In this document: positions 1-64,000 of the stretch, in pieces
Position numbering within the stretch: the stretch's first letter is position 1
Layout of the letters: every line of letters starts with the position of its first letter
Origin: Rhodothermales bacterium
Lineage (GTDB): Bacteria > Bacteroidota > Rhodothermia > Rhodothermales > Bin80
NCBI GenBank assembly: GCA_958296045.1
Contig: CATQHT010000003.1
Coordinates: 2,666,814-2,730,813 of the forward strand
Length of the DNA: 64,000 nucleotides
Direction of reading: 5' to 3'
Position numbers and translations under genes: made by a program
Notes under the pieces: generated by a model
What the model was told of the DNA's origin: nothing
Seen by the model: only the letters and a program-made list of their open reading frames with translations
Database searches by the model: none

Positions 1-1395
1 ACATAGTAAGTGATGACGTCGCCGCCTTCGAGGCTGAATTCCTCCAGAAAGAGCAGGTGCTCACCCGCGACGCGCAGAGCACTCTCCTGTTCAACTAGTG
101 CAATACGCTGGGCTTCGCCGCCGCCCACATAGAAGACCAAGTCCAGCGCCGTCACGCCGAAGTCGTCCTCCGCGTCGGCGGCTACCAACACCTCCTCTAT
201 CGCGTTGGCGCGCAGGTCGCGCCCGGGATCCCGCAACGTGATGTGCGGCTTCTCGTCCGGTATCGGCACGATGGCGTGCTGCTGTGGAAACTGGTTCCGT
301 TTGCCCTCCGCATCCAACAGGCGAATCGTGAACAGATCCTCCTCTGCCAGCACAAAGTCGGTCGCAAACCGTCCATCACCCAACGAGCGCATCGTGCGCT
401 GCTGGCCGTGTTCCATCGCCATAACCGCGCTGGCGCTCTTGGCCGAGGCGGTGACCGTCAGGGTCACCGCAGAGCCCTCAAGCCCGACGATGTCACCAGC
501 ATCCTCCTCGATCCTTGGCGCCAATGGCAGGTGCTCTGGATAGACATAGGTCACGTCAATACGCTCGACCGCCGGAAACTCATACACCGAGATCGTGAAT
601 GCTTTTGTGCGCCGTCGCCCAGCTTCCACGAAGTACGTCACGGGTGCCTGAATGCTGGCAAACTCCGCCATAAATGCGGTCCCTTGCGAGCCCGGCTCCA
701 TTGCTCTGCGCGCCCATTCCGCCTCGCCTTCCCTGTAGGCTATCACTACGTCATCGCCGATGCTTCTTTGCAGCTCGGCCACGACAGCTACGGACTCTCC
801 CTTTTCGATTTCCACATCGCCGGGCGACACGCGCATAAAGGGGGTGGTAGCAGCGGCGGTTTCTGCCGCGACGAGGCGAATCCGGTCCACATTGGTGGCA
901 CCGAAAACCAGTAACGCAATGGCCACCGCCACCCCCAGACCTGTGATGACGCGTGCCTGCACTTTGCGTACCAGGGTCCCAGGCACGATAGCGCGCGCCA
1001 TGCGCGCCGCATCGGCGAACAGATCTTGTAGCAGGCGATCATCGGCGCCTTCGGCGCTCAAGGCTCGCGCTTCGGTAGCGCTGTTGATGCGGTCTTCTAG
1101 GTCTGGGCGTTGCTCTTCGATAAATAGCGCGACCTGGCGATCGGTGACAGGACGCCTTAGGGGACGTATCAGTGCCCACCAGGCGGTCCCCAGCGTGGCT
1201 GCCGCACCTAAGGTGGCGGCCACCCAGGGTGGCAGTGCCGCTGCGCGCAGCGCGGGCATCAGAAAAAACAACGCCACCAGGCAGGCGGCGGCTGCGACCA
1301 GGGTGAGCGTGGCGCCCTGCATTACGGTTCGGCGCCGCACTTGGCGTCGCACCTCACCGATCAGGCTATGAAGGTGGGTCTGCACGTTCTTCATG
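1..1395 (-). CDS. DUF4175-like large membrane protein of the BatA/DUF58 operon (5' part only, runs off the window)
   Basis: My own minus-strand translation from an ATG at about 1395 reads MKNVQTHLHSLIGEVRRQVRRRTVMQGATLTLVAAAACLVALFFLMPALRAAALPPWVAATLG... and stays open to position 1. It is absent from the ORF track because it has no stop in the window. It has two N-terminal TM helices and starts a few nt downstream of the vWA gene. Confidence 0.6.
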
Positions 1396-1403
1396 GCGGA
1401 ATG

Positions 1404-3404
1404 CTACGCTTGGGCGGCCTTGCGGTTACGATGAGATAGCACGGTTTCTAGGGCAAACAGCCCCAGGACGAGGATAACGGCCAAGCGCCAAAGCTTTTGG
1501 TCTGACTCGGTGTCCCCAATGGATAAAACCTCTTCTTCTGGAGTTGTCGCGCCACTGGAGCGGCTGACCACGGCGGCATAGGCTTCTTCTGCGGTGCGAG
1601 CCTTAAGCGCGGACTCCGCAGGATCCGTGTTGACCGAAAAGCGGTACTGTTCCTGCTCCGCTGCAGCGACGTAATGGCCTGGCGTTTCGGGGGCCGCAAA
1701 GACGCCCGTGCCCTCTTCATTCATCACGACTTTGTGGATCTGGCCCTCCGGTGTGCTCACGTTCCATTCTGCGTGGGGCATGCCGGTGAGTGTTACGGAT
1801 TCTGCGACCACAAACTGGCGGGGCGGCTCACGCAGCGCGGTGCCATAGGTGGCCATCTGATACAGGAACGGGAGGTACAGCTCCTGCAGCGCAAGGTCTG
1901 TCCAGCTCGTGCCGAAGCTTGAAGTATAGACGAGTATAGTGCCCTGGCCAATCCGCCGTTCCACAAGAAAGGGGTCGCCATTGTCGTAGCGCGCCACCAC
2001 GATGGCGCTGTCGGTGGGGGCGAGGCGCACATACCCGCGAAACGTGGGCCTAATGAGCGCGCTGGAAGACGCCAACGGCGCAAATATCGGATGCTGCGCT
2101 TCCACCTGGCCGATATGGGCGCTACCGCCTGGCGCCTGGGAGCGCACCACCTCTGTGACCTGGCCCACGCCCAGCCTTTCAAGTCCGTAACCGGGGGTCT
2201 GAACGGCATCGCCGAAACCGACAATCACGGTGCCGCCCCGCGTGGCAAACGTGCTCAGCAGCGCGGATTCTGTTGAGCTCAGGCGCGCTGTATTGGTCAC
2301 AAACACCACATCGCTCCTGAGCAGTGCCGAGGCGCTCAGTCGTGTTGCCGCGCTAAAGTCGAAGCGGGACCCTTGGCCCAGGTCAAACGCGCGCTGCAAA
2401 AAGAAGGCGTCCCGGTCTGCAGCCACTGCCAGCACCGCAGGGCGCGCGGCAACCCGGAAGGTAATGTAGTAGCGGTTGTCCGCTATCAGGTCATCGTCTG
2501 CTAGCGCCAGGTGTCCTTGGTATATGCCAGCGCGCGGCGCCACATACTGAAACGAGACCGTCCGAAGCCCGGGCTCGCCGGAAGACCTACGGTCCAGCTC
2601 TTCCTCTCCGATCCAGAGGCTCACCTCTTCGTCAGCGCTCAAAGCCAGATAGCGGGCGCCGATCTGTGTCACGGTGCCGCTGCCGCGCTGGCGCGAACTC
2701 AGGCTGACCGCAGCAAAATGCCGGTTGTCGCGTGCCTCTGTGCCCACCAGGACGGGTTCGAAGGTGACCCCTTCAGGCAGTGTGTATTCCTCTATGGAGG
2801 CCCGAAAGCCGCTCTGCTGCAGGTCAGAAATCAACACTACTCGCTGTGCGCTGTGGCGGGCCTCTTTCAGGATGTTCTCCGCGACTTGCAGAGCCGCCAG
2901 TATGTCCGTCGTACGGTAGGAGGGCTGCGCGGCAGCCGCCAGCACGCCAAGCTCGCGCGTATCGCGCGTGAGCGGCGAGAGCTGCGTGGCGTGGTCGCTG
3001 AACGACACCAGGGCCAGCTCATCTCGGCCGGAAGCCTGCGCGATGATGCGCTCTACGGCGTCTTGCGCCTCCTCAAAGGTGCGCTGGGCCTGCATGCTCA
3101 GTGACTGGTCCAGAAGGATCACCACGGATTCATCGGTGCGCTCGCTCACAAACGGCAGGGGAGCGCGCATCAGGTATGGGCGCGCGAAGGCGGTGGCGAG
3201 AAGGATAATCATCGCCATTCGCAGAATTAGCAGAAGCACATCGCGGATCTTGCGTCGGCGAAGGCGCTCCATAGGCGTGGCCGACAGGAACATCAGGGAG
3301 CTGAAGGGCATTTCGCGCGCCTTCATCCGGCGCACCAAGTGCAGAAGGATCGGCACCAGTGCCACGCCCGCGGCAGCCAGAAAGAGGGGTGTCAGAAAAG
3401 ACAA
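1404..3404 (-). CDS. BatA-type N-terminal anchor + von Willebrand factor A domain protein
   Basis: 666-aa ORF. The N-terminus MSFLTPLFLAAAGVALVPILLHLVRR matches the aerotolerance-regulator (BatA) N-terminal motif. VVILLDQSLSM is a MIDAS-like DxSxS. There is a C-terminal TM helix. The gene is packed 3 nt from the DUF58 gene. Confidence 0.8.
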   Translation of the reverse strand: MSFLTPLFLAAAGVALVPILLHLVRRMKAREMPFSSLMFLSATPMERLRRRKIRDVLLLILRMAMIILLATAFARPYLMRAPLPFVSERTDESVVILLDQSLSMQAQRTFEEAQDAVERIIAQASGRDELALVSFSDHATQLSPLTRDTRELGVLAAAAQPSYRTTDILAALQVAENILKEARHSAQRVVLISDLQQSGFRASIEEYTLPEGVTFEPVLVGTEARDNRHFAAVSLSSRQRGSGTVTQIGARYLALSADEEVSLWIGEEELDRRSSGEPGLRTVSFQYVAPRAGIYQGHLALADDDLIADNRYYITFRVAARPAVLAVAADRDAFFLQRAFDLGQGSRFDFSAATRLSASALLRSDVVFVTNTARLSSTESALLSTFATRGGTVIVGFGDAVQTPGYGLERLGVGQVTEVVRSQAPGGSAHIGQVEAQHPIFAPLASSSALIRPTFRGYVRLAPTDSAIVVARYDNGDPFLVERRIGQGTILVYTSSFGTSWTDLALQELYLPFLYQMATYGTALREPPRQFVVAESVTLTGMPHAEWNVSTPEGQIHKVVMNEEGTGVFAAPETPGHYVAAAEQEQYRFSVNTDPAESALKARTAEEAYAAVVSRSSGATTPEEEVLSIGDTESDQKLWRLAVILVLGLFALETVLSHRNRKAAQA

Positions 3405-3406
3405 CG

Positions 3407-4336
3407 TTAGTTGCGTCGGCTGCTGCGAGCGCAGAGGTACTCGAACAGAGCCACATCGAGCGGGCGGTCCGTAGTGATGAGCGTGTAGTCGATGCCCAGA
3501 AGGCCGCAGGCCCGCTGGATCGCCTGCTGATGCCGCTGGAAATTCTTCTGGTACACGGCGCGCGCGCTGCGTCCTTCCACCAGGAGCTTGGTGCCGGTTT
3601 CCAGGTCTTCGACGTGCATCACATCTTCGAAGTCGAAGTGTACCTCTTGGGGATCGAGAACGTGAATGATGAGCACCTCGTGTCCACAGAACCGGAAATG
3701 GCGCAGCGCATCGATCAGCGCAGCGCTGTCGGAGAGCAGGTCGCTCACGACAACGATGAAGCTGCGTCGCTCCTGTTGCTCCGCTATTGTATGCAGCGGC
3801 TTGTCAAACGAGGTGCCAGCCCCGGCCTCCACCTTGTCGAGCATGGTGAGCAGCGTGAGGAGATGTCCTTTGCTGCTGCGGGCCTCCAGGCGTTCCTGGA
3901 TGTCTTCATCAAATAGCGTCAGACCGGCAGCGTCCCGCTGTCTGATGGCCAGGTAAGCCAATGCAGCCACTAGGTACCGGGCATAGTCGAGCTTGGTGAT
4001 TGCGCCAGACTGGTAGCTCATCGAGCGGCTGCCATCGAGCAGAAGGTGTACACGCGTATTGGTCTCCCCTTCGAACTCTTTGACCAGTGTCCGGTCGGTC
4101 CGCGCATATACCTTCCAGTCGACGCGCCTGAGGTCGTCGCCGGGCATGTAGGGCCGGTACTGCATAAAGTCCACGCTGAACCCTTTATACGGGCTCCGGT
4201 GCAGCCCGGCGATAAAGCCTTCGACCACGGCGCGCGCCAACAGCTCCAGTCCCGATAGGCGCGCCAGGACATGTGGAAGGATGAACCGCGTCGCGGCTTC
4301 GGCCATAAACGGTTGCGCTGGGGCTCTGTGGCCCAA
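3407..4336 (-). CDS. DUF58 domain-containing protein
   Basis: HRSPYKGFSVDFMQYRPYMPGDDLRRVDWKVYARTDRTLVKEFEGE is the DUF58 signature. It sits in the usual operon position upstream of a BatA/vWA gene. Confidence 0.85.
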   Translation of the reverse strand: MGHRAPAQPFMAEAATRFILPHVLARLSGLELLARAVVEGFIAGLHRSPYKGFSVDFMQYRPYMPGDDLRRVDWKVYARTDRTLVKEFEGETNTRVHLLLDGSRSMSYQSGAITKLDYARYLVAALAYLAIRQRDAAGLTLFDEDIQERLEARSSKGHLLTLLTMLDKVEAGAGTSFDKPLHTIAEQQERRSFIVVVSDLLSDSAALIDALRHFRFCGHEVLIIHVLDPQEVHFDFEDVMHVEDLETGTKLLVEGRSARAVYQKNFQRHQQAIQRACGLLGIDYTLITTDRPLDVALFEYLCARSSRRN

Positions 4337-4456
4337 GGAAACGACAAGCGCGTCGGGTTTGTGCCCACGTCACGCAGCGTGACCAAAAGGGCAGCGGCCC
4401 AGGCGCAGAATGAGCGGGAATTCGCGGTGCCTTGCAAGGCCGCGTTGAGGCGACTC

Positions 4457-5494
4457 CTACGGCGATGGAGACATTTTCCAGAACGCGATACCGCCTGCCT
4501 GCCTGCCAACCTCACCGGTCGCAACGAGCTCCAGCGTCGAGAGGTCGATGACATCGACGGCTCCGGCTTCGCTTCCTACGCCTTCGACGCTCACGAACGC
4601 ATACCGTCCGTTGGGCGCAACCACTACACCGTGGGGTACCCTGCGGGATGTGCTGATTCTGGCCACTTCGCGGCCGGTCGCTGCCGCGTATACGCCCACC
4701 GCCGCGGCACTCTTGAGCGTTGCGACAATAAGGTGCCCATCAGGGGTAAGCGCGAGGTTGTAGGGGGCCCCGGCCGCGGCGATGCGGCGCGTGACGGACC
4801 AGGACTCAAGGTCAATTTCCACGATGGCATCCTGGCCGTTGTTGGCTACAAGGGCGCGATGCTCTGTAGGGTGGTGCTCCACCCAGGTGGGTCGTTGGCC
4901 GACTTTGAGCGTGCGCGTGACGGTCAAGCCCAATGCATCGATCTCGTAGAGCATGCCCTGCATCATAGACACGGAGTAGTGGCGCGTGCCGTCGGGCGAG
5001 AGCCGCGAACCGTGTGGCATCGCACCGGTCGTAACGCGTCCCACCTCTTGCATCCGGGCAGGATCCACCACGGAGATGGTGCTGGGGGTATGGGTGCCGT
5101 GTAGGTTGAAGTTGGCCACGTACAACAGTCCGGTGGCGCCAGACACCTGCATGGTGGCTGGAAACAGGTCCAGCGTCACCGCACCCACCCTTTCGTTTGT
5201 GTCGGTCCGGTACTTGATCACGGAGCCGAAGGGCGCACCGTGCGCGACAGAGACGTACCAGTACTTTCCATCCGGGCTGATGGTGAGTCCGTGCGGGCCT
5301 TCGATTTCAGTCGGGATCCGCCCCACCGGAATGGTCTCGATGGTAGTCACACGCTTTTGGCTATAGCGAACCAGCGAAACCGTATCATCAGACTCATTGG
5401 CCACGTACAGGAGGTATTCCTGCGCCTGGGCACCGGCACAGGAGAGTGTCAGCACCAGTGCCAGCGCGGCGGAGCGGGTGGCCGGGACCTTCAT
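4457..5494 (-). CDS. secreted YncE-like beta-propeller repeat protein
   Basis: Signal peptide MKVPATRSAALALVLTLSCAGAQA. Repeated blade motifs: YVANESDDTVSLV, LYVANFNLHG, ALVANNGQDAIVEIDL, AFVSVEGVGSEAGAVDVIDL. Confidence 0.7.
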   Translation of the reverse strand: MKVPATRSAALALVLTLSCAGAQAQEYLLYVANESDDTVSLVRYSQKRVTTIETIPVGRIPTEIEGPHGLTISPDGKYWYVSVAHGAPFGSVIKYRTDTNERVGAVTLDLFPATMQVSGATGLLYVANFNLHGTHTPSTISVVDPARMQEVGRVTTGAMPHGSRLSPDGTRHYSVSMMQGMLYEIDALGLTVTRTLKVGQRPTWVEHHPTEHRALVANNGQDAIVEIDLESWSVTRRIAAAGAPYNLALTPDGHLIVATLKSAAAVGVYAAATGREVARISTSRRVPHGVVVAPNGRYAFVSVEGVGSEAGAVDVIDLSTLELVATGEVGRQAGGIAFWKMSPSP

Positions 5495-5514
5495 GTGGTC
5501 AGATTGGCTTCGGC

Positions 5515-6168
5515 ATGCTCATGTTTTACTGTACGTCCCGGGCGCGGTTGCCCGCGCTTGTCAGGCGCGGAGCCACCGGTGTTTTGCTATGGCGCACGCT
5601 TGCTGACGCCAGGCGGATCTGTGATGCGGACGAGGTGATCCTTGTCGTGGAGCATAAGGATACCGGACTGCGCAATCTGAGGTGGGCGCCGTGCGCCTAT
5701 CTGGAGCGCGTGCTGCCGGAGGAATTCCAGAATGCGGCGCCGTATCTGCCTCCCCGGGAGGTGCTAGCGGCTGGCGGTGTGGTGCTGCGCGCTGGTGTGG
5801 TGCCCTGGGAGATTCTTCAGATTCGCCGGCACGGCCAATGGGATTTGCCCAAAGGCAAGTGCGACGGCGGCGAGTCGTTGCGTGCTTGCGCCTTAAGGGA
5901 GGTGCGTGAAGAGACCGGGGCGAATGATTTGGCGCTGGGCCGCTGCCTCGGAGCCACCGTGCATGGGTATCCGCAGGGCAAAAGCTATCGGGTAAAGCGC
6001 ACCTACTGGTACGAGATGCATAGCGCCTGCGAGGTGTTTTCGCCCCAGGCGGAGGAAGGCATCACGGCTGTGGAGTGGGTCCGGTGGGATCCGGCCAAGA
6101 CCCGGCTGGCGTACCAGACGCTGCGGCATTTGTCAGGGACGCTTGCTGAGCGTCTCAGCGCTCGCTGA
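5515..6168 (+). CDS. NUDIX hydrolase
   Basis: Nudix box GKCDGGESLRACALREVREETG. The ORF track start at 5446 overlaps the convergent propeller gene, so I prefer the internal Met at 5515. The start remains uncertain. Confidence 0.75.
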   Translation: MLMFYCTSRARLPALVRRGATGVLLWRTLADARRICDADEVILVVEHKDTGLRNLRWAPCAYLERVLPEEFQNAAPYLPPREVLAAGGVVLRAGVVPWEILQIRRHGQWDLPKGKCDGGESLRACALREVREETGANDLALGRCLGATVHGYPQGKSYRVKRTYWYEMHSACEVFSPQAEEGITAVEWVRWDPAKTRLAYQTLRHLSGTLAERLSAR

Positions 6169-6184
6169 GGTCTACAGTGCACGG

Positions 6185-7306
6185 TTACTCAGGCGAGGCG
6201 GCATCTTCGCTGCGCTCTTCTTCGAGAAGCTCATTTAGTGCGTGACCAACGAATGTATGGCGCCATCCATGGCTGAGCGGGCTGTCCCATCCCGCCATAT
6301 GGTGACGCACGGCCTTCTTGGTCGCCACCAGGTTAGGTGCCACATCGGCAATGTCGCTCCGCTCTTGGATGAATTCGATCGCTCTCGCAACCAGCGCTTT
6401 GAATTCGTCATCTTGGGGGATCGCCCTAGGGATAGGGGGTTGCTTGTCCGGTGCCAGGGCGCGCGCTTTCCTTATGATGCGCAAGAGTTCATGTTGGCAT
6501 TCTGCGCCGTACGTTCCGGCCAGACCACGCATGCGTTGAAGGAGGCTTACGGTCTTGGGCATACGGCGGGCTATGGTAGCGACGGTACTGTTGCGCAGTA
6601 TTCTCGGGCGCGGCGTGTTCATCAGCATCGCCTGTTCTTCCCGCCATTTGGCAACGGCTTGCAGCACCGTGAGTTGGGTGCTGGAGTATTTGTGCAGGCT
6701 CGTGAACTTGAGGTATGCCTTCGTGGGGTCGGGATCCACGTACTGTTCGTCATGCTCCACGCTTTTGAATTCATCGGCCAGCCAGGCCGCGTGGCCGCGC
6801 TCTGAGCATCGTTGAAGTAGGATATCGTGCGCACGGCACAGGTACCGTACATCTTCTCGCGCGTAGAGCAGCTGCTCTTGGCTGAGCGGTCGCTGCAGCC
6901 AGTTGGAACGGGTCTCCGAATTATCCATCGTCACACCGAACAGCGTTTCCACTAAGTTGCCCAGGGAGACAGGGTAGCGCAATCCAGCAAAGGCGGCGGC
7001 GCGCTGCGTGTCGAATATTCTTCGCGGCCGTGCGCCGGTATTCTGGTAAAGCACTTGCAGGTCGGCTTTGGGGGCGTGGAACACTTTGATGACGTCTTTG
7101 CGCTCAAGGAGCGGTTTCAGGAGCGCTAGGTCCACGGCAGCTAGTGGGTCGACAAGTTCCGTGTCGCGGCCGCAAGGTGCTATCTGTATCAGGCTCAGCC
7201 GGGGATAGTAGGTGGAAGAGCTGATAAACTCCGTATCAATGGCCACGATGCCCGCTCGGATGGCCTTGTTTAGCAGCACCTGCAGTGCGTCGTTGGTGGT
7301 GACCAT
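6185..7306 (-). CDS. rnd: ribonuclease D
   Basis: DEDDy 3'-5' exonuclease motifs IAIDTEF, HAPKADLQVL and YAREDVRYL, followed by an HRDC-like region. 373 aa. Confidence 0.85.
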   Translation of the reverse strand: MVTTNDALQVLLNKAIRAGIVAIDTEFISSSTYYPRLSLIQIAPCGRDTELVDPLAAVDLALLKPLLERKDVIKVFHAPKADLQVLYQNTGARPRRIFDTQRAAAFAGLRYPVSLGNLVETLFGVTMDNSETRSNWLQRPLSQEQLLYAREDVRYLCRAHDILLQRCSERGHAAWLADEFKSVEHDEQYVDPDPTKAYLKFTSLHKYSSTQLTVLQAVAKWREEQAMLMNTPRPRILRNSTVATIARRMPKTVSLLQRMRGLAGTYGAECQHELLRIIRKARALAPDKQPPIPRAIPQDDEFKALVARAIEFIQERSDIADVAPNLVATKKAVRHHMAGWDSPLSHGWRHTFVGHALNELLEEERSEDAASPE

Positions 7307-7495
7307 GCTGATCGGGGTTGTTGTTGTGTTTGGTGGGAGTCGAGCCGGTGGCAGGCCGCAGGTCGGTCTTTTTTGCTCCTATCGCGGCCTCTGGATGTGG
7401 GATGGGCCATGGAGGTGCCCTATCGGACCCCTTGGGCCGTCTGGTTGTTATAGGGTCGGCGCGCTATTTTCAGGTCATCACCACTTCCTTTTCCG

Positions 7496-7837
7496 ATGCC
7501 GTACGTCGTTGCCGAGCCTTGTATCAACTGCAAGCACACCGACTGCGTGGAGGTGTGCCCGGTAGACTGCTTCTATGAGGGGCCCAACTTCCTTGTCATT
7601 CATCCAGACGAATGCATCGATTGTAACGCGTGCGTTCCCGTATGTCCAGTCGAGGCTATCTTCCCCGATGATGAGTTGCCTGAGGAGTGGGAGCATTACA
7701 CTCAGTGGAACGAGTATCTGGCCGAAAAGTGGCAAGACGCGGGTTACAACATCGTCGAGCGCGGCGAGCCCATGGAAAACGCCGAGGAGTGGAAGACGCG
7801 GGAGAAGACTGAAGAGGACATCCTGGACTGGGAGTAG
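7496..7837 (+). CDS. fdxA: 7Fe (3Fe-4S + 4Fe-4S) ferredoxin, FdxA type
   Basis: [56 protein letters not shown] matches the FdxA family almost residue for residue. Confidence 0.9.
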
Positions 7838-8724
7838 GCGTGCGGTGTGCGGCGCCGTGCGCCTCGGTGTCCCAGAGAATGCCCGAGCTATTTCGGATCC
7901 GTGCGCAGCCACATCTGTGATGGATTGGCTGGCCCAGGTTCGTCACTGTTTCTCTCAAAAGGGTAGCTCGACTATGCGTCATAAGTGAGAATCACACGTT
8001 GCTCCAAGCCTAGTCGCTAAGTGTCTTCCAAGTCCGTGGCGAGTGTGGTGGCCTCTCTGGATGCGAGATAGGTAACCGTCCCGTTGCGTGCGTTTGATGC
8101 AGACCATGTACCCATCTTATGTTTTGATGGGGTCTTCGTGGCCATGCGGTTGCCTCGGCTCCAGGCAGGTCGGGAATATCCTTAGCTGTTGCTGGACGGC
8201 TTGGATTTGCGGTACCGAGTAGGTCTGCTGAGGATTGGTTGAGGCATGTTGTGGTGGTCAGTGGCGGGGAATAAGCGTCCAGTTGCGTGCATATTACATT
8301 GAGCGGCTTGGCCTGCTGATGTTGGTTCATCATCGGTTAGTGAGCCGTTCAATGGGGGTGCTATGGCATCGTTACGTCGCCCTTCGGAGGACATGTTGCT
8401 GCTGCTGGAGCGTATTTCTGGGTGGCCTGCAACGTCTGGGGGTGTTTTGCCTGGAGCACGGCCTATCGGAGCGTGGAAATTCCTACGGGCGCAAGAATTA
8501 TACGCCGTCTGTGTCGCGGACTTTGGGAGCATAATCCGAGGTAAGCTGGACACTTGTGGAGGGTTGCTGGGGCCTGTTGCAGGGCTGAGTAGAGGCCTTT
8601 ACTGGTGGCGGATTCTGGCTGGTATCAGCGGAGTAGTGGCGGCGTCGGCGGGGATCCGTCAGGCGGCTAATATCATTGATTCCATCACCAACCGGTTTTT
8701 TTGATGTCATACAAGCGAGTGTCA

Positions 8725-8868
8725 ATGCGAGCGATTAGGGACATGCTTCGGCTGCATTTCCGAGAGGGGTATAGCAAGCGCAAGATTGCGGGCCGTCAGA
8801 GCCTGGGGGTGAAACTCCCCCAGGCTACTCGACGTAAGGGAGTTCAGACTTCTCTCTCTGTCCTGTGA
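8725..8868 (+). pseudogene. IS21-family transposase (IstA) N-terminal HTH fragment
   Basis: My own translation gives MRAIRDMLRLHFREGYSKRKIAGRQSLG..., the typical IstA start (IREILRLxxxGxSxRxIA). A stop follows after 47 codons and there is no DDE domain downstream. Confidence 0.5.
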
Positions 8869-9298
8869 ACCCGCATGCCCCCTAATAATGACTCATTTCC
8901 AAACTATTACGGCCCCAAATTGGCAGCGATTGCTCACACCCAACAAGGTATGGTGCAATCCCGGCCCGGATCCGTCTGGATCAACAGGCCCATCGTAATA
9001 CCCTGAAAGCCAGGAATTACTGGCATCACGAGCGAACCTCCCGCAACCCGAAGCGTAGATCGACCCGAAATGCTACCTTTTTCCCATCCCCAAAGGTGTG
9101 TCATAATTGTTGACACATTCTGTGGCTTTGGATCACGGGCGTGGCGTAATTCACCACCGTGCGCTATATCCCGGCCTTCGCTCACACTCATTACTGTAAT
9201 GCTATGAAATACACACGCACCCTCACGGCCCTTTCGGAATGCCTCCAGGAATGCGACGGAAGTGCTATCGGGATCAAGACAGGGGGGAGGATTTAGAG

Positions 9299-9544
9299 AT
9301 GGCAAGCCCAATATTCAACGACCCGCGGGTCGCAGCTAGGAGACTGGCACCTGCTGTGATAATAATTGGGCCTGTCACGTCGGTGCTAGTGATGTTATTA
9401 GGGCTGCGCTATATCCTCAGTATTGGCTTTTGGCATTGGTTCGCCGTTGGGATGCTCCCACTGACTAGCGCCCTCTTTTGGTATGGAATCGTTATCTTCT
9501 TTGCCTACTGCCAGCAGCGGCATTGGAGAATAGGCAAATTCTAA
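9299..9544 (+). CDS. hypothetical small membrane protein (2-3 TM)
   Basis: MASPIFNDPRVAARRLAPAVIIIGPVTSVLVMLLGLRYILSIGFWHWFAVGMLPLTSALFWYGIVIFFAY, preceded by GGAGG. The local context is AT-richer. I recognise no homology. Confidence 0.35.
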   Translation: MASPIFNDPRVAARRLAPAVIIIGPVTSVLVMLLGLRYILSIGFWHWFAVGMLPLTSALFWYGIVIFFAYCQQRHWRIGKF

Positions 9545-9866
9545 GAGCACCCTTCGACGTCAGCGTCGATTAGGTCCTATCGTGCCCTAAGCCCCTGCCA
9601 AGCAGAGGCGCTGAAACACACGCTCCGCTGACGCAGAAACATGGGGGACCATCAAGGGACGTAGCGGGTCAAGAGTATACGGCCCGCAATCGTCCTTGCC
9701 AGTGGATCTATAACCCCACCAGCGATTCAATATTTTTGTGCATGTAGAAGTTATGGGGATACTTGTTTAGCAGGCAATATGTGTATGATGGGTGTATGGA
9801 GGGACAATACTGGTCCAGCGATGCCCTGCTATAGCGTGCTTTTGTCTTTCACTCTGAGGTACACCC

Positions 9867-10420
9867 ATGAAACCAAGCAAGCTGCTGCGCGATGTGCTGA
9901 AACGCATCCGATCGGCCGCCGGTACATTTGAGGATAACCGTCAGGGGCCCAATCTGCGCTACACGCTGGTCGATGCCGTGTTGAGCGCATTTGCCTGCTT
10001 CTTTCTGCAATCGCCCTCCTTTCTTGCTTTTCAGCGGAGGATGCAGGACGACGTGGGCCGTTCCGGCTGCCAGACGCTGTTTGGCATGCAAGGCATTCCC
10101 TCTGACGGGCAGATCCGCAACCTGCTGGACCGCCTGGTGCCTGATTCGTTTCAGTTCCTGTTTCTGCACCTGCTGGATACGCTTCGTTCCAAGGGAGACT
10201 TTTCGCCATTTGTACGTCTGACGGATCGCATCCTCGCGTCGCACGGGCAAAGACAAGCGTTCCTCGTTCTTCCATACCATGGTGGCGGCGGTTGTGGTGG
10301 CTCCAGGGCACAACCGGGTGGTACCGTTGATGCCAGAGTTTGTCTGCACACAGGATGATCCTGCCGACCAGCACTCGGTACAGCGTCGCAAGCAGGATTG
10401 CGAGATCAATACCGCTATGC
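9867..10420 (+). pseudogene. ISKra4-like (IS4 superfamily) transposase, N-terminal third, frameshifted and truncated
   Basis: NLRYTLVDAVLSAFACFFLQSPSFLAFQRRMQ...LFGMQGIPSDGQIRNLLDRLVP follows the conserved N-terminal pattern of this transposase type. After a frameshift the other frame reads PLMPEFVCTQDDPADQ...QDCEINTAMR (compare QDCExNAAKR). The DDE core is missing. Confidence 0.55.
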
Positions 10421-10514
10421 GGTAGGCCCCAATTTAACTCCGAAGTGCAACATATGCATTCAGGTCAGTGTGCTCGCAAATAGAGGCAGGGATTAGCGAA
10501 GAGAGCAGGAAGGG

Positions 10515-10561
10515 GCCGTTCCATCGAAGGGAGGGCGAAGTCCGACCGGAGATGGAACGGC
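10515..10561. other. perfect 11-bp stem hairpin (GCCGTTCCATC / GATGGAACGGC, 25-nt loop)
   Basis: Read directly from the sequence. It lies just downstream of the truncated transposase. Function unknown. Confidence 0.5.
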
Positions 10562-10736
10562 GTCGGGCAGACTGAAACAGCGCTTTGGGCCCCAAGAGCT
10601 TCGGCGCCGGCGGGACAAACGCCCTTTCCCATGCGCGCAGCCATGCATGATGCCGCATGTAGACGGTATCGTGCCCTACCTGTCGTTCTGGTGATACGAC
10701 CGAATCAATCCATCACGTCAGGCTGGACTGCTGGGA

Positions 10737-10879
10737 ATCGCGGGTCTGTGCAGGGCCATGGCCTGCTTTGGGCCTGTAATCGTGCGCGAGCGCACGTTTA
10801 TAACCTATACGGCGCCGTTTTCGAACGTTTCCGCACGATTCGAACGTTTCCGCACGTTTCCGCACGTTTCCGCACGATT
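10737..10879. repeat. repeat module copy 1 (palindromes + iteron-like short tandem repeats)
   Basis: ATCGCGGGTCTGTGCAGGGCCATGGCCTG...CGTGCGCGAGCGCACG...TTCGAACGTTTCCGCACGATTCGAACGTTTCCGCACG, plus two extra TTTCCGCACG units. A near-identical copy lies about 265 bp downstream. Confidence 0.8.
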
Positions 10880-11001
10880 ACGTGCGCTGTGGTCTTACAG
10901 ATCCATGTAGGATTTTGGGTGGCACATCCCTCCGCGTTGGTGTACGTCTATGGCCTCTAATTGTGCGATAGCACACATTTATGACCAAGCGGAGGCTTGG
11001 T

Positions 11002-11126
11002 ATCGCGGGTCTGTGCAGGGCCATGGCCTGCCTTGGGCCTGTAATCGTGCGCGGGCGCACGTTTATAATCTATACGGCGCCGTTTTCGAACGTTTCCGCA
11101 CGATTCGAACGTTTCCGCACGATTAC
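11002..11126. repeat. repeat module copy 2
   Basis: Same module as 10737-10879 with a few substitutions. It lacks the two extra 10-bp TTTCCGCACG units. Confidence 0.8.
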
Positions 11127-11287
11127 ACTGCGTTGTAGCCTCATCAGGTCCCTGCGGGGTTAGGGTCTTGCGTGATTTTCGACCTTGCGCCAGCGGAGCA
11201 CCGAGCACCGAGCCCAACCCGACTGAGTGCACCGAGACGCCATCGCCCTGGCTGCTACATCGCACGGGCTTAATCATGAACTCGTAT

Positions 11288-12949
11288 CTACGTCACCTGC
11301 AAATAATACGATCCCCTGCCTCGTCCTTCTCGCTTGAGTACACCCTCGTCAACGAGGGTAGAAAGCAACCTGGTGGCCTGAGGCGCGCTCAACATGCACA
11401 GATCAATGACATTAGCCCGGCGGATCGTCTTGTTGTCGGCGATAAACCCCAGTATCATCTGGGTATGCTGCAACTTGTTGAACCCCGCAAGCCGCGTGTA
11501 ATGCTCCGGCTTCCGGGTGCGCTTATAGACCTCAGGGCTTAGAACATACCCACGTCCTGTTTTCGTTCCCAACGCTCGAACTAACCCAATCTCAACTAGA
11601 TGCTCTAGAATGCCGCGAGCTCGCGGCAGATCCTTCTGGAGGACCGTAGCAACGGCTTGGCTGTCGGTACGACGGACTACGCGCAAATGAGACAACGCCA
11701 ACAGGTTGTCTATGGGCATGCTCGTCCCGAGCCGCTTTTCCTCCTGCATAACCATTTTCAGGAATTCCAGGTCCGCTGGCGTACAGCTCAATTCTGCCAC
11801 GACCGAAGTCGAGTCGCTTCGCGTATAGTCGGGTTGTGGACGCCCGTAACGGAGCAGCCACTCGTAAATCCGGTCAACGCCTCTCCCAGTACGCTCGGCC
11901 ATCCCGATACGCTTGAATGCATCTGCGAGAACTGGATTGCGAGGTCTGGGCTCCGTGACCAGAAGATTGTCTAGGCGCACCCCATCCACGAAGCCTCCAG
12001 GATTGCTGACGGTCACACACTCTGACGTCCAGCGAATATGAACCGCTCCCAACTTCGCATAGTCGCGGTGCGTCAGTGCATTAACAACACATTCCCGAAA
12101 CGCTTGGCTGCTCAGCGAGGGCACAGGTACCCTAAAGAACCCGACCTGTATCTCCTCTTCCATCACCCGAGCCTGGTAGAACTGTTCGATCTGCTCGTAC
12201 AGGCGGACCAGCGGCCATCGATAGAAGTCGTTTGCGCGCACATCCGTTCCATCGAGATGCTGCAGGGCTACCTCATGCGTAGGAAGGTGCCGCCGCAATG
12301 CGCTTTCTTTCCCGACAAGAAGCAGACCGGCTACCGTAGGCAGACGAAGGTCACCTACCGTGGTCGTAAGGCCCAGCGCGCCGTCAAGCTCCTCGTCGCT
12401 TAGGCGGAGGAGGGACTCTTCTCCCCGATACTCCTGGATCGCATCGCGGAGACGCACACGCTCAACCGGATTAAGGTCATCTAACGACGAACCGTCTACC
12501 GTAAACGCGGAATAGTCCACCTTACGCAAGTCTGATGCTCGGCTCACGAATTCGGCAGGCAGAAAAGGTACACACTGCGGCATGCCGTTGGCCTGAAGGC
12601 GGCGCCGCAGGACCGTACCACCGGAAGTCGCAACGATACGGTCTGACTTTGGCACGCTAACGACCGCGACCTGTTTATTACCTTTGCTCAAGGACTCAAT
12701 CCGAACACTCAGCGGCGGAAGCGTCTGATTAGCAATAATGCCAGCCAGACTTTGACCATTGGGGCGATCCATATGAAGGCCGGTCGCTCTGCCATCGTTC
12801 TCTACACCCAGGTAGATCTGCCCTCCTTCAGCGTTTGCCAGACATACTGCTGCCCGTGCAAGCGCGTCGTCCTTAAGCTTGTTGCGGTCGCTCTTGAATT
12901 CAATCGTAAGGGACTCCCGGTCGGGTACGCGCGGTAACATGGGACGCAA
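11288..12949 (-). CDS. AlbA_2 (Schlafen-like) DNA-binding domain + HATPase_c_4 ATP-binding protein (RecG-like putative regulator)
   Basis: N-terminus ESLTIEFKSDRNKLKDDALARAAVCLANAEGGQIYLGVENDGRATG fits the AlbA_2 pattern. AFRECVVNALTHRDYAKLGAVHIRWTSECVTVSNPGGF fits the HATPase_c_4 pattern. The C-terminus is winged-helix-like. Confidence 0.75.
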   Translation of the reverse strand: MRPMLPRVPDRESLTIEFKSDRNKLKDDALARAAVCLANAEGGQIYLGVENDGRATGLHMDRPNGQSLAGIIANQTLPPLSVRIESLSKGNKQVAVVSVPKSDRIVATSGGTVLRRRLQANGMPQCVPFLPAEFVSRASDLRKVDYSAFTVDGSSLDDLNPVERVRLRDAIQEYRGEESLLRLSDEELDGALGLTTTVGDLRLPTVAGLLLVGKESALRRHLPTHEVALQHLDGTDVRANDFYRWPLVRLYEQIEQFYQARVMEEEIQVGFFRVPVPSLSSQAFRECVVNALTHRDYAKLGAVHIRWTSECVTVSNPGGFVDGVRLDNLLVTEPRPRNPVLADAFKRIGMAERTGRGVDRIYEWLLRYGRPQPDYTRSDSTSVVAELSCTPADLEFLKMVMQEEKRLGTSMPIDNLLALSHLRVVRRTDSQAVATVLQKDLPRARGILEHLVEIGLVRALGTKTGRGYVLSPEVYKRTRKPEHYTRLAGFNKLQHTQMILGFIADNKTIRRANVIDLCMLSAPQATRLLSTLVDEGVLKREGRGRGSYYLQVT

Positions 12950-13300
12950 TCAGGTGACATAGCAGGTCAAAATTACACAACCCACCATCGTTTCTTCAGC
13001 CGTAGCCCCGGTCAGGTAGGCGTTGGCTGTTCGAGGGCAGTTGCTCCGGTACTGTTCTTGAAGCGGCGCGGATTAGGCTGCCGAAAACGATCCACGGCAG
13101 CTTTCCATGGGGCCACTGGCCGACCGCGTCGTAGGGCATACCCCTGCTTCGGTGCCAACCCGAATGGACTCCTAATCACCACGCCATCACCAAGGACCCA
13201 GCGGGCCTCAAGGGCATGGCAGCGTTTCTCAGGAACGGGTCTGCCTCCCGTACACGTCCTGGATGTTACCCCAAGCCGATACGGGCTGAGTACACGGGAC

Positions 13301-14605
13301 CTACGTGCCGGCTGAGTAGTCCGTGGCGTAGGCGGCCTGCTCGGGCGTCCATGCGTCAATGCTTAGCCCCATCGTCTGCAGCTTCAGCGTGGCGATGCGC
13401 TCATCAATACTCACCGGCAGATCAATCACCGTCTTAGGTAGCATCTCGCCCCGCCTATGCTGCTGCACCAACAGCAGGTGCGTCATGAACTGGTTGGCGA
13501 AGCTCATGTCCATCACCTCGGATGGATGCCCCTCGGCGGCAGCAAGATTGACTAGGCGCCCCTCGGCCAGCACGTACAAGCGGCGCCCGTCTGGTAGCGT
13601 GTACTCGCGGTTGTCAGGCCGCACCACACGAGACCCCTCGGACATGGCCTCCAGCTCCGACAAGTTGAGCTCCACATCGTAATGTCCCGTGTTGCAAACC
13701 ACAGCGCCTTCCTTCATCATGGCAAAATGGCGCCCCCGAATCACATCCTTCATGCCCGTCGCGGTCACAAACACGTCGCCCGCTGCAGCCGCCTGGTCCA
13801 TGGGCATGACACGCATCCCCTCTAGCGTGGCCTTGAGCGCTGCTGTGGGCCGCACCTCGGTCACAATCACGTTGGCTCCCATCCCCTTAGCACGCATAGC
13901 CACTCCACGACCGCAATGCCCGTAGCCGGCTACAACAAAGTTCTTACCTGCGAGAAGGACGCTGCTCGCGCGAAGAATGCCATCAAGCGTGGACTGCCCC
14001 GTGCCATACACGTTGTCAAAATCCCACTTCGTCTCCGTATCGTTGACCGCATATACGGGATACAGCAGCTTGCCGTCCTTGGCCATTGCCCGTAGGCGCT
14101 GCACGCCGGTAGTGGTCTCCTCGCTGCCACCAATGATGTGGCTTGCCAGATGCGGGAAGCGGTGATGCACGGTGAAAATCAGGTCCGCCCCGTCATCCAG
14201 GGTGAGGTGCGGCGGCACGTCAATGGTGCGGTCAATGCTCCAGTAAAAGTCCTCCACGCTCTGCCCGTACCAGGCGTAGATCTCGATGCCGCTCTTGGCC
14301 AGCGCGGCTGCTACCTCGTCGTTCGTGGAAAGGGGGTTGCACCCGGACCAAGCCACCTCGGCGCCGCAGGCGGCAAAGGTCTCCGCCAGGACCGCGGTCT
14401 CTTTGGTTACATGCAGGCAGCCGGTGATCTTATATCCCTCGAACGGCTGCGCGTCCTGGTACTCTTTGCGAAGCTGCGCAAGAACCGGCATGCGGCTCTG
14501 CGCCCACTCGATCCGCATGCGCCCAGCATCGGCGAGACGCAGATCCCGAACCTTGTATGCTCCCGCCTTATGATTCACTGACTGGGGGTTTTGGTGTAAG
14601 GGCAA
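13301..14605 (-). CDS. ahcY: adenosylhomocysteinase
   Basis: CNPLSTNDEVAAAL, the NAD-binding GYGHCGRGVAMRAKGMGANVIVTEV, and HFAMMKEGAVVCNTGH. 434 aa. Confidence 0.95.
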   Translation of the reverse strand: MPLHQNPQSVNHKAGAYKVRDLRLADAGRMRIEWAQSRMPVLAQLRKEYQDAQPFEGYKITGCLHVTKETAVLAETFAACGAEVAWSGCNPLSTNDEVAAALAKSGIEIYAWYGQSVEDFYWSIDRTIDVPPHLTLDDGADLIFTVHHRFPHLASHIIGGSEETTTGVQRLRAMAKDGKLLYPVYAVNDTETKWDFDNVYGTGQSTLDGILRASSVLLAGKNFVVAGYGHCGRGVAMRAKGMGANVIVTEVRPTAALKATLEGMRVMPMDQAAAAGDVFVTATGMKDVIRGRHFAMMKEGAVVCNTGHYDVELNLSELEAMSEGSRVVRPDNREYTLPDGRRLYVLAEGRLVNLAAAEGHPSEVMDMSFANQFMTHLLLVQQHRRGEMLPKTVIDLPVSIDERIATLKLQTMGLSIDAWTPEQAAYATDYSAGT

Positions 14606-14649
14606 CAGCCGCCATCCAACAGACGGGCCCGCCGGTCGTTTCCCGGGTG

Positions 14650-17600
14650 CTACCGTGTCACTATGATCGGCTCCATCATGGCCTTCGAACCTGCATTCAC
14701 GCGCAGAAAGTATAGACCACCAGCCATCGCTCCCAGATCTAGCTGTAGCGTGTGAAGACCACCAGCCTGCTCACGGTCCACCAGCACCATCATGCGCTGC
14801 CCGAGCATGTTGAAAAGCTCCACGCGAACCGGCATCGGCTCTGGCAACGCGTAGCTGATGGTCGTGCGACCAGCGACGGGGTCGGGATAGTTGCCGTATA
14901 GAACCAGCTCCGTGGCGCGCTCAAGGGTGGGTTCCGTGGCGGCGCTTAATACGGTTGCAGTGTGGATGGTCCACGCCTCGCCACTGCCCAACCGGTCGAC
15001 ACTGCCCAAGTCAATGCGAAGCCAGATGTTCTCTCCAGCATAACCGGTAAGGTCAAAGATGGCGGTCTCGTCCCGATTGCCTGCAAAGACGGCTTCTCCA
15101 TGCATAGGAACCGACGCGCCAGGGGTGTACGTCTCGTCATAGCCGCCCATGGGCTCAATAACCTCCCACTGGGCACCATCATTTACGCTAGCTTTGACAT
15201 TGCCGCGGGCCTGATCCAGCATCGCTTCATGGGTCATGCGCAGCGAAATTCGGCTCGCGTTGGCAGGGAGCGCCACCGGGGCCAAAACAATGCTGGACAC
15301 CTGAGAGTGCTCATCGCCGCCGGTCTGAAATCCCCCGTTACCGCTTTGGCGCCACACTCCGGTGACGTTGGCACGCGCAAGCGCTGGAAGCTGCTCAATG
15401 GTGGCAGCCTCAATAACCAGCTCCGGCTCACCCTGCGCGGGGACATACGCGGTGTTCTGATCGAAGTCGCGCACACGAAAACGATAGCGCACCTGGTCTC
15501 CCAACTGAAGAGCCTCCGAAATCGGAAAGTCCCCCGCAAAGCGGGTCACATCCGCCGTATTCATGGCTAGGCGCACCGTGCCAGAGGTCGAGGCGCCAAC
15601 CTGTGGCACAAAAGTGTATGCGGCCAGCACCGACTCAATGCCCGTGTTGTCTGACGCTACAAGGTGCACACCCGGCGCTGCGGAACCATGGGGGATATGG
15701 ACCAGTGGCTCAAAGGTGGTGTGCACCACAGGCGCGTCGTCTTCTCGTGGACGCTCTTCTAGAATGCGGATGCCATCGATGGCCCATCCCGCAAAGTCGT
15801 GCGCCGATGAATGTGTGTTGCCGGTGTCTGTGCCCGACTCGATGCGCACCATGAGGCTGGGGACCTGCGGCAAAGGAAATAGCACACGGCGCCAGCCGTA
15901 ACTGTATCCCGCAAAGGCGGGTTCACCATTTAGCGGGTTGCCCGCATCCAGCGTCGCACCATAGCCGCCCTCGGGGTGCAGCACGGACCAAGTCAGACCG
16001 CCATCGGTGGATGCCTTGACGTTACCGCCGTCAAAGGCGGTACCTCCGGTGTTGCTTACCGGATCGGTGATACCGCTGTGCTCCAGGTCGTGCCAGTGCC
16101 AAAGCTCCAGCCACACGCCCGCATAGTATGTGAGGTCAATGGTGGGGATCTTCAGCATGCTTATTGACGCCTGGTCCGTGTAGGGTTCGCCGTCGGCCGT
16201 CATCCAGGCAAATTCGCCTGAGCGGGAGGCCTCCAGCCCGAAGGCTGGCCTGACACGACGCCATTGTCCATCCGCTGGCAGCAGTGGGTCCCCATCCGCG
16301 GTATACGATGCCAGGATGCCGGGTTCAATCATATAGATCGAGAAAGGCCGCACATCAGCTGGCGGCAGCGCGCCCTCATTGCGGTAGTTGGTCAGATCAT
16401 TCGCCCAGATGCGATAATCGATGCGCGTCTTGATCGGCAGGTTCATGGGAGGGAACCGCCCCGTATAGCGGTCCCCTGTTTCTACAAGTGCAAATTTCTG
16501 GACCGGATCCCGCGAACTGTCTGCGTACACCACCTGAAATTCCACCCAGGACTCTCGTACGCCCACATCGTCGGTGATGGTGGCCTCTATGGTCGGTGGC
16601 CACGCCGCCTGCGTCACATGCGTCAGATAGGCATGTGTGATCTCCGGCGCCGTGAAGTCTTCGGTGATTGGCACGGTGAATACCTCTTGTGGCGCATTGG
16701 CGGGGAGCCTTGTCGTGTCGCCATTAGTCTGGTCGACCTCAAAGTAGTAGCGGATCGTCTCCGCGCCAGGCGGGAGCGCGATCGCGTAGGAATACGTGTT
16801 GTCGTCTACGCGCTGCATCGCTGCTGCCGTCCGCGGATCGTCGTCTAACGCATATTGTACTGTGTGACTGACAAGATCATCGGCGCACGACATGGAGGTC
16901 AGTTCTACCACGTGCGGTGATCCATCGTCGTTGGCGAAGTTCGCGGACTGGTGACCAAGCGTCGGGGCGACCTGCCCGCAATCGACGTAGCCGCGATCAT
17001 TGAGGATCGTGCGCATGTCCGCACTGTGGGCGCCTTGGTACCGGTCCTGGTCGGCCTGCAGCAGCGCTTCGGCCGCATCGGCGAAGGTAACTCCCGGGCT
17101 CAGGTAGCCGTGAGAGATGAGATTCAGCTGATCCACCTTTTCTTTGCCGATCGCATCATATATCTGCATCAATGAAGTGGCCCAGATCAGCCCGTCGGCG
17201 TAAATGTTGCAGGTAGGGTTGCCACCCACACACGTAAAGCCACTCGGATAGGTGGCGGTGGAGCCGAGACGACGCCCTGACCAGGTCTCATTGCCGTCCC
17301 AGTCGAAGACCTGCTGCCAATCCTGGCCCTGCACCTGGGACGCATCCATAAGCCCGCGGGTAAAAGACGTGGCCCAATAGTCACTCCAGCCTTCATGAAG
17401 CGCTGCTCCCTCGCCACTGAACAGGTTGGCGCTGCTCGATTCCAGAACAGCATGCCCGTATTCGTGCACCACCACCTCGGCGTCCTCCGCATCGTCTATC
17501 CCTCCGTCGCCAAACTGGATGGTGTTCTGGGCGGGCGAGTATGACGCGTTGTCCTGCGGACCTAGGCCGTGAGGGTTGGCACGGATGCTTCCCCCCTGGA

Positions 17601-18807
17601 TCGGCCGTCCTATGTCGAGAGACCGGATGTAGCGCTGGACTAGGTCCACATGGTAATAGACCAGGACCGCCTCAAAATGCTGATTGGCTCGCAGGTACTG
17701 AAAATCGTCCGCGTTGTCTTCTGCCGGCGTATTGTAGCTGTAGCCGCCAGCCGACCCGTCGATACTCACATGCGGTCCACGTAGCCGGTACTTGCTGTCT
17801 GACCCCAGCTCAATGTCGAGCAAGGTAACCTGTTGGCGCTCATCATTGAGCGCGTTGGAATTCTGGTCATTGTTGTCCACGTAGTCACCCCCGTAGGAGA
17901 CGCCTGCACTTGTCAAAGGGTCGGGGATCCATACCTGCCCGATGCCGTCTACGCGCCCGATAGCAACAACGTCGTTTGCATGGGCATGACCATGAGAATA
18001 GGCCGAATCGTCGATGTGCATGATCTGACCCGGCTTGTGCCACATCACGCGGTCGAGCAGGTGAATCACCGCGCCGGACTGCGCATCCAGCAGCACTTCC
18101 CATTCGCCGGGGGTGTTCTCAGGCCATGCGATGACGCGCCATGCCAGAACAGGCACGGCAAGTGGATGCACGACAAGTTCAGGCTCCGAAGAGGAAGCGC
18201 CCGACTCTGATACGTGCGCTTGGGCGAGGGACCGCGCCTGATCCTGTGACACCGCTGGCGTAACATCTAACGACCGTGCATCCCTCACGTGCGGGGCGTA
18301 GGTGCTCAGTACCATGGTGGGCCGCCCTTCAGGTCCCAGGTTCACCTTAACGGCACGCCGATGGACCGGCACGCCGCGATAGGTCTGGGTGAAGGTGAGG
18401 TGCGTGGAGTACGAGGTGTTAACTTCCTCGGTGAGCACAAGGTCTTCTCCGGTAGTCCATCCGAACCGGTCGGCGTTTGCTTCCATCCATGCGCGCGCGG
18501 TCAGCTCCGGCGAGGCAAGCACTGGCGTCGTGGCCCTGATACGGTATGCGGCGCGCCACACGCCGCTGTCGGAGTCTAGTCGTCCACCCGCCACACGACG
18601 ATGGTTGAACTGCAAGGTGGGATCGAAATCCCGCACCAACGGTCGGGAGGATTCCGGCAGCAGCCCCCGCGCATCTGCGCGCTTTTGCGCATCCGCTGGC
18701 GATGCTATTATCATACACGCCGCTGCGAGGAGCAATAGCGGTAAGGATCGGAACCTGATCGTCGTTGGCATCATGACGCTGGTAAGCTGGTCAAAAAATA
18801 ACAGCAT
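14650..18807 (-). CDS. secreted M36 (fungalysin-like) zinc metallopeptidase with T9SS C-terminal sorting domain
   Basis: Signal peptide. The zinc site VVHEYGHAV is followed by HEGWSDYW (M36 EGWSD motif). There are large repeated beta-rich domains. The C-terminus YPDPVAGRTTISYALPEPMPVRVELFNMLGQ...GLYFLRVNAG is a Por/T9SS sorting domain. Confidence 0.8.
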   Translation of the reverse strand: MLLFFDQLTSVMMPTTIRFRSLPLLLLAAACMIIASPADAQKRADARGLLPESSRPLVRDFDPTLQFNHRRVAGGRLDSDSGVWRAAYRIRATTPVLASPELTARAWMEANADRFGWTTGEDLVLTEEVNTSYSTHLTFTQTYRGVPVHRRAVKVNLGPEGRPTMVLSTYAPHVRDARSLDVTPAVSQDQARSLAQAHVSESGASSSEPELVVHPLAVPVLAWRVIAWPENTPGEWEVLLDAQSGAVIHLLDRVMWHKPGQIMHIDDSAYSHGHAHANDVVAIGRVDGIGQVWIPDPLTSAGVSYGGDYVDNNDQNSNALNDERQQVTLLDIELGSDSKYRLRGPHVSIDGSAGGYSYNTPAEDNADDFQYLRANQHFEAVLVYYHVDLVQRYIRSLDIGRPIQGGSIRANPHGLGPQDNASYSPAQNTIQFGDGGIDDAEDAEVVVHEYGHAVLESSSANLFSGEGAALHEGWSDYWATSFTRGLMDASQVQGQDWQQVFDWDGNETWSGRRLGSTATYPSGFTCVGGNPTCNIYADGLIWATSLMQIYDAIGKEKVDQLNLISHGYLSPGVTFADAAEALLQADQDRYQGAHSADMRTILNDRGYVDCGQVAPTLGHQSANFANDDGSPHVVELTSMSCADDLVSHTVQYALDDDPRTAAAMQRVDDNTYSYAIALPPGAETIRYYFEVDQTNGDTTRLPANAPQEVFTVPITEDFTAPEITHAYLTHVTQAAWPPTIEATITDDVGVRESWVEFQVVYADSSRDPVQKFALVETGDRYTGRFPPMNLPIKTRIDYRIWANDLTNYRNEGALPPADVRPFSIYMIEPGILASYTADGDPLLPADGQWRRVRPAFGLEASRSGEFAWMTADGEPYTDQASISMLKIPTIDLTYYAGVWLELWHWHDLEHSGITDPVSNTGGTAFDGGNVKASTDGGLTWSVLHPEGGYGATLDAGNPLNGEPAFAGYSYGWRRVLFPLPQVPSLMVRIESGTDTGNTHSSAHDFAGWAIDGIRILEERPREDDAPVVHTTFEPLVHIPHGSAAPGVHLVASDNTGIESVLAAYTFVPQVGASTSGTVRLAMNTADVTRFAGDFPISEALQLGDQVRYRFRVRDFDQNTAYVPAQGEPELVIEAATIEQLPALARANVTGVWRQSGNGGFQTGGDEHSQVSSIVLAPVALPANASRISLRMTHEAMLDQARGNVKASVNDGAQWEVIEPMGGYDETYTPGASVPMHGEAVFAGNRDETAIFDLTGYAGENIWLRIDLGSVDRLGSGEAWTIHTATVLSAATEPTLERATELVLYGNYPDPVAGRTTISYALPEPMPVRVELFNMLGQRMMVLVDREQAGGLHTLQLDLGAMAGGLYFLRVNAGSKAMMEPIIVTR

Positions 18808-18872
18808 GCATCCGGGTCCTAATCATAGCCGAAGGGATATGGCCAAAATGTATCATTCCGCCAGGACCGCGT

Positions 18873-20075
18873 TTACGCGAGTAACCCGTTTGCTGCTTGC
18901 AGGATTGCTTCTGTGCCATCGAGCTGCTCCCAAGGGAAGCTGCTCCTTCCGAAATGACCATAGGTGGCCGTGCGCCCGTAAATGGGGCGCTTCAGGCGCA
19001 ACCGGCAGGCGATACCGGCGGGCGTCAGGTCGAAGGCAGACTCAACGATCCGGTGGAGGTCCGCGTCTGTGAATCCCCGGCGCGCAGTGTTGGCCGAATC
19101 CACGACCAGCGATACTGGGCGGTCGCACCCAATCGCGTAGGCCGCCTGAATCTCCACCTTGTCGGCAAGCCCAGCCGCCACCACATTCTTTGCGACATGG
19201 CGCAGGGCATAGGCCGCAGAGCGATCCACTTTGGACGGATCTTTGCCGCTGAATGCGCCACCACCGTGGGCGCCACGGCCGCCATACGTGTCCACAATGA
19301 TTTTGCGCCCCGTAAGCCCAGTGTCGCCGTGGGGGCCGCCAGTAACGAAGCGGCCCGTCGGGTTGACCAGAAGCTCTCTTGGCATCAAGGTGGCCGGAAA
19401 CACCTTGGGAATCAGCCGGTGCTCAACGTCTTCTCTGATCTGCTTCTGATCCACATCCGGCGCATGCTGCGTCGACAACACGACGGTATCTATGGCTACC
19501 GGCGCGCCGCGCTTGTCATACTTCACGGTAACCTGACTCTTCGAGTCGGGGCGCAGGTACGGCATGCAGCTGTTGTCCGATTTCCGGATGCGCGCCAGCT
19601 CTTCCACCAGGCGGTGGGCATAGTATAGCGGCATGGGCATTAGGACACGCCCTTCGATGCCTGCCACGCGGTCGACCTCCGTACACGCAAACCCGAACAT
19701 CATACCCTGGTCGCCGGCGCCCTGGGCCTTCGTGTCGCCGGCATCCACGCCTTGGGCGATGTCCAGGCTTTGTCCGTGCACGTGGTCGATAACCACTACG
19801 GTTTTCCAATGAAACTGCAGCTCGTGGTAGGTGTAGCCGATGTCACGGATGACGCGCCGCGCGATGGCCTCGTGGTTGACCGAGGCACTCGCATATTCGG
19901 TGGCGCGCACCTCACCTGCTAGCACCACTAGGTTGGTCGTGACCATCGTCTCTACGGCTACCCGGCTCTCTGGGTCTTTTTTAAGGTAGGCATCCAGAAT
20001 CGCGTCGGAAATCTGGTCCGCAACCTTGTCAGGATGGCCCTCGGAGACAGATTCCGATGTAAAGAGGTACCCCAT
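18873..20075 (-). CDS. metK: S-adenosylmethionine synthetase
   Basis: [39 protein letters not shown] and [19 protein letters not shown]. The ORF track start at 20126 adds 17 atypical residues, so the Met at 20075 fits the family N-terminus. Confidence 0.95.
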
Positions 20076-20350
20076 GTAGTGATGAGCGGTGAGCGGCGGG
20101 CGCACATTCAGGCTCAAATTGAACATCTTTTGGCGTTGACGGTTCGCTATCTACCGTTGCGGGGTCGGTTAGCGTGTGTGGGGCTTAGCGCTGGGGACGC
20201 GGGCGCAGCAGGAGGCGGGCCCATCGGCGCGGCGCCAGACCGTGAAGACTTGTGCAACTTGGCGCGTTACTTGAATTCCGCGGCACGGTGCAGTAACTTT
20301 CGGAGCTCGAAACCGCAGCGCCAAGTACACGCAAAACTATCTGAGGTCGA

Positions 20351-20599
20351 ATGGCAGACAGGGCAGCACAGGCCGAGGCAAAGATCAGGGCCATCATCGC
20401 GGATAAGCTCGGGGTGGAAGAGTCGGAAATCGTCCCGGAAGCGTCGTTCACGGACGACTTGGGAGCCGACTCACTGGACACCGTCGAGCTGATTATGGAG
20501 TTCGAGAAGGAGTTCAACATCAAGATTCCTGACGAGGATGCCGACAAGATCGCCACGGTGCAGAATGCTATCTCATACGTGACGGAAAAGTCGACCTGA
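20351..20599 (+). CDS. acpP: acyl carrier protein
   Basis: [28 protein letters not shown] carries the phosphopantetheine Ser in DSLD. Confidence 0.95.
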
Positions 20600-20670
20600 G
20601 CCTCCTGAGCCGAGGCGTCGCGTAGAAGCCGTCAGCTCTTCGTGAGCTGTGACCAACCTTTTCTGTACTG

Positions 20671-21930
20671 ATGCCAGACCGGATGCGCAGGGTGGTCGTT
20701 ACGGGTATGGGGGCGCTCACGCCCCTCGGGAACACGCCAGACGCGTTCTGGGAGGGCATGATGCGCGGCGAGAGTGGTGCGGCACCCATCACGTATTTTG
20801 ATGCCAGTGCCTATTCCACCAAGTTCGCCTGTGAGCTGCGGGGATATGATCCGCTAGCCCACTTTAACCGCAAGGACGCGCGGAAGCTGGATCCGTTTGC
20901 GCAGTATGCACTGGTGGCGGTCGAACAGGCGCTCGAGGATGCCGCGATGGATCCGGGCTCGATGCCGCAGGCAGCCCGGGATCGCGTAGGCGTAATCTTC
21001 GGCAGCGGTGTTGGCGGCATCCAGGCGTTTAACCGGGAAGCCAACAAGCTTCGGGATTACGGTCCCCGGCGCCTGTCGCCCTTCTTTATCCCGATGCTCA
21101 TTCCCGACATCATCAGCGGGCATATATCTATCCGTCACGGATTTCGGGGACCCAACTACTGTCTTGTCTCGGCGTGTGCCACCGGCAGCAACAACATTGG
21201 TGACGCGTTGATGCTAATTCAGCGCGGCACCATTGATGTAGCCATCTGTGGGGGTTCGGAGGCCGCGGTGTCGGAGATGGGCATTGGCGGGTTCAATGCG
21301 ATGCGTGCGCTTTCGACCCGCAATGATGATCCTCAGGGAGCCAGTCGTCCGTTTGACAAGACGCGCGACGGGTTTGTGCTAGGAGAGGGCGCAGGTGTGC
21401 TGGTGCTGGAGTCGTTGGAGCATGCCCAGGCTCGCGGTGCGCGTATCTACGCGGAGGTGTTGGGCATCGGCATGAGTGCGGACGCGAATCACATCACGGC
21501 GCCCGATCCTTCTGGTGAGGGTGCTGCTTTGGCCATGCGCAATCTTCTCGAAGACGCGCAGCTCACAGCGGAGGACGTGGATTATCTCAATATGCATGGC
21601 ACATCCACGTTGCGGGGCGACATTGCCGAGACCCGAGCTGTGAAGCAGGTATTCGGGGAGCATGCATACCGGATGAATGTGTCTTCTACGAAGAGCATGA
21701 CGGGTCATCTGTTGGGCGCGGCCGGTGCGGTTGAGGCGATTGCCGCGATATTGGCTATCCTGCACAACCGGGTACCGCCCACAATAAATTTCCAGACTCC
21801 AGATCCAGATTGCGACTTGAACTATACATTCAACGTTCCCCAGGAGCGCACGGTGGATGTGGCGGTATCGAATGCTTTCGGGTTTGGCGGCCACAACACG
21901 TCTTTGGGCTTCCGCACCTTTGACGCGTAG
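20671..21930 (+). CDS. fabF: beta-ketoacyl-ACP synthase II
   Basis: Active-site Cys in VSACATGSN, plus HGTSTLRGD, GHLLGAAG and NAFGFGGHN. Lies directly downstream of acpP. Confidence 0.95.
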   Translation: MPDRMRRVVVTGMGALTPLGNTPDAFWEGMMRGESGAAPITYFDASAYSTKFACELRGYDPLAHFNRKDARKLDPFAQYALVAVEQALEDAAMDPGSMPQAARDRVGVIFGSGVGGIQAFNREANKLRDYGPRRLSPFFIPMLIPDIISGHISIRHGFRGPNYCLVSACATGSNNIGDALMLIQRGTIDVAICGGSEAAVSEMGIGGFNAMRALSTRNDDPQGASRPFDKTRDGFVLGEGAGVLVLESLEHAQARGARIYAEVLGIGMSADANHITAPDPSGEGAALAMRNLLEDAQLTAEDVDYLNMHGTSTLRGDIAETRAVKQVFGEHAYRMNVSSTKSMTGHLLGAAGAVEAIAAILAILHNRVPPTINFQTPDPDCDLNYTFNVPQERTVDVAVSNAFGFGGHNTSLGFRTFDA

Positions 21931-22521
21931 GTCATCGGCGCGTCGCGCGTCGCGGGGGCGGACCGTGGGCTACCGGTTGAGGCCCATGCGGTCGGCAATA
22001 GGGAGAGGTAGCTCCCTATTGGACGAAAACTCCGTGACAGCACGAGGATGACCTTCGTGCTGACGTTGGTTCGAATATGCTGTAGTGCTTGACTCATGAT
22101 GTTGAGGCGTTGGGATTGGATTATCTGACCCTGTGAATTTGTATCTGATCGGTCGGATCACGGAAACGTATAACCCCCGGTGCCATTGTTAACGGCAACT
22201 TCCGCATGCTGATGAACGGCGTGGGATGGAGCAGCGCGCCTTCTTTGCAGACTCGGACAATGGCGCCACTCCCAATAGGCTTTGGCGCTCCAGCTCATAT
22301 GGTGCGGCTTATCACTCGGGCCATAAGTCCGATCCGCGTTAAGCCCTTTGGGACGGGATGATCCTTAGCTACGAGTATCCGGCCCGGGGTGCCACCTTTC
22401 GTATCGGGAAGGCCAGAGCTAGGTGCAATGTAGACCAGCACCAGCGAACGCTCAGCCGTTCGGGTCTCCGTCAGTGGCGGCCATGCGCGCACCAAGGATT
22501 CACCTTACATATGACGCAACT

Positions 22522-23243
22522 ATGGTGAGAATCGAAGCCAGCACATCCACGCTTATCGCCGTGTTCATGATCGCGGCTGCATGCTCTTCTGCTGCATTCG
22601 CGTACGGCCAAGATGCGGCCCAATGGGACGTGACCGCGCCGCTTGGCCCGGTAAAGACTGTGGAATTCTCGACCAGCGAAGGCACATGGATGAACCTCGA
22701 TGTCAGCCCGGAAGGGACTGAAATTGTCTTTGACCTCCTCGGAGACCTGTACGTGCTCCCCATCGAAGGTGGCCAAGCGCGGCTGCTATTGGGAGGTCCC
22801 GCCTTCGACATCCAGCCCCGCTACAGTCCCGACGGCAAGCACATCGCCTTCACCAGCGACCGTGCCGGCGGCGATAACCTTTGGATCGTCAGCCGGGACG
22901 GTACCGACACCACGCAGGTGACCAAAGAGGCTTTTCGCCTGGTCAACGGGCCCGCTTGGACACCGGATGGCAAGTACCTCCTGGGCCGCAAGCACTTCAC
23001 CAGTACCCGCTCTTTGGGGGCTGGCGAGGTATGGATGTATCACATCTCTGGGGGCGCCGGGCTGCAGCTGACCAAGAAGAAGAATTCGCAGCAAGACCAG
23101 GGCAATGAGATTGCGCTCAGTCCCGATGGTCGCTACGTATACTTCAGCGAAGACATCAGTGGCGGTAGCACCTTTCAGTACAACAAGGATCCGCACGGCC
23201 GCATCTATGCCATTCAGCGGTTGGATCGAGTTACAGGCAAGGT
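22522..23243 (+). pseudogene. TolB-like propeller/amidohydrolase gene, segment 1 of 3 (cut by an IS)
   Basis: The signal peptide MVRIEASTSTLIAVFMIAAACSSAAFA is followed by PD40/TolB-like repeats (YSPDGKHIAFTSDRAGGDNLWIV, WTPDGKYLLG). The reading frame runs into the IS inverted repeat at 23244. Confidence 0.8.
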
Positions 23244-23281
23244 CTGCCCTTTACCCATATCGCGACCTAGTCTGACGACTT

Positions 23282-23864
23282 CGATGGCGCCAAAGGGCCC
23301 CCCGCCGCTATCAAGGAGGTCTTCGGCGGCTTCGTGCAGGTGCAGCGCTGCTGTTGGCACAAGCGGGAAAACGTCGTGGCCCACATGAGCAAAGAAGATA
23401 AGCTCGTATATCGGGCGCGCCTGCAGAAAGCCTATCACATTCCAGACTACAGAGACGCGAAGGCGGAAGTCCTATCGATCAAGGACGACCTGGAAGCCTC
23501 CAACCAACTCAAGGCCATGAAGAGTCTGGAGGAAGGCATGGAGGACACGCTCACGATCCAAAGGCTCGCAATAGCCAAAGAGCTCGGCCAAAGCCTGCGC
23601 ACCACCAACTGTATGGAGAATCTCAATAGTACCCTCGGCAGATTGACGCGCAATGTTTGCAGTTGGAACAACTCGGCACAGGTCCACTGCTGGATGGCGC
23701 TGGCTCTCATGTATGCAGAACCCAAACTGAAAACCATCCCCAATCACCAACACCTGCTCAAGCTCCGAAAGGCGCTTATGAAGGTCAGGGCCCGACTGCC
23801 AAACCCCAAAATCCCCTTCTCCCCCCAGCGGGTGCCTTGGACCTATCTTCAGGCCCAGCAATAG
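23282..23864 (+). pseudogene. IS256 (Mutator) family transposase, C-terminal half only
   Basis: DGAKGPPAAIKEVFGGFVQVQRCCWHKRENVVAHMSKEDK...LRTTNCMENLNSTLGRLTR matches the IS256 pattern DGxxGLxxAI...QRCxxHKxRN...TTNxxExLN. The N-terminal half is absent. Confidence 0.75.
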
Positions 23865-24055
23865 TGCTCAGTTCGCGGCGATGAGTGATCATGCGGAGCA
23901 CCCTTGCTGACTTTTTGCACTTCGCCGCTCGTAAGGTTTCGACATGCCGTCACTCAATGTGCGTTCAGACTTGCATTAGAGGTATCCACTGCTTACGATG
24001 CCAGTGCTGCTCCGTGGTGGCGTGCCTCTGGCTCGTGCGTCGATGCGCGACAGGG

Positions 24056-26368
24056 TCAAGAAAGTATGCTGCTCCCATGGCCATAGTCGCAACCAAGCCC
24101 TTCTCGATACGCTGCCGGCAGTATTTCGTACCCAAAGCAAATGGTGGATAGTCGCTCTAATCCGCGCCACATGATCTGAAAGCCGGGCGGTCCATCGCGA
24201 GTTCGATTCTGATAGCCGCCCATTACTGCTACTAGCAGAAGCGCCGCTTCCAGGGTGCGGGGTACCGGCAGCTTCACGTTCTTAGCATAAAAGGAGAGAG
24301 CAATCAACTGCATCGGGGAGAATATCAGCTCGGCATCTAATCCAGGGACGGCACGCCCCAGTAAGGTGAGCATCATGACATAGCAGGCGATCACGCAGTA
24401 CACCGCCAACCCACGTTCCAGGCGCGCTGCCGAACGCATCGCCATGCGTTCCACCTTACAGCCACTCTTGAGCACACGGAAAAAGTCTTCAACACGCCAT
24501 CGCCGGGTATAATAAGTCAGGATCTGCACCGCTTCTTCTGCGCTGTGCACCGCCATACTGGTCAGCAGATACCATTCCACCGCCTTCTCTCCCTTCGGGG
24601 GCGCGATCTCCCGGACATGCACGCCGTACATCGCTACGGATCCCCCTTGCCGCTGCGTGGCGGGCAGCTGTACGCAATGGTAGCGTACCTCGGCTCGGGC
24701 AATACGGTGACTACGTCCGTGGCGCACCTTCTTCCTGGAAGACTTCGGACGCGCCGTGACCCGTTGGATCTCTATCCGCACCTTCGCTGCGGCAGGACCG
24801 CTGCGAAGCGTCGCAAACAGCTTTTTATTCTTCGCCAGTCTCCGGTCATGACGGGCGCGGACCAGGAGTTCCACGCGATCCTGTGCCCGCTGGGCGGCAA
24901 ATAGCGCAAAGTTATCCGCCTCCCGGTCCATCACGCAGATGAGGCGACACTGCTTGGGAATCTCCTCTGCTGCTTCGCAGATGTCCAGAAATCCGTCTAA
25001 CCACTGCTGCGATCGAGGTTTGAGCGGTCCCGTATCTGGATCCCGATAACTACAACGTAATATCCCCAGGGGCAGGCCATCGGTAGTAGTAACCAGCGTG
25101 GCATGAAGGGGCATCCCACGGGATTTTGCTTTCGTCTGGTTGGTACCTATGACCTGCAAGTCTTCACAGGCGGGTCGCGTGCTGAAATTCAGCTTGGTGG
25201 TATCCTGTATGCAGAGTACCGCCTTCTGACTCCGTATCCGCTCAATCGTACGTTTGCGATGCGGCGCCAGCATGTTTTCGGGTGTTACGTCGGTCTGCTT
25301 GCTGCTCAGAAGCCGGTAATGGGCCTTCACCGCCGCCCTATCATGGCTTATATGGGAGCATATAGGCTTTCCTATCACATCGGCCAACAACGATGCGCTC
25401 TTCACCAGCCGCGTGGACAGCCGCCTGTCTCCCAGCGGAGCATCTCCGAACTCTGCCTCAACCCAGTCGTCCATGCCTTCGTGCGGTTGCCTGACCGGAC
25501 GCAGCGCCACCTCGGGTACGCCCAAGTACGAGCGCCACCGGCGGTCCACTTCGTACATGAACAAGGCCTTCGGCGCTTCTTCTTTGGAATGTGCGTGGCG
25601 CTTGCCCCCAGCAGTATAGCCGATGGACAGAAAATTGGCCGCCTTCAAGCACGTACCTTTCCATGGAGGTTCCACATACGTTTCTATCAACCAGGGGTGG
25701 TATCCATAAAGCGCATAACAGTCGTCAGATAACTGCTTCAACACCCTGCCGAGTACGTGACTGGCCAGGTATTTGCAAGTGCCGCGTATCAGAAAGCGGC
25801 TCAAACAGAAGATGCGGTGGAGGTGCGCTTGGCGTTGGGCATCGCTCCATGCCATGAAGTGTTCCCTTGCGGCCAAGCGCAAGGCCGGGGCGGAAAAACC
25901 TACCGCGCCCAGATATCCATGCGCGCTCACTACCAGGTACCGCAGCTGGGCACCAACAAGGGTGGTCGTACCACGAGGATGCTCATGGTGCAGCAGGGTA
26001 TTCCACACCGCACGCTGTGCTGCGGTCCGAACTCTTACTACTGCAAGACCTTCCACCTCACCCAAAGTCGCGGGCATCGCCACCGGTGGAGCAACCGCCT
26101 CGTCCAACAGGCGGGGCGACGCCTGCGCAGCATGATTGTTGAGCGGTGCTGGCAGTGTGATCTCACCCCGTGCCTCCAGCTTCAAGAGGGCTTTCGCGCA
26201 GGTAGCTACCTGTGCCCTGCCTTTGGCATCTACAAATCCAAAGTCCTCACATACACGGCGCGCAATCGCGGTGCGATTGGGAAGGCTCTCGTCAGAAAGC
26301 CTCTTCTTCAAGCGAATGCGCCCCCGGGGAGCACTGAGAGTCCGCAAAACCTGATTCTGCTCGAACAT
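24056..26368 (-). CDS. fusion transposase: N-terminal DUF4338 (DruA-like) domain + Tn5/IS4-type DDE transposase
   Basis: 770-aa intact ORF. The N-terminal part GAQLRYLVVSAHGYLGAVGFSAPALRLAAREHFMAWSDAQR...CLSRFLIR...GYHPWLIETYVEPPWKGTCLKAANFLSIGYTAGGKR fits my memory of the DUF4338 pattern. The C-terminal part has Tn5-like DDE regions (LCIQDTTKLNF, ICVMDREADNF, YYTRRWRVEDFFRVLKSGCKVE). Confidence 0.8.
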   Translation of the reverse strand: MFEQNQVLRTLSAPRGRIRLKKRLSDESLPNRTAIARRVCEDFGFVDAKGRAQVATCAKALLKLEARGEITLPAPLNNHAAQASPRLLDEAVAPPVAMPATLGEVEGLAVVRVRTAAQRAVWNTLLHHEHPRGTTTLVGAQLRYLVVSAHGYLGAVGFSAPALRLAAREHFMAWSDAQRQAHLHRIFCLSRFLIRGTCKYLASHVLGRVLKQLSDDCYALYGYHPWLIETYVEPPWKGTCLKAANFLSIGYTAGGKRHAHSKEEAPKALFMYEVDRRWRSYLGVPEVALRPVRQPHEGMDDWVEAEFGDAPLGDRRLSTRLVKSASLLADVIGKPICSHISHDRAAVKAHYRLLSSKQTDVTPENMLAPHRKRTIERIRSQKAVLCIQDTTKLNFSTRPACEDLQVIGTNQTKAKSRGMPLHATLVTTTDGLPLGILRCSYRDPDTGPLKPRSQQWLDGFLDICEAAEEIPKQCRLICVMDREADNFALFAAQRAQDRVELLVRARHDRRLAKNKKLFATLRSGPAAAKVRIEIQRVTARPKSSRKKVRHGRSHRIARAEVRYHCVQLPATQRQGGSVAMYGVHVREIAPPKGEKAVEWYLLTSMAVHSAEEAVQILTYYTRRWRVEDFFRVLKSGCKVERMAMRSAARLERGLAVYCVIACYVMMLTLLGRAVPGLDAELIFSPMQLIALSFYAKNVKLPVPRTLEAALLLVAVMGGYQNRTRDGPPGFQIMWRGLERLSTICFGYEILPAAYREGLGCDYGHGSSILS

Positions 26369-26520
26369 GCTGCTATAGTAAGCAACACGACTTACAATGT
26401 CAAGTGGTCCCTATGGGCCGGGGGCAGACCTGAGCACTATTGCTGGGCCTGAAGAGAGGTCCAATGCACCCGCAGAGTCGTCAGACTAGGTCGCGATATG
26501 GGTAAAGGGCAGGGCAAGGT

Positions 26521-27091
26521 TGTGACATTGGTTAGCGGGGCTGGCGGGGCTGCGCGCCCTGAGCCCTCGCCCGACGGTCGCCACCTCGCCTTTGTGAGAC
26601 GGGTGCGATCCAAGAGTGTACTGTACCTGTACGACATGGCCAGTGGTGCCCAGCGGCCGCTATGGGACGGGTTAAGCCACGATCAGCAGGAGGCCTGGGC
26701 TATCTTTGGCGTTTATCCTGGCTTTGACTGGACGCCGGATGGAAAGCACATCATCTTGTGGGCCGAGGGCAAAATTTGGCGCGTGGCAATCACTCACGGC
26801 CAAGTGGCCGAAGTGCCCTTTACGGCGCCGGTCAAGCAAGAGGTGCACGAAACGTTGCGCTTCCGGCAGGAGGTCTTCGGCACCTCTTTCGACGTTCGCA
26901 TGATTCGCGATGCAGTCACCTCGCCCGATGGTGGCACGCTGGTGTTTGCGGCGCTGGGCACCCTGTGGAAAAAGACGCTGCCCAGCGGAGAGCCTCAGCG
27001 CCTGACAGACGACGATGTGCACGAGCACGAACCCGCATTTAGCCCCGATGGTAAAGTTGTGGTGTACACCATGTGGAGTGACTCGACGTTG
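26521..27091 (+). pseudogene. TolB-like propeller/amidohydrolase gene, segment 2 of 3
   Basis: The frame continues exactly across the IS once one target-duplication copy is removed (..RVTGKV|VTLVSGAGGAARPEPSPDGRHLAF..). It ends at codon ..WSDSTL immediately before the intron GTGCG. Confidence 0.8.
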
Positions 27092-27797
27092 GTGCGCCAG
27101 GCTAACTGGTGCCAGTACAGGGAGTGAAAGTCTCCCGATGTGAAGGACTAACCATCCACGCATCTCCTCGAGCCGTGCGTCGGTACCCGCGAGGGTGCAG
27201 GCGAAGCGTCGGTAGAGGTGCGGGTGGGCAGGGCTAATGAGCACCGAAAATGTCATCGTCCGGGACGCCGAGGGTTTCTTCGTGGTCGAAGGCAACACCT
27301 TCTTTGCCGTTAATGGTGAGGCGGAGGAGGGTCCCGCGGTGTCCAAGAACCCAGGCACGCACGTACGTACTGCATCGGGACCTGGGAGGTCTCTCCACTA
27401 CCCATCCCTTCGGGGAGGGTCGCCAAAGCGTAGGCTAAATGCCGATCGGAGGATGTACGGTGGAGAGAAGTCAGATGCGACCATAGTAGCTATGAAGCCA
27501 GCGAACAACGCGTGGATGACCACGGGGCGGAGCCGGTGGAGCCAAGGGTCGCACCCAAGGGGAAAGCGGGAAGCTGGATTCATGCCGGACTCTGGGCTGG
27601 ATTACGTGGATCTGTCCAAGAGCTGTGGACTCAGTGCCACAGTCGGGGCGCAGGTGTACCGCTTACGGCTGGAGGTGGGGTTTCCCCACTTCCTAACGTC
27701 ATGCGCGGGAGCGCGACCTGCGGGAAGAGCCGTGTGCGTTAACGCGCACGCACGGATCTGTGCGGGGCCCCAGGGGAAACCCTGGGGCTACCGCGAT
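27092..27797 (+). mobile_element. group II intron, ORF-less (intron-encoded protein deleted)
   Basis: 5' GUGCGCC. Domain V is at 27727-27758 (GAGCCGUGUGCGUUAACGCGCACGCACGGAUC, with the AGC triad and AC bulge). Domain VI is GCCCCAGGG-GAAA-CCCUGGGGC with an unpaired A at 27790, 7 nt before the 3' end ..AU. Removal leaves the exons in frame. Confidence 0.8.
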
Positions 27798-29729
27798 GGC
27801 GCCATCTGCCGAGTTCCGCTGGTAGGCGGTCGCTGTGAGCAGCTGACCACGCGTCCTGGGCACTACTTCACTCCTCGGTTCAGCCCAGACGGGTCCAAAA
27901 TCGTGTACCAGCGCGGCACCGGCAATGCGCTGCGCGGCACCCTACACGGGACAGATCCCGGCCTATACTGGATGGCATCTGATGGCAGCGCGCCGCACCT
28001 GATCACCGAATCTGGTGCCGATCCGCGCTTCGATGCCACAGGGGAGCGCATATACTTTATGGCGGGCGGTGGCCTTGAAAAGGAGTACCGCAGCATCAGC
28101 CTGCACGGCGCCGAGCCACGGGTGCACTTTACGCTGAAGTATCCGGCCGAGGTGGTGCCAAGCCCTGACGGCACGCTGGTGGCTTTCACGGAGCTATTCA
28201 ACGCGTACGTTGCGGCCTTTCCGGCAACAGGCGGCCCGGTGGCGCTGGCGAAGGATACCAAGGCGATACCGGTCCACCAGGTCAGCCGAGATGCTGGGAC
28301 GAGTATTCACTGGACTGAGCGCGGATTGCACTGGGTGCTGGGTCCACGATACTTCACCCATGATGTGCGCGGCGGATTCCCGGTTAGCGGTGCCGACAGC
28401 ACCGGGGTGCCGATAGGGCTGGTGGCCGCGTCGGATAGGGTGACTGGAGCCGTGGCGTTTACGGGTGCACAGGTCGTCACTATGCGAGGTGACGAGGTGC
28501 TACAGGATGCGACCGTAGTGGTAGAGGGCTCTCGTATCATTGCGATAGGCGCCGACGTCTCTATCCCCGAAGGCGCCTTGGTGATCGATGCTGCGGGCCA
28601 GACCATTCTCCCGGGCATCATTGATGCACATGCGCATGCCAGCCACTTCGTCAGCGGTCCATTGCCCCAGGAGAACTGGGCTTATTTGGCCAACTTGGCC
28701 TATGGCGTCACTACGGCGCATGACCCGAGTGCCAGCACCGCTACGGTCTTCACGCAGAGCGAGATGGTACGGGCCGGGTTGTTGACGGGGCCGCGCATCT
28801 TTTCGACGGGGACGATCCTTTACGGGGCAGACGGTGACTTCAAGGCGGTGGTCAACAGCTTAGACGATGCTCGGAGCCACCTTCGTCGGATGCAGGCGGT
28901 AGGTGCCTTCTCCGTCAAGAGTTACAACCAGCCGCGCCGCAACCAGCGGCAGCAGATCGTGCAGGCGGCCAGGGAGTTGAAGATGAACGTGGTGCCGGAA
29001 GGGGGATCTACCTTTTTCCACAACATCACCATGATCCTGGACGGCCATACGGGAATCGAGCACAACCTGCCGGTGGCGCCACTGTACCAGGATGTGCTGC
29101 GGCTGTGGGCTGCCACCGAGGTCGGGTACACGCCGACCTTGGTGGTCAGCTACGGTGGATTGTCTGGAGAGTTCTTCTGGTACCAGCGGGACAACGTGTG
29201 GGAAGATGAGCGCCTTCTGACCTTCGTTCCGCGCGGCATCGTGGATGCTCGCAGCCGGCGGCGCCTGATGGCGGATGCGGACGACTATTTCTATCTGGAA
29301 GTTGCGCGGCAGACGAAGAAGCTGGTCGATCAGGGAAACATCGTGCAGGTCGGGGCGCACGGCCAGATGCAGGGCATCGCGGCGCACTGGGAATTATGGA
29401 TGTTGCACCAGGGCGGCATGACCTCGCACGAAGCGCTGCGCAGCGCGACGCTGCATGGTGCCCAATACCTGGGGTTGGATCATGAGCTGGGCTCACTGGA
29501 GCCGGGAAAGCTCGCCGACCTGATGGTTATTGACGGGGACCCATTGACAGACCTTTACCAGTCTGTCAATGTGGCGCAGGTCATGGTCAACGGGCGTCTG
29601 TACGATGCGCGCACCATGGATCAGATCGGCAACCATCCCGCGCCGCGAGGCTCGCTGTACTGGGAACGGCATGAGGTGAGCGAAGAGCTGCTCGATCACG
29701 GCCCGGCGTGTGTGTGCGGCCGCCACTAG
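27798..29729 (+). pseudogene. TolB-like propeller/amidohydrolase gene, segment 3 of 3 (amidohydrolase domain)
   Basis: GAICRVPLVGG...FSPDGSKIVYQRG, then the metal-dependent hydrolase motifs PGIIDAHAHASH, GSTFFHNITMILDGHTGIEH, GAHGQMQG and KLADLMVIDGDPL. The 830-aa ORF in the track begins inside the intron. Confidence 0.85.
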
Positions 29730-29793
29730 GTTGGTACACGTCCCTCATATAGCCGCATGCTGGAGGACCATCAAGCAGCGCCCGACGCTAGAT

Positions 29794-30089
29794 GCCTGCG
29801 CTTTGTCTGCTCTATTGGCGACAGTGCTGTTCCGGTGCGACGCGTCGGAGTCTGAGGCGCAGCGCTTGCAGGCTGTTATGGCTCGGCGGTGTGCATCGTG
29901 GGTGGGGATGATCCCGGTGGTGCCGCAGACCAGAGCCTCAGGCGGGTGAACCCGGAGCCGGCGGAGCCAGCGGGCGGCGAGTACAGCGGTCGCGGCGGCA
30001 ATGGCCGTACAGGTTCAGCGCTGCACGCGTGATTTCAAAATGGTATACCTCGGCGACCGGGTCCTGGATGCGCGGATCACAGAATTCAA
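29794..30089. repeat. diverged duplicate of the fur 3' end and its downstream flank (copy A; contains a 3' fur pseudogene fragment at 29938-30089, minus strand)
   Basis: Aligns with 33077-33381. It encodes EFCDPRIQDPVAEVYHFEITRAALNLYGHCRRDRCTRRPLAPPAPGSPA, matching the C-terminus of the intact Fur-family gene. Confidence 0.85.
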
Positions 30090-30520
30090 CCGGCCTTCGC
30101 CGCAGCCGTTGACCGTGCCTTCTTTTCCCGTTAACGAGATTGAACAGGAGCTTAACTTGCTGATCGGTAACCATGCTGAATGCATGTTGACAGGTGAACA
30201 ATCCTGCCCGTAGATACGCATCTCACCGATTCCTTCCCCCGCAATTCTAGTTGTCGCCAACCGCAATTCTAATTGTCGCTGAACATACTTGCCGTGGCTG
30301 TGGAATTTACGGACGTACTCATCCTTCTGGCTAGCGTCCGACCGGTAGACGCTGGACTGACCGAGGACCAAAATTATGAAATGGATGTGCGTGAGGGCTG
30401 TATTGATTGCCACGGTCACACAGCGCCGCTACCCTGTTACCGCGCCTTCTGTAGGGATAGGGGAACGGAGTGCTCAAGGTGGGCAGGTGCCTGTTTCACT
30501 ATGGACCCGAATGACCCAGA
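30090..30520 (+). pseudogene. TnpB (IS200/IS605 OrfB) 3' fragment, multiply frameshifted
   Basis: Across frames it reads ..VDTHLTDSFPRNSSCRQ, then PRNSNCR and TCRGCG (zinc-finger CxxC). A 22-bp tandem duplication CCGCAATTCTAGTTGTCGCCAA/CCGCAATTCTAATTGTCGCTGA is present. The 24-mer CGCAATTCTAATTGTCGCTGAACA recurs inverted at about 37873-37897 inside the other tnpB remnant. Confidence 0.55.
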
Positions 30521-30550
30521 CCGTTATTGCGATGGCTGGTAGTGGTTACC

Positions 30551-31603
30551 ATGAAGATTAGCCTTATGAGCGCCTCACCACCGAGCCGTCGTGCTTTTCT
30601 GATCTGCGCGCTCTTGTTGGGCGTGGCGGTGACCTCTGGCGTGCGTGCGCAAGAATTGGCGCTGCCCGATTTGAAGCACTTCAAGAGGGTCCGTACGGTC
30701 ACCTTTGATGGGCCGGAGACGCTGCTGATTGCGCAGATCGAATACCTTGATATAGATGCGGCTGGTCGATTCCTTGTCACCGACATACTGGGTGAGCAGG
30801 TCTTGCTGTTTGACTCGACCGGCTCACTGCAGGCCTCATTGGATTCATCGGTTTGCGAACCAGGATTCACCTTTAGCCCTGAGAGTGCCCATTTTAGAGG
30901 TGATGAGTCCATCTTTGTCCTGAATAGTGGGGACCACTGGGGGTACCGATTCAACAAGGACGGCACATGCCTAGGCAAAGTCGATCGCGAGTTCGATAAT
31001 CCAAGGTTCCTCGCCATTGATCCAGCGGGCACGCTCTATGGCGCTTATGTCCGGCCGACCTTGGAAATGCGACGCATGAGCGCCACCGGGGAGACCCTTA
31101 GCAGCTTCTCAATCCCTAAAGGGGAGTTCCCTAATGCCAACAATCGTCTCGACGAGGGCGGTCTCGTTGCTGACGGAACGCATCTCTTCTACGCCGCGGC
31201 AACTGAGCCAGCGATAATGAAGTTCGCTTTGGATGGTACGCTTGTAGGAAGAATTTCGAAGCGCAGCTCATGGTTTCGCTCCCCCCGTCGGGATCTGCCG
31301 CGTGATCTTTCCCCAAAGCTGTTCGAAGCCCTTAGAGAATGGGAAAGCACTACCACAACGTGGAGCCTTTTTGAGCTCACAGACGAAACACTGCTGATTC
31401 AGTATTTCAGTGGTGAGCGCGGAATCGGGTATCAGGTGTTTTCCAAGGACGGCACCCTGGTTGCCGAAGAGCTAGACTATGGTCGCCGACCTATTGTACA
31501 TGGGGAAAACGGGCTGGTCTACTTCGTGATGCAACCCGGTCTAGACAGTCAGGGTGATTTGCCCAATCCTTATGTTGAAATCTACCGGTTTGTAGCGCCA
31601 TGA
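30551..31603 (+). CDS. secreted 6-bladed beta-propeller protein (BF3164/NHL-like family)
   Basis: Signal peptide MKISLMSASPPSRRAFLICALLLGVAVTSGVRA. Repeated blades include IDAAGRFLVTDILGEQVLLFDSTGSL, IFVLNSGDHWGYRFNKDGTCL, AIDPAGTLYGAY and HLFYAAATEPAIMKFALDGTLV. The family assignment is from memory only. Confidence 0.55.
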   Translation: MKISLMSASPPSRRAFLICALLLGVAVTSGVRAQELALPDLKHFKRVRTVTFDGPETLLIAQIEYLDIDAAGRFLVTDILGEQVLLFDSTGSLQASLDSSVCEPGFTFSPESAHFRGDESIFVLNSGDHWGYRFNKDGTCLGKVDREFDNPRFLAIDPAGTLYGAYVRPTLEMRRMSATGETLSSFSIPKGEFPNANNRLDEGGLVADGTHLFYAAATEPAIMKFALDGTLVGRISKRSSWFRSPRRDLPRDLSPKLFEALREWESTTTTWSLFELTDETLLIQYFSGERGIGYQVFSKDGTLVAEELDYGRRPIVHGENGLVYFVMQPGLDSQGDLPNPYVEIYRFVAP

Positions 31604-31722
31604 CGCACAATATCGTGCCATCTTCCATTAAGGCCGAGAGCCTCAAGGTCTTGGCCTTGGCCATACTCCTGGCATCGGGCGTCGCCTATCTGTTGCTTAT
31701 TGACAGCGTAGAACCGGCGTGA
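31600..31722 (+). CDS. possible 40-aa single-TM peptide, start overlaps the upstream stop (ATGA)
   Basis: My own translation: MTHNIVPSSIKAESLKVLALAILLASGVAYLLLIDSVEPA. It is below the ORF-track size cutoff. The ATGA overlap with the propeller gene suggests translational coupling. Confidence 0.3.
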   Translation: MTHNIVPSSIKAESLKVLALAILLASGVAYLLLIDSVEPA

Positions 31723-31740
31723 TCGAATGGTGCGCTTGGC

Positions 31741-32220
31741 ATGTACGCAGACGCCAGCACAGTGGACTCACTAAGGCGGGCGCTTGAGGGACGTACAGTT
31801 CCAGCTTTGCACGCCCATAGTGCCGTCACAGATCAGCGCAGCAACATTGATATGGCTGCCGTTGGGCTAATCATTCCGTTAGCAGTAAATACCTGCGCTC
31901 AGAAGCAGATCGAAGCACTAAAGAGGCTTCAGGCACTACAGGACGCTATCAGTGAGGAGGTCCCGGTGCACGTTGTTCTGGTGACTGATATTGACGCAGA
32001 AACCACTAGAATGCGAACCCTCCTCCTGCGCAAGGCAATACGACCAACCTTTGAATTGTGGCATACCAACGAGAGCCATCCCCTATATCGGGCTGTTCTG
32101 TCAGAGCAGTTAGCGCCAGTCCTAGTCGTCAGTGACAACATGGTTAGCAGCGTGTTCCACACCGTAGAACACAAGCGTATTGTGAGTACCGTTTCGTCTT
32201 TGCTGGCGACTTCGCCTTAG
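31741..32220 (+). CDS. hypothetical protein, possibly a thioredoxin-fold (TlpA-like) protein with degenerate CxxC (VNTC)
   Basis: 159-aa ORF. AAVGLIIPLAVNTCAQKQIEALKRL...PVLVVSDNMVSSVFH resembles the redoxin layout but keeps only one Cys. The assignment is weak. Confidence 0.35.
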   Translation: MYADASTVDSLRRALEGRTVPALHAHSAVTDQRSNIDMAAVGLIIPLAVNTCAQKQIEALKRLQALQDAISEEVPVHVVLVTDIDAETTRMRTLLLRKAIRPTFELWHTNESHPLYRAVLSEQLAPVLVVSDNMVSSVFHTVEHKRIVSTVSSLLATSP

Positions 32221-32414
32221 CTTAAGTTCATAGACCTTTGGGCTGTACGAGGGGCCACAACTCCTCTGGATTGTGCAGGGTAGCTGCAACTTCCTGACTT
32301 CCTCGGAATACGCACCCCCTTTCTTGGCAGCGAAACGATGCAGGCCTCCCTCTGTGCATCAGGCTTTTTCCCTCCCCTTGTGGCTGCGTCCTCGCTATCG
32401 AACTCAGAGACCGC

Positions 32415-33060
32415 CTACTGGGGCTGACAGGCTAGGAACCGCCCGCGTAGGAAGCTTCCGCTCGCTACTGGCGACCGCCCCTTGTTGGCCACGATGTTCC
32501 GGTACATGAGCCGTTTCCCGATCATCTGGGCCACGACGTGCTGAATCTGACCCATCGAGTCCAGTTCCTGGACGTTGCGCTGCCCCGCGAAGGCATTGAC
32601 GTAGGCCTGGAGGTGCTTCGGGCTGAGCCGGTGGTGGACCTCCTTGTGTGTCCGCTTCAGCATCGGCCAGAACGACTCGACCCCGTTCGTATGGATCGGC
32701 GCGCCTTCGAGATACCGGACGTATTCGGCGGCCGAGTGCTTCACTGTCTCGTGCTCCTCCGGTCCTCTTGTAGGCTGTCGCGTCGTCGGTGAAGAGCAGC
32801 GCGCCGGGAGCCGCGTGTTCGTCCACGAAGCCCTGTAGCGTCTCCCAGTTCAGGCGGTCAAGCAGCCGCCGCGGGTCTCCCCGTACTTGGCCCCGAGACC
32901 ACCGCGGCCTTCCCTATCGGACCCCGGCCCGCCCCTGCCGCTTCGAGTGGCTCATGTTCGCTCGCTTGCCGCCAATGTAGCACTCGTCCACCTCGACCGG
33001 CCCCTCGAAGCAGGGCCGCACCACGGCGAACACCTCCCGGATCCGATGTAGCATGGACCA
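32415..33060 (-). pseudogene. IS1595-family (ISXO2-like) transposase, N-terminally truncated and frameshifted
   Basis: Across frames it reads VEVDECYIGGKRANMSHSKR, ALLFTDDATAYKR, and EYVRYLEGAPIHTNGVESFWPMLKRTHKEVHHRLSPKHLQAYVNAFAGQRN...GKRLMYRNIV. Confidence 0.75.
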
Positions 33061-33076
33061 GGCGGACCGCTGTCCA

Positions 33077-33381
33077 GCCTGCGCTTGGTCTGCGCTACTG
33101 GCGACAGCGTTGCACAGGTGCGCCGCGTCGGAGTATGAGCCGTAAAGCCTGCGGGCTGCTATGGCCCGGCGATATGCACCGTGGGTGGGGATGATCCCGG
33201 CGGTGCCGCGAACCAGCGCCTCAGGCGGGTGAACCCGGAGCCGGCGAAGCCAGCGGGCGGCGAGTGCACCGGTCGCGGCGGCAATGGCCGTACAGGTTTA
33301 GCGCCGCACGCGTGATTTCAAAATGGTATACCTCGGCGACCAAGTCCTGGATGCGCTGGATGCGCGGATCACAGAATTCAA
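33077..33381. repeat. fur 3' end and downstream flank (copy B, part of the intact gene)
   Basis: Partner of 29794-30089. In the roughly 150-nt coding part I count 7 mismatches plus a 9-bp indel. The non-coding part is visibly more diverged. Confidence 0.85.
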
Positions 33382-33715
33382 GCACCTCCTGGCAGTCAAG
33401 ACAGATCAGGTGGTCATGCTGCCGGTAGCGTAACGACGGCTCGTACTTAGCACCGTGCTCACCGAATTGATGCCTCACCACCAAGTCGCACGCCAAAAGG
33501 AGGTTCAGCGTGTTGTAAACGGTCGCGCGACTGATGGTGCGCTCCTGTTGCTGCAGCCGATCATACAGCGCATCCGCGTCCGTGTGACCGTCCATCGCGT
33601 AGAGCGCATCAAGCACCTGAAACCGTTCGGGCGTCTGACGCAGACCTTGCTGCCGCAGGTAGCTCTGAAAACGCTCTTTGGCTTCCTCGCGATGGCTGGC
33701 TGGGTGCGACCGCAC
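33221..33715 (-). CDS. fur: Fur-family transcriptional regulator
   Basis: LRQTPERFQVLDALYAMDGHTDADALYDRLQQQERTISRATVYNTLNLL (winged helix), then HDHLICLDCQEVLEF and GHCRRDRC metal sites. The 283-aa ORF in the track is over-extended; I propose a GTG start at 33715 (164 aa). Metal specificity is unknown. Confidence 0.8.
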   Translation of the reverse strand: MRSHPASHREEAKERFQSYLRQQGLRQTPERFQVLDALYAMDGHTDADALYDRLQQQERTISRATVYNTLNLLLACDLVVRHQFGEHGAKYEPSLRYRQHDHLICLDCQEVLEFCDPRIQRIQDLVAEVYHFEITRAALNLYGHCRRDRCTRRPLASPAPGSPA

Positions 33716-33910
33716 GGCGCTGGGTAAAGAATGTGCGTGCTCTGAAGTGCTTCGACGAACCTGGGTCCAGGCAGTTGACCATTGGCGTATCCGAAGCGCT
33801 GACCGAACGGAGGGGTGGTCCTGCAGGTTCCCGAGCCCGAACACAGTCACCGCATTGGCGTATTTTGGCCAAGCCGGTATTTGTTGCGCTTGTACTGGGG
33901 AGCTTGTTGC

Positions 33911-35320
33911 ATGAATACGTTTGACTATGACAATGAAGGCGGCCGCTCGGACCCAGAGCGTATCAATGCGCTGGTGGAGCGGTACGAGAACGACCAGGGG
34001 GAGACGTATTTTGACTCCGAAGCGCTGGAGGAAATCGCTTCCCACTACTTTCAGGCGGGCATGTACGCCCAATGCCTTACGGTGGTGGATCGGCTCCTTG
34101 AGATGCAGCCCTCCACGTCCGACTTATGGCTGCGCCGCGGCGTGGTGCTCAACTGCCTCAACGAGGAGTCAGAGGCCCTCAAGACGCTGTGGCGTGCGCA
34201 CGACTTGAATCCTTCAGATTCAGAAACGCTGCTGACAATTGCCCACACGCTGGATGCTCTAGAACGCAGCGAAGAGGCGTTGCGGTTCGTCGACCGGGCC
34301 GAACAGCTCGATCCCCACAACCCCGATGTACACTATCTTCGCGGGCTGGTGCTGGAGGGGCTGGATCGCGTAGATGAGGCCATTGAGTCCTTCAATGCCT
34401 GCCTCGACTTGGACAAGAATCACCTCGAGGTGTGGTACGAACTCGGGTACTGCTACGACCAGACCGGCCTCCTGGAAGAAAGTATTTCGTGCTATGACCG
34501 GCACCTGGACGAGGACCCGTACTGTGCGGATGCCTGGTACAATCGCGGGATCGCACTCATGCGTTTGGATAGGATGGAGGAGGCCGTCGATTCGTATAGC
34601 CTGGCGCTGGTCATCCGGGAGGGCTTCGCTTCCGCCTATTTTAATCGCGGTAACGCGTTGATGGCGCTGCAGCGATTTCAGGAGGCTGCAGAGGACTACG
34701 AGGAAGTGCTAAACCTGTCAGAGCCGGATGCTCCCACCCTGTGTAACCTGGGTGTGGCGTATGAGCATCTGGATCAGGTGCATGTCGCATTTGACTACTT
34801 TTACAGGGCTCTCAAGGTGGACAAGAGGTTCGCCGAAGCATGGTATGGGCTGGGGTGCTGCTATGAAAGGCTAGATGAGAACCACAAGGCGCTTGGCTGC
34901 ATCAACCGGGCGGTGGAAATTGAGCCGCAGGCCCCAGACTTCTGGTATTCCAAGGGAGACTGCCACCGGAGCGTTGGGGCGTTTCGGCAGGCGATCACGG
35001 CCTATAAAAGGGTGGTAGCGCTGGATCCATCCAACCGCGATGCGTGGTTTGATTTGGCCGAAGCGTACAGCGAAGCCGGTGCCACATCCAAGGCGCTTAT
35101 CGCTTATGAGCGGGCGCTGAAGCTGGATCCGCAGTGTGCGGTGGCATGGTTTCAGCAGGGCCGCGTTCTTTCCCAGGTCGGTCGCACGGACGAGTGCATC
35201 GCGTCATTCAAGAAGGCGATGCAGCTGGACCCGCGTATGCGGGACATGCTCAAGAAGGTTTGTCCGAAAATCTATCGGGACAGGCGCATGCGCAAGCGGC
35301 TCGGTTTGGGCCGCCGTTGA
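33911..35320 (+). CDS. tetratricopeptide (TPR) repeat protein
   Basis: More than 10 consecutive 34-residue TPR units (e.g. AWYNRGIALMRLDRMEEAVDSYSLALVI, AEAWYGLGCCYERLDENHKALGCINRAVEIEP). I chose the Met at 33911 over the upstream extension. Confidence 0.85.
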   Translation: MNTFDYDNEGGRSDPERINALVERYENDQGETYFDSEALEEIASHYFQAGMYAQCLTVVDRLLEMQPSTSDLWLRRGVVLNCLNEESEALKTLWRAHDLNPSDSETLLTIAHTLDALERSEEALRFVDRAEQLDPHNPDVHYLRGLVLEGLDRVDEAIESFNACLDLDKNHLEVWYELGYCYDQTGLLEESISCYDRHLDEDPYCADAWYNRGIALMRLDRMEEAVDSYSLALVIREGFASAYFNRGNALMALQRFQEAAEDYEEVLNLSEPDAPTLCNLGVAYEHLDQVHVAFDYFYRALKVDKRFAEAWYGLGCCYERLDENHKALGCINRAVEIEPQAPDFWYSKGDCHRSVGAFRQAITAYKRVVALDPSNRDAWFDLAEAYSEAGATSKALIAYERALKLDPQCAVAWFQQGRVLSQVGRTDECIASFKKAMQLDPRMRDMLKKVCPKIYRDRRMRKRLGLGRR

Positions 35321-35344
35321 CGCCGCACCACAGGGTTGCGCCCT

Positions 35345-35959
35345 ATGGCATGGATTCGGCGACTCTACGACTGGGTTCTGTCTTGGGCGGACTCGCCCTA
35401 CGGGATGCAGGCGCTGTTTGTGTTGGCTCTGGTGGAGTCCGTTTTCTTTCCTGTGCCACCGGATGCATTGCTCATCGCGTTGGTGCTGGGCAGTCGCAGC
35501 AGGGCCTTTTATTTGGCACTGGCCTGTGCTGTTGGCTCTCTGATAGGTGGAGCTGCCGGATACGGGTTAGGGTACTTTCTGTGGCTGGGCACCGGCGGCG
35601 AGTTTACCAGTCTGGCGACCTTCTTTTTTGGAACTATCCCCGGCTTTTCCCAGGAGCTCTATCATGAGCTTGGGCACCGCTTTGAGACGTGGGGCTTTGA
35701 AATCATCTTCGTTGCAGGTTTCACGCCCATCCCGTACAAGGTCTTTACCGTGAGCGCTGGCGCTTTTGACGTGGACTTTTTGCGGTTCATGTTCGCCTCC
35801 GTTGTCGCCCGATCTGCGCGCTTCTTTGCTGTAGCGGCGCTGATCTGGTGGTTTGGCGAGCCGATCCGCCAGTTTATAGACCGCTACTTCAACCTGTTGG
35901 CGATCGCTTTTACCATTCTGCTCGTAGGCGGCTTCGTAGTGGTTAAGCTGCTGCTGTGA
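35345..35959 (+). CDS. YqaA/DedA-type (SNARE-associated) membrane protein
   Basis: MAWIRRLYDWVLSWADSPYGMQALFVLALVESVFFPVPPDALLIAL is the YqaA family N-terminus. The protein has 4-5 TM helices. Confidence 0.8.
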   Translation: MAWIRRLYDWVLSWADSPYGMQALFVLALVESVFFPVPPDALLIALVLGSRSRAFYLALACAVGSLIGGAAGYGLGYFLWLGTGGEFTSLATFFFGTIPGFSQELYHELGHRFETWGFEIIFVAGFTPIPYKVFTVSAGAFDVDFLRFMFASVVARSARFFAVAALIWWFGEPIRQFIDRYFNLLAIAFTILLVGGFVVVKLLL

Positions 35960-35962
35960 GTG

Positions 35963-37546
35963 TTAGCGTGTGCGCATGGCCGTGCGCACTGCCTGATAGC
36001 GCCCGCCGCCAGCCGTTGCTATCACGAGGTAGTGGCCGCTGGGCAGGCGCGTAGCGTCCAGGTGCACTAGGTGACGTCCGCTGGGCAGGAAGCCTGAAAA
36101 AAGGACGGCGGCGGTGCGGCCTGCCACATCGTGCACTTTGATGGTCACGGACTGCGCCACCGGGTTGCTGAGCTCCAGTGTGGTGCGTTGGTTGAAGGGG
36201 TTGGGATAGGCGGCCCCCAGTGCAAAAGTGGCAAGCTGGGCAGGGGCTTTTGGGCTGGGGTCTTTTGCGGTGGTGCCGACCGGGTCGTATTTGAGCAGGT
36301 ACAGTCCGTGAAATGCGCTGGTAACCGCTACGGTGCCGCTTGCAAAGTAGGGGTAAGCCGTCCAGGCTCCGAAGTATCCGGCATGGTCGCTAAATGGATA
36401 CGTATCAAAGTAGGCGATCTCTACGGGTGCGGTCGGTGAGGAGATGTCCGCCATACGTAGGCCACTGGCGTAGTTGGCCATATACAGCGTATCTCCTTTA
36501 ATGTAGAGGTTGTGATCTGTGGCATCGGTCGGGCCGAAGTATTCTGCGGCGAGCACCGGGTCATCCAGGTCGGTCATATCCCAGATGAGTGTTCGAGTGC
36601 CGGGCAGGGGTGTCTCGCCCAGCCAGTGGCGCATGAGCTCATCGGTCTCATCGTTAAGGTAGAGGAAGGTATGGTCTTCACTCAGCCACGCCTGGTGGGC
36701 ATACGATGCGTCTGGATATTCCGCGCTGCTCAGTTTGCGCGGCTGTGATTTGTCGGAGACATCCGCGACGCTAATGCCGTCCACGTTGGCCAGGATACAA
36801 ATCTCCGAGCCGTCGTGGTCGGTGTCGGGTCCGTGGTACACCACGCACTGCACGTCATGGGTGTATCCAGAGGTGTTGTCGCCGAGGCTGGTATCGCGGT
36901 AGCATCCTGCGTAGGCGGGTTGCAAAGGATCAGTGATGTCCACCATATGCAGTGCTAAGGGGCAGGGGCCATTGTCTGATCCTACCACGTAGGCAAATCC
37001 GGTGGCGGTGTTAATAGCCACGTTATGGGCCTGGTCGAACAGATCGTAGTGAGCAGTTGCGACAAAGGTCTGAGGCGTGCTCGCGGGCGATCGCAGTTGC
37101 GTCAGATCAAAGACTTGCATGCCGTTGGTCCCATCCACATCCTGGACGACGAATACATGATCCTGGAACACTTTCAGGTCGCGCCATCCAGACGTGGAAT
37201 TGTCCTGCGAGGGTAGTTTGCCCAGGTATTCTGGGTTGATCGGGTCGGTGATATCCACGAAGGCCACCGCATTGACTGTGCCTACGAGCGCGTATTCATG
37301 GCCGTTGACTGAATCGGTCCATCCCCACATGTCTAGCACTTCGGGGGCTTCCAGCCGGTCCGGCATCAGCCTTGACAGGAGTGCCACATTGTGGCAGGCA
37401 TGCCCGGCTGCTTCGCCGCTGGTGCAGTTGACGCGGTTGCCCGTGATGGAGGGTTGTGCAGACGCTGGCATGCTCAGCAGCGCCCCAGCGAGCAATGTTG
37501 CGATAGGAGAGCGCACTTCGTTGAAGATGTTGAGCAAGGCAGCCAC
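35963..37546 (-). CDS. choice-of-anchor B / LVIVD-repeat beta-propeller protein with T9SS C-terminal domain
   Basis: Signal peptide. DMWGWTDSVNGHEYALVG, QVFDLTQLRSP and GLRMADISSPTAPVEIAYFDT. The C-terminus YPNPFNQRTTLELSNPVAQSVTIKVHDVAGR...GHYLVIATAGG is the sorting domain. It is a paralog of 49214-50764 and of the C-terminal half of 59678-61966. Confidence 0.8.
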   Translation of the reverse strand: MAALLNIFNEVRSPIATLLAGALLSMPASAQPSITGNRVNCTSGEAAGHACHNVALLSRLMPDRLEAPEVLDMWGWTDSVNGHEYALVGTVNAVAFVDITDPINPEYLGKLPSQDNSTSGWRDLKVFQDHVFVVQDVDGTNGMQVFDLTQLRSPASTPQTFVATAHYDLFDQAHNVAINTATGFAYVVGSDNGPCPLALHMVDITDPLQPAYAGCYRDTSLGDNTSGYTHDVQCVVYHGPDTDHDGSEICILANVDGISVADVSDKSQPRKLSSAEYPDASYAHQAWLSEDHTFLYLNDETDELMRHWLGETPLPGTRTLIWDMTDLDDPVLAAEYFGPTDATDHNLYIKGDTLYMANYASGLRMADISSPTAPVEIAYFDTYPFSDHAGYFGAWTAYPYFASGTVAVTSAFHGLYLLKYDPVGTTAKDPSPKAPAQLATFALGAAYPNPFNQRTTLELSNPVAQSVTIKVHDVAGRTAAVLFSGFLPSGRHLVHLDATRLPSGHYLVIATAGGGRYQAVRTAMRTR

Positions 37547-37705
37547 AACAATCCGTACGACGGTAGGCGGACCACACGCACGGCTACTGGACTTCTAATG
37601 GACCTTATATACGAAAATCGCCCTTTATGCACATGATTCTGCGCTGCAGCTGAGTATAGTGCTCTGTTTGAGCGGCACCAGGGACTCGGCATGCCCCAAG
37701 TTTTT

Positions 37706-38828
37706 TCAGTTCGTGGGGCTTCCCGCCTCTCGCAGGAGCATAGCGCCTCTGAAAATAATATTGATCGAGGCATACAGGTAACGACCAATAGCCTTTGCGC
37801 AACGATTGCACATGTACTTCCTTACCTGCAGCGTGATGTTCTCAGCGGGTAGTCGTCTGCAGCCACTATACTGTTGTTCAGCGACAATTAGAATTGCGGG
37901 GCGGCATGTGCACGAAGGTGCCCTCTCGCTCTGTTTTATAGGTAAGTGGTTGTATTACCAGCCCCAAGGCTTGGTCCAGTATGGTACGGTTCTGACCACG
38001 CTTGCGAGCGCCCCCATTGCGGGTCAGGTTGGCATCCTGCAGGTCTTCGCATGCAACGGTGCCGGTCTCCCAATCGATATCCGCTGTGATGTTGGGTCCC
38101 GTTGCATTGCGGTGCGATCCTGAAGGATTCCCTGTATCCAGCTACCTTGGCCTTCTCCCTGTACTTGCTTTTTCCTGAGTGCACGTCATCCTGCGTGGCC
38201 ACTTGATGCCCTTGCGTTCATCCGAACGTAAGGGCACGTACTGCACGCCCTTGTGCCACGTGCAATGAGCCTTCAGGCCAGGATCGATGCCAATAGGTCT
38301 GTCCTCGCACGACCCTTCGGCTAAGACTTCCTGCTCGTAGATTACCTGTACCTCAATGCCGCTGCTAACCGGAATGCGCTTTGTCCGCACATGTCTTACC
38401 GGGACATCGTTTCAAGAGGTCGCAGTAGTCGTCAAAGTACAGCTTGTCGACACGCTTCACCTGACCGACCACTTGCCGTTTTGCTCCTGCTGCACTTCCT
38501 GCTGTTCGAAGGTGATGACGTACTCGCCAAACCTGGGAAATTTGCCCAATGGCTTGAGAGCCTGCGTCTAGCCTCTTCAAACCCGACGACCCACACTCCA
38601 CTGCGCCCTACGTGCAAAGCTGGCTTCATAGTCCGGTCCTTTGACCAATATCTTCAGCCACCTGCACGGGTCATAGTCACTCAGACGCTTTTCGCCCTGC
38701 CTATACCGGGCCTAGCAATACCCCTTCATCTGGTCGTGCAGCGACCTCAGGTGGCTCCAGTAATGGCCAAGCTCGGCTCGTTTGGCCTTACTTAGTCCGG
38801 TGACACGATAGGTCCGCGTCTTCACCAT
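37706..38828 (-). pseudogene. TnpB (IS200/IS605 OrfB, RNA-guided nuclease family), multiply frameshifted
   Basis: Pieces across frames: MVKTRTYRVTGLSKAKRAELGHYW, RPIGIDPGLK, GKSKYREKAKVAG, ARKRGQNRTILDQALG..YKTEREGTFVHMPPRNSNCR, YMCNRCAKAIGRYLYASINIIFRG. No intact frame and no adjacent tnpA. Confidence 0.65.
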
Positions 38829-39011
38829 GCTAAGGCGTCCAACGATCACATCGCACCAGAGCACCATGGTCCTGTCAGTTGATACACATAATTCCCAGGT
38901 AAGGACGAATAGCTAGGGGCTATCTCACGCCTGCCTTGGAGTAGCCTTCTTGACAAGCCAAGCCGTAGCCAATCTCCTCGTCTGGATGAGTAGGCGCGCT
39001 GCAGATCTAGC

Positions 39012-39527
39012 CTACAGGCGCGTGGCCTGCTCCAGATAAAAATAAATCCCTGCTATTACGCCGATGGCGGAGATGACCGAGAATCCGATACCGATCAGCC
39101 ATTTGGTCAAGCGAAACTGCCTATCGGTCATCTGCATTAATGTGGTAAGCTGGTTTTGTTGGGCATCGAACTTGGTAGTCATCTCCGCTTTCTGAGCATC
39201 GAACTTGGTAGTCATCTCCGCTTGCTGGGCATCCAACTTGGCAGTTACCTCCGCTTTATGGGCGTCGAACTTGGTAGTTATTTCTGTCCTAAGCGCAGCT
39301 ATCTGGGCATCGAACTTGGTAGTCATTTCTGTCCTAAGCGCAGCTATCTGGGCATTTAGGGCCTCTAATTTCGTTTCGAAGCGGTGAATGAGCTTGGCGG
39401 AAGCCATCTTTTCCAAGAGCTTGATCAGTAGGTGAGCGTCTCGTCCGCTGCTGCCGGAACGTCGGAGAAGGTCGAAAAGTAGCGCGCCGTCAGGATCCTG
39501 GTGTCCGCTGTGTTGGTCGTCGGGCAA
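39012..39527 (-). CDS. tail-anchored coiled-coil protein (DUF1640-like), array copy 1, 171 aa
   Basis: ALLFDLLRRSGSSGRDAHLLIKLLEK, then two 15-residue and three 11-residue repeats (Q[KQ]AE[MV]T[TA]K[FL]DA), then the C-terminal TM LIGIGFSVISAIGVIAGIYFYL. This copy has a TTG start. Confidence 0.7.
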   Translation of the reverse strand: MPDDQHSGHQDPDGALLFDLLRRSGSSGRDAHLLIKLLEKMASAKLIHRFETKLEALNAQIAALRTEMTTKFDAQIAALRTEITTKFDAHKAEVTAKLDAQQAEMTTKFDAQKAEMTTKFDAQQNQLTTLMQMTDRQFRLTKWLIGIGFSVISAIGVIAGIYFYLEQATRL

Positions 39528-39731
39528 GCATGCTCTCTACCGTCAGCAGCAACGGTGGTTCCGCAGCGTGGACAAGCCAATGTGGTGAATCCAACGGTGC
39601 TGCGTATATCCACGCAAAACGGCCAGTGGGTCCGACGGAATTCTGCCACCTGATCCGAGATATATCTACCCCTGGCTGCATCCTGGTCAGGGTGCGTATG
39701 ATGATCTGCCAGAAGGGCGAAATGGGGCAGG

Positions 39732-40115
39732 TTATATCGGGTCACTGCTGGCTATCGCGGGAATGGCGGGCCCTTCTGTGGTGCGCTGCCAAAGTACGGC
39801 TTCATTGGGACGCGTCACACACTGTGATAGCCGAACAGGGCAAGGCATCGGTGTTGTTCTGCCGTTGGAAGGGGGGCTTGCGGGCGAATCTGACACATCA
39901 TAATGCGGCTCCAGAAGGAAAAACATCGCCAGCGAAGCCAAAGACGCCAGGAGGCCCCCGGCCACAGTCACCGCAAGCCCCCACAAGAAGTCTCCCCCGT
40001 CAGGTAACACCAGAAGCGGCAGCATGGCAGCTGCCACCGAGGCGAGCGCGGCCTTGCTTAGTCCGGCGACACCATAGGTCTGCGTCCTCACCATGCCAAG
40101 GTGTCCAACGATCAC
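39732..40115 (-). CDS. possible small 2-TM membrane protein whose first ~15 codons derive from tnpB (array copy 1, stop lost)
   Basis: MVRTQTYGVAGLSKAA (compare tnpB MVKTRTYRVTGLSKAK), then LASVAAAMLPLLVL and LWGLAVTVAGGLLASLASLAMFFLL. Coding status is uncertain. Confidence 0.25.
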   Translation of the reverse strand: MIVGHLGMVRTQTYGVAGLSKAALASVAAAMLPLLVLPDGGDFLWGLAVTVAGGLLASLASLAMFFLLEPHYDVSDSPASPPSNGRTTPMPCPVRLSQCVTRPNEAVLWQRTTEGPAIPAIASSDPI

Positions 40116-40280
40116 ATCCGCACCTGAGTACCATGATCCTGTCAGCTGGCAAACTATAATTCCCAGGTAACGACCAATAGCTGGGGGCTATCTCACGCTT
40201 ATCTTGGAGTAGCCTTCTTGACAAGCCAAGCCGCAGCCAATCTCCTCGTCTGGATGAGTTAGGCGCGCTGCAGACCTAGC

Positions 40281-40763
40281 CTACAGGCGCGTGGCTTGCT
40301 CCAGGTAAAAGTAAATTCCTGCTATCACGCCGATGGCGGAGATGACCGAGAATCCGATACCGATCAGCCATTTGGTCAAGCGAAACTGCCTATCGGTCAT
40401 CTGCATTAATGTGGTAAGCTGGTTTTGTTGGGCATCGAACTTGGCAGTCATCTCCGCTTTCTGGGCATCCAACTTGGCAGTTACCTCCGCTTTCTGGGCA
40501 TCGAACTTGGTAGTTATTTCTGTCCTAAGCGCGGCTTTCTGGGCATCGAACTTGGTAGTTATCTCTGCCCTAAGCGCAGCTATCTGGGCATTTAGGGCCT
40601 CTAATTTCGTTTCGAAGCGGTGAATGAGCTTGGCGGAAGCCATCTTTTCCAAGAGCTTGATCAGTAGGTGAGCGTCTCGTCCGCTGCTGCCGGAACGTCG
40701 GAGAAGGTCGAAAAGTAGCGCGCCGTCAGGATCCTGGTGCTCGCTGTGTTGGACGTCGGACAT
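40281..40763 (-). CDS. tail-anchored coiled-coil protein (DUF1640-like), array copy 2, 160 aa
   Basis: Same architecture as copy 1 with two 11-residue repeats. ATG start. Confidence 0.75.
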   Translation of the reverse strand: MSDVQHSEHQDPDGALLFDLLRRSGSSGRDAHLLIKLLEKMASAKLIHRFETKLEALNAQIAALRAEITTKFDAQKAALRTEITTKFDAQKAEVTAKLDAQKAEMTAKFDAQQNQLTTLMQMTDRQFRLTKWLIGIGFSVISAIGVIAGIYFYLEQATRL

Positions 40764-41093
40764 GCATGCTCTCTACCGTCAGCAGCAACGGTGGCTCCGC
40801 AGCGTGGACATACCAATGTGGTGAATCCAAAGGTGCTGCGTATATCCACGCAAAACGACCAGTGGGTCCGACGGAATTCTGCCACCTGGTCCGAGATATA
40901 TCTACCCCTGGCTGCATCCTGGTCAGGGTGCGTATGATGACCTGCTAGAAGGGCGATATGGGGCAGGTTATATCGGGTCACTGCTGGCTATCGCGGGAAT
41001 GGCGAGCCCTTCTGTGGTGCGCTGCTAAAGTACGGCTTCATTGGGACGCGTCACACACTGTGATAGCCGAACATGGCAAGGCATCGGTGTTGT

Positions 41094-41351
41094 TCAGCCG
41101 TTGGAAGGGGGGCTTGCGGGCGAATCTGACACATCATAATGCGGCTCCAGAAGGAAAAACATCGCCAGCGAAGCCAAAGCCGCCAGGAGGCCCCCGGCCA
41201 CAGTCACCGCAAGCCCCCACAAGAAGTCTCCCCCGTCAGGTAACACCAGAAGCGGCAGCATGGCAGCTGCCACCGAGGCGAGCGCGGCCTTGCTTAGTCC
41301 GGCGACACCATAGGTCTGGGTCCTCACCATGCCAAGGTGTCCAACGATCAC
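41094..41351 (-). CDS. possible small 2-TM membrane protein (array copy 2, 85 aa)
   Basis: Same as 39732-40115 but ends ...SPPSNG*. The unit-3 counterpart (42255-42570) needs a frameshift. Confidence 0.3.
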   Translation of the reverse strand: MIVGHLGMVRTQTYGVAGLSKAALASVAAAMLPLLVLPDGGDFLWGLAVTVAGGLLAALASLAMFFLLEPHYDVSDSPASPPSNG

Positions 41352-41516
41352 ATCCGCACCTGAGTACCATGATCCTGTCAGCTGGCAAACTATAATTCCC
41401 AGGTAACGACCAATAGCTGGGGGCTATCTCACGCTTATCTTGGAGTAGCCTTCTTGACAAGCCAAGCCGCAGCCAATCTCCTCGTCTGGATGAGTTAGGC
41501 GCGCTGCAGACCTAGC

Positions 41517-41966
41517 CTACAGGCGCGTGGCTTGCTCCAGGTAAAAGTAAATCCCTGCTATCACGCCGATGGCGGAGATGACCGAGAATCCGATACCGAT
41601 CAGCCATTTGATTAAGCGAAACTGCCTATCGGTCATCTGCATTAATGTGGTAAGCTGGTTTTGTTGGGCATCGAACTTGGCAGTTACCTCCGCTTTATGG
41701 GCATCGAACTTGGTAGTTATTTCTGTCCTTAGCGCAGCTATCTGGGCATCGAACTTAGTAGTCATCTCTGTCCTTAGCGCAGCTATCTGGGCATTTAGGG
41801 CCTCTAATTTCGTTTCGAAGCGGTGAATGAGCTTGGCGGAAGCCATCTTTTCCAAGAGCTTGATCAATAGGTGAGCATCTCGTCCGCTGCTGCCAGACCG
41901 CCGGAGAAGGTCGAAAAGTAGCGCGCCGTCAGGATCCTGGTGCTCGCTGTGTTGGTCGCCGGACAT
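41517..41966 (-). CDS. tail-anchored coiled-coil protein (DUF1640-like), array copy 3, 149 aa
   Basis: Same architecture with one 11-residue repeat. The N- and C-terminal parts are nearly identical to copies 1 and 2, although the flanking DNA is much more diverged. Confidence 0.75.
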   Translation of the reverse strand: MSGDQHSEHQDPDGALLFDLLRRSGSSGRDAHLLIKLLEKMASAKLIHRFETKLEALNAQIAALRTEMTTKFDAQIAALRTEITTKFDAHKAEVTAKFDAQQNQLTTLMQMTDRQFRLIKWLIGIGFSVISAIGVIAGIYFYLEQATRL

Positions 41967-42665
41967 GCATGCCTTCTACCGTCAGCAGCAATGGTGGTTC
42001 CGTAGCGTGGACAAGCCAATGTGGTGAATCCAAAGGTGCAGCGTATTTCCATGCAAAACGACCAGTGGATCCGATTCAATGCGGCCACCTGATCCGAGAT
42101 ATATCGACCACTGGCTGCATCCTGTTCGGGGTACGTAGGATGATCTGCCAGATGGGCAGGTTGGGGCAAGTTGTATCGGGTCACTATTCGCTATCGCGCG
42201 TGTTGGCGGACCCCTCTCTGGTGCGCTGCCAAAATACAGCTTCATTGGGACGCGTCACACACTGTGATAGCCGAACAGGGCAAGGCCTCGGTGTTGTTCA
42301 GCCGTTGGAAGGGACACTTGCGGGCGAATATGGCACACCCAGCCGCGGCCGCAGAAAAGATAACATCGCCACCAAAGCCAGAGGCGACAGGAGCGTGGAC
42401 GCCAGGAGTCCCCAGTCACAGTCATCGCGAGGCCCCCATCCCCCATGGAGAAGTCGCCCTCGTCCAGAAACACCAGAAGCAGCAGCATGGCAACCACCGA
42501 GGCGATCGTGGCGGCTTTGCGTCCTGCCATCCAGCTTTCTGTCAGGGTCACCACACCCGGAACGGACCACCGGGCAGGATAAGTCCCAGCCCTCTGGCCT
42601 GAGCGCCAGGAATGCTCAAATCGGAACCAACAGACGCGGAAGGGGAGGCCCCTATGTAAGCCAGC

Positions 42666-45600
42666 CTACACCGACGCTTCCTGCGAGGCCGAGGTGCGCC
42701 CGAAGGTGCGCCCCCGCCAAAGGTAAAAGACTACGGGAATCACAAAGAGACACAACACCGTTGCGGAAATCATGCCCCCCACCATGGGCGCCGCCACACG
42801 CTGCATGACCTGTGACCCGGTGCCATGCCCCCACATCAATGGAAGAAGTCCTGCAACCACCGTGATCACCGTCATCAGGACCGGCCGCAGGCGCCAGGTC
42901 GTGCCTGCAATGACCGCCTCCCTCAGATCCTGCATGCTGCTCATGCGGCCTTCGGCTTCTCTAGATTCACACGCACGATGCAGGTAGGTCAGCATCAGCA
43001 CGCCCAGCTCAGCTGCCAGGCCCGCCAGCGCCAACAGACCAACGCCCACCGCCACACTTAGCGCATAGTCCAGAAGGTGTAACAGCCATATGCCGCCTGC
43101 CAAAGCGAATGGCAGCGATAACATGACCATAAGGCACTCGGCCAGACGACCGAAATTCAGGTACAACAGCAGCAGAATGATCAGCAACGTGACGGGTACC
43201 ACAATCCGCAGTCGCGCCTCGGCCCGCTGCATGTATTCAAACTGCCCGCTCCACATCAGGCTGTAGCCGTCGGGCAAATCCACAGCGGCAGCGACAGCGC
43301 GCTGGGCCAGCGACACGTACGTCCCTACATCAGTGTCCCGAATGTCCACATAAACCCATGCGGTACGGCGCGCATTCTCGCTCCGGATCACAGGCGGTCC
43401 CGCAACATAGTCGAATGCGGCTACATAGCTGAGCGGAATGCGCGCCCCGTGCGGCGTGTCAATGAGCATCCGACCTATCGCCTCTGGCGTGCTGCGCAGA
43501 TCACGGCTGTAACGTACGCTGACCGGATAGCGCTCAAGGCCTTCTACCGTACGTGTCACGTTCGAGCCGCCAGCGGCAGACATAATAACTTCTTGGACAT
43601 CAGCAACAGCAAGCCCGTAGCGAGCTGCCTCCTCACGGTTGATCGTAAAGTCCAGAAAGTTGCCGCCCAGCGTCTTGTCCGCAAAAGCACTGGCCGTGCC
43701 AGGCACCCCGCTCAGTGCCGCAACAACCTCCTGGCCGAGCGCGGCCAAAACCTCAGGGTCTGGACCCATAATCTTGACACCTACGGGAGTCTTGATGCCG
43801 GTCGACAACATGTCCGTCCGAGCTTTGATCGGCATAGTCCATGCATTGGTCAACCCGGGGAAAGCGATCGCCTGATCCAGCTCCTCCACGAGGCGCTCGT
43901 GCGTCATGCCCTCTGGCCACTGACTCCTGGGTTTGAGCCTGATAGTGGACTCAATCATAGATAAAGGAGCAGGGTCCGTGGCGGTTTCCGCACGCCCAGC
44001 CTTACCTAACACATGTTCCACCTCTGGAAAGGAGGCGATGATCCGGTCCGTCTGCTGAAGCAGCTCCTTGGCTTTGGTGATGCTGATGCCAGGATCCGTA
44101 GTCGGCATATAAAGCAAGTCCCCCTCGTCAAGGGGAGGCATAAACTCGGAGCCAAGCCTGCTGAGTGGATAGGCGGTAGATGCCAGCACCAGCACGGCGC
44201 CCGCTAAGACGAGCCAGCGCCGCCGGAGCGCCACTCGGATCAGGGGCCCATAGATAAAAGCGAGTAGCCGGTGAATGGGATTCCTTGCAGCTGGCGTGAG
44301 CGAGCCCCGAACGAAGTACCCGACCAGCACAGGCACCAACGTCACCGCCAGAAGCGCAGCCGCCGCCATAGCATACGTCTTCGTGTACGCCAGCGGACCA
44401 AACAGGCGTCCCTCCTGGGCCTGCAGCGCAAAAACAGGCAGGAACGATAGCGTAATGATCAACAGAGAATAGAAAAGCGGCGGACCCACCTCCTTAGCAG
44501 CACCGGCCACCACAGACCAGTGGTCCTTTTGTCTGCTGCTAAGCGCGAGATGGCGATGCGCGTTTTCCACCATCACGATGGCCCCGTCCACCATGGCGCC
44601 GATAGCGATGCCGATCCCGCTTAGCGACATGATGTTGGCGTTGAGCCCCTGAAAATGCATTGCCAGAAATGCCAACAGAATCCCAAGCGGCAGCGAAAGG
44701 AGAACAACGAGCGTGCAGCGCACACTTAGCAGAAAAAGCATGACCACCACCGCCACCATGAGGCATTCCTCCAGAAGCTTGCGCTTGAGGTGGTCAATGG
44801 CGCTAAGGATGAGCCCGCTGCGGTCATAGGCCGCCCGAATGGTGACACCAGGAGGCAGGCCATCCTCCAGCGCCGCAAGCCGCTCTTTGACGGCTTCAAT
44901 AGTCTCCAGCGTGTTGGCGCCGTGGCGCATCACTATGATGCCCCCCACGACCTCACCTTCGCCGTTGAAGTCCGCCACCCCGCGCCGAAGCTCGGGCCCC
45001 ACCTGGACACGAGCCACATGACGGACCAGTATCGGGATGCCCCGATCGTCCACACCCACGGCAGTCTGCTCAATGTCTTCCACGGACCGGATATAGCCCA
45101 GACCACGCACCATAAATTCCGATTCTCCTATCTCGATGAGCCGCCCGCCCACATCACTGTTGCTGCGCTCTAGGGCGCTGCGCACTGCCCGGAGCGATAC
45201 CCCGTACGCCTGGAGCCGGTTGGGATCCACCTCGACCTGATATTGCTTGACGAAGCCACCCAATGAAGCCACCTCGGCCACGCCCTCCACGCTCATCAAC
45301 TCATAACGCAGAAACCAGTCCTGTATAGAGCGCAGCTGCTGAAGGTCGTACCGGTTGCCTCCTTCGAGCACGTATTCGTAGATCCAGCCCACGCCCGTGG
45401 CGTCCGGGCCCAAGGTAGGCGTGACGCCCTGCGGCAAGCGGCTCGCCACGACGTTGAGGTATTCTAGGACGCGCGAGCGTGCCCAGTACAAATCGGTGCC
45501 GTCTTCGAAAATGATGTAAACAAAAGACACCCCGAAGAAAGAGTAGCCCCGTACCGTTTTGGCATAGGGTACCGAAAGCATGGCCGTGGTGAGCGGATAC

Positions 45601-45797
45601 GTGACAAGATCTTCGACCACCTGCGGCGCCTGCCCCGCAAACTCCGTGTGGATGATTACCTGTACATCCGAAAGGTCCGGGATAGCATCGACGGGGGTGC
45701 GCAGCATTGCATACACACCGCCCAGTCCCGCCAGAAGTGCGAAGATCAGGACCACGAAGCGGTGCCTGACCGAGGCCTCTATAATATGGTGCAACAT
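42666..45797 (-). CDS. CusA/CzcA-family heavy-metal efflux RND pump
   Basis: 1043 aa. 12-TM RND architecture with two large periplasmic loops. The family-typical N-terminus is MLHHIIEASVRHRFVVLIFALLAGLGG. Last gene of an OMP-adaptor-pump operon. Confidence 0.9.
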   Translation of the reverse strand: MLHHIIEASVRHRFVVLIFALLAGLGGVYAMLRTPVDAIPDLSDVQVIIHTEFAGQAPQVVEDLVTYPLTTAMLSVPYAKTVRGYSFFGVSFVYIIFEDGTDLYWARSRVLEYLNVVASRLPQGVTPTLGPDATGVGWIYEYVLEGGNRYDLQQLRSIQDWFLRYELMSVEGVAEVASLGGFVKQYQVEVDPNRLQAYGVSLRAVRSALERSNSDVGGRLIEIGESEFMVRGLGYIRSVEDIEQTAVGVDDRGIPILVRHVARVQVGPELRRGVADFNGEGEVVGGIIVMRHGANTLETIEAVKERLAALEDGLPPGVTIRAAYDRSGLILSAIDHLKRKLLEECLMVAVVVMLFLLSVRCTLVVLLSLPLGILLAFLAMHFQGLNANIMSLSGIGIAIGAMVDGAIVMVENAHRHLALSSRQKDHWSVVAGAAKEVGPPLFYSLLIITLSFLPVFALQAQEGRLFGPLAYTKTYAMAAAALLAVTLVPVLVGYFVRGSLTPAARNPIHRLLAFIYGPLIRVALRRRWLVLAGAVLVLASTAYPLSRLGSEFMPPLDEGDLLYMPTTDPGISITKAKELLQQTDRIIASFPEVEHVLGKAGRAETATDPAPLSMIESTIRLKPRSQWPEGMTHERLVEELDQAIAFPGLTNAWTMPIKARTDMLSTGIKTPVGVKIMGPDPEVLAALGQEVVAALSGVPGTASAFADKTLGGNFLDFTINREEAARYGLAVADVQEVIMSAAGGSNVTRTVEGLERYPVSVRYSRDLRSTPEAIGRMLIDTPHGARIPLSYVAAFDYVAGPPVIRSENARRTAWVYVDIRDTDVGTYVSLAQRAVAAAVDLPDGYSLMWSGQFEYMQRAEARLRIVVPVTLLIILLLLYLNFGRLAECLMVMLSLPFALAGGIWLLHLLDYALSVAVGVGLLALAGLAAELGVLMLTYLHRACESREAEGRMSSMQDLREAVIAGTTWRLRPVLMTVITVVAGLLPLMWGHGTGSQVMQRVAAPMVGGMISATVLCLFVIPVVFYLWRGRTFGRTSASQEASV

Positions 45798-45835
45798 GCG
45801 GCAGCCTAACGTTAAAAGGCGTTCCGACTTGGCGC

Positions 45836-47164
45836 CTAGTGGTGGTCGTGGTGCATCTGAGGGGCGGCTAATGCGGTGTCCGCGGCCTCAGGTTCGTTGC
45901 TAACGGGTCTCATCTGGCGCAACGATTCCTGGAGTCGGCTGTCGCTGTCGAGCATGAACTGAGCTGAGGTCACCACCGACTCGCCTGCCCGCAGGCCTTC
46001 GACCACATGCGTGAAGCGGCCGCGTTCTCCGCCGGTCTCTCCTACCTGGATCTCCCGGGGCTCATAGCGGCCCGGCGCGACGGCCACGAACACTATAGTG
46101 CGTTCGCCGGTGCGAATGACGGCGTCGCCTGGCACGACCAGAGCATCCGTGCGCGCCAGCGCTTCAAGGTGCACGTTGACGTACATGCCGGGCTTAAGCT
46201 GCCAGCCGGGGTTGTCAAACACCAGGCGAACCAGTACGTCGCGTGCCTCTTCGCGCAGATACGGATAGATGTACGAGACATGTCCAGCGAACCTGCGCCC
46301 GGGCACATAGGCCAGCTCCATGATGGCGGCCTGGCCCCGGAAAACCCACGGCAGCTCGTCTTCGCGGATGCTGGCATGCACCCACACAGTGGACAGATCA
46401 GCAACCTGATATAGGGACATACCCGCTGGTACATAAGCGCCTAGCACGGCACCGATCTCTTGTATGACGCCACTGGCTTGCGCGCGCATCACTGCGGTCT
46501 TGCGCACTTGGCCTGTTGTGGCCAGGCGATCAATGTCTTCCGCTGGAACGTCCCAGTATTCCAGGCGCTGCCGTGTAGAGGTAAGAAGCTCCTGCGCGTC
46601 GTTGCGCATCGACGCAAAGCGGCTTTCCTCTGAAGCTCTGTGATGCGCTAAGGCAAGCAAGTATTCCTCTTGTGCGGTCACCAGCTCCGGTGCATAAATC
46701 TCCAGGAGCGTGTCGCCCTTTGCCACGGATTCTCCAGCGTATGCCACATGCAGGGCTTCAATCCAGCCAGCAACCTTCGTGCTTACCACATGCTGAGACT
46801 CTTCGTTATATTCGATGGTACCCGCAGCGCGCACGATGCGCGACAGATCACGCCGCTCAACCAGCGTAGTGCGTACGCCCATATTCTGGACGGTGACGGG
46901 ATCGATGGAGACCTGACGCGCCGGCGTGCTGTCATTATCGTCCGCATAGACGGGCACTAGGTCCATACCCATGGCTGACTTCCCCGGATTATCGTAGGTT
47001 TCTAGCGGGTTCATGGGAGCCCGCCAATAAAGAATGGTCCGGCTTTCGTTCGTCTCGGCTGTTGAGGGCGCGGTAGATTCCTGCACCATGGTGGCGCGTC
47101 CCAGCAAAAAGGCGCCCGCGGCAACTAAGAAGGTTACCGTGAAAGCTATGACGAGTCGTGGCAT
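45836..47164 (-). CDS. efflux RND periplasmic adaptor (CusB/HlyD family)
   Basis: Membrane anchor. Cys-less version of the N-terminal metal-binding motif (YWRAPMNPLETYDNPGKSAMGMDLVPVY). Barrel-sandwich and hairpin regions are present. The tail PQMHHDHH is His-rich. Confidence 0.85.
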   Translation of the reverse strand: MPRLVIAFTVTFLVAAGAFLLGRATMVQESTAPSTAETNESRTILYWRAPMNPLETYDNPGKSAMGMDLVPVYADDNDSTPARQVSIDPVTVQNMGVRTTLVERRDLSRIVRAAGTIEYNEESQHVVSTKVAGWIEALHVAYAGESVAKGDTLLEIYAPELVTAQEEYLLALAHHRASEESRFASMRNDAQELLTSTRQRLEYWDVPAEDIDRLATTGQVRKTAVMRAQASGVIQEIGAVLGAYVPAGMSLYQVADLSTVWVHASIREDELPWVFRGQAAIMELAYVPGRRFAGHVSYIYPYLREEARDVLVRLVFDNPGWQLKPGMYVNVHLEALARTDALVVPGDAVIRTGERTIVFVAVAPGRYEPREIQVGETGGERGRFTHVVEGLRAGESVVTSAQFMLDSDSRLQESLRQMRPVSNEPEAADTALAAPQMHHDHH

Positions 47165-47175
47165 AAGATTTCTGC

Positions 47176-48546
47176 TTAATCGGTCGTGGTCTGTTCCACG
47201 TCCCGCAAGGATCGAACGCCCAGTGTCCGCTCCAATGATGCGATGGTCTTAAGGCAAAGGGCGAGGACATCTTCGTAGCTCGTGCCGAGGGTGAACAATG
47301 TTTTTTCGGCTTCGAGTAGCTCCGCATAGTCTGCGGTGCCGGTGGCGTACGCGTTAAGTGTGGCCTGGCGGGTTGTTGTGGCCAAAGGGATGAGCACCTC
47401 CTCGAGAAGGGCCAACTGCTCTTGTGCCTCATCTAGACGGCGGACGAGCTCGGCGATACTCGTCTGTATTGAGGTATGGAGCGCTTCCGACTCAGCGGCG
47501 ACCCTTTGCCTGGTGAGCTGCGCCTCTTCTATGCGCGCGTCCAACCGCCCGCGCTGCAACGGCACGCGTACAGAGAGGCCAATGGCGAATGCGTCGCGGC
47601 CCCTCGCCCACGACACCGCATCGTGGGGCTGCACATCGAAGTAGCTAAGCCGCACGCCGAAGTCGGGCATCAAGGCTTTGCGCGCAAGCGTAATGCCTGA
47701 TTCTGCACTCTTAGCAGCCGCCTTTAGCGCTGCATGTTCCGGGCGTCGGGCAAGGGCCAACGCCAGCATCGCTGCTTCACCTTGCACTAACAGCGGCGGC
47801 GGTCCTACGCGGAGCGCGCCCAGAGATCGGCCCAGCTCCGAGCGCTCCATCAGGGCGGCTAGCGTTTCGGTGGCCTCCGCATGCTCCGCATTCAGCGCCA
47901 GCAGCGTCCCAAAAAGCAGGCTGCGTTGCAGCTGCACATGGAGGATGGCCTGCTGCGGGCCCAGCCCCACCTCATATTGCGCGCGGGCATCTGTAGCAAA
48001 CTGGTCCAGCCGACTCTGAAACGCCAGGATGCGAGCCTGATGCTGCTGAACGCGGTACAGCTCGAAATAGGCGTGCTTGGCGTGCATCTCAAGGTCTGCT
48101 TCGAAGGCGGCCGCGCGGTAGGCTGCCTCTTCAGCGCCCAGCGTTGCCATACGGCCGCGCAGCATGCGCTTGCCAGGAAAAGGGAACTGCTGTTCGATGC
48201 GCCACTGACTGCGCTGCCCACCGCGTGCGGCCGCGAATTCCATCGGTTGCACGATCATCGTCACCAGCGGATCGGGCAGGGCGGATACCTGCGCAGCGCG
48301 TGTGGCGTTTGCCGCTGCTCCGAGACGCATGGCGCGCAGCGACGCGTTGCGAGCTCGCACCTGTTCGAGCACCGCCTCTAGGGTCATCACGGAATCAGTC
48401 ACCTGGGACAGAGGCTGCGGCTGGGCGGTTGCAGCGTGCGCCCATAGCAGCATCGCTGCCACACTGGCGCCAATACAAAGCACACGTTTCATGGGGTTAC
48501 TGAGCTGAAAAGACTGCCAGGGTCGCCGTGAGAAGGAGGCTCTCAC
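47176..48546 (-). CDS. TolC-family outer membrane efflux protein
   Basis: Signal peptide and two tandem OEP repeats rich in coiled helices (LEEVLIPLATTTRQATLNAYATGTADYAELLEAEKTLF). Confidence 0.85.
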   Translation of the reverse strand: MRASFSRRPWQSFQLSNPMKRVLCIGASVAAMLLWAHAATAQPQPLSQVTDSVMTLEAVLEQVRARNASLRAMRLGAAANATRAAQVSALPDPLVTMIVQPMEFAAARGGQRSQWRIEQQFPFPGKRMLRGRMATLGAEEAAYRAAAFEADLEMHAKHAYFELYRVQQHQARILAFQSRLDQFATDARAQYEVGLGPQQAILHVQLQRSLLFGTLLALNAEHAEATETLAALMERSELGRSLGALRVGPPPLLVQGEAAMLALALARRPEHAALKAAAKSAESGITLARKALMPDFGVRLSYFDVQPHDAVSWARGRDAFAIGLSVRVPLQRGRLDARIEEAQLTRQRVAAESEALHTSIQTSIAELVRRLDEAQEQLALLEEVLIPLATTTRQATLNAYATGTADYAELLEAEKTLFTLGTSYEDVLALCLKTIASLERTLGVRSLRDVEQTTTD

Positions 48547-48568
48547 GGCCAGAGAGCAGCCCAGTCTA

Positions 48569-49042
48569 TCAGATCAGAAACGTGGCCAGGACGGCCTGCT
48601 GGTCGGCGGACAGGCCAAAGAGAGGGGGTGGTGTAGCGACAGGCCGAATGGCCCCCGGCGGCAGGAAGGATAGCCTGCCGAGGTGATCGCTGATCAGTGC
48701 CTGCGGCGCGACTTCCAGTGACGAGGCGCTCCGTAGCACAATCGCCAACAGCGGAGCGTCAGGGGCTGGCGGCCGCACGCTGCAGCACGTCAGGCCTTCG
48801 GGGCAATGGGCTGTGCGCGGATCATCGTTCTCGGGCGTGGCATTGCTTTCGTGGCCACTATGATGAGGGCTGTGGTCCGCGTCAGCGCTTTCGTTGTGGT
48901 CCTGGCAATGGCTTTGGTTGGTGTGCTCGCCACTGCCCAGTAGCGCACAATGCGGCGCAAGCAATGTCCCAAAGGCGCTGCAAAAAAAGCATAACGCCAC
49001 CAAGGAGCACATCAGCCGGCTTGTCCGGATCGTATACAGCAA
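48569..49042 (-). CDS. hypothetical His/Cys-rich exported protein, first gene of the efflux operon
   Basis: N-terminal hydrophobic segment, then HCALLGSGEHTNQSHCQDHNESADADHSPHHSGHESN...HCPEGLTCCS. Ends 23 nt upstream of the OMP gene. I recognise no family. Confidence 0.45.
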   Translation of the reverse strand: MLYTIRTSRLMCSLVALCFFCSAFGTLLAPHCALLGSGEHTNQSHCQDHNESADADHSPHHSGHESNATPENDDPRTAHCPEGLTCCSVRPPAPDAPLLAIVLRSASSLEVAPQALISDHLGRLSFLPPGAIRPVATPPPLFGLSADQQAVLATFLI

Positions 49043-49213
49043 CTTTGCTCGGAAAAGTAGGGGTGCGACGCACCAAGCGTTGCAGGCTGGGAGCCGCCAG
49101 GCAACGCCGCCTTTAATATAGGATACCCCTGGCGAACGTGATGTACCCAGCGCCAGCGATCCCGCCAGCCGTACCTGTGGACCCTACCTTAGCCGGGAGT
49201 GCACGCTTGCCGC

Positions 49214-50764
49214 CTACCGCACCAGCGCCACCGGCAGTGTGTGTGCATGTGCCCCTGAGCTGGCCCGGATGAAGTAGGTCCCGCTCACTAGGTTGCCAGC
49301 GTCAAAGGCCAGCCGGTGTCGTCCCTTTGTCAATTCGCCCGTGTGCAAGACCGCGATCTCCCGCCCAGCGGTATCAAAGACGCGCACATCCATCGTCCGC
49401 TCCTTCAGGAGGGATAGAGACACGTTAAGGACCGGATTGAATGGGTTGGGGTATGCGTCATGCAGCATGAATGAGCCGGGCGGGGCCTCCAGCAACGCAG
49501 CCGGCATCCCAAGAGTCTTTGTACTAAGCATGAATAGGCCCTCAGGTGAGCTGCTGACCAGCACTGTGCCGCTGGGCAGGAATGGATAGGCTGTCCAGGC
49601 GCCCCAGAACCTGAGGTCATCGTTTTCTGGGTGTGTGTCGAAGTAGGCGACCTCTTGCGGAGTCGCAGGGTCGGCCACGTCAAGGATGCGCAGCCCAGAC
49701 GTATAGTTGGCCATGTATACGTATTGGCCAGCGACGTACAAGTTGTGGTCGATCGATCGGGCTTGTCCCCAGTACTCGGTAAGGATCACCGGATCATCTA
49801 GGTCTTCCACGTCCCAGATAAGCGTCCGTGTACCTTCGCCGCGGCCGCCATCACGCAGCAGGTTGCGCTCATCGAGCTCATCGTTCTGCACCACGTACCG
49901 GTGGTCGGGCGTCAGCCATCCCTGGTGGGCATAAGACACATCTGGATAATCTGAGCGCGCGATGGCGACCGGCGCCGCCTTGTCGGTGACGTCAGCGATG
50001 CTGATGGCGTTTTCGTTGAAGCCGATGCAGATTTCGCGTCCAGCATGGTCTGTATCCGGTCCGTCATAGATCACGCACTGTGCATCATGCGTGTATCCGC
50101 TGCTGCCGCGGCCAGTAGAGTAGTCTCTGTAGCAGCCGGCATACTTGGGCTTGAGCGGGTCCCTGATGTCGATCATATGGAGCCCCAGGGAGCAGTCGTT
50201 ATAGTTGCCGTACCGGCTACCCACGGCATAGGCAAAGCCGGTGGCCTCATTGATCACAATGTTATGGGCTCGCCCTATACGGTCGTAGTGCGCGTCCGCA
50301 TCGAATTCGTAGGGCCTTGTTGGGGGCGACAGCAGCCGGCTGAGGTCAAAGATCTGCATGCCATTGCGCCCGGCGCCGTCCACGACCACGAACATGTGGT
50401 CCTTATAGACCTTCATGTCGCGCCAGACGGAAGTCGATTGCCAGTCCTGTGAAGGAAGCAGACCGATATACTCAGGATTGAGCGGGTCGGTGACCTCCAC
50501 GAAGGCTACATGCTCAAAGGTGCCGACTAGCGCAAACTCCCGCCCTGAGGACGGGTCTGCCCAGCCCCAAACGTCATTAAGGTAGTTAGCATCGCCGAGC
50601 TCTGCGGGAATGATCCTAGAAAGCAGCGTGACCTCGTTGCAGCTAAAGCCGCGCACGTGGCCATTGATGCATTCGAGCTCGGTGCCGGTGATGGACTGCA
50701 GCTGTTGCCCTGCCGCGGGCGTGAGCGCGGTAAGGCCCATAAGCAGTGCAAAAGGCAGTTTCAT
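49214..50764 (-). CDS. choice-of-anchor B / LVIVD-repeat beta-propeller protein with T9SS C-terminal domain
   Basis: Paralog of 35963-37546: DVWGWADPSSGREFALVG, QIFDLSRLLSP and GLRILDVADPATPQEVAYFDT. C-terminus YPNPFNPVLNVSLSLLKERTMDVRVFDTAGR...GTYFIRASSG. Confidence 0.8.
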   Translation of the reverse strand: MKLPFALLMGLTALTPAAGQQLQSITGTELECINGHVRGFSCNEVTLLSRIIPAELGDANYLNDVWGWADPSSGREFALVGTFEHVAFVEVTDPLNPEYIGLLPSQDWQSTSVWRDMKVYKDHMFVVVDGAGRNGMQIFDLSRLLSPPTRPYEFDADAHYDRIGRAHNIVINEATGFAYAVGSRYGNYNDCSLGLHMIDIRDPLKPKYAGCYRDYSTGRGSSGYTHDAQCVIYDGPDTDHAGREICIGFNENAISIADVTDKAAPVAIARSDYPDVSYAHQGWLTPDHRYVVQNDELDERNLLRDGGRGEGTRTLIWDVEDLDDPVILTEYWGQARSIDHNLYVAGQYVYMANYTSGLRILDVADPATPQEVAYFDTHPENDDLRFWGAWTAYPFLPSGTVLVSSSPEGLFMLSTKTLGMPAALLEAPPGSFMLHDAYPNPFNPVLNVSLSLLKERTMDVRVFDTAGREIAVLHTGELTKGRHRLAFDAGNLVSGTYFIRASSGAHAHTLPVALVR

Positions 50765-50791
50765 GGCACCTCTAACTGGTGGTCGGGTAGC

Positions 50792-51396
50792 TTATATACG
50801 GAAGTTGCCATTGATATACCCACAAAGCTTGTACACGGCCGAGGTTTTCCGATAGCTGTAGGTCGGGGTGGGGCAGGGTTGCGCCGCCTGGAGACCTGCG
50901 GCGGGCCCCAGCGCCAGTGGGTGACTGCGCGACTTGGCGTCATCCTCAAAGCGGTAACGTGCCCGTCTGGGATAGGGGATAGTGTTAAGCGACCTGGCTG
51001 CGGTCATCGATATCCATAGGTACAGGTGAGCGCTTGGTTGCGGGTGCCTTACGTTGCCCATGATCAGGGATGCTTGCTCGGGGCTGCCAGTAAATCTGAA
51101 GCCACCAGCAACACGCAATCCCATGCCCGCTGCTCTGGCACGGTGACCACGCACGCAGCGAATGCCAGCGGAGATAGCTCAGACGCGATCCCATAGTCGA
51201 CACCGGTCCCCAAGCCAAATGTTGCTGATGCTACAGTGGTGGTTGCAAAGATCTTGCGTTCGAACGAAATAGCCAAGGTGCTTGGCCTGAGGACGGCCCG
51301 ATAAATGCGCGGCGCGGCGCGATCGCGACATGACATCATGCTCTCCTCCATGACCTGGCTTGCGAAAGCCAAGGAGATATTCATTCGATACACCAA
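50792..51396 (-). pseudogene. possible frameshifted outer-membrane beta-barrel gene
   Basis: Two overlapping minus-strand ORFs carry alternating beta-strand-like segments (ATFGLGTGVDYGI, GLRVAGGFRF, ARYRFEDD, AVYKLCGYINGNFRI). No clear signal peptide. Weak call. Confidence 0.25.
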
Positions 51397-52111
51397 TGGT
51401 ATGGTGCCTCTTGAGTCAATAGGCGCCGCCTATGCACGGTAACAGGCTGGGCTAAAGTCGAGGCTCACCTACCCCGCCTTGGCCCCGCATCGTCTCATGC
51501 TCAGTGAATTGGCGCTCTCGGAACAGATCCTATTCATGGCTGGCGCCCTCGACTGGTTGCCAGGCCTTGCCGGTGCACATTCAACGCGGCGCCCCTGCGC
51601 GTGAATCGGCGCGTGGTTCCCTATAGATTTGCGCTCAGCCAAGTTGGTGTGTAATGCCCAACGCATTGGCTTCTTGCTCGTTCCTACCAGTGTACAATTC
51701 AAAGATTCGCGAATGCCCGACTATCACCCGACACCGTGGGCCGTTGGATAAAACATGCAGCGACTCGATCGCGCAGCGCCCCACCCTGTGAGCGACTGCG
51801 GTATTTTCTTATCCGTGCCAGCCGCCAGACCGCTGCGGGCTTCGTCTGCCACCCCGCTATTGGCATTGCCGCATCCGAGCCCCACGGCCTTGGCGCTCGC
51901 TGAATGCCCCAGGCCTGGACGGACCTCTTATGAACCTCGACAGCCTATCGAGATGCTTACCAATTGCCACCGTGTGCGGCGGGCAGGTTAAGGCAGGTAT
52001 AACTGCGCCTTATGCAGCCTTACGGCGAGGGCAGGTGGACAGGCGCATCCGCTGCGCCGCATGGCAAATTGGGCCCTGTAGCGTGCAGTGCCAAGAGCTG
52101 GGAAAACCGTC

Positions 52112-53743
52112 ATGATCGGGACCGTCTTTACGCTGCGGGCGCTGGCCAGTGAGTGGTCTGAGCGCTTTGCCCACAAAGCAGTCACGGATGCGTGGTCCCA
52201 GCACCCTGGTGAACTCATCGTTGCCATCGAAAAGCAGGGTCAGCTGCACCTGAGACTGCAGGGCGCGGTGCGATGCACCTTTCGCTCACCGAGGTCGGCC
52301 CGGGCACGGCGCAACGCGGTCACCGTGCTCGCGAAGGTGCGCGGCAGCGTTGTGCGACAGGTGCGTATCGCAGAAGGGGACCGAATTCTGATCATTGAGC
52401 TGGATCAGGGGCGATCGCTGCGAGCGTACCTCTTTGGAAGCCGATCCAACGTATACCTGACCCAGGCAGATCGCCGCATCGTGGCCGCCTTCCGCAAAGG
52501 AACGTTAAAGGAAGATGACTTTGCGCCGCCCCATGTCGCTGCCCGGCTGCCAACAGGACTCGAAGAGTTCCAGAGGCGCCTAGCGCGTAACCGACGACGC
52601 CCGTTAGCACAGGCGCTTAGTGCTGCGTGCCGCGTCTTTGACCGTACCTTGGTGACCGAAGTGATGGACCGAGCCAATGTGACAGACCAGCCCGTGTCCC
52701 GCTGCGAGAGCGGTGCGGCGCATGCGTTGTTCGAAGCCGCGCAACAAGTGCGCCAAGAACTGGAATCACCCGCGCCCCGTATCTATCACCAGAGCCACAC
52801 CTTTTCCCTGATTGCGCTCAGATCTTTGGAGCACGTCGATGCTGAAACGTTCAGTACCACCGACCATGCGGCGCGCGCATGGGCACAACGCGCACTGGCC
52901 CGGCAGGCACTGGCCCAAGAGCGGGACCCGATACGGAAGATAGCAGCGAGGGCTGCGCGCAAAGCCTCAAGGAGCGCCTGCGCTTTGCGCCAACAGCTGG
53001 GCAAGGGCTCTACCGCAGATCGCTATGAGCAATTAGGGCATCTGCTAATGGCCATCCCCCCGCAGCCGGCCGGCTGCCACGCCATCACGGTGCCCGACCT
53101 GTTGGGACGCCAGGAGCTACGGACCATCCCGTTGCGCCCCAACCTGAGCACGATCGATAACGCGGAGCGTTACTATCGCAAAGCGCGCAATGCTCGCCAG
53201 GCCCATGCTATGCTAGAGGAACGCGCGCAGGCGGCCGACGCGCGCGCTGGCCGCCTGACAGCACTGGTGGAGGCGCTCGATACCGTTTCGTCTGTAGCCC
53301 AGGTACGGGCGCTCAAAGTACGCGAAGCGGACACGCTCAAAGACCTAGTTGCGCCGCGCAAAGACGCACCGCGGTTGCCATACCGGTCGGTGAACCTGGC
53401 GCCAGGGTACGAGGTGCGGATAGGCAAGAGCGCCCGTGACAGCGACCAGCTCACGCGGCGCCACGCGCGCCCCTTTGATCTGTGGATGCATGCGCGCGGC
53501 GCAACAGGGGCCCACCTGGTTTTGCGGTTACCCCACCGCACCGCGGCGCCGTCCGCGGCCATCGTGCAGCAGGCAGCAGCCATGGCTGCCTGGCACAGCA
53601 AAGCGCGCGGCAGTACGTTGGTGCCGGTAACTGTAACGCCGCGCAAATACGTCCGTAAGCCCAAAGGCGCGGCGCCAGGCGCCGTGATCGTTGACCGAGA
53701 AGAGGAGGTGATCATCGTCAGACCAGCGATGCCACGCACCTGA
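52112..53743 (+). CDS. NFACT-family (FbpA N-terminal + DUF814/NFACT-R) RNA-binding protein, RqcH-like
   Basis: YEVRIGKSARDSDQLTRRHARPFDLWMHARGATGAHLVLRL is the DUF814 signature. The N-terminal region resembles fibronectin-binding protein A. The start could be 52088 or 52112. Confidence 0.75.
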   Translation: MIGTVFTLRALASEWSERFAHKAVTDAWSQHPGELIVAIEKQGQLHLRLQGAVRCTFRSPRSARARRNAVTVLAKVRGSVVRQVRIAEGDRILIIELDQGRSLRAYLFGSRSNVYLTQADRRIVAAFRKGTLKEDDFAPPHVAARLPTGLEEFQRRLARNRRRPLAQALSAACRVFDRTLVTEVMDRANVTDQPVSRCESGAAHALFEAAQQVRQELESPAPRIYHQSHTFSLIALRSLEHVDAETFSTTDHAARAWAQRALARQALAQERDPIRKIAARAARKASRSACALRQQLGKGSTADRYEQLGHLLMAIPPQPAGCHAITVPDLLGRQELRTIPLRPNLSTIDNAERYYRKARNARQAHAMLEERAQAADARAGRLTALVEALDTVSSVAQVRALKVREADTLKDLVAPRKDAPRLPYRSVNLAPGYEVRIGKSARDSDQLTRRHARPFDLWMHARGATGAHLVLRLPHRTAAPSAAIVQQAAAMAAWHSKARGSTLVPVTVTPRKYVRKPKGAAPGAVIVDREEEVIIVRPAMPRT

Positions 53744-53758
53744 ATTGCATGAGAAGCT

Positions 53759-54577
53759 ATGGAGTGGTGGGTAGCTAGCCTCCTGGGCCTAGTACAAGGA
53801 CTGACGGAGTTTCTTCCCGTGTCGTCGTCAGGGCATCTGGTCTTGGCACAGGCCGCGCTCGGCGTTCAAGCCGACGAAGGGCTCCTCTTTGAGGTATTGG
53901 TCCACCTGGGCACGGCACTGAGCATCGTGACGGTCTACGGACGGCAGCTGGGAGCCATCGCCTGGGACATGCTGCGCGCCGTGCGGCGCCCGGTAACGAC
54001 CTGGCGTCAAAGCCAGGATGCCCGCACTGGAGGCTTTATCTTGCTGACGCTTCTACCGACTGGTATTGTGTACCTCCTTTTTGCCAAGCCTCTAGAAGCT
54101 ACCTTCGATTATCCAGCCCTCGCCAGCGCCATGCTGCTGGTCACCGGTGTGCTGCTCCTGCTAACCGTCAAGGTGCACCCCTATAGGCATGGGAAGCTGA
54201 CCTGGGCCAAAGCCCTGGTGGTCGGGCTGGCCCAGGGAGCGGCCCTTTTGCCTGGCATCTCACGTTCGGGCGCCACCATCTGCGCGGCGCTATACCAGAA
54301 AGTGACACCGCAGACAGCAGCCGACTTTGCGTTTCTTATGGCAGTACCTGTCATCTTTGGCGCCGCCTTGATCAAAGGATGGCCGCTGCTGGAGTCGCCA
54401 CAGGACGTGAACCTGGCGCCCCTTGTCATCGGCACACTCGCCGCCTACCTCAGCGGTATGGCGGCGATAAAAGTGGTGCTGGGCTTTGTGCAGCGCGGCA
54501 GACTCCACTATTTTGCCTATTACTGCTTCGGGATCGGCACCTTGGGGCTGATCCTGATCTATATGCCATGGCTATGA
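53759..54577 (+). CDS. uppP: undecaprenyl-diphosphate phosphatase
   Basis: TEFLPVSSSGHL and LLPGISRSGATI signatures. 8 TM helices. 272 aa. Confidence 0.95.
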   Translation: MEWWVASLLGLVQGLTEFLPVSSSGHLVLAQAALGVQADEGLLFEVLVHLGTALSIVTVYGRQLGAIAWDMLRAVRRPVTTWRQSQDARTGGFILLTLLPTGIVYLLFAKPLEATFDYPALASAMLLVTGVLLLLTVKVHPYRHGKLTWAKALVVGLAQGAALLPGISRSGATICAALYQKVTPQTAADFAFLMAVPVIFGAALIKGWPLLESPQDVNLAPLVIGTLAAYLSGMAAIKVVLGFVQRGRLHYFAYYCFGIGTLGLILIYMPWL

Positions 54578-55389
54578 ACCTCACGCCGTACGAACGCCGA
54601 GCGCGCCGCGAAATCGATGACTGGGTGCGAGGCGATGCCTCCATCCTGGCACGGGCGTTTAACCTGGTGATGAAGCCGGTGGACTGGGCCGTGGAGCAGG
54701 CCGTGCCAGCAGCCGTGGCGCAGCAGGCAGGCGATGCCGTGGGTCAGTTTCTATCGATGCTCAACGATGCGTCCAAATGGACATGCGACACGTCCGCGCT
54801 TGCCACCGCCGCCCAGGCACAAGGCATGGACGTGGAAGATGTGGAGGCCCTCAGAAGCCAGCCGCTTGAGCGCCTAGATGGCTTGGCCCGAGGCTTTTTT
54901 TCGCAGAACGCGCTTTTAGCGGCGCTCAGCGGCGGAGGCACCGGTCTGGGTGGGTTTGCACTCATCGCTGCGGATATCCCCATACTTTTTACGATCAACT
55001 TCCGGCTGATTCAGCAGATCGGCGCGGCATTCGGGTTTCCCATGAAGAGCCCCGAATACGGACCCGTCGTGCTGTCCATATATAATGCCGCGGCCGCTGG
55101 CACGCGCGACGCGCGCGGCGCGGCCTTGAGTGAAGTCACGGTGGCCGCTGCGGCGCTGGCTGGCAGGTCCGGCTACAAAGGGCGTGTGCGCGGCACCATT
55201 GGCGACCAGAGCAGACACCTGCCGCGGGAGATAACAAAAAACCTGGTGGGCCGAAAGCTGCTGCAAGCTATCCCGCTTGCCGGTGCGGCCGTCGGAGCGG
55301 GCATCAACTACTGGTTTACCAGCGAAACCGCCAAAACCGCGTTCATGCTGTTTCGGGCGCTCCACCTGGAATTCAAAGAACGCCGGTAG
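54568..55389 (+). CDS. EcsC-family protein
   Basis: MAMNLTPYERRARREIDDWV... and LSGGGTGLGGFALIAADIPILFTINFRLIQQIGAAFGF are typical of EcsC. The start overlaps the uppP stop by 10 nt; the ORF-track start at 54379 lies inside uppP. Confidence 0.75.
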   Translation: MAMNLTPYERRARREIDDWVRGDASILARAFNLVMKPVDWAVEQAVPAAVAQQAGDAVGQFLSMLNDASKWTCDTSALATAAQAQGMDVEDVEALRSQPLERLDGLARGFFSQNALLAALSGGGTGLGGFALIAADIPILFTINFRLIQQIGAAFGFPMKSPEYGPVVLSIYNAAAAGTRDARGAALSEVTVAAAALAGRSGYKGRVRGTIGDQSRHLPREITKNLVGRKLLQAIPLAGAAVGAGINYWFTSETAKTAFMLFRALHLEFKERR

Positions 55390-55392
55390 TTT

Positions 55393-56730
55393 ATGCCTTT
55401 GGTAGCCATCGTTGGGCGCCCCAATGTGGGTAAGTCGACCCTGTTTAATCGGCTGACGCAGGCGCGGCAGGCTATCGTGGCTGACGAGCCGGGAGTGACG
55501 CGCGACCGGGTCTATGGTACGGTCGAATGGAACGGCAGAACCTTCTCGTTGGTGGATACGGGCGGCTTTGTGCCACGCTCGGCCGAGAGGTTTGAGAAAG
55601 CTATTCGCGAACAGGTGCACATCGCCATTGAGGAAGCCGATGTGGTGGTGATGGTCGCCGACGTAATGTCGGGTGTCACGGACCTGGACGACGAGATGGC
55701 CCGGACGCTCAGACGCAGCGGCCAGCCGGTGCTGGTGGTCGGCAACAAGGCGGACAACATTGAGCGGCGCTATATGGCGGCGTCCCTCTACCGTCTGGGG
55801 CTAGGGGAGGTATTTCCGGTCAGCGGCACCAATGGCATGGGGACGGGCGACTTTCTGGACGCGCTGGTGGAGCAGCTGCCGGCCTCGTCGTCGACAACTC
55901 AGCCCCAGGGGCTGGACGGCATCGCCCTTTTGGGGCGCCCCAATGCGGGCAAATCACTTTTGGCCAATGCCCTGTTGGGGCGTGAGCGCTCTATCGTGAC
56001 CAGCGTCGGCGGTACCACGCGCGACGCCATCGACAGCCCCATCACATGGCGGGGCCACCACCTAACCCTGATAGATACCGCTGGCTTGCGCAAGCGTGCC
56101 CGTGTGGCGGACAACATTGAATTCTATTCGGTGCTGCGCACGCGGCGCGCCATGGAGCGCTGCGAAGTGGTCGTCATCGTGCTCGATGCCACCCGAGGGC
56201 TTCAGGCGCAGGACATCCGGATCCTGAAAGATGCGGAAGCAGCCAACAAGGGGCTGCTGATTGCGGTCAACAAATGGGACCTGATAGAAAAGGTTACGAA
56301 CACGGCGCGCGACTATGAAGCAAACCTGAGGGCGGGGCTAAAGACGCTGGACTATGTGCCGGTGCAGTTCATCTCGGCGCTGACGCGGCAGCGGGTTCAT
56401 CGCGTGCTGGAATATTCCGTTCGTATCCTGGCGGCCCGCGCCGAGCGTGTGCCGACCGCCAAGCTCAACACCGTGGTGCAGCAGGCTATCCGGCGAAACC
56501 ATCCGCCCAGCTACCGCAACCGCCATGTGCAGATCAAGTATGCCACGCAGGTCAGCACGCGACCCCCGGTCTTTGCATTTTTCTGCAACCACCCGTACGG
56601 CATCACGACCGCGTACCGACGCTTTCTCGAACGGCGGCTGCGCGAAGCCTTCGGGTTCGAAGGCGTGCCCATCTCCGTCGTATTCAAAGCCAAGTCGAAG
56701 CAGGACCTAGCGGAACAACCGGACGCGTGA
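55393..56730 (+). CDS. der: ribosome biogenesis GTPase Der (EngA)
   Basis: Two GTPase domains (GRPNVGKSTLFN/DTGG/NKAD and GRPNAGKSLLAN/DTAG/NKWD) plus a KH-like C-terminus. Confidence 0.95.
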   Translation: MPLVAIVGRPNVGKSTLFNRLTQARQAIVADEPGVTRDRVYGTVEWNGRTFSLVDTGGFVPRSAERFEKAIREQVHIAIEEADVVVMVADVMSGVTDLDDEMARTLRRSGQPVLVVGNKADNIERRYMAASLYRLGLGEVFPVSGTNGMGTGDFLDALVEQLPASSSTTQPQGLDGIALLGRPNAGKSLLANALLGRERSIVTSVGGTTRDAIDSPITWRGHHLTLIDTAGLRKRARVADNIEFYSVLRTRRAMERCEVVVIVLDATRGLQAQDIRILKDAEAANKGLLIAVNKWDLIEKVTNTARDYEANLRAGLKTLDYVPVQFISALTRQRVHRVLEYSVRILAARAERVPTAKLNTVVQQAIRRNHPPSYRNRHVQIKYATQVSTRPPVFAFFCNHPYGITTAYRRFLERRLREAFGFEGVPISVVFKAKSKQDLAEQPDA

Positions 56731-56766
56731 GGGCTTCGAATACCCATCGTCTATTCGACTTCTTAG

Positions 56767-57489
56767 ATGCCCGGCGTCCCAAAAAATACGAAGCCAGAAA
56801 ATGAGCGCACGCTCAACCTGGCCGAGCGGCTGTATCTGCCCGAAATTTTCAAGGGATTGGCTTACAGCTTCAAAAAGATGATCAGGGAGCCGCAGTACAC
56901 GGTGGAATATCCTGATGAGCTGTGGGATCCTCCCGACTCATATCGCGGACGCCCCGTCTTGGTGGAAGAGGACGGCAAGCCGCGCTGCGTCTCGTGCAAC
57001 CTGTGCGCCAAGGCGTGCCCGCCGATGGCCATATCGATGCAGTCGAAAGAGGTCGACGACCCGTCGAGTGCCAAAGAGCGAGAGCCCGCCTGGTTTGAAA
57101 TCAACATGCTCCGCTGCATCTACTGCGGCTTTTGTGAGGAGGTCTGCCCAGAAGAAGCCATAGTGATGTCCAAAGAGTATGACCTGACCTTCCAGGACCG
57201 GGATGAGGCCATCTTCGGCATGGATCGCCTCCTTATTCCCGCCGAGCGCCTGACTGAGCGGCTGCGCTATCTGCGGGAATACAAGGATCCGCAGGAAGAA
57301 GCCGAACCCTGGCAGCACCCCACTGAAAACAACCTGCACAGCCTCAAAGACCGACACCATCTGGAGGCGCTGGCCAAAAAGAAGATGCCAGCGTTGGCCA
57401 ACACGCACTTGCGTGCCGAGGCTCCGATCGCGCAGGCCAACACATGGAGCGGTCGCGCTACAGAACGCGCTGCAGAAGAGGATAAATGA
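56767..57489 (+). CDS. nuoI: NADH-quinone oxidoreductase subunit I-like 2x[4Fe-4S] protein with C-terminal extension
   Basis: [32 protein letters not shown], plus the cluster motifs [12 protein letters not shown] and [12 protein letters not shown]. About 80 extra C-terminal residues. No other nuo genes nearby. Confidence 0.75.
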
Positions 57490-57953
57490 GTCCGGCCGGG
57501 ATGCGCAGGGCGCTGCTTTTGCAGCTCGGTCATTTAGAGGAAGAGCTGGAGGCCACTAGGGTTGTTGGCCGACATCTGCTGCCTGCCATGCTTACCGCCA
57601 GAAGCGGGGACGCATCCGTCCAAGAGTGTTACGGCCAATTGGCGGAACGGGACCGCAAGATGTTGCCGCAGCTCAAGCACATGACAGCGTTGCCCCATCC
57701 AGCCGTCTCTTCCCCTATCGCGCCAGCCGAGGCGTCGTGGAACGAGATGACGTTCGGCGAGGTGCTGGACGCCGCGTGTGCGGCGCGGCGTACGCTGGTC
57801 GCCTTTGTGCGCACGCTGCCTTTGGCGGCATGGACCCGGACGGAGGTGGTCGATGGCAAAAAGAGCGACATGTTTGGACTCTTGCATCAGCTCACGCAAG
57901 CGGACGCAGAGCTGCTGCAGCGTGTGGCCCGGCAGCTGAACCAGATGCTGTAG
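57486..57953 (+). CDS. hypothetical protein (DinB-like helical bundle?)
   Basis: 155-aa ORF whose ATG overlaps the nuoI stop (ATGA), suggesting coupling. The family guess is weak. Confidence 0.4.
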
Positions 57954-57955
57954 CT

Positions 57956-59029
57956 GTGAAGGCTGCCCGCAAAGACAGCGTTCCTCAGCGGTTTGAGGAC
58001 CTAAAGAAGATCTTCAAGACGGGTGCATTAGAGCCACTGTACCTGTTGTATGGAGACGAGCCCTTCTTTTTGACCGAGCTGCAGCGTTTTGCGGAAAAGG
58101 TCGTCGTGGATGAAGCGCTAAAAGACTTCAACTGCGACATCTTTTATGGCGACGAGGTTGCTGCCGACGAAGCGATCTTGCGGTGTCTGGCACCACCCAT
58201 GATGGCAAAGCGGCGCCTAGTTATCGTCCGTCGCTTCCATAAGATGGCTGGCAATGACCGCTGGATAGCGTACGAAAAGCACCCGAACCCGCGCGCGGTA
58301 GTGCTGCTCATCTGTGAGCAGAGACCCGACATGCGGCGCAAGGTGTACAAAGCGCTCAAGGCCAGACGTGTAGCCCACGAGTTTGAGCCGCTGAAAAAAA
58401 ATCAGAGACTCTCGTTTATTCGCCAGCGTGTCAAAGCCGCGGGGCGGTCTATCGAAGCGGATGCCCTAGACTTGCTAGGGGAATACCTGGGAGCCTCCCT
58501 GAGTGTCGTCGCAACAGAGACTGATAAGCTGCTGACTTATGCCGGCCAACGGACGCAACTGACGGTTGACGATGTGGCCGTGGCGATCGGGCAGTCCATC
58601 GATGTCAAGCCCTGGGAGCTGCAGGAGGCGGTCTTAGATGGTGATCCGTTTCGGTCCGAGGCCCTTGCTTCGAAGCTTATCGAGAGCAGCCAGGATAAGC
58701 GAGGAACAGCCATTGGGACCGTCATTAGCCTGGGAAAATTTTTTTCTCAGGCGTGGAAAGCCTACAGTCTGGAGCACCGCCGCCGTATGCCGCGTTCTAA
58801 GGTGGCTGAGGCGCTGGATTCGCGCCCATTTGTGGCACGCAAGTACATCAGAGCGGCCCGCCACTTTGGGCCAGACGGTCTGCAGCAGGTCTTTAGCGCG
58901 CTCCTGGCCGCTGACTGTGAGCTGAAAGGCTTCAGAATGCGAGACCCCGAGCTGGTGATGACGCTCCTGTTGCGACGCGTGCATGAAGCGGCTGGGGCCG
59001 GATCCAGGCACGCTGCGCGCGCGCGCTGA
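57956..59029 (+). CDS. holA: DNA polymerase III subunit delta
   Basis: FEDLKKIFKTGALEPLYLLYGDEPFFLTELQRF is the typical delta N-terminus. About 357 aa from a GTG at 57956. The ORF-track start at 57626 overlaps the previous gene. Confidence 0.8.
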   Translation: MKAARKDSVPQRFEDLKKIFKTGALEPLYLLYGDEPFFLTELQRFAEKVVVDEALKDFNCDIFYGDEVAADEAILRCLAPPMMAKRRLVIVRRFHKMAGNDRWIAYEKHPNPRAVVLLICEQRPDMRRKVYKALKARRVAHEFEPLKKNQRLSFIRQRVKAAGRSIEADALDLLGEYLGASLSVVATETDKLLTYAGQRTQLTVDDVAVAIGQSIDVKPWELQEAVLDGDPFRSEALASKLIESSQDKRGTAIGTVISLGKFFSQAWKAYSLEHRRRMPRSKVAEALDSRPFVARKYIRAARHFGPDGLQQVFSALLAADCELKGFRMRDPELVMTLLLRRVHEAAGAGSRHAARAR

Positions 59030-59090
59030 CCGCAGCGAAACAAAAACGCCGCCCGTTCATTCCGCACCATATCCACCTGCACCCCTGCTT

Positions 59091-59576
59091 ATGGCACAAG
59101 GATACCACAGCACATCTCTTGCACCCAGCATGCTCGTTGATGAGCTGCTGTGCGAATTCGTCGATGGGACCATCGAAGAGTCCATCCGCGACGACTTTGA
59201 GGCCTGCATGCGTGCTAACAGGGATCTGGCGGTGCGCGTGGACCGGCTGCGTGCTACTCGGCAGCTGTTGAGGCAGTACCGGTGGCGTGACACCAATGGA
59301 ACGAACCAGCGCGTGCGTGCGCGCCTATTGCGTCAGCTCCAGGCGTCTGGCGCTCCCAAGGCTTCCGGTAGCATGTTCCGGGTGCTGGCGCTCGCGCTGT
59401 GCGCAATGCCGCTGGTCCAAACCGCGCCAATGGTGCCTGTCCCCGCACTTCATCAGGCGCTGGCGCTCCCGGCTGCGATGCCGTACTGGGCGCAGTCCTG
59501 TCCGAGCGGAGCGGGCGCCCTGCGCATCGCCGCGTCGCCTCATCTGATGACCGCGACGGCGGTTTCCTGCAAGTAA
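59091..59576 (+). CDS. hypothetical membrane protein, anti-sigma-factor-like N-terminus
   Basis: LLCEFVDGTIEESIRDDFEACMRANRDLAVRVDRLR resembles an anti-sigma N-terminal helix pair. One TM segment (MFRVLALALCAMPLV). Weak call. Confidence 0.35.
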   Translation: MAQGYHSTSLAPSMLVDELLCEFVDGTIEESIRDDFEACMRANRDLAVRVDRLRATRQLLRQYRWRDTNGTNQRVRARLLRQLQASGAPKASGSMFRVLALALCAMPLVQTAPMVPVPALHQALALPAAMPYWAQSCPSGAGALRIAASPHLMTATAVSCK

Positions 59577-59582
59577 TTCTTT

Positions 59583-59659
59583 GGGCCCTTAGCTCAGCGG
59601 TTTAGAGCGCTCGCCTCACACGCGAGAGGTCACAGGTTCGAATCCCGTAGGGCCCACCA
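59583..59659 (+). tRNA. tRNA-Val (anticodon CAC), CCA encoded
   Basis: Acceptor stem GGGCCCT/AGGGCCC. D arm AGCTCAGCGGTTTAGAGC. Anticodon stem-loop CTCGC-CTCACAC-GCGAG. T arm GGTTCGAATCC. 3' ACCA. Confidence 0.9.
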
Positions 59660-59677
59660 CACGCCAAGTACAAACCA

Positions 59678-61966
59678 ATGCGCTACCGATCCATCCTGCT
59701 GCTATCAGCGCTTGTCACACTGCCCTGGGGTGTCTGGGCGCAATCCTTCTATAGCTACGCTCCTATGCCAGCCTCCTTCGGAGGCGCCGTGGCCATAGGC
59801 GAAGCGCACCTTTTTGTGGCTGCGTCGAGCGGTTTCAAAGACCCGGGTACGGTGCATGTTTACGCACGGTCCATGGGCGGCTGGGAGCAGACTCATCAGC
59901 TGCAGGCGGCAGAGCCTGCCGTGTCGGACTTTTTCGGGCGCGCGCTGGCCCATCAGGGCAACACGTTGGTGGTGGCTGGCAATGCGGTCGTGGCCTTTTT
60001 TGCCTTTGACGGCAGCGCATGGACACGTGTGACGCAGCTGGAAATGCGCATAGCTAGCGTAGCCACAGATGGACGACTCGCTCTTTTGGGGGTCCCCGGC
60101 GCGGACGACACACCCGGCCAGGTGGTTGTCTACGAAGATGGTGACGGTGGGTGGACCGAGGTGGCACGCCTAGCAGGCGAGGCATCCGCGTTCGGGCGAT
60201 CCCTTGCGATCGATGGCCAGATGGCGCTCATAGGGGGCGAAGAGTCGGTTGCCTTCTACCGATGGGATGGTCAGACGCTTGTGCAGGAGGCCACCTTTGC
60301 GGGTTCGGAGCTTAGCATCGAGCAAAGCTTCGGCGCCGCTGTCAGCTTGAGCGGCAGCCATGCGCTCGTAGGGGCCCCCTCAGAAGAATCCGTGCAGGCG
60401 TTCCGCCACGAGGATGGAGCTTGGCAGCCGGCTGGCCGCCTCAGTCCCGGTGAGGATGTGCGCGGCGCGGGCTTTTTTGGCACCGCCGTGGTGGCCCAAG
60501 CCGATACCTGGTGGGTGGGAGCGCCGTTTGCGAATCAGGCCGCGGGAGCGATGTACCTCTTTGCGGCAGGCGACACGGTGGCAACAGGCGCGCTGGCACC
60601 TGAGGCCGCAGTCGGAAGCGGGTTCTTACGTTTTGGCTCTGCGGCAGCCGTCACGAACGGTCACGCACTGATCGGCATGCCAGGGGCGGCCTACGGAGAA
60701 GGCAGCGCGATGCTTTATGCGATCGAAGACGGTGCGTGGAGCTTCATGGAAGAGCTGTTCGTGGAGGCGGAACCCATGGATCCGGTGCTGGGCGAAGGCG
60801 AGGTCTGCGACCAGAATGACGCGGGCGGCTATGAGTGCGGGCAGGTGGATCTGGTGTCGTTCTTGCCCCTTTCGGATATGGGAACCGCCCGGGGCGTGCG
60901 CCTCAGCGACGTTTGGGGATGGACAGATCCAGAAACAGACCGCGAATACGGGCTGGTAGGACACCTGGAAGGCACCGCCTTTGTGGACCTGGGCGATCCG
61001 TCGAGGCCGCGCTTTCTAGGAGAGCTTCCGCGGACCGAAGGGTCGCCGGGCAGCACATGGCGCGACATCAAAGTCTTTGCGGATCACGCGTTCATCGTGG
61101 CCGACGGCGCCGGTGCGCACGGCATGCAAGTGTTTGACCTTACACGGCTGCGCACGCTGGATGACGCGCCAACAATCTTTGAGCCGGATGTGCTCTACGA
61201 TGGCATCCATAGCGCGCACAACATAGTGGTCAACGAAGAGACCGGGTTCGCGTTTGCGGTTGGCGCCAGCGGCGGTGGCCAGACGTGCGGCGGCGGGCTG
61301 CACATGATTGACGTCCAGAACCCGCAGGAGCCTGTCTTTGCTGGGTGCTTTGCGGACGAGTCGACCGGGCGGCGCAAGACGGGCTACTCGCATGATGCGC
61401 AATGTGTCATTTATCAGGGACCCGACAGCGAGCACCACGGCAAAGAAATATGCGTCGGATCCAATGAAACCGCGATTAGCATCGCGGACATCACCGATAA
61501 GGACAACCCGGTGGCGATCTCCAGCGGCACTTATCCAGATGCGGCGTATGTGCACCAAGGGTGGCTATCCGAGGACCACACCTTTTTCTACCAAAACGAT
61601 GAGCTGGACGAGCTCAGCGGGCGCGCAGAGCGCACGCGCACCCTGGTCTGGGATGTGAGCGACCTGGACGACCCGTTGCTAGTCCACGAGTATTTCGGGC
61701 CTACCAGTGCTACAGACCACAACCTGTATGTGCATGGCGACCTGATGTATCAGACCAACAACGCTAGCGGGCTCCGCATCCTGGACATCTCCGAACGCTC
61801 GGCCCCTATGGAGGTCGGCTTCTTTGACACGACGCCCTACGGAACCAATGATGCCGGCTTTAACGGCACCTGGAGCAGCTATCCGTACTTCAAGAGCGGC
61901 ATCATCATGGTGACGAGCCGACGCGAAGGGCTCTTTGTTTTGAAGAAGCAGACCGTGGGATCCTGA
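59678..61966 (+). CDS. secreted FG-GAP-like repeat + choice-of-anchor B/LVIVD fusion protein (no T9SS C-terminal domain)
   Basis: Signal peptide MRYRSILLLSALVTLPWGVWA. The N-terminal half has repeated FG..(A/L)..(G)....VGAP units (FGRSLAIDGQMALIG, FGAAVSLSGSHALVGAP, FGTAVVAQADTWWVGAP). The C-terminal half is paralogous to 35963-37546 (DVWGWTDPETDREYGLVG, GLRILDISERSAPMEVGFFDT). It ends without a sorting domain. Confidence 0.8.
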   Translation: MRYRSILLLSALVTLPWGVWAQSFYSYAPMPASFGGAVAIGEAHLFVAASSGFKDPGTVHVYARSMGGWEQTHQLQAAEPAVSDFFGRALAHQGNTLVVAGNAVVAFFAFDGSAWTRVTQLEMRIASVATDGRLALLGVPGADDTPGQVVVYEDGDGGWTEVARLAGEASAFGRSLAIDGQMALIGGEESVAFYRWDGQTLVQEATFAGSELSIEQSFGAAVSLSGSHALVGAPSEESVQAFRHEDGAWQPAGRLSPGEDVRGAGFFGTAVVAQADTWWVGAPFANQAAGAMYLFAAGDTVATGALAPEAAVGSGFLRFGSAAAVTNGHALIGMPGAAYGEGSAMLYAIEDGAWSFMEELFVEAEPMDPVLGEGEVCDQNDAGGYECGQVDLVSFLPLSDMGTARGVRLSDVWGWTDPETDREYGLVGHLEGTAFVDLGDPSRPRFLGELPRTEGSPGSTWRDIKVFADHAFIVADGAGAHGMQVFDLTRLRTLDDAPTIFEPDVLYDGIHSAHNIVVNEETGFAFAVGASGGGQTCGGGLHMIDVQNPQEPVFAGCFADESTGRRKTGYSHDAQCVIYQGPDSEHHGKEICVGSNETAISIADITDKDNPVAISSGTYPDAAYVHQGWLSEDHTFFYQNDELDELSGRAERTRTLVWDVSDLDDPLLVHEYFGPTSATDHNLYVHGDLMYQTNNASGLRILDISERSAPMEVGFFDTTPYGTNDAGFNGTWSSYPYFKSGIIMVTSRREGLFVLKKQTVGS

Positions 61967-62148
61967 GCGGATCCCCTTGGCAGGCGCAATGGCTCCATTA
62001 GCAACAATACAGGCACCGTTCTGACTCCAGTCGCATCTCGTCCTTTGTACCTGTGGCGTCGGTCTGGCATTGCACGTCCGCTCACAGGAGTGGGCAGACC
62101 GGTATGCTGCGTGCGTCCGATGGCTCGCCGCTTGATGAGTCTATGATG

Positions 62149-62427
62149 ATCGACGTCGAGTCTGCGCTAAGGACGCTGGAGCTTCGCGAAGCGTACATCG
62201 GCCGCTCTTGCTTCGCTGCAGGCCGCAAGTATCCGCTGATCCAGATCGACCACAGGTTTGACCGGACGCCCGAGCGTGTCAGACAAATCATTGAGCAAGC
62301 TGTGCGCAAGGTCCGCCCTATGGCGTATGCCCAGCGGTGGATGCGCCGGTCTATCCTGTTGGTCCAGGCGCAGCAGGGCCGTGCCGTGCAGCGTGCCTCC
62401 AGGATGCGTAAGCGCATCTGGCAGATC
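62149..62427 (+). pseudogene. scrambled sigma-70 gene debris (region 4 fragment joined to a region 2.4/3.0 fragment)
   Basis: Within ORF 62053-62481, IDVESALRTLELREAYIGRSCFAAGRKYPLIQIDHRFDRTPERVRQIIEQAVRKVR aligns to region 4 of the downstream sigma genes. It is followed directly by AYAQRWMRRSILLVQAQQGRAV, which aligns to [22 protein letters not shown]. Confidence 0.6.
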
Positions 62428-62492
62428 GCAGAGATGGCGTCAAACACGGTGTGCCATCGGTTGAAAACACCTCTTGTCTGACCTGTCGTCCT

Positions 62493-63341
62493 ATGCCCAG
62501 GTTTGTTCCACGTCGCCAGCGGATGCTGAATCAGTATCTGAAAGAGATAGGTAAAATCAAGCTGGTGACCCCTGCCGAGGAGGCAGAGCTGGCATACAGA
62601 ATTCGACAGGGTGATGACGACGCGCTCGAGAAGCTGGTCCAGGCCAACCTGCGCTTTGTGGTATCCGAAGCCAAACACTACCAGGGGCAGGGGCTGCACC
62701 TGACCGACCTGATCAACGAAGGCAACTACGGCCTAATCAAGGCGGCTACGCGTTTTGATGAGACGCGTGGCTTCAAATTTATCTCGTATGCGGTGTGGTG
62801 GATACGCCAGTCTATCCTTAAAGCGTTAGCGGAGCAGGGGCGTGTAGTGCGGCTTCCGCTTAACCGCATCGGGATCATCCTCAAGATGCGCAAGGCTAGT
62901 GCACGACTGGCGCAGGAGAAAGAGCGCCGGCCCAGCTGCGAGGAGCTGGCCGGTGAGCTGGATGTCGGGGTGGACAAGATACGGGACGCCATGCAGCATA
63001 CGGCACGGCACTTATCTATGGATGCGCCCTTTAGTGACGAAGGCGACAACAGCCTTCTGGATGTGCTGCCGAACAATGAGACCATTGCGCCCGATGCCCC
63101 GCTGCACGATGAGTCCATAGAGATCGCCATAGAGGTTGCACTGGGGATGCTCGAGCCCCGCGAAGCAGAAATCGTCCGCCTCAGCTTCGGCATCGGCCGC
63201 GAACATCCGCTAACTCTCGACGAAATCGGGCAACGGTTCGACCTGACGCGCGAGCGTGTCAGACAGATTCGGGAGAAGGCCTTTAGTAAGCTCCGCAAAC
63301 AGCGCACGATGCTTCGCCACAGCTCAGAATTGTATGGCTAG
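62493..63341 (+). CDS. RNA polymerase sigma-70 factor (short Bacteroidetes-type RpoD-like), copy 1
   Basis: Regions 1.2 to 4 are present: [71 protein letters not shown] and TLDEIGQRFDLTRERVRQIREKAFSKLR. Confidence 0.9.
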   Translation: MPRFVPRRQRMLNQYLKEIGKIKLVTPAEEAELAYRIRQGDDDALEKLVQANLRFVVSEAKHYQGQGLHLTDLINEGNYGLIKAATRFDETRGFKFISYAVWWIRQSILKALAEQGRVVRLPLNRIGIILKMRKASARLAQEKERRPSCEELAGELDVGVDKIRDAMQHTARHLSMDAPFSDEGDNSLLDVLPNNETIAPDAPLHDESIEIAIEVALGMLEPREAEIVRLSFGIGREHPLTLDEIGQRFDLTRERVRQIREKAFSKLRKQRTMLRHSSELYG

Positions 63342-63389
63342 GTTTCGGCTGAAGTCCACCAGTCCTCTCTCTACTCGCCCCGCCGTCTT

Positions 63390-64000
63390 ATGCCCATGTT
63401 CGTTCCGCGTCGCCAGCGGATGCTGGATCAGTACCTTAAAGAGATCGGCCAGATCGAGCTGGTAACCCCATCACAAGAAGCTGAACTGGCACGCAGAATC
63501 AAGCAAGGCGATGATGATGCGCTTGAGAAGCTGGTCCAGGCCAACCTGCGTTTTGTGGTTTCCGTGGCCAAGCGGTACCAAGGGCAAGGGCTGCATCTGA
63601 CTGACCTGATCAATGAAGGCAACTACGGTCTTATCAAGGCGGCCAAGCGCTTTGATGAGACGCGCGGCTTCAAGTTTATCTCGTATGCGGTGTGGTGGAT
63701 ACGGCAGTCCATCTTGCAGGCTCTGGCGGAGCAGGGGCGTGTGGTACGGCTCCCGCTTAATCGCATCGGCATTATCAGCAAGATCCGGAAGACCAGTGCA
63801 CGGCTCGCGCAACAGAAGGAGCGTATGCCCAACTACGAGGAGCTGGCCAACGAGCTGAATATCGGGGTGGACAAGATTCGCGAGGCCATGCAGCACACAG
63901 CACGGCACCTGTCGATGGATGCGCCCTTTAACGACGAAGACGACAACAGCCTTTTGGATGTACTGCCGAGCAATGAGACTATCGCACCCGATGTCCCGCT
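63390..64000 (+). CDS. RNA polymerase sigma-70 factor, tandem paralog copy 2 (3' end beyond the window)
   Basis: My own translation: [112 protein letters not shown]... It is open to the window end, so it is absent from the ORF track. Confidence 0.85.

Follow-up and report, generated by a model that had tools for sequence, protein, structure and literature searches.

The closest described counterparts of the intron reported here are the ORF-less group II introns of Thermosynechococcus elongatus (the TeI3 family; Mohr et al. 2010, PMC2882425). These descend from a single ancestral event in which the IEP gene was deleted, share its breakpoints and a frameshifted N-terminal remnant, and occur as many dispersed copies that need an IEP in trans for mobility and splicing; copies at poorly matched sites were read as products of retrotransposition that splice poorly. 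Group II introns inside conserved genes have been noted for cyanobacteria and for the CL/ML lineages, and these introns are thought to be efficient splicers (PMC4424553). ORF-less bacterial introns usually share their genome with related IEP-encoding introns (PMC4424553).

The window analyzed here, by which we mean the whole 64-kb stretch of DNA, is part of a Rhodothermales genome of ~2.9 Mb. We estimate a probability of roughly 80% that one conserved gene in it was struck by two unrelated mobile elements: a recent insertion sequence (IS) and, separately, an ORF-less intron that came in by rare ectopic retrotransposition (Table 1). This is mobile-element damage of an ordinary sort, not a new type of system, and it leaves current understanding unchallenged.

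Table 1. Positions, in window coordinates, of the gene pieces and of the two elements that separate them.
Feature	Position	Strand	Remarks
Gene piece 1	22522–23243	+	codons 1–240 and first two bases of codon 241; encodes signal peptide and initial PD40 propeller blades
Target-site duplication GGCAAGGT, 8 bp, left copy	23236–23243		exact direct repeat
Insertion sequence, 3269 bp, IS4 family (Tn5/IS50-like)	23244–26512	− (transposase strand)	
Left terminal inverted repeat, outer 37 bp (CTGCCCTTTACCCATATCG...)	23244–23280		37/37 complementary to 26476–26512
Passenger, 547 bp	23281–23827	+	C-terminal part of IS256/Mutator-family transposase gene, inside left inverted repeat
Left inverted repeat, inner 47 bp	23828–23874		94% complementary to 26427–26473
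Transposase, intact, 770 aa	24056–26368	−	DruA-like N-terminal domain, then Tn5 DNA-binding, DDE, and Tn5 dimerization domains
Sigma-70-like promoter match TTGACA-17-TACTAT	26375–26403	−	just 5′ of transposase start; consensus match only
Right terminal inverted repeat, contiguous 86 bp (47 + 2 + 37)	26427–26512		
Target-site duplication GGCAAGGT, right copy	26513–26520		exact direct repeat
Gene piece 2	26521–27091	+	last base of codon 241 to codon 431; final 6 nt, 27086–27091 (ACGTTG), are IBS1
ORF-less group II intron, 706 nt	27092–27797	+	GUGCG 5′ end, AU at 27796–27797
Intron domain I core	27127–27351	+	Rfam RF02005 (group-II-D1D4-6), 167.9 bits, full model 1–225
EBS1 hairpin	27267–27293	+	hexamer CUUCGU at 27278–27283; located by covariation across 46 introns
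IEP gene remnant	27453–27568	+	codons 2–21, then in another frame codons ~26–39; tblastn with IEPs of L006 and L007
Domain V	27727–27758	+	
Domain VI with bulged A	27760–27797	+	bulged A in CUACCGC read directly from sequence
Gene piece 3	27798–29729	+	codons 432–1074 and stop; rest of propeller and amidohydrolase domain, DAHAH at aa 707

One gene in three pieces

An earlier note, made from the letters of the window, held that the three ORF pieces form one gene whose frame is restored exactly when both interruptions are removed, and this proved correct. The joined segments (722 + 571 + 1932 nt) add up to 3225 nt (1074 codons and the stop codon), contain no internal stop, and yield the junction peptides that the note had written (..RVTGKV/VTLVSG.. 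at the IS and ..WSDSTL/GAICRV.. at the intron). The IS interrupts codon 241 after its second base; codons 431 and 432 are separated by the intron, a phase-0 insertion. A search with the rebuilt protein returned 7945 homologues, the best with 79% identity at 99% coverage (2009 bits); the orthologues are single proteins of 1064–1100 aa, and alignment spans 97–100% of the rebuilt length. When the concatenated pieces were aligned with 17 full-length homologues, the check that the note had proposed, they were colinear without a gap at either junction, an agreement far beyond chance. None of these 17 relatives has an intron at the window intron site. The same alignment bears out the claim that the gene body is otherwise free of decay: where the other 17 sequences are invariant, just three changes are private to the rebuilt protein (V97I, G495S, and S604T), all conservative and within the range of intact orthologues, which usually have 1–5 at such columns.

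Pfam finds PD40 and Amidohydro_1/3 on the rebuilt protein, with Tricorn_N and Tricorn_2nd also present on homologues, and its relatives in the PDB are TolB and prolidase-type amidohydrolases. Full-length colinear homology and both domain types place it in the PD40-propeller/amidohydrolase family, and the predicted product is a secreted protein of ~1074 aa in which N-terminal PD40/Tricorn-like β-propellers are fused to a metal-dependent amidohydrolase. Judged by homology and gene order, it is the orthologue of the gene that follows fabF in other Rhodothermales, the order ACP–FabF–gene–Fur being common to loci L001–L003. Its likeness to described PD40/TolB-propeller–amidohydrolase fusions (“amidohydrolase family protein”, COG1228-type C-terminal domain) thus comprises colinear homology, domains, the DAHAH metal motif, and a fabF-linked position. 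It differs from them in being interrupted twice, with no intact, expressible ORF since codon 241 carries the IS, and in its spacer from fabF, which is 591 bp here but 4 nt in the three closest orthologues; the 591 bp showed no Rfam match, no repeat, and no unusual folding.

The ORF-less intron and its fit to the exon

GUGYG/AY boundaries, a domain I core, and domains V and VI (DV and DVI) with a bulged branch-point A identify the second interruption as a group II intron. Its RF02005 score tops the range of its subfamily (158–166 bits in related Rhodothermales copies). DV and DVI are family-typical, align with those of introns L006 and L007, and match Rfam RF00029 over 27725–27797 at 40.0 bits, which is exactly the gathering score. 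On these three measures (RF02005 score, DV, and DVI) the ribozyme outside the EBS1 hairpin looks intact. Class C (IIC), suggested by the short domains I–III, was not adopted, because a 6-nt EBS1 is used and no obvious upstream terminator hairpin was seen at the sites of the window intron, L006–L009, L053, and L077a.

Homology to full-length introns ends near intron nt 478 and restarts near nt 625. Full-length RF02005 relatives encode IEPs of ~493 aa with no endonuclease domain detectable at their end; of an intron-encoded reverse transcriptase/maturase, the window copy retains ~40 frameshifted N-terminal codons and is, on its sequence, an ORF-less derivative and not an autonomous retroelement. 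The Rhodothermales MAG OZ244148.1 has at least four copies of 665–671 nt that stay colinear with the window intron across the identical junction, which indicates that the window intron arrived as a non-autonomous element. We propose that its lineage had lost the reverse-transcriptase gene before arrival and owed its mobility to a protein that another intron provided in trans. No reverse-transcriptase/maturase gene lies elsewhere in the 64-kb window, and no full-length intron copy was seen in the Rhodothermales loci examined, among the matches listed. The window DV sequence had no exact match among species-representative genomes, and a metagenome scan with the window EBS1 hairpin for sister copies and the cognate target likewise gave none. 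A maturase-encoding intron may well reside elsewhere in the ~2.9-Mb genome.

The parallel with the TeI3 family extends from the shared breakpoints and frameshifted remnant to dispersal in several copies, dependence on an IEP in trans, and a poorly matched site. The window intron belongs, however, to another phylum and another RNA subfamily (RF02005), its driver IEP was not found in the 64-kb window, and it interrupts a conserved chromosomal coding gene. The ORF-less introns here form a one-deletion lineage across at least two Rhodothermales species, and one of the copies occupies a non-cognate site within a conserved coding gene.

Across the 46 introns, exon positions −1 to −5 pair with the EBS1 loop in 96–100% of cases. 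A second conserved loop (CGUUAAUGGUGAG) was ruled out as EBS1 because the exon covariation maps to the other loop, and an internal loop after CGAAA is a candidate EBS2 that covaries weakly with exon positions −8 to −11; the pairing measure did not tell real pairs from shuffled ones. In the window copy, CUUCGU forms only four of six pairs with the 5′ exon ACGUUG, leaving U–U mismatches at −2 and −3. The same loop pairs completely in 36 of 45 related introns, at 5/6 in eight, and at 4/6 in one, and the window copy alone among the 46 is mismatched at both −2 and −3. The EBS1 hairpin is also destabilized, with a stability of −0.6 kcal/mol as against −7 to −10.5 in relatives. The 4/6 match was evidently sufficient for insertion.

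From the mismatch between the exon-binding site and the flanking exon we infer that rare ectopic retrotransposition is the most likely route by which the intron entered, and the mismatch and the weakened hairpin together suggest an ectopic copy whose splicing is probably poor, if it occurs at all. Splicing may be aided by a maturase acting in trans. The earlier note had suggested that the intron may be an older, tolerated resident, which these data do not support. On that account the intron would be spliced efficiently by a maturase encoded elsewhere, and the gene would have worked normally until a recent IS killed it. Such a history would fit the intact ribozyme core, the sense orientation in phase 0, the exons without decay, and the company that ORF-less bacterial introns usually keep in a genome (PMC4424553), but it leaves unexplained why two adjacent mismatches lie by the splice site when 44 of 45 relatives pair at 5–6/6, and why the match is one that shuffled exon/intron pairs equal or exceed (at least 4/6) in 23% of cases. 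The destabilized hairpin, the lack of an IEP within the window, and the lack of a gene relative with an intron at the same site also speak against it, neither insertion can be dated, and two recent insertions explain the absence of decay equally well. We consider an older, efficiently spliced intron possible but unlikely.

Like the introns described in conserved genes (PMC4424553), the window intron lies on the sense strand and in phase, and splicing it out would give back the protein; in contrast to those presumed efficient splicers, it has no IEP and a mismatched EBS1, and its host gene is dead through the IS. A broader reading, for which we see little likelihood, is that the window copy belongs to a Rhodothermales-wide lineage of non-autonomous, ORF-less introns, served by a trans-acting reverse transcriptase, and can enter conserved chromosomal genes at poorly matched sites yet be spliced sufficiently to be tolerated. 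If true, bacteria would here offer an instance of the stage of “common splicing apparatus plus dispersed degenerate introns” that has been proposed for the origin of spliceosomal introns.

The insertion sequence

The transposase matches NCBIfam NF033590 (IS4 transposase) at 285.4 bits, against a cutoff of 160, and carries the Pfam domains DDE_Tnp_1, Tnp_DNA_bind, and Dimer_Tnp_Tn5, as expected of an IS4-type DDE enzyme. The catalytic region of IS4-family transposases is marked by the signature Y-(2)-R-(3)-E-(6)-K, which is found here at aa 620–634 (YYTRRWRVEDFFRVLK, starting at aa 619, supplies Y620, R623, E627, and K634). The element has perfect tips (37/37) within inverted repeats of ~86 bp and an 8-bp target duplication. 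It thus resembles IS50/Tn5-like ISs in its DDE transposase with Tn5 domains and signature, its CTG tips, its 8-bp duplication, and its one transposase gene with a promoter-like site of its own. It differs in the length of the transposase, which is due to a ~300-aa DruA-like (PF14236) N-terminal domain, in the long repeats, and in the IS256 fragment within the left one.

Thousands of transposase homologues of ~750–800 aa have the same architecture (best 97% identity), and Tn5-like transposases with a DruA-like N-terminal domain are a very common but little-discussed class; PADLOC models did not call the window transposase a DruA protein. The IS256 passenger, which the earlier note had overlooked along with the ORF-less ancestry of the intron, matches positions 232–362 of 379 in Pfam PF00872 and positions 193–336 of 338 in NCBIfam NF033543. 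It is present in a 98%-identical copy of the IS on metagenome scaffold L004, which begins exactly at the IS tip, and absent from an 83.6%-identical relative in L005. The idea of a Tn5-like IS nested inside an IS256-type element, to which the outer 37-bp repeats would belong, was rejected on account of the L005 relative, where a contiguous long repeat stands at the end without an IS256 fragment, and of the CTG tips. The L005 relative is flanked by its own 8-bp duplication, and the matching uninterrupted site for that insertion is present in the window at 31684–31691. A second transposase, 89% identical, is encoded on the same 2.88-Mb contig. The intact ORF, the near-identical copy in another sample, and the diverged copy in the same genome are indirect indications that the IS may be able to transpose, and the copies mark its family as multi-copy and presumably active.

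Age and consequence of the insertions

Entry of the IS into codon 241 is directly visible in the DNA, and we take it to have been a cut-and-paste event in which 3269 bp were inserted and 8 bp duplicated. It cuts the protein to 240 native residues followed by 48 encoded by the IS. The rest of the gene is parted from its start and signal peptide, which makes the allele null whatever the intron does.

The sequence gives no order for the two insertions and dates neither, but the coding sequence has decayed no further, and for this reason both look recent. For the IS, recency had also been proposed in the earlier note, and the perfect target duplication, perfect 37-bp tips, and intact transposase are in keeping with it. 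A scan of public metagenome contigs with the sequence to the left of the IS site, a probe for empty and occupied alleles alike, gave no match; as no empty-site allele was found, recency is read only from the lack of decay and the perfect repeats. Those same features, and an IS family that is multi-copy and presumably active, would also be expected if the IS, and perhaps the intron, were confined to some members of the population or to some strains while the gene remained under selection in the species. This seems rather improbable, given that no empty-site sequence was found in public metagenome contigs, the protein collection has no intact allele above 79% identity, and the sole record of the species carries the truncated product.

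Three real genes in their own right, or an assembly artifact from a repeat misplaced into the gene, are scarcely credible alternatives: gene callers do annotate the pieces separately, and nothing else speaks for it, whereas the orthologues are single proteins that align without gaps over both junctions, and an 8-bp target duplication and consensus intron ends that fit exactly are left by real insertion events, not by misassembly. We retain the reading of one gene struck twice, and its chief use lies in annotation, since the three ORF fragments are really one inactivated gene and the boundaries of IS and intron are now fixed to the single base. In the annotation of the source genome the truncated product (22522–23388) is listed as a 288-aa protein, P0291, which is identical to the window translation.

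Reconstruction of the gene and its orthologues

Two mobile elements of kinds already known have entered a conserved gene for a secreted PD40-propeller/amidohydrolase: an insertion sequence (IS), which inactivated it, and, in a separate event, a non-autonomous group II intron. Damage of this sort is ordinary. The three ORF pieces that the earlier note had assigned to a single gene are present as it described and join to 3225 nt, an unbroken frame of 1074 codons followed by a stop. The junction peptides also agree (RVTGKV/VTLVSG and WSDSTL/GAICRV); the IS cuts codon 241 behind its second base, while the intron falls cleanly between codons 431 and 432. In the rebuilt gene, the sequence spanning the IS site is GTTACAGGCAAGGTTGTGACA and that spanning the intron site is GACGTTGGGCGCCATC.

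A protein search matched 7945 homologues to the rebuilt protein, the best of which are 1064-1100 aa in length with identities of up to 79% and query coverage of 97-100%; those that are named come from Rhodothermales, related Bacteroidota, Gemmatimonadota and KSB1. Alignment with 17 homologues, which had been proposed as a check, is gap-free at both junctions, with conserved motifs continuous across each. The protein features Pfam PD40 repeats and Amidohydro_1/3 domains (Tricorn_N and Tricorn_2nd matches are also found on homologues), and among solved structures its N-terminal part is related to TolB propellers and its C-terminal part to prolidase- or imidazolonepropionase-type amidohydrolases. 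A DAHAH metal motif is located at residue 707. The gene order ACP, FabF, gene and Fur (opposite strand) is common to the window and the three closest orthologous loci. Where the other 17 sequences of the alignment are unanimous, the rebuilt protein departs from them at three positions (V97I, G495S and S604T), each time conservatively; most intact orthologues show 1-5 such private changes, and the claim that the gene body shows no other decay therefore holds.

Coordinates of features in and around the interrupted gene (window positions)
Feature	Position	Strand	Remark
Spacer, fabF stop to gene start	21931-22521		591 bp, non-coding
Gene piece 1	22522-23243		
IS	23244-26512		3269 bp
IS256/Mutator fragment	23281-23827		547 bp, within left inverted repeat
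IS transposase	24056-26368	minus	770 aa
Right inverted repeat of IS	26427-26512		contiguous
ORF from IS right-tip ATG	26498-27127		209 aa, ends within intron
Gene piece 2	26521-27091		
Group II intron	27092-27797		
830-aa ORF	27237-29729		starts in intron domain I
Extra 34 nt of intron	27616-27649		domain IV
Gene piece 3	27798-29729		
Direct duplication, ~300 bp	29794-30089 and 33077-33381		86.6% identity; gene-fur spacer and last ~44 codons of fur
~3-kb insert	30090-33076		bracketed by duplication
358-aa ORF	30527-31603		secreted-looking; within ~3-kb insert
Uninterrupted site GCCTATCT	31684-31691		homologous to IS site in L005
159-aa ORF	31741-32220		within ~3-kb insert
IS1595-type transposase	32415-32744	minus	C-terminal remnant; within ~3-kb insert
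Intact fur	33242-33706		

The composite insertion sequence

The tips of the IS are complementary at 37/37 positions and it is flanked on either side by GGCAAGGT, an 8-bp duplication. Its single ORF encodes an IS4-family transposase (NF033590, 285 bits with a cut-off of 160); domains for Tn5 DNA binding, DDE catalysis and dimerisation are also present, as is the Y-2-R-3-E-6-K signature. One sigma-70-like promoter match, the sole one in the region, is located directly upstream of the transposase start. The earlier note's call of an IS insertion is borne out, but the anatomy is more complex, with a split left inverted repeat that the note had missed. The true inverted repeat is about 86 bp, and its left copy is broken after base 37 by a fragment that codes for a C-terminal portion of an IS256/Mutator transposase. 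No target duplication is present at either boundary of this fragment, so it arrived by some route other than simple transposition.

A metagenome scaffold from another sample (L004, ENA ERZ23496176) starts precisely at the IS tip and is 98% identical over 3182 bp without gaps; it keeps the IS256-family fragment inside the IS4-family inverted repeat. The mobile unit is the entire 3269-bp composite. A relative in a second locus (L005, 83.6% identical) has no IS256 fragment and a contiguous repeat at the far end, and is flanked by its own 8-bp duplication, GGCTAGCT (L005 positions 2934-2941 and 5582-5589). By chance, the window itself contains the uninterrupted homologous site of that insertion. 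These comparisons thus provide independent confirmation of the IS family, its ends and the 8-bp duplication.

The N-terminal region of the transposase (aa 107-234) is a DruA-like domain (PF14236, 69.6 bits), formerly DUF4338 and termed GNAT-like (PMC10853773). PADLOC models did not call the window transposase DruA. All of the best 120 of 4654 homologues combine this domain with the Tn5-type transposase domains, nearly all at ~640-840 aa, and the architecture is common to thousands of proteins.

Insertion truncates the gene product to 240 native residues followed by 48 that are IS-encoded; the annotated protein of the source genome, P0291, is this 288-aa truncation and is identical to the window translation. 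The right IS tip holds an outward-facing ATG (ATGGGTAAAGGGCAG) that opens an ORF in frame with gene piece 2, which is probably a coincidence.

An ORF-less intron with a mismatched exon-binding site

The intron begins with GUGCG and ends with AU, matches RF02005 (167.9 bits) and RF00029 (40.0 bits), and folds far more stably than shuffled sequences (z = -5.2). It has no gene for an intron-encoded protein (IEP, the reverse transcriptase/maturase): beside the full-length relatives L006 and L007, which sit on proteobacterial plasmids and have IEPs of 493 and 492 aa, it keeps only ~40 N-terminal codons, and these are frameshifted. Homology to the full-length relatives ends at ~nt 478 of the intron and restarts at ~nt 625, where the IEP gene finishes and domain V follows. 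When species-representative genomes were scanned with a conserved 19-mer, at least 114 loci matched. A Rhodothermales MAG (OZ244148.1) contains at least four copies of 665-671 nt, each colinear with the full length of the window intron and with an identical deletion junction and remnant frame. The ORF-less introns thus make up a lineage rather than reflecting a local deletion, and they must depend on protein supplied in trans. This matches the published pattern in Thermosynechococcus elongatus, where ORF-less introns rely on a trans protein (PMC2882425). A full-length IEP was not found in the 64-kb window or in the Rhodothermales loci fetched among the matches listed. The literature describes ORF-less introns as a rarity among bacteria, where introns mostly lie outside housekeeping genes (PMC4424553).

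The exon-binding site EBS1 was located by covariation across 46 related introns. It occupies the final six positions of an 8-nt loop, in a hairpin of the form GCCGA-NNNN-NN-EBS1-NNNN-GAAGGC, and partners exon positions -1 to -6; positions -1 to -5 are paired in 96-100% of the introns and position -6 in 85%, far more often than in shuffled controls. Pairing is 6/6 in 36 introns, 5/6 in eight and 4/6 in two, the window copy and L061; at least 4/6 is reached by 23% of shuffled exon/intron pairs. The window EBS1 (CUUCGU, facing exon ACGUUG) is the only one of the 46 mismatched at -2 and -3. The hairpin presenting it has a predicted stability of -0.6 kcal/mol, versus -7 to -10.5 in relatives, and an alternative predicted fold pairs EBS1 with the adjacent conserved CGAAGG. 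Elsewhere the ribozyme looks healthy, with an RF02005 score that tops the subfamily range. The simplest reading would be that the intron entered by ectopic retrotransposition into a non-cognate site, and poor splicing would be expected from these sequence features; Mohr et al. interpreted T. elongatus copies at poorly matched sites in this way (PMC2882425).

The window intron carries a 34-nt insertion, including an inverted repeat (CTGTGG...CCACAG), that the four ORF-less MAG copies lack. The 830-aa ORF crosses the IEP remnant and enters gene piece 3 in frame, and gene-calling software would annotate it as a protein. The closest relative among the matches listed (L048, OZ253559.1, 66-534, minus strand) is 81% identical over nt 3-473; its 5' end is GAGCG, not GUGCG, and its EBS1 (UUCUUC), unlike that of the window, pairs 6/6 with its own exon, GAAGGA. 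One ORF-less copy in OZ244148.1 (L009, 1716-2386) lies in sense orientation inside an open frame of at least 678 aa that, by eye, resembles an IS1634/IS4-type transposase; transposase genes are a more typical home for bacterial group II introns. Another locus of this MAG (L077, about 265-4680) is a nest of group II introns in ~4.5 kb, with three RF02005 matches (one a complete ORF-less copy) plus RF02001, RF02003, RF01998 and RF00029, which suggests introns inserted into introns.

Timing and neighbouring mobile elements

The observation of a gene hit twice is thus confirmed, and its interpretation is supported in part. The proposed recent IS insertion is consistent with the perfect repeats, the intact transposase and the lack of decay in the exons. 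Nothing dates the intron, which the earlier note had suggested may be older and tolerated. If it is unable to splice, it must also be recent; if able, it could be of any age. No empty-site allele was found in a scan of public metagenome contigs, and the protein collection held no intact allele from the same species.

The locus is crowded with traces of mobile elements. The spacer that precedes the gene measures 4 nt in the three closest orthologous loci, compared with 591 bp here; it matches no Rfam family, is not repeated elsewhere in the window and folds unremarkably (z = -1.1). Downstream, a direct duplication brackets an insert that carries two ORFs and a transposase remnant. In L005, the gene beside the IS (361 aa) is a homologue of the 358-aa ORF in this insert and a VirB4/TrbE conjugation gene is nearby; a conjugative element may therefore be the source of the insert.

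Follow-up and report, generated by a model that had tools for sequence, protein, structure and literature searches.

The IS50 subgroup of the IS4 family comprises insertion sequences (IS) that carry a DDE transposase in a single open reading frame (ORF) with the signature Y-(2)-R-(3)-E-(6)-K, that typically measure 1350-1550 bp, that generate target duplications of 8-9 bp, and that have 5'-CT ends with the consensus CW------Y---CA-A--W- (De Palmenaer et al., 2008; PMC2266710). In the stretch of DNA analyzed here, a 64,000-nucleotide window of a contig from a Rhodothermales bacterium, a mosaic IS of 3269 bp with its transposase on the minus strand occupies positions 23244-26512. The tip of this element, CTGCCCTTTACCCATATCGC, agrees with the subgroup consensus at 6 of the 7 specified positions, its transposase is encoded in a single ORF with no frameshift and with a YREK motif that reads YTRRWRVEDFFRVLK, and its target duplication falls within the 8-9-bp range. 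The length of 3269 bp lies outside the range of the subgroup, although size is a descriptive and not a diagnostic feature.

The transposase gene (24056-26368, minus strand) encodes a protein of 770 aa, identical to the predicted protein P0127, in which an extra N-terminal DruA/DUF4338 domain of ~300 aa is followed by Tnp_DNA_bind, DDE_Tnp_1 and Tn5 dimerisation domains. Matches to PF01609, PF14706 and PF02281 were above the Pfam cut-offs, and the match to the NCBIfam model of the IS4 family, NF033590, reached 285 bits against a cut-off of 160 bits. The sequence TTGACA-17-TACTAT (26375-26403, minus strand), with 10 of 12 matches and a -10 hexamer that ends 6 nt before the ATG, is a putative promoter.

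An 8-bp target-site duplication (TSD), GGCAAGGT, bounds the element at 23236-23243 on the left and 26513-26520 on the right, and was the sole flanking direct repeat of 5-12 bp at any candidate boundary tested. The insertion interrupts a host gene annotated as PD40 beta-propeller/amidohydrolase, the 5' part of which lies at 22423-23243 (plus strand) and which resumes at 26521; when the element and one copy of the duplication were taken out, a single open host frame was regained (...IYAIQRLDRVTGKVVTLVSGAGG...). This duplication, together with the restored host ORF, supports the proposal of an earlier note on this DNA that the element entered as one 3269-bp unit. In the IS50 subgroup, movement is by cut and paste with a hairpin formed on the transposon end. 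Transposition is visible in the window only as a simple insertion with duplication, and its consequence for the host is ordinary, namely the knockout of the PD40/amidohydrolase gene.

The outer blocks of the element (23244-23280 and 26476-26512) are complementary at 37 of 37 positions and its inner blocks of 47 nt (23828-23874 and 26427-26473) at 94%, with no further occurrence of either within the 64-kb window and none expected in 100 shuffles. The right end of the element, downstream of the transposase (IRR), is found at the left-hand side of the element on the plus strand, where the 37-bp tip (23244-23280) is parted from its own subterminal 46-bp part (23826-23871) by a fragment of 545 bp. 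With these 545 bp set aside, this end matches the contiguous right-hand end at 81 of 85 positions. The latter (26428-26512, minus strand) repeats the right end of the same element in inverted orientation over 85 bp, made up of the 37-nt tip, CT and the 46-nt part, and it now acts as the left end. The first ~17 nt of the 37-bp tip, CTGCCCTTTACCCATAT, agree with a clade-wide terminal consensus derived from relatives, a motif that the 46-bp blocks do not carry. All of the earlier note's statements on the sequence itself hold, namely a perfect 37/37 outer inverted repeat (IR), an inner block of 46 bp and the 8-bp duplication.

Relatives with 83%, 67% and ~45% protein identity have ends of only 13-25 bp (CTGCCCTTTRCCCAYAA) and duplicate 8 bp. 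In a scan of genome contigs the sole matches were the relatives at 83% and 67%, which lie in Rhodothermales MAGs, while a profile scan of metagenomes, used for the survey of IRs and TSDs, recovered relatives at no more than 45% identity; an exact search with the 27-nt tip gave no match among JGI metagenome contigs and viral contigs. The relatives measure 2.4-3.0 kb, the tip motif occurs at both of their ends, and the distance from tip to ATG is 59-61 nt across the clade. IRs of 13-25 bp were found in loci L010-L032, and TSDs read GGCTAGCT in L002, GCCTAGCC in L003 and GGCTAGGT/GGCTAGCT in L004, with the duplication also being 8 bp long in L002, L003, L011 and L017. A look for a passenger gene in the 3' region of L011 yielded nothing convincing. 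The ancestral form, as seen in Rhodothermales MAGs, is ~2.64 kb long with terminal inverted repeats of ~16 bp (CTGCCSYTTACCCATA) and duplicates 8 bp of a GGCTAGCC-like target.

The basal sisters (L003 and L005 in OZ244626.1, and L002 on a metagenome contig) share with the window element an 83% identical transposase, the tip motif, the 5'UTR with a largely conserved promoter-like block, the 8-bp duplication and, at the right end, a homologous region of 85 bp. Similarity extends to the 3' non-coding region of the IS (23872-24055, minus strand), which is 79-80% identical to the sequence downstream of the L002 and L003 transposase genes. The sisters differ in having IRs of ~16 bp, no left-end 85-bp copy and no IS256 fragment; the 85-bp block is missing at the left end of L004 as well. 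An intermediate with just one of these two changes, the 85-bp copy or the fragment, was not found.

Comparison with the sisters also located the former left end of the window element. The ancestral left tip (IRL), CTGCCCCCGGCCCATA (26412-26427, minus strand), is now internal and degenerate and lies 59 nt upstream of the ATG; read from 26427 to 26366, the sequence aligns without gaps to the terminus and 5'UTR of L002, L003 and L005, with 45, 46 and 43 matches out of 62, respectively. The segment containing this tip is the fastest-diverging part of the element in a comparison with a second copy, L001 (6 differences in 59 nt vs. 58 in 3123 nt, p = 0.001). What the earlier note took for the intact member of a pair of 83-bp IRs is, at the right-hand side of the element, a secondary inverted copy of 85 bp outside a recognisable ancestral left tip.

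The 545-bp fragment (23281-23825, plus strand) comes from the interior of a transposase gene of the IS256 family and is carried as a pseudogene passenger. It encodes the C-terminal 40% of such a transposase, ~145 conserved residues that begin at the DG(A/G)KG motif, and it matched Pfam Transposase_mut (PF00872) at positions 249-362 of 379 (E = 7e-12) and the NCBIfam IS256 model NF033543 at positions 193-336 of 338 (E = 5e-29), the latter with 101 bits and below the 150-bit cut-off. These matches confirm the earlier identification of an IS256-type fragment that separates the 37-bp part of one end from its 46-bp part. The segment contains no complete Transposase_mut DDE gene, the N-terminal 60% being missing, and ORFs at 23334-23864 and 23385-23864 run from the fragment on into the 46-bp block. 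At the fragment boundaries we found neither IS256-type IRs, the two ends of the fragment matching each other over 20 nt at 10/20 at best, nor a direct repeat of 5-12 bp within +/-4 nt; because its junctions have neither a duplication nor IS256 termini, the fragment does not stem from IS256 transposition as it stands. At other loci, native IS256-like sequence extends beyond both boundaries, with P0150 continuing upstream as ...GLLGVVDGA (sense strand) and P0147 and P0144 continuing downstream as ...PFSPQPRF.... Nothing in the window matches the tail of P0147 (PRFNNNGPPP...), which is therefore not derived from the IS. Additionally, P0122 and P0124 are frameshifted versions of the fragment, showing decay. 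A search for a full-length IS256-type progenitor returned fragments only, and the best non-fragmentary relative (L007, 59% aa identity) is itself frameshifted and without clear IRs.

The same arrangement was also found outside the window. L001, on an unrelated metagenome contig, is 98% identical to the window element, from which it differs at 64 positions in an ungapped alignment of 3182 bp. It begins exactly at the equivalent of position 26512 and remains colinear across the 85-bp copy, the internal tip and the transposase gene as well as the 46-bp block and 495 bp of the fragment, ending 50 nt short of the 37-bp tip. An assembly artefact was rejected, as the same architecture recurs in L001, which was assembled independently. 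The junction of the 85-bp copy with the ancestral tip is known as DNA from two sequences only, the window and L001, while copy number and junction conservation in the source genome were taken from distinct predicted proteins and not from aligned loci. By this measure the source genome holds 8 distinct intact 770-aa variants with identities of 95.3-99.5%, plus truncated ones. Seven distinct 159-aa ORFs read ...PFSPQ/RVPWTYLQAQQ and then stop across the junction of the fragment with the 46-bp block, which P0124 crosses as an eighth ORF in another frame. On another contig, P0149 crosses the junction of the fragment with the 37-bp tip, where the tip ends at the same base and is followed by a different flank. 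Because L001, at least eight copies in the source genome and P0149 show the same junctions, the whole mosaic is the transposing unit and the 545-bp piece is no private accident of the window copy; the earlier note's treatment of the foreign 545 bp as a peculiarity of this copy is overturned by L001, the 159-aa ORFs and P0149.

These copies also bear on the idea that 83-bp terminal IRs are native to the element and that the foreign 545 bp entered one of them, in the window copy, before or during its last transposition. Such a history would account for the uninterrupted run of the 37-bp and 46-bp parts at one end and their separation at the other, inside one 8-bp duplication around the whole unit. 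It conflicts with the presence of the fragment at the same junctions in L001 and at least eight other copies, with the short IRs of the relatives and their lack of the left-end 85-bp block, and with the position of the ancestral left tip exactly at the inner edge of that block, at the clade's customary distance from the ATG. We regard it as very unlikely.

A nested pair, in which an outer, deleted IS256-derived element with 37-bp repeats encloses an inner IS4-type element with 46-bp repeats, is more improbable still and can be given next to no weight. For the IS256 family, whose duplications measure 8-9 bp, a duplication of 8 bp and an IR of 37 bp would fall within the usual range, and the IS256-type coding fragment does lie directly inside the left 37-bp block. 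The 37-bp tip, however, has the motif of the IS4-type clade and forms the terminus of L002-L005, which contain no IS256 sequence. The homologue of the 46-bp block is internal in L002 and L003, where it runs contiguous with the tip and at the right end only, and the block's own lack of the terminal motif weighs against an element that ends there. Furthermore, no duplication was present around 23826/26475 (+/-3 nt), around 23244/26427 or around the fragment, and the earlier note's own alternative, a nesting of two elements that each made a duplication, receives no support from these bare inner boundaries.

We consider it probable that the locus is a multi-copy, recently active IS4-family (Tn5/IS50-like) IS in which the 85-bp right-end copy and the IS256 fragment were fixed before multiplication. 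The most likely origin of the 85-bp copy would be the insertion of one copy (A), inverted, into another (B), at positions 78-85 of B's right end. The transposase could then have paired the right tip of B with the right tip of A, mobilising 85 bp of B together with all of A, with A's left tip stranded inside the new unit and decaying; the two right-end-type tips would appear as an 83-bp IR. The 85-bp copy is colinear with the right end of L002 and runs from tip to inside, pointing the same way as the old left tip, an orientation that fits insertion into an inverted copy. An origin of the block from a circle or dimer junction was rejected on the same orientation, and a hairpin fold-back was rejected as it would duplicate left-end and not right-end sequence. 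The inner 8 nt of the copy, GCTCAGGT, adjoin the ancestral left tip and resemble other target 8-mers weakly, at ~5-6 of 8 positions of the target consensus; GCTCAGGT and the TSD of the window element share a final AGGT, which in each case lies beside CTGCC. As direct witnesses of nested self-insertion, neither a second copy of the 8-bp target nor the rest of copy B survives. The 545-bp IS256 piece was joined in between nt 37-39 and the rest of the right-end region, probably through illegitimate joining or filler capture.

The same architecture could have arisen without self-insertion, the 85-bp copy having been made by ectopic recombination, gene conversion or template switching during repair of a donor break, and the fragment may stem from the same repair event. 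Excision of the Tn5 type makes breaks at the ends of the element, and both anomalies sit in end regions; the single copy of the presumed 8-bp target and fragment junctions without hallmarks of transposition likewise agree with repair. Under repair-based routes there is no reason for the junction to fall precisely at the tip, whereas the 85-bp copy and the old left tip adjoin with no base between them, as would be expected had the transposase joined that tip to a target, and the adjoining 8-mer has the same final AGGT as the present duplication. Routes other than self-insertion appear improbable as the source of the 85-bp copy, and self-insertion is preferred.

The earlier note described 83-bp terminal IRs and asked which part of so long an IR the transposase needs; the IRs of 13-25 bp in the relatives do not bear out a long recognition site. 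In the comparison with the sisters, conservation as an inverted repeat is confined to the terminal ~17 nt, and the 83-bp "IR" is therefore the product of a past duplication that the transposase probably does not require for recognition. Transposases of the Tn5 type recognise only about the terminal 17-20 bp, which is why the split of the "long IR" would be harmless to mobility. Judging from the relatives and from established Tn5 biochemistry, the 37-bp tip would be sufficient for the transposase, with the terminal ~17-20 bp probably being enough.

It is conceivable, if on the whole unlikely, that replacement of the left end by a perfect copy of the right end was adaptive for the element. The two natural ends of Tn5 differ in activity, and an element with two identical "best" ends and its promoter buried 85 bp inside might transpose more efficiently or escape regulation linked to its ends. 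Adaptation of this kind would explain why the source genome holds at least 8 intact copies of the isoform when one full and one partial copy of the basal form (1-2 copies) were found in the MAG OZ244626.1, and it would make the element a natural "hyperactive-end" variant in which end asymmetry was selected in the wild. Aside from adaptation, self-insertion followed by the use of a new tip pair would represent a clean, datable case of a Tn5-type IS altering its own ends, in an element that also acquires and propagates junk from another IS family. For annotators, this locus is a caution that a long or split IR, or a "foreign transposase fragment", can belong integrally to one mobile unit.

Set beside known systems, the element is a tidy but ordinary example of insertion sequence evolution, and its IS4-family biology is otherwise ordinary. 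Like IS50/Tn5 it has the Tn5 DNA-binding and dimerisation domains and a weakly palindromic target; unlike them it is twice the usual size (2.64 kb in the basal form and 3.27 kb in the window, compared with 1.35-1.55 kb), the excess coming from the DruA/DUF4338 domain and a longer 3' region together with the 85-bp copy and the 545-bp passenger. With ordinary IS4 transposases borne on plasmids, the alignment covers aa ~300-750 only, at 32-36% identity. The IS256 family is represented by the C-terminal part of Transposase_mut and, unlike an element of that family, this part has no terminal IRs or duplication. In composite or "new-end" mobilisation a transposase can use any two correctly oriented ends, as with the outside and inside ends of Tn5 and Tn10. 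The window element resembles this process in that two identical, inverted right-type tips delimit the moved unit while the old left tip is bypassed; unlike in a composite transposon, one "IS copy" has been reduced to 85 bp, and the product is a new IS isoform that carries no cargo.

The 3269-bp element (23244-26512) ends in paired blocks, with 23244-23280 complementary to 26476-26512 at 37 of 37 positions and 23828-23874 to 26427-26473 over 47 nt at 94%, as the earlier note had described: contiguous on one side and split by 545 bp on the other. Each block occurs at these 2 sites only within the 64-kb window, with none expected in shuffled sequence, and once the 545 bp are left out, 81/85 positions agree between the left end and the contiguous right one. 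The 8-mer GGCAAGGT lies at both flanks (23236-23243 and 26513-26520), which upholds the reported clean 8-bp duplication, and it is the sole flanking direct repeat among the candidate boundaries tested. In silico removal of the unit with one copy of GGCAAGGT makes a PD40 beta-propeller/amidohydrolase reading frame continuous again; duplication and restored frame both agree with the claim that the element was inserted as a whole. The same gene holds an ORF-less group II intron on the plus strand (27127-27797), ~610 bp downstream of the IS, with domains 1-4 at 27127-27351 (+; Rfam RF02005, 167.9 bits) and domains 5/6 at 27725-27797 (+; RF00029, 40 bits), and has thus been struck by two different mobile elements.

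The mosaic arrangement recurs in other copies, counted in the source genome as numbers of distinct predicted proteins. The window transposase is identical to P0127 and the 159-aa fragment ORF to P0145, both from this genome, where the intact 770-aa protein occurs in 8 distinct variants (95.3-99.5% identical), besides several truncated ones. Seven distinct 159-aa ORFs run from the IS256-type segment into the 46-bp block (23826-23871; ...PFSPQ|RVPWTYLQAQQ*), and an eighth ORF, P0124, spans this junction in a different frame. On the opposite strand, P0149 (1.05-Mb contig) reads through the fragment/tip junction as …GPFGAIE|VVRLGRDMGKGQ, its tip stopping at the same base as in the window before unrelated flank. 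Additionally, contig L001 (3182 bp), assembled from an ENA metagenome unrelated to the source genome, has the equivalent of 26512 as its first base; it is colinear and gap-free with the window from 26512 to 23331 (64 differences, 98% identity) and takes in 495 bp of the fragment. Since L001 and the junction-crossing ORFs have the fragment/46-bp junction and P0149 has the fragment/tip junction, the 3269-bp mosaic is the unit that multiplies. The earlier note had named two findings that would speak against its reading: the 545-bp segment, there considered foreign, did prove to be a normal part of the element in these copies, whereas nested elements with their own target duplications were not found, and that alternative was rejected because the inner boundaries lack duplications. 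L001 ends at base 3182 (window 23331), 50 nt short of the 37-bp tip, its other terminus being exact; an assembly-graph break from between-copy variation may explain the stop. No intermediate isoform was found among the copies and relatives recovered, and a search for the exact tip in JGI metagenome and viral collections gave zero matches.

The 545-bp piece (23281-23825, plus strand) encodes, as proposed earlier, only the C-terminal part of an IS256-family transposase, covering positions 249-362/379 of the Pfam model and 193-336/338 of the NCBIfam model, with the match beginning at the DGAKG motif. Terminal repeats and a flanking duplication were looked for at its boundaries and none was found, and IS256-like remnants at other source-genome loci run beyond both boundaries, upstream in P0150 (…GLLGVVDGA… on the sense strand) and downstream in P0147/P0144 (…PFSPQPRF…). 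The piece therefore comes from the interior of an IS256-like gene that has decayed, and no full-length close relative was found among 5.8 billion proteins. Two proteins, P0122 and P0124, are frameshifted versions of its ORF, and protein differences number 4-10 in 159 aa for the fragment vs 4-36 in 770 aa for the transposase; these frameshifts, and a divergence at least equal to that of the transposase, mark it as a passenger pseudogene. It was joined between nt 37-39 and the remainder of the right-end region with no loss of IS nucleotides apart from one changed junction base, and filler DNA captured at a break or a template switch in repair are plausible guesses as to how. The source genome looks very IS-rich. 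In its 214-aa P0126 (1.05-Mb contig), an IstB (IS21-type) C-terminus is fused to the IS256-like remnant at ...QRCCW..., which indicates a further IS-into-IS insertion. At locus L007 (1-5700), where the 59%-identical IS256-like remnant lies beside a truncated ACR_tran gene, two more transposases are encoded, one of IS110 type and one a DDE_Tnp_1 protein, as well as an ORF resembling a group II intron reverse transcriptase.

The long terminal repeat, previously described as the 83-bp terminal inverted repeats of the IS, is secondary. The closest outgroup, comprising metagenome contig L002 and the near-identical L003 from a Rhodothermales MAG (83% protein identity), is 2640 bp long with 8-bp duplications GGCTAGCT and GCCTAGCC and an inverted repeat of only ~16 nt (CTGCCGTTTACCCATA / CTGCCCCTTACCCATA). 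In more distant relatives, L004 (67% identity) and a dozen from metagenomes (40-45%), the tips CTGCCCTTTRCCCAYAA measure 13-25 nt, the duplications are 8 bp long and of GGCTAGCC-like targets, and the start codon lies 59-61 nt downstream of the tip. In L002/L003 the homolog of the 46+37 stretch is contiguous and present at the right, transposase-downstream end only; their left end passes from the 16-nt tip directly into the 5'UTR. The window from 26427 to the ATG aligns gap-free with that left tip and UTR (45-46/62 positions), starting with CTGCCCCCGGCCCATA 59 nt from the ATG, so the ancestral left tip persists inside the element. On this alignment, the 85 bp outside it (26428-26512) is an addition that repeats the right end of the same element in inverted orientation. 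L001 is arranged likewise, and between it and the window the stranded tip and UTR differ at 6/59 positions vs 58/3123 elsewhere (p = 0.001) and 1/85 in the outer copy (p = 0.02), a divergence that fits relaxed constraint on the old tip. The distantly related L024 (38% aa) has a 104-nt imperfect inverted repeat (1-104 and 2531-2634) that abounds in short palindromes and carries the IS tips CTGCCCAACCCCCACAA at its inner end; the ends of L024 could likewise have been extended, or the IS could have landed in a palindromic repeat. The target 8-mers of the clade, taken from the window (23236-23243), L002 (2934-2941), L003, L004 and L011, are alike and near-palindromic (GGCAAGGT, GGCTAGCT, GCCTAGCC, GGCTAGGT, GGCTAGGG), which suggests that insertion markedly favours GGCTAGCC-like sites.

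Nested self-insertion is the probable origin of the end copy: one copy (A) would have transposed, inverted, into the right end of a second copy (B) at positions 78-85, and transposase would later have paired the right tip of B with that of A. This predicts the orientation of the 85-bp block (tip-to-inside in the direction of the old left tip), its junction with that tip exact to the base, and its target-like final 8-mer, GCTCAGGT, which resembles the family's targets and shares with the present duplication GGCAAGGT a final AGGT with CTGCC adjoining. Repair-based routes are possible but give no reason for the junction to fall precisely on the tip. An origin from a circle or a tandem dimer was rejected, as its junction would have the opposite orientation, and so was a replicated end hairpin, which would duplicate left-end sequence.

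The product of the transposase ORF (24056-26368, minus strand, 770 aa) begins with a DruA/DUF4338 domain and continues with DNA-binding, DDE and dimerisation domains of Tn5 type, scores 285 bits against NCBIfam NF033590 'IS4 family transposase' (cut-off 160) and carries the YREK signature (YTRRWRVEDFFRVLK) that defines the IS4 family (PMC2266710). The interval from the internal ancestral tip to the ATG contains a promoter-like TTGACA-17-TACTAT (26375-26403, minus strand); this block is largely kept in L002, L003 and L005 (the latter also from the Rhodothermales MAG), and L001 reads TACCAT. The ATG follows the -10 hexamer by 6 nt, a spacing which suggests a leaderless or near-leaderless mRNA. 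The element shares YREK, a single ORF, an 8-bp duplication and CT ends (6/7 positions of the consensus; PMC2266710) with the IS50 subgroup and departs from it in size; the 545-bp piece does not qualify as an IS256 element. The element is a new isoform of the known IS4-family/IS50-subgroup type.

The DruA/DUF4338 domain (residues 1-300; PF14236, E 3e-19) has been called GNAT-like (PMC10853773). Its combination with a Tn5-type transposase is shared by >4600 homologs, whereas plasmid-borne IS4 transposases align to residues ~300-750 only. We know of no published study of its role within a transposase. As to which part of the long repeat the transposase needs, the comparison points to the terminal ~17 nt, the only inverted-repeat sequence conserved clade-wide. 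The 37-bp tip outside the fragment is expected to be more than enough, so the split repeat should not affect mobility, and the presence of the isoform at many loci is consistent with this. The ~17-nt tip also agrees with Tn5, for which 19-bp ends suffice.

Follow-up and report, generated by a model that had tools for sequence, protein, structure and literature searches.

The window, a 64,000-nucleotide stretch of a contig from a Rhodothermales bacterium, carries on its minus strand a whole insertion sequence (IS) of 3,269 bp, at positions 23244..26512, that belongs to the IS50 (Tn5-like) subgroup of the IS4 family. It is delimited by inverted termini, by a target-site duplication and by the gene that it interrupts. 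The termini, CTGCCCTTTACCCATAT..., lie in inverted orientation at 23244 and 26512 and, like the ends of IS50 and Tn5, start with CTG. The terminal sequence CTGCCCTTTACCCATATCG agrees with the end consensus of the IS50 subgroup, CW------Y---CA-A--W- (PMC2266710), at six of its seven defined positions, the exception being position 19, which has G instead of W. Two copies of the 8-bp sequence GGCAAGGT, read directly at 23236..23243 and 26513..26520, form the target-site duplication, which falls in the range of 8-9 bp given for the IS50 subgroup (PMC2266710); a relative, L001, also has an 8-bp duplication, GCCTAGCC. The interrupted gene encodes a PD40/amidohydrolase protein, and its reading frame continues beyond the element. 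The other neighbouring genes encode SAM synthetase, AdoHcy hydrolase, KAS and a secreted peptidase. An independent metagenome contig, L005, which is 98% identical without gaps, begins exactly at the element terminus. Unlike IS50 and Tn5, the family has a target preference, approximately GSCWAGSY, that is nearer to the GCTNAGC of IS10, as well as a long downstream non-coding region.

The long inverted repeat, which the initial annotation had given as 83 bp, is real. It spans 86 bp at 26427-26512, and its copy at the other end is split by 547 bp into two pieces, 23244-23280 and 23828-23874. The first piece (plus strand) represents the outermost 37 bp of the native downstream end and contains a Tn5-like terminal repeat of about 17 bp. 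Its complementarity to 26476-26512 is 100%, and in L001 the homologous downstream end is contiguous. The second piece (plus strand) is the inner 47 bp of the same end and is 94% complementary to 26427-26473. The 547-bp passenger between them (23281..23827, plus strand) comes from a transposase gene of the IS256/Mutator family, of which it is the C-terminal part, and matches PF00872 (Transposase_mut) with an E-value of 4.7e-15 over profile positions 232-362 of 379. This fragment splits the downstream end in L005 as well and is absent from L001. At the upstream side, the repeat itself and the comparison with relatives identify the 86-bp segment at 26427..26512 (minus strand) as a copy, in inverted orientation, of the native downstream end of the element; this copy is now the upstream terminus. 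Adjoining it at 26412..26427 (minus strand), 59 nt before the ATG, is a degenerate ancestral upstream terminus, CTGCCCCCGGCCCATA, at the place where the relatives truly end. The terminal repeats of the relatives are just about 17 bp long. Judged from these sequences, nested self-insertion outside the ancestral upstream end is the best explanation of the 83-86-bp inverted repeat, and the idea that the repeat is a functional binding platform was rejected in favour of this origin. A reading as two nested elements, with the outer 37 bp derived from IS256 and the inner 47 bp Tn5-like, was also rejected, because the relatives truly end in CTGCCsTTTACCCA and the downstream end of L001 has the whole 86 bp in one contiguous piece.

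No bacterial transposase is understood better than that of Tn5, which is also an important tool in the laboratory. The transposase of the present element is encoded by an ORF of 770 aa with an ATG start at 24056..26368 (minus strand), as the initial annotation had stated, and its assignment is based on the reading of the ORF, on Pfam and NF models and on alignment to Tn5. Residues 300-747 align end to end with residues 14-467 of Tn5 transposase (PDB 1muh, E 2e-38), so that the Tn5-like DDE part expected at the C-terminus is in fact a complete Tn5-type transposase. Since the alignment covers this whole region, the approximately 300 extra residues are a true N-terminal addition to a complete enzyme. 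The domains common to both proteins are the N-terminal DNA-binding domain (residues 301-357, 25298..25468; PF14706, E 1.5e-9; NF049926; alignment to Tn5), the DDE catalytic core (residues 358-657, 24398..25297; PF01609 over residues 468-657; NF033590, E 7e-85) and the dimerisation domain (residues 659-743, 24140..24394; PF02281, E 1.3e-9), all on the minus strand. In the alignment, the DDE triad of D389, D481 and E627 corresponds to D97, D188 and E326 of Tn5, and the YREK motif is complete, with Y620, R623, E627 and K634 equivalent to Y319, R322, E326 and K333. By homology, the region from residue 300 to residue 770, which has the end-binding domain, all of the DDE and YREK residues and the C-terminal dimerisation domain, should perform the usual cut-and-paste chemistry. 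The additional N-terminal residues distinguish the enzyme from that of IS50 and Tn5, as does size: the element measures 3,269 bp, and those of relatives about 2.5-2.6 kb, versus 1.35-1.55 kb in the IS50 subgroup, and the transposase is 770 aa versus about 476 aa (PMC2266710). A promoter-like site, TTGACA-17-TACTAT (26375..26403, minus strand), which is a consensus match only, stops 6 nt upstream of the ATG and is kept in the relatives L001, L003 and L005. The position of this predicted promoter suggests that the transposase transcript is near-leaderless.

The N-terminal module consists of two parts and is basic overall (pI 9.8), with many conserved arginines. Residues 1-75 (26144..26368, minus strand) form a small basic four-helix domain with a pI of 10.5 and an AlphaFold pLDDT of 84-89, in which the modelled helices run from 4 to 12, 14 to 24, 32 to 43 and 54 to 66. 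Residues 106-285 (25514..26053, minus strand) form the DUF4338/DruA-family domain, which is assigned a Mom-like GNAT fold from PF14236, AlphaFold, Foldseek and hhalign. The motifs by which DUF4338 had been recognised are all present, GAQLRYLV...FMAWS at 139-175, RFLIR at 191-195 and ETYVEPPWKGTCLKAANFLSIGYTAGGKR at 229-257, and they lie on the most conserved columns of the family alignment. PF14236 matches residues 107-234 with an E-value of 3.3e-19 and 69.6 bits against a cutoff of 27, and so passes the Pfam gathering threshold, with partial coverage of profile positions 49-182 of 297. In the same kind of search PF01609 and PF02281 also match, and Pfam, the NF models and the Tn5 alignment agree that a DUF4338/DruA-family domain has been added at the N-terminus of a Tn5/IS50-type transposase.

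Most of the 120 best homologues, whose identity goes as low as 50%, are 750-800 aa long. PF14236 and Tn5-type transposase domains occur side by side in every one of them, and all four domains in about three quarters. Judged from these homologues, the fusion is neither a one-off nor a frameshift artefact, and the transposases of a large, widespread IS clade, named "IS4 family transposase" by NCBI, are normally built in this way. Searched by itself, the N-terminal module has matches in 4,070 clusters at 50% identity, of which many are 740-800 aa long. Relative to L001, residues 1-300 have a dN/dS of 0.15 and residues 301-770 one of 0.28, values that place the module under purifying selection; L002 was left out of this comparison as a pseudogene with an ORF of 131 aa. 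The relatives have several element copies per genome. In some of them the module and the transposase are separate ORFs, consecutive or overlapping, and two split-ORF copies that are 99.8% identical occupy different loci of one genome, so the split elements appear still to have moved. The splits stem from duplications of 70 and 74 nt, and no recognisable programmed or slippery frameshift site is found at the split-ORF relatives. Literature searches on DUF4338/PF14236, on DruA, on GNAT or Mom-like domains with a transposase and on Druantia with GNAT found no paper on the fusion.

The AlphaFold model of the module has a pLDDT of 88.8, with values mostly above 90 in the DUF4338 domain. The order of its strands and helices is that of a GNAT protein, β1-α1-α2-β2-β3-β4-α3-β5-α4-β6-β7. 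A Foldseek search of the PDB gives 162 matches with E < 1e-3, and the best 50 of these 162 are all GNAT-fold enzymes; the module thus resembles GNAT acyltransferases and not a simple DNA-binding domain. The best E-values belong to SpeG-type enzymes, and the best TM-score to Mom of phage Mu (8bv8_B, TMt 0.63 over 204 columns). Among the viral structures of BFVD, Mom-like and NAT_SF proteins are the top matches, with E-values from 8e-8 to 2.5e-7. In hhalign, the family profile aligns with the Mom-family profile colinearly across residues 80-300, with an E-value of 3e-5 and a probability of 73%; the score is 41.5, versus 23 at best in 21 reversed or shuffled control profiles, for which the shuffled E-values are at least 0.02. 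In these models, the DUF4338 domain is a GNAT fold that is closest, among known structures, to phage Mu Mom. DUF4338 has independently been called a GNAT domain (PMC10853773), so the statement in the initial annotation that the function of DUF4338 is unknown is partly outdated. According to the Mom authors, GNAT substrates are not predictable from the fold.

Mom (PF25680; PDB 8bv8) is a GNAT enzyme that moves glycine from Gly-tRNA onto the N6 of adenine in double-stranded DNA. Besides being the best structural neighbour, with a profile alignment that is colinear over the GNAT core, it shares the motif ETFVD...G.cY.AANW..vG with the family. The residues essential in Mom are H58, Y59, R111, S124, D149, R151 and Y159 (PMC13219725). 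Based on the profile alignment, with its probability of 73%, five of these have counterparts: H58 corresponds to H130, R111 to R191, S124 to S203, D149 to D/E233 and Y159 to Y/F241. The equivalent residues are conserved among 64 sequences (H130 in 63, R191 in all 64, S203 in 60, D/E233 in 51 and Y/F241 in 55), and the window protein itself has Leu at position 241, where the family has the Tyr or Phe matching Y159. The alignment with the Mom family gives no clear counterpart of R151 or Y59. The β4-α3 loop, R195-G-T-C-K-Y-L-A-S203, with the family consensus RPxVxCxNLAS, shows no evident canonical acyl-CoA pyrophosphate-binding motif, Q/RxxGxG/A, and is nearer to the PRNSES of Mom.

The family also differs from Mom in several respects. 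In place of the HTH-like insertion that Mom needs for activity (residues 175-209), the family has a short, conserved and Arg-rich GRGR loop, T-x-G-R-G-R-x-D-R. An extra helical domain precedes the GNAT domain, and the protein is encoded by an IS rather than by a phage late operon. The Pfam Mom model PF25680 has no match to the 770-aa protein at E-values up to 10; weak matches occur in two relatives, P0198 and the L007 protein, the latter at an E-value of 0.0078. A profile-to-sequence search of the PDB with the family alignment recovers Tn5 transposase only, and not Mom. A fold search with a separate model of residues 1-100 gives nothing significant, the best winged-helix match having an E-value of 0.58, and a winged helix for the N-terminal helical domain would be a guess from the model.

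The initial annotation had proposed that the module serves in recognition of the DNA ends. This idea is unsupported because the transposase keeps its own complete Tn5-type DNA-binding domain at residues 301-357. The module is instead predicted to be an enzyme domain, with near-invariant counterparts of Mom catalytic residues; the ends of relatives, of about 17 bp, and a long repeat that duplicates the element's downstream end in inverted orientation do not call for an extra binding domain; and elements in which module and transposase are apart still appear to have moved. The reading that we favour, with a probability of roughly 0.45, is that the module is a functional enzyme, an acyl- or aminoacyl-transferase with a nucleic-acid substrate, in an accessory role that would be regulatory or protective rather than end-recognising. 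Counting against it are the differences from Mom given above, the Pfam Mom model and the PDB profile search that do not link the two, the lack of an evident acyl-CoA motif and the protein targets suggested elsewhere for this domain. The substrate would most likely be DNA bases near the transposase, at the element ends, the donor or the target, and the modification would be a regulatory or protective mark. The covalent joining of the module to the transposase would be dispensable. A DNA-directed role is plausible because the module is basic, Mom acts on double-stranded DNA and a helical domain precedes the GNAT domain.

The GNAT fold could also be just a scaffold, the module being an extra device for binding the ends, subterminal DNA or the target and, when alone, an end-binding regulator like InsA of IS1 or OrfA of IS3. 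Like InsA/InsAB' of IS1 and OrfA/OrfAB of IS3, some relatives have two ORFs, so a free N-terminal protein is possible alongside the transposase. Such a function would suit the basic character of the module, the preference of the family for particular target sites, the long inverted repeats of the window copy and the helical domain at the start, which weakly resembles winged-helix repressors (Fur, ArsR, DeoR) in structure, even though that resemblance is not significant. The splits of IS1 and IS3 are of another kind, however: here they come from duplications with no slippery site, and the N-terminal product is GNAT-like, not a simple HTH protein. The intact Tn5 end-binding domain, the short repeats in the relatives and the self-insertion that explains the long one also speak against such a device, and near-invariant polar residues at Mom catalytic positions are hard to square with a mere scaffold. 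We regard this explanation as doubtful, though it is the strongest of the competitors. Somewhat less probable is that the module acetylates a protein, such as the transposase or a host nucleoid or repair protein, or senses acyl-CoA or charged tRNA and so couples transposition to metabolism. Proteins or small molecules are the substrates of most GNATs, the SpeG-type enzymes lead the Foldseek E-values, and for fusions of the DUF4338 GNAT to DndF the Aravind group has suggested that the target is probably a protein (PMC10853773). The nearest structural and profile neighbours are nevertheless Mom-like nucleic-acid enzymes, an acyl-CoA pyrophosphate-binding motif is not evident, and the abundance of conserved arginines hints at a polyanionic partner.

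It is very improbable that the gene, instead of encoding the transposase of a mobile element, is a Druantia-related defence gene that has been domesticated, a pseudogene or the product of an accidental fusion. The Pfam family is named for DruA, and NCBI labels one N-terminal fragment, P0186, "Druantia anti-phage system protein DruA, partial". Against these names stand the terminal inverted repeats, the target duplication and the interrupted gene, the independent contig that breaks exactly at the terminus, the several copies per genome in relatives, the intact catalytic residues and the architecture conserved in the 120 best homologues. None of druB, druC, druD and the large helicase gene druE adjoins the gene in the neighbourhood examined, where the neighbours are housekeeping genes, and the PADLOC DruA models PDLC00001 and PDLC00002 have no match to the window protein.

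The relation to DruA, the first gene product of type I Druantia, is one of a homologous domain, for which the Pfam match lies well above the family threshold; the kinship is assessed from Pfam and PADLOC models. Among 64 relatives the PADLOC models give weak matches, 31 of them to PDLC00002 and 14 to PDLC00001, with a best E-value of 5.6e-7. Unlike DruA, the present domain is not part of a druABCDE operon, is fused to a transposase within a mobile element and covers only the stated part of the PF14236 profile. The view of the initial annotation that the fusion bears on the possible role of DruA is supported. The link to the Mom branch of the GNAT enzymes makes DNA adenine modification by this domain a testable idea. 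In cells expressing type I Druantia, a system without a methyltransferase domain, an 'm6A' signal has been reported at CAGCTGNC (preprint 10.1101/2024.04.14.589459). By analogy with Mom, this suggests that DruA may be the missing adenine modifier of type I Druantia, which could explain why the system seems to mark host adenines without a methylase. The combined and more specific version of our reading, that the module is an active Mom-like enzyme that adds an acyl- or aminoacyl-derived group to adenine N6 at or near the element and that DruA is behind the 'm6A' signal at CAGCTGNC, is speculative and should be taken as unlikely in its entirety. Neither the window nor the element shows an enrichment of this motif, with 19 occurrences against 19 expected. 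The thought that abutted IS ends (CAG|CTGCC) matter for the Druantia I motif was dropped, because the ends begin with CTG and the match is close to automatic.

Dam methylation, which is directed at adenine N6, controls both IS10 and IS50, and the modifying enzyme is that of the host. If the module were to modify adenine N6 at the ends or promoter, the present element would, hypothetically, resemble these systems, whose transposases are close relatives of the present one, with the difference that the enzyme would be encoded by the element; a Tn5-type IS would then have its own epigenetic switch or protective mark. More generally, a large natural clade of Tn5-type enzymes with a conserved, selected and enzyme-like front end, undiscussed in the papers searched, points to an accessory activity in transposition that is still undescribed. 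The names in use carry a risk of their own, since N-terminal fragments and split ORFs of these elements that are called 'DruA' or 'DUF4338 protein' can inflate the counts of Druantia-like genes in defence surveys. The DUF4338 domain is also found on a second, ISAs1-type transposase.

A single ORF, which starts with ATG and runs from 26368 to 24056 on the minus strand, encodes the transposase of 770 aa. Four Pfam models match its product above threshold: PF14236 (DruA/DUF4338) at residues 107-234 (E 3.3e-19, profile positions 49-182 of 297), PF14706 (Tnp_DNA_bind) at 301-357, PF01609 (DDE_Tnp_1) at 468-657 and PF02281 (Dimer_Tnp_Tn5) at 659-743. The NCBIfam IS4 model NF033590 matches residues 349-747 (E 7e-85), and residues 300-747 align with residues 14-467 of Tn5 transposase in a search against solved structures (E 2e-38). 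The DDE residues (D389, D481 and E627) and the YREK residues (Y620, R623, E627 and K634) are all kept. The protein thus consists of a complete Tn5-type enzyme, formed by its C-terminal 470 residues, and a genuine N-terminal addition of 300 residues. The initial annotation had described a Tn5-like transposase with an N-terminal extension of about 300 residues belonging to DUF4338; the domain matches bear out both statements, and the motifs that it quoted are present in the ORF, at the alignment columns that vary least within the family. The finding is thus real and correctly described, while its functional interpretation is right only in part.

The insertion sequence around the ORF occupies 23244-26512 (3,269 bp). 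Its termini, CTGCCCTTTACCCATAT... in inverted orientation, match six of the seven specified positions of the published IS50-subgroup end consensus (PMC2266710). The 8-bp direct repeat GGCAAGGT lies on both sides of the element. The insertion has interrupted a gene for a PD40 beta-propeller/amidohydrolase, the reading frame of which resumes across it. L005, a metagenome contig of independent origin, matches the element at 98% identity over 3,182 bp without gaps and starts precisely at the terminus, as is expected of a repeated mobile element. Genomes of Rhodothermales contain close relatives (L001 and L002, with 83% and 67% protein identity); the relatives' ends, CTGCCsTTTACCCAyA, lie 59 nt upstream of the ATG, and their target duplications are likewise 8 bp long. 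The flanks of L001, L002, a further related locus (L003) and the window (GCCTAGCC, GGCTAGGT and GGCAAGGT) give a semi-palindromic target preference of approximately GSCWAGSY, which recalls the IS10 hotspot GCTNAGC. A promoter-like TTGACA-17-TACTAT ends 6 nt upstream of the ATG and is kept in the relatives. The element is a bona fide IS50-type insertion sequence with a complete Tn5-type transposase. Its neighbours are housekeeping genes, with no Druantia operon in the neighbourhood. A group II intron of some 670 nt that lacks an ORF lies in the same host gene, at 27127-27797 (+); in it, Rfam recognizes domains D1-D4 (RF02005, 27127-27351, 167.9 bits) and D5-D6 (RF00029, 27725-27797, 40 bits), with no reverse-transcriptase ORF.

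The N-terminal module is conserved, under selection and basic, and its core has a GNAT fold that is closest to that of Mom, the DNA-modifying enzyme of phage Mu. The AlphaFold model of residues 1-300 (mean pLDDT 88.8) has a four-helix domain at residues 1-66, followed by a linker and an alpha/beta domain at 109-282, in which strands and helices follow each other in GNAT order. Foldseek gives 162 matches in the PDB with E <1e-3; GNAT-fold enzymes fill the first 50 places, the best by TM-score is Mom itself (8bv8_B, TMt 0.63 over 204 columns), and the top matches in a viral structure library are Mom-like and NAT_SF phage proteins (E 8e-8 to 2.5e-7). The structure prediction suggested in the initial annotation yields a confident model and clear fold matches, which are GNAT- and Mom-like and do not point to the proposed recognition of ends. 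A profile of the family (n=64) aligns colinearly with a Mom-homologue profile over residues 80-300 (E 3e-5, 73% probability). It scores 41.5, whereas controls with reversed or block-shuffled Mom profiles stay at or below 23. None of the PADLOC DruA models matches the window protein; about half of its relatives are matched, weakly. An earlier paper (PMC10853773) already counts DUF4338 among the GNAT domains and describes it as a variable effector at the N terminus of some DndF proteins.

The residues that are experimentally essential in Mom (PMC13219725) have counterparts in this profile alignment. Mom H58 corresponds to H130 (63 of the 64 family sequences), R111 to R191 (all 64), S124 to S203 (60, with Thr in three more), D149 to D/E233 (51) and Y159 to Y/F241 (55; Leu in the window protein). 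Y59 and R151 of Mom are without a clear counterpart, and a short Arg-rich loop replaces its HTH-like insertion. The Pfam Mom model does not match the window protein, and Mom is absent from the results when the PDB is searched profile-to-sequence. Residues 1-100, modelled separately (pLDDT 84), have no significant fold match, only weak ones to winged-helix repressors.

In the proposed mechanism the Tn5 part, judged by homology, would bind the 17-19-bp ends, form a dimeric synaptic complex, and cut and paste the element with 8-bp duplications. Polar residues are nearly invariant at the catalytic positions of Mom, conserved arginines are numerous and the closest matches are Mom-like; these features suggest, with moderate to low confidence, a catalytically competent module that acts on nucleic acid, most likely on DNA bases near the transposase. 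Such modification might, speculatively, control end activity or protect the element or its replicon. Dam controls the end activity of IS10 and IS50 and offers a model for the first of these roles.

The initial annotation had instead suggested that the module was recruited for DNA or end recognition, with an 83-bp inverted repeat in the element. In L001 the corresponding 86-bp sequence is contiguous and found at the downstream end only, and the two ends have just the terminal ~17 bp in common. In the window copy, where the repeat involves 26412-26512 and 23244-23874, the same 86 bp are additionally present, inverted, outside the ancestral upstream terminus. A degenerate form of this terminus, CTGCCCCCGGCCCATA (26412-26427), survives exactly as far from the ATG as its homologue in the relatives, and is preceded by the target-like GCTCAGGT. 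A 547-bp fragment at 23281-23827 (+), the C-terminal third of an IS256/Mutator-family transposase gene (PF00872 profile positions 232-362 of 379), interrupts the native downstream copy; the fragment is also found in L005 and so travels with the element. The simplest history of the 83-86-bp repeat is probably a nested self-insertion, in which one copy would have inserted, inverted, into the downstream end of another, the new outer end thereafter serving in transposition. The long repeat, as a copy of the element's own downstream end, is then no longer needed as a binding platform. End recognition is the less likely role of the module.

The fusion is widespread. Most of the best 120 whole-protein homologues, which share at least 50% identity, have 750-800 aa; PF14236 and Tn5-type transposase domains are present in all of them, all four Pfam domains in about three-quarters, and the few that are named are called "IS4 family transposase". 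The window element thus belongs to a large variant of the IS50 subgroup that none of the papers searched discusses, and the finding is not unique to the window. Between the window copy and L001, dN/dS is 0.15 over residues 1-300, indicating that the module is kept by selection, and 0.28 over the transposase part. A search with only the N-terminal 300 residues gives 4,070 representatives of 50% identity clusters at E ≤1e-3; 44 of the best 150 are at least 680 aa long and the remainder are mostly fragments. Seemingly stand-alone relatives of ~320 aa are split versions of the same element. The related locus L009 has an exact 70-bp tandem duplication (5919-6049), while L010 and L011 share a 74-nt insertion containing a 38-nt repeat (5807-5918). 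Both duplications, which are independent of each other, fall exactly where the DruA-like module meets the transposase, and result in two ORFs, each with a complete domain set. Since L010 and L011 are 99.8% identical at different loci of one genome, the split form apparently moved after the split and seems to be still mobile.

ISAs1 is a second transposase family bearing the DruA/DUF4338 domain. WP_216644545.1 (444 aa) carries it at its N terminus (PF14236, E 8.7e-26) and is encoded at 3908-5242 of a locus on the Candidatus Thiodictyon plasmid NZ_CP020371.1 (L008), with an identical copy on NZ_CP020372.1. No other ISAs1 transposase has this domain among 640 plasmids with ISAs1 matches. NZ_CP020372.1 also contains an element of the same family as that of the window (L007, 3938-8710), which is cut in two by an IS91 insertion; in RefSeq each half has a name of its own, 'DUF4338 domain-containing protein' and 'IS4 family transposase'. 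A homologous N-terminal fragment, P0186, bears the name 'Druantia anti-phage system protein DruA, partial'. Fragments of this kind can pass for defence genes.

The element is of interest for the Mom-like nature of its DruA domain and for the implications of this in transposon biology and for Druantia. Expression of type I Druantia, a system that lacks a methylase domain, reportedly gives cells a PacBio "m6A" signal at CAGCTGNC that has not been assigned to a gene (preprint 10.1101/2024.04.14.589459, whose result is cited by a later preprint). If DUF4338 is Mom-like, DruA would be the obvious candidate for an N6-adenine modifier. We found no paper linking Druantia with GNAT enzymes or Mom, and CAGCTGNC is not enriched within the window.

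The window also contains three tandem copies of a ~1,236-bp unit with 85-97% mutual identity (38780-42500), a 553-aa ORF with Schlafen AlbA_2 and HATPase_c_4 domains (11288-12949, -) and a tRNA gene (59583-59656, +). A secreted metallopeptidase of 1,385 aa (14650-18807, -) carries a sorting tail for type IX secretion (Por_Secre_tail), which, like the closest relatives of the insertion sequence in Rhodothermales genomes, fits a Bacteroidota/Rhodothermota host.

Follow-up and report, generated by a model that had tools for sequence, protein, structure and literature searches.

How does a group II intron that encodes no reverse transcriptase (RT) come to lie in the sense strand of a conserved enzyme gene? 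The question is raised by a 706-nt element at positions 27092-27797 (+ strand) of a 64-kb stretch of Rhodothermales DNA (hereafter the window), which a first-pass annotation had described as an ORF-less group II intron in an unusual position. [quoted passage not shown] They have been described as short-lived, and bacterial introns are mostly found outside housekeeping genes (PMC4424553).

We compared the whole 64-kb window with Rfam at gathering thresholds and obtained three matches, two of which lie in the element. RF02005 (group-II-D1D4-6) matches over its full length (model positions 1-225) at 27127-27351 (+); the score is 167.9 bits (E = 1e-48), and the gathering score of this model is 49. 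This match covers the domain I core, including the EBS2 and EBS1 branch. RF00029 (domains V/VI) matches at 27725-27797 with 40.0 bits, which is exactly its gathering score (E = 2e-4 for the whole window, 3.7e-6 for the local region). A permissive Rfam rescan of the intron region yielded nothing further of relevance. The intron starts with GUGCGCC at 27092, a GUGYG-type 5′ end (GUGCG, 27092-27096), and finishes with ..CUACCGCGAU, closing in ..GAU at 27797, an AY-type 3′ end. Domain V (32 nt, 27727-27758, +) has an AGC triad, an AC bulge, a 4-bp distal helix and a UAAC loop. Domain VI follows at 27762-27794 (+) and contains an unpaired adenosine, A27790, which is the branch-site candidate and lies 7 nt before the 3′ end. 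The 5′ end, triad, bulge and adenosine are thus as first described; the terminal tetraloop of domain V is also present, as a UAAC loop and not as a GNRA loop.

Excision of 27092-27797 restores the host reading frame at a codon boundary (phase 0). Before excision, the frame of the 5′ exon meets a stop 12 codons into the intron. The joined host protein aligns with 40 orthologues across ..WSDSTL|GAICRV.. without a gap and with no missing or extra residue, which bears out the in-frame joining that had been predicted. The covariance-model matches and this exact excision together establish the element as a 706-nt ORF-less group II intron. The intron-free allele would read ..GACTCGACGTTGGGCGCCATCTGC...

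The host gene is in three segments. The 5′ segment (22483-23243, +; Pfam PD40) encodes the N-terminal part of a PD40/TolB-like beta-propeller and is colinear with orthologues as far as ..RLDRVTGKV; an alternative GTG start lies at 22423. The middle segment (26521-27091, +), delimited by frame and orthologue alignment, is the 5′ exon of the intron and ends in ..MWSDSTL. The 3′ segment (27798-29729, +; Pfam Amidohydro_1/3 and orthologue alignment) starts with GAICRVPLVGG and encodes the remaining beta-propeller and an amidohydrolase. The ORF of the 5′ exon seemingly begins only at 26498, and the gene resumes upstream of a nested insertion sequence (IS) of 3,269 bp (23244-26512), which splits the host gene 580 bp upstream of the intron.

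The IS has perfect 37-nt terminal inverted repeats (23244-23280 and 26476-26512) and is flanked by an 8-bp target duplication, GGCAAGGT, at 23236-23243 and 26513-26520. It contains a Mutator/IS256-type transposase remnant (23334-23864, +). Nested in it is a second element, bounded by 47-nt inverted repeats of its own (23828-23874 and 26427-26473), whose 770-aa Tn5/IS4-type transposase (24056-26368, −) has a DruA-like domain at its N terminus. Removal of the IS and one copy of the duplication joins ..VTGKV|VTLVSG.. without a gap relative to the 40 orthologues, and the IS-free sequence reads ..ACAGGCAAGGTTGTGACATT... With both the IS and the intron removed, an uninterrupted ORF of 1,107 codons results, comprising the PD40 beta-propeller and the amidohydrolase.

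Homologues of this reconstructed protein number in the thousands. The closest orthologues are uninterrupted ORFs with 79% identity, and those that are named belong to Rhodothermales. Beyond the two insertions the host ORF contains no stop or frameshift, so both insertions are recent. The host gene is a pseudogene here, whether or not the intron splices. Splicing is thus not needed to rescue a working gene, since the IS already breaks it. The ORFs of 209 and 830 aa called at this locus are artefacts: they arise where the intron and the IS interrupt the gene. Elsewhere in the window, an ORF at 42666-45797 was considered as a paralogue of the host gene and rejected, as it encodes an AcrB transporter. 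The GC skew of the window, a guide to replication strand, is 0.015 overall and fluctuates in sign.

We aligned domains V/VI from 11 distinct sequences, five of them found independently of a domain V pattern. Their consensus fold has 28 pairs, and 12 of these are altered on both sides. Four of these double changes lie in domain V (among them U-A to G-C and G-C to A-U). The branch adenosine is unpaired in all 11 sequences. The G of the AGC triad faces an A, which had been flagged as a caution; the same A stands opposite the triad G in 11 of 11 family members, so the G·A is a class trait and no defect, and the caution is moot. Two closing helices of domain I differ by compensatory changes between the window intron and a relative, L012 (UGCCAGUAC/GUACUGCA against CAAGAAGU/ACUUCUUG in the first, GUGCG/CGCAC against CAGACA/UGUCUG in the second).

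Complete relatives score 146-190 bits against RF02005, a range that includes the window intron (168), while L024, an internally truncated relative, scores 116. By this measure domain I of the window intron is not decayed. In a MAFFT alignment 84% of the consensus pairs are retained in the window intron, compared with 92-97% in most relatives. We dropped this count as a sign of decay because most of the 'broken' pairs are register shifts of the alignment. The minimum free energy fold of the whole intron has a z-score of −5.2, a value that serves as a rough guide only. We conclude that 27092-27797 is a complete group II intron whose ribozyme domains I, V and VI are intact, and infer from these domains that it may be competent to splice.

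Class C (IIC) introns insert just after a terminator or attC stem-loop, lack EBS2 and have a CGC triad. We rejected assignment to this class: the insertion site here is inside coding sequence, the triad is AGC, the domain I model is RF02005, and EBS1 is a covarying 6-nt loop.

What the intron lacks is its protein. Domain IV contains no RT/maturase ORF, and tblastn with seven IEPs detected no RT similarity in the intron or in the 64-kb window. A frameshifted remnant of the IEP N-terminal leader is retained in domain IV at 27453-27622 (+). In frame 2 (27453-27509), blastx against the IEP of a full-length relative aligns MYGGEKSDATIVAMKPANN with MNGHEKSDSAIVAVNPTNN (63% identity over 19 aa). After a shift of +2 nt, AEPVEPRVAPKGKA aligns with AEPGEPRAGTKGNA in frame 1 (27527-27568; 64% over 14 aa), and a weaker match continues to about intron position 531 (~27622). 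A leader-like stub of about 40 codons had been noted before. The leader identity and the frameshift hold, and the remnant is longer, at ~55 codons (blastx and tblastn against the IEPs of L001 and L002, described below). At the DNA level it shares 75-77% identity with the region where the ORF starts in plasmid-borne full-length introns. A cognate RT/maturase would be expected to carry the leader GGEKSDATIVAMKPANN..AEPVEPR.

The rest of domain IV (27623-27724, +) is what was left after deletion of the ORF. It includes a hairpin at 27671-27693 that is kept, with compensatory changes, in sister ORF-less introns. On the 3′ side, ..ACCTGCGGGAAG|GAGCCG weakly resembles ..ACCTGAGGTAG|GAGCCG of L001, and the bases that immediately precede domain V (..ACCUGCGGGAAG) are similar to the end of the ORF in relatives (..ACCUGAGGUAG).

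A scan of reference genome contigs with a 23-nt domain V/J5-6 pattern retrieved 35 loci (in Acidobacteriota, Planctomycetota, Pseudomonas and others), which Rfam shows to include both full-length and ORF-less members. Searches of plasmids with blastn identified RF02005-type introns of ~1,910 nt in Agrobacterium, Methylocystis, Sinorhizobium and others. The full-length relatives encode a 493-aa ltrA IEP with RT and X domains and no endonuclease (En) domain. A bacterial IEP that lacks En fits classes C, D, E or F (PMC3552965). For the IEPs of these relatives we consider class E and class F/g both possible, within a span of D, E or F/g.

Two full-length relatives are particularly informative: L001, on the Agrobacterium vitis plasmid pRvVAR0630b (NZ_AP023275.1), and L002, on a plasmid of Methylocystis sp. 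MJC1. Both resemble the window intron in domain I (182-190 bits against the model), in the G·A of domain V, in domain VI and in the 3′ end, and their IEP leader (EKSDxxIVAxKxxN...AEPxEPR) is that of the window remnant. They differ from it in their length of ~1,910 nt, their 493-aa RT/maturase, an EBS1 that matches at six of six positions and a location outside long sense ORFs. Their DNA is only 67-77% identical to the window intron.

Closer still are the ORF-less sister introns L039-L043, from other assemblies (ENA ERZ25067264, ERZ25072076 and ERZ25069191). They are 668-703 nt long and 79-83% identical to the window intron from end to end, and they agree with it in the domain IV remnant and in both termini. 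They too are multicopy, and their IBS1 match is often four or five of six positions. Compensatory changes relative to the window intron occur in the hairpin of domain IV and also in domain V, where U-A/G-C becomes G-C/A-U. One sister copy (L039) sits in phase inside a 974-aa SNF2 helicase ORF and another (L041) is nested in a different intron. The sisters differ from the window intron in their EBS1 loops and in their host genomes.

The source genome itself contains further copies. The proteins of the window map to a contig of 2,880,851 bp. The artefactual ORF of 830 aa has its start within the intron, and it clusters with a protein of 94 aa from the same contig, which covers the same domain IV-VI sequence and then runs into a different 3′ exon. 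A search with the 187 intron-encoded residues returned 12 clusters, whose members include 16 distinct ORF sequences. These spurious ORFs lie on contigs of 2,880,851, 1,054,277 and 828,064 bp and have different 3′ tails, with flanks that read GVPWSVVDL, EHPGGQ.., VLPVRD.. or ATTVMV.., or that belong to an IS110-type or an IS4-type transposase. Over the full 187 intron-encoded residues, one of them (P0141) and several others are 99% identical to the window, which implies that those copies are equally ORF-less. The 2.88- and 0.83-Mb contigs also share the IS, and all three contigs share near-identical intron copies; they probably belong to one assembly. The count of about sixteen copies is one of predicted proteins and not of DNA, on contigs that probably form one genome.

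The copies are not uniform in their exon-binding segments. Residues encoded by the EBS1 loop vary (GFFVV, AFLLA, ALHLA, ALILV and AFCLV), as do those encoded by the EBS2 region (NV, NI, NF and NA). In the source genome this variation is read from translations; the DNA of EBS divergence is seen only in the sister genomes. Metagenome scans with a 24-mer specific to domains V/VI of the window intron and with a degenerate leader pattern each gave 0 matches, and a protein search with the repaired 43-aa IEP leader gave no candidates.

How the intron recognized its target can be read in part from domain I. A hairpin loop at 27273-27287 carries CUUCGU (27278-27283, +), which we identify as EBS1 because the loop is complementary to the 5′ exon across relatives. 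It matches the last six exon bases at six of six positions in 11 of 14 relatives and at five of six in two more. The conserved AUCGCAAG loop of L001 was rejected as EBS1, since the upstream loop is the one that covaries with the exons in all relatives.

In the window, EBS1 pairs with IBS1 (ACGUUG, 27086-27091, +) at four of six positions; both mismatches are U·U, at −2 and −3. In the sister copies L043 and L041b five of six positions pair. The Leu codon at the mismatch is conserved in orthologues, and the residues encoded by EBS1 are unchanged in other near-identical copies (protein translations). The mismatch is thus a property of the site and not the result of later decay. Tentatively, EBS2 is GUCAU (27252-27256, +), which could form 5 bp with GUGAC at exon positions −14 to −10 (27078-27082, +). 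This pairing is weak, and several relatives have no clear EBS2 pairing.

On the 3′ side, the candidate EBS3 is C27344, complementary to the first base of the 3′ exon, G27798. In the family alignment the corresponding column lies just 3′ of the branch that bears the EBSs, and it changes in concert with the +1 base among relatives (G-C, A or G-U, C-G). The +1 base is G in four of five sister copies and, as inferred from ORF tails, in all seven copies of the source genome with a readable 3′ exon. All seven start with a G-initial codon, which fits EBS3 = C. In most relatives, no long ORF spans the junction in the sense strand once the intron is removed, so a position within a gene is atypical of the family. 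An off-target (ectopic) insertion, and not homing, best accounts for the poor EBS1 match and for the location within a gene.

Several observations favour one reading of this locus. First, the intron is complete as a ribozyme and has lost its RT/maturase. Second, many near-identical ORF-less copies lie at different sites. Retromobility needs an RT, and such copies therefore suggest that an IEP acts in trans, now or in the recent past. Finally, the targeting looks ectopic. We consider it likely that the window copy belongs to a proliferating, non-autonomous intron lineage of the RF02005 type that is mobilized by an IEP in trans. On this reading it is a parasite that spreads, and its host does not rely on it.

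According to this model, an ancestor would have lost nearly the whole RT/maturase ORF from domain IV, keeping some 170 nt from its start, which hold the now frameshifted leader, and a few bases adjoining domain V. Reverse splicing and reverse transcription, with an IEP supplied from elsewhere in the cell, would then have brought a copy into the PD40-amidohydrolase gene, in the sense strand and between two codons. Further splicing or movement would need the same IEP in trans. Several points weigh against the model: no IEP gene was detected in the window, in the metagenome scans or in the protein search with the repaired leader, the copies are counted from predicted proteins, EBS1-IBS1 pairing at four of six positions may hamper efficient splicing, and the RF00029 score is exactly at threshold.

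The type of element is known. This is a new representative of the ORF-less, presumably trans-dependent group II introns. The closest precedent is the TeI3 family of Thermosynechococcus elongatus, in which driver IEPs have been shown experimentally to mobilize and splice ORF-less copies (Mohr, Ghanem and Lambowitz, 2010; PMC2882425). Like the family described here, TeI3 introns are multicopy and ORF-less, with common break-points of the domain IV deletion, disrupted ORF remnants, an intact ribozyme and EBS divergence among copies. TeI3 copies depend in trans on the IEPs of related introns, and by analogy the window family may do the same.

The two cases also differ. The driver IEPs were demonstrated in T. 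elongatus, whereas the searches described above detected none. The window intron has a Rhodothermales-like host. D/En domains are present in the TeI4 IEPs, whereas the window lineage is of the RF02005 type and the IEP of its relatives lacks En. In most TeI3 copies the EBS/IBS pairing is good and the location intergenic; the window copy pairs at four of six positions inside a coding gene.

An alternative that we consider unlikely, yet worth serious weight, is that the window copy is a dead relic that neither splices nor moves, its insertion having inactivated the gene so that the later IS was neutral. The window contains no RT, the two central U·U mismatches of EBS1-IBS1 set this copy apart from the majority of relatives with perfect pairing, its host gene is a pseudogene, and most bacterial group II copies are inactive (PMC4424553). 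Decay of the ribozyme is nonetheless not apparent: the RF02005 score is normal, domains V/VI have the form usual in the family, and several other copies share 99% identity with this one. Moreover, an equally poor IBS1 is frequent among sister copies, an indication that relaxed targeting is the rule in this lineage.

A further reading places the origin of the ORF-less form much earlier. The ORF-less form may be an old, self-sustaining lineage of several Rhodothermales-like genomes and no product of recent decay. It would spread with relaxed targeting to many sites, the sense strand of protein-coding genes among them, and would be spliced by a common IEP in trans, possibly without a full-length cognate in some of these genomes. 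This reading leans on the 79-83% identity of the sister introns and on the compensatory changes in the domain IV remnant. We regard it as doubtful.

It is improbable that the intron has been domesticated for splicing only and is removed efficiently, on its own or with the help of a maturase from the host or in trans, so that the enzyme gene works, as in organellar housekeeping genes. The exactly colinear, phase 0 insertion in the sense strand, the intact domains I, V and VI and the otherwise undamaged host ORF would all be expected of such an intron, and the sister copy in the SNF2 helicase ORF is likewise in phase. The 3,269-bp IS upstream nevertheless precludes a full-length protein. The uninterrupted orthologues at 79% identity mark the intron as a recent arrival, its EBS1-IBS1 pairing is poor, and its many near-identical copies at unrelated sites are those of a mobile element.

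Known ORF-less introns in genes differ from the window intron. C.te.I1 of Clostridium tetani is, like the window intron, ORF-less and located in a protein-coding gene; it differs in being a single copy that self-splices in a genome with no related IEP (Zimmerly and Semper, 2015; PMC4424553). Organellar ORF-less introns also lie in protein-coding genes but are old, vertically inherited and spliced by host factors. In contrast to both, the window element is recent, multicopy and mobile-looking, and the gene that contains it is also broken by an IS.

That the element is not an intron at all, and is instead a chance resemblance, an intein-like coding insert or a MITE, has in its favour only the threshold score of RF00029 and is already refuted by the full-model RF02005 match (E = 1e-48), stops in all three forward frames, exact GUGCG...AU boundaries and full-length RT-bearing relatives that are homologous along domains I-IV and V-VI.

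For genome annotation, the locus illustrates how a gene broken by an intron and an IS gives rise to misleading ORF calls, here of 209 and 830 aa. The window intron is also no evidence that an intron is tolerated in a working conserved gene. The first-pass annotation had presented an IEP-less copy in the sense strand of a conserved enzyme gene. The position in the gene stands, while the gene is not intact and the copy is not a lone case.

A multicopy, multi-genome ORF-less lineage is more interesting than a lone intron. The ORF-less form is present at roughly sixteen copies in the source genome and has ORF-less relatives elsewhere, and some copies of the lineage interrupt coding genes in the sense orientation. 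Reviews describe ORF-less introns as rare in bacteria, and bacterial introns in general as mostly avoiding genes (PMC4424553). The host phylum differs from that of the classic T. elongatus example, and the IEP of the full-length relatives has no endonuclease domain. If a driver IEP were found and splicing shown, the lineage would provide a second independent natural model of intron gene loss, spread and a shared splicing factor. If the ORF-less form is indeed an old lineage, it would represent a bacterial population of 'introns without genes' that is served by a shared splicing factor.

The host gene that holds the window intron also contains a nested IS insertion (23244-26512). The outer element is bounded by perfect 37-nt inverted repeats and an 8-bp target duplication, GGCAAGGT, and its transposase is only a Mutator/IS256 remnant comprising the C-terminal part (23334-23864). 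Inserted into it is an inner IS element (inverted repeats 23828-23874 and 26427-26473), which encodes a 770-aa Tn5/IS4-type transposase on the minus strand (24056-26368) with a DruA-like domain at its N-terminus (PF14236, E = 3e-19). The 90%-identity cluster of this transposase has 17 members. Sixteen of the 17, several of them truncated, lie on the 2.88- and 0.83-Mb contigs, and this IS is thus multicopy, like the intron.

Two ORFs at the host gene that appear in public collections as predicted proteins are artefacts. The 209-aa ORF (26498-27127) starts within the right inverted repeat of the IS and ends within the window intron, while the 830-aa ORF (27237-29729) starts within domain I of the intron. 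Elsewhere in the window, several ORFs (14650-18807, 35963-37546 and, on the minus strand, 49214-50764) contain a Por_Secre_tail, the C-terminal sorting domain of type IX secretion, together with LVIVD or M36 peptidase domains. These ORFs fit a Bacteroidota/Rhodothermota chromosome. A tRNA gene is located at 59583-59656.

Predicted proteins of the source genome also read out of other ORF-less intron copies. The sense read-out continues into an IS4-like transposase gene (..RWKIENECF..) in P0143, on the 0.83-Mb contig, and into an IS110-like transposase gene (..MPGVGPISA..) in P0157, on the 1.05-Mb contig. The copy represented by P0148 is broken by the IS256-like element.

Among sister introns in other assemblies, L041 (ENA ERZ25067264 ctg718655, 599-2589) is a twintron-like nest. 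A first RF02005-type ORF-less copy starts at 599. Next comes an RF02001-type (D1D4-3) intron, running from 1347-1516 to its domains V/VI at 2517-2589, which a second RF02005-type ORF-less copy (1605-2272) interrupts. L039 (2954-3621), another ORF-less sister intron, interrupts the ORF of a 974-aa SNF2-family helicase in phase, after codon 41. The adjoining genes, one Helicase_C/MZB and one N6_Mtase/MmeI/Eco57I, give this neighbourhood a defence-type look.

ORF-less members of the RF02005 class recur in reference genomes of Acidobacteriota and Planctomycetota (L006, L023, L026, L036, L024). Instead of the canonical GUGCG, the 5' end reads GAGCG in seven relatives (L005, L011, L017, L020, L021, L036, L024) and GUGUG in L006. 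In Bryobacterales MAGs (L010, L015, L012, L019), introns of the same subfamily occur both at full length (1,920 nt) and in an ORF-less form (645 nt). They share the same flanks, with ..GGCGTAAGGCTCCAGCCTTG upstream and a CCCGAG..CGATTC..CGG hairpin downstream of the intron, which means that a repeated sequence is their homing target.
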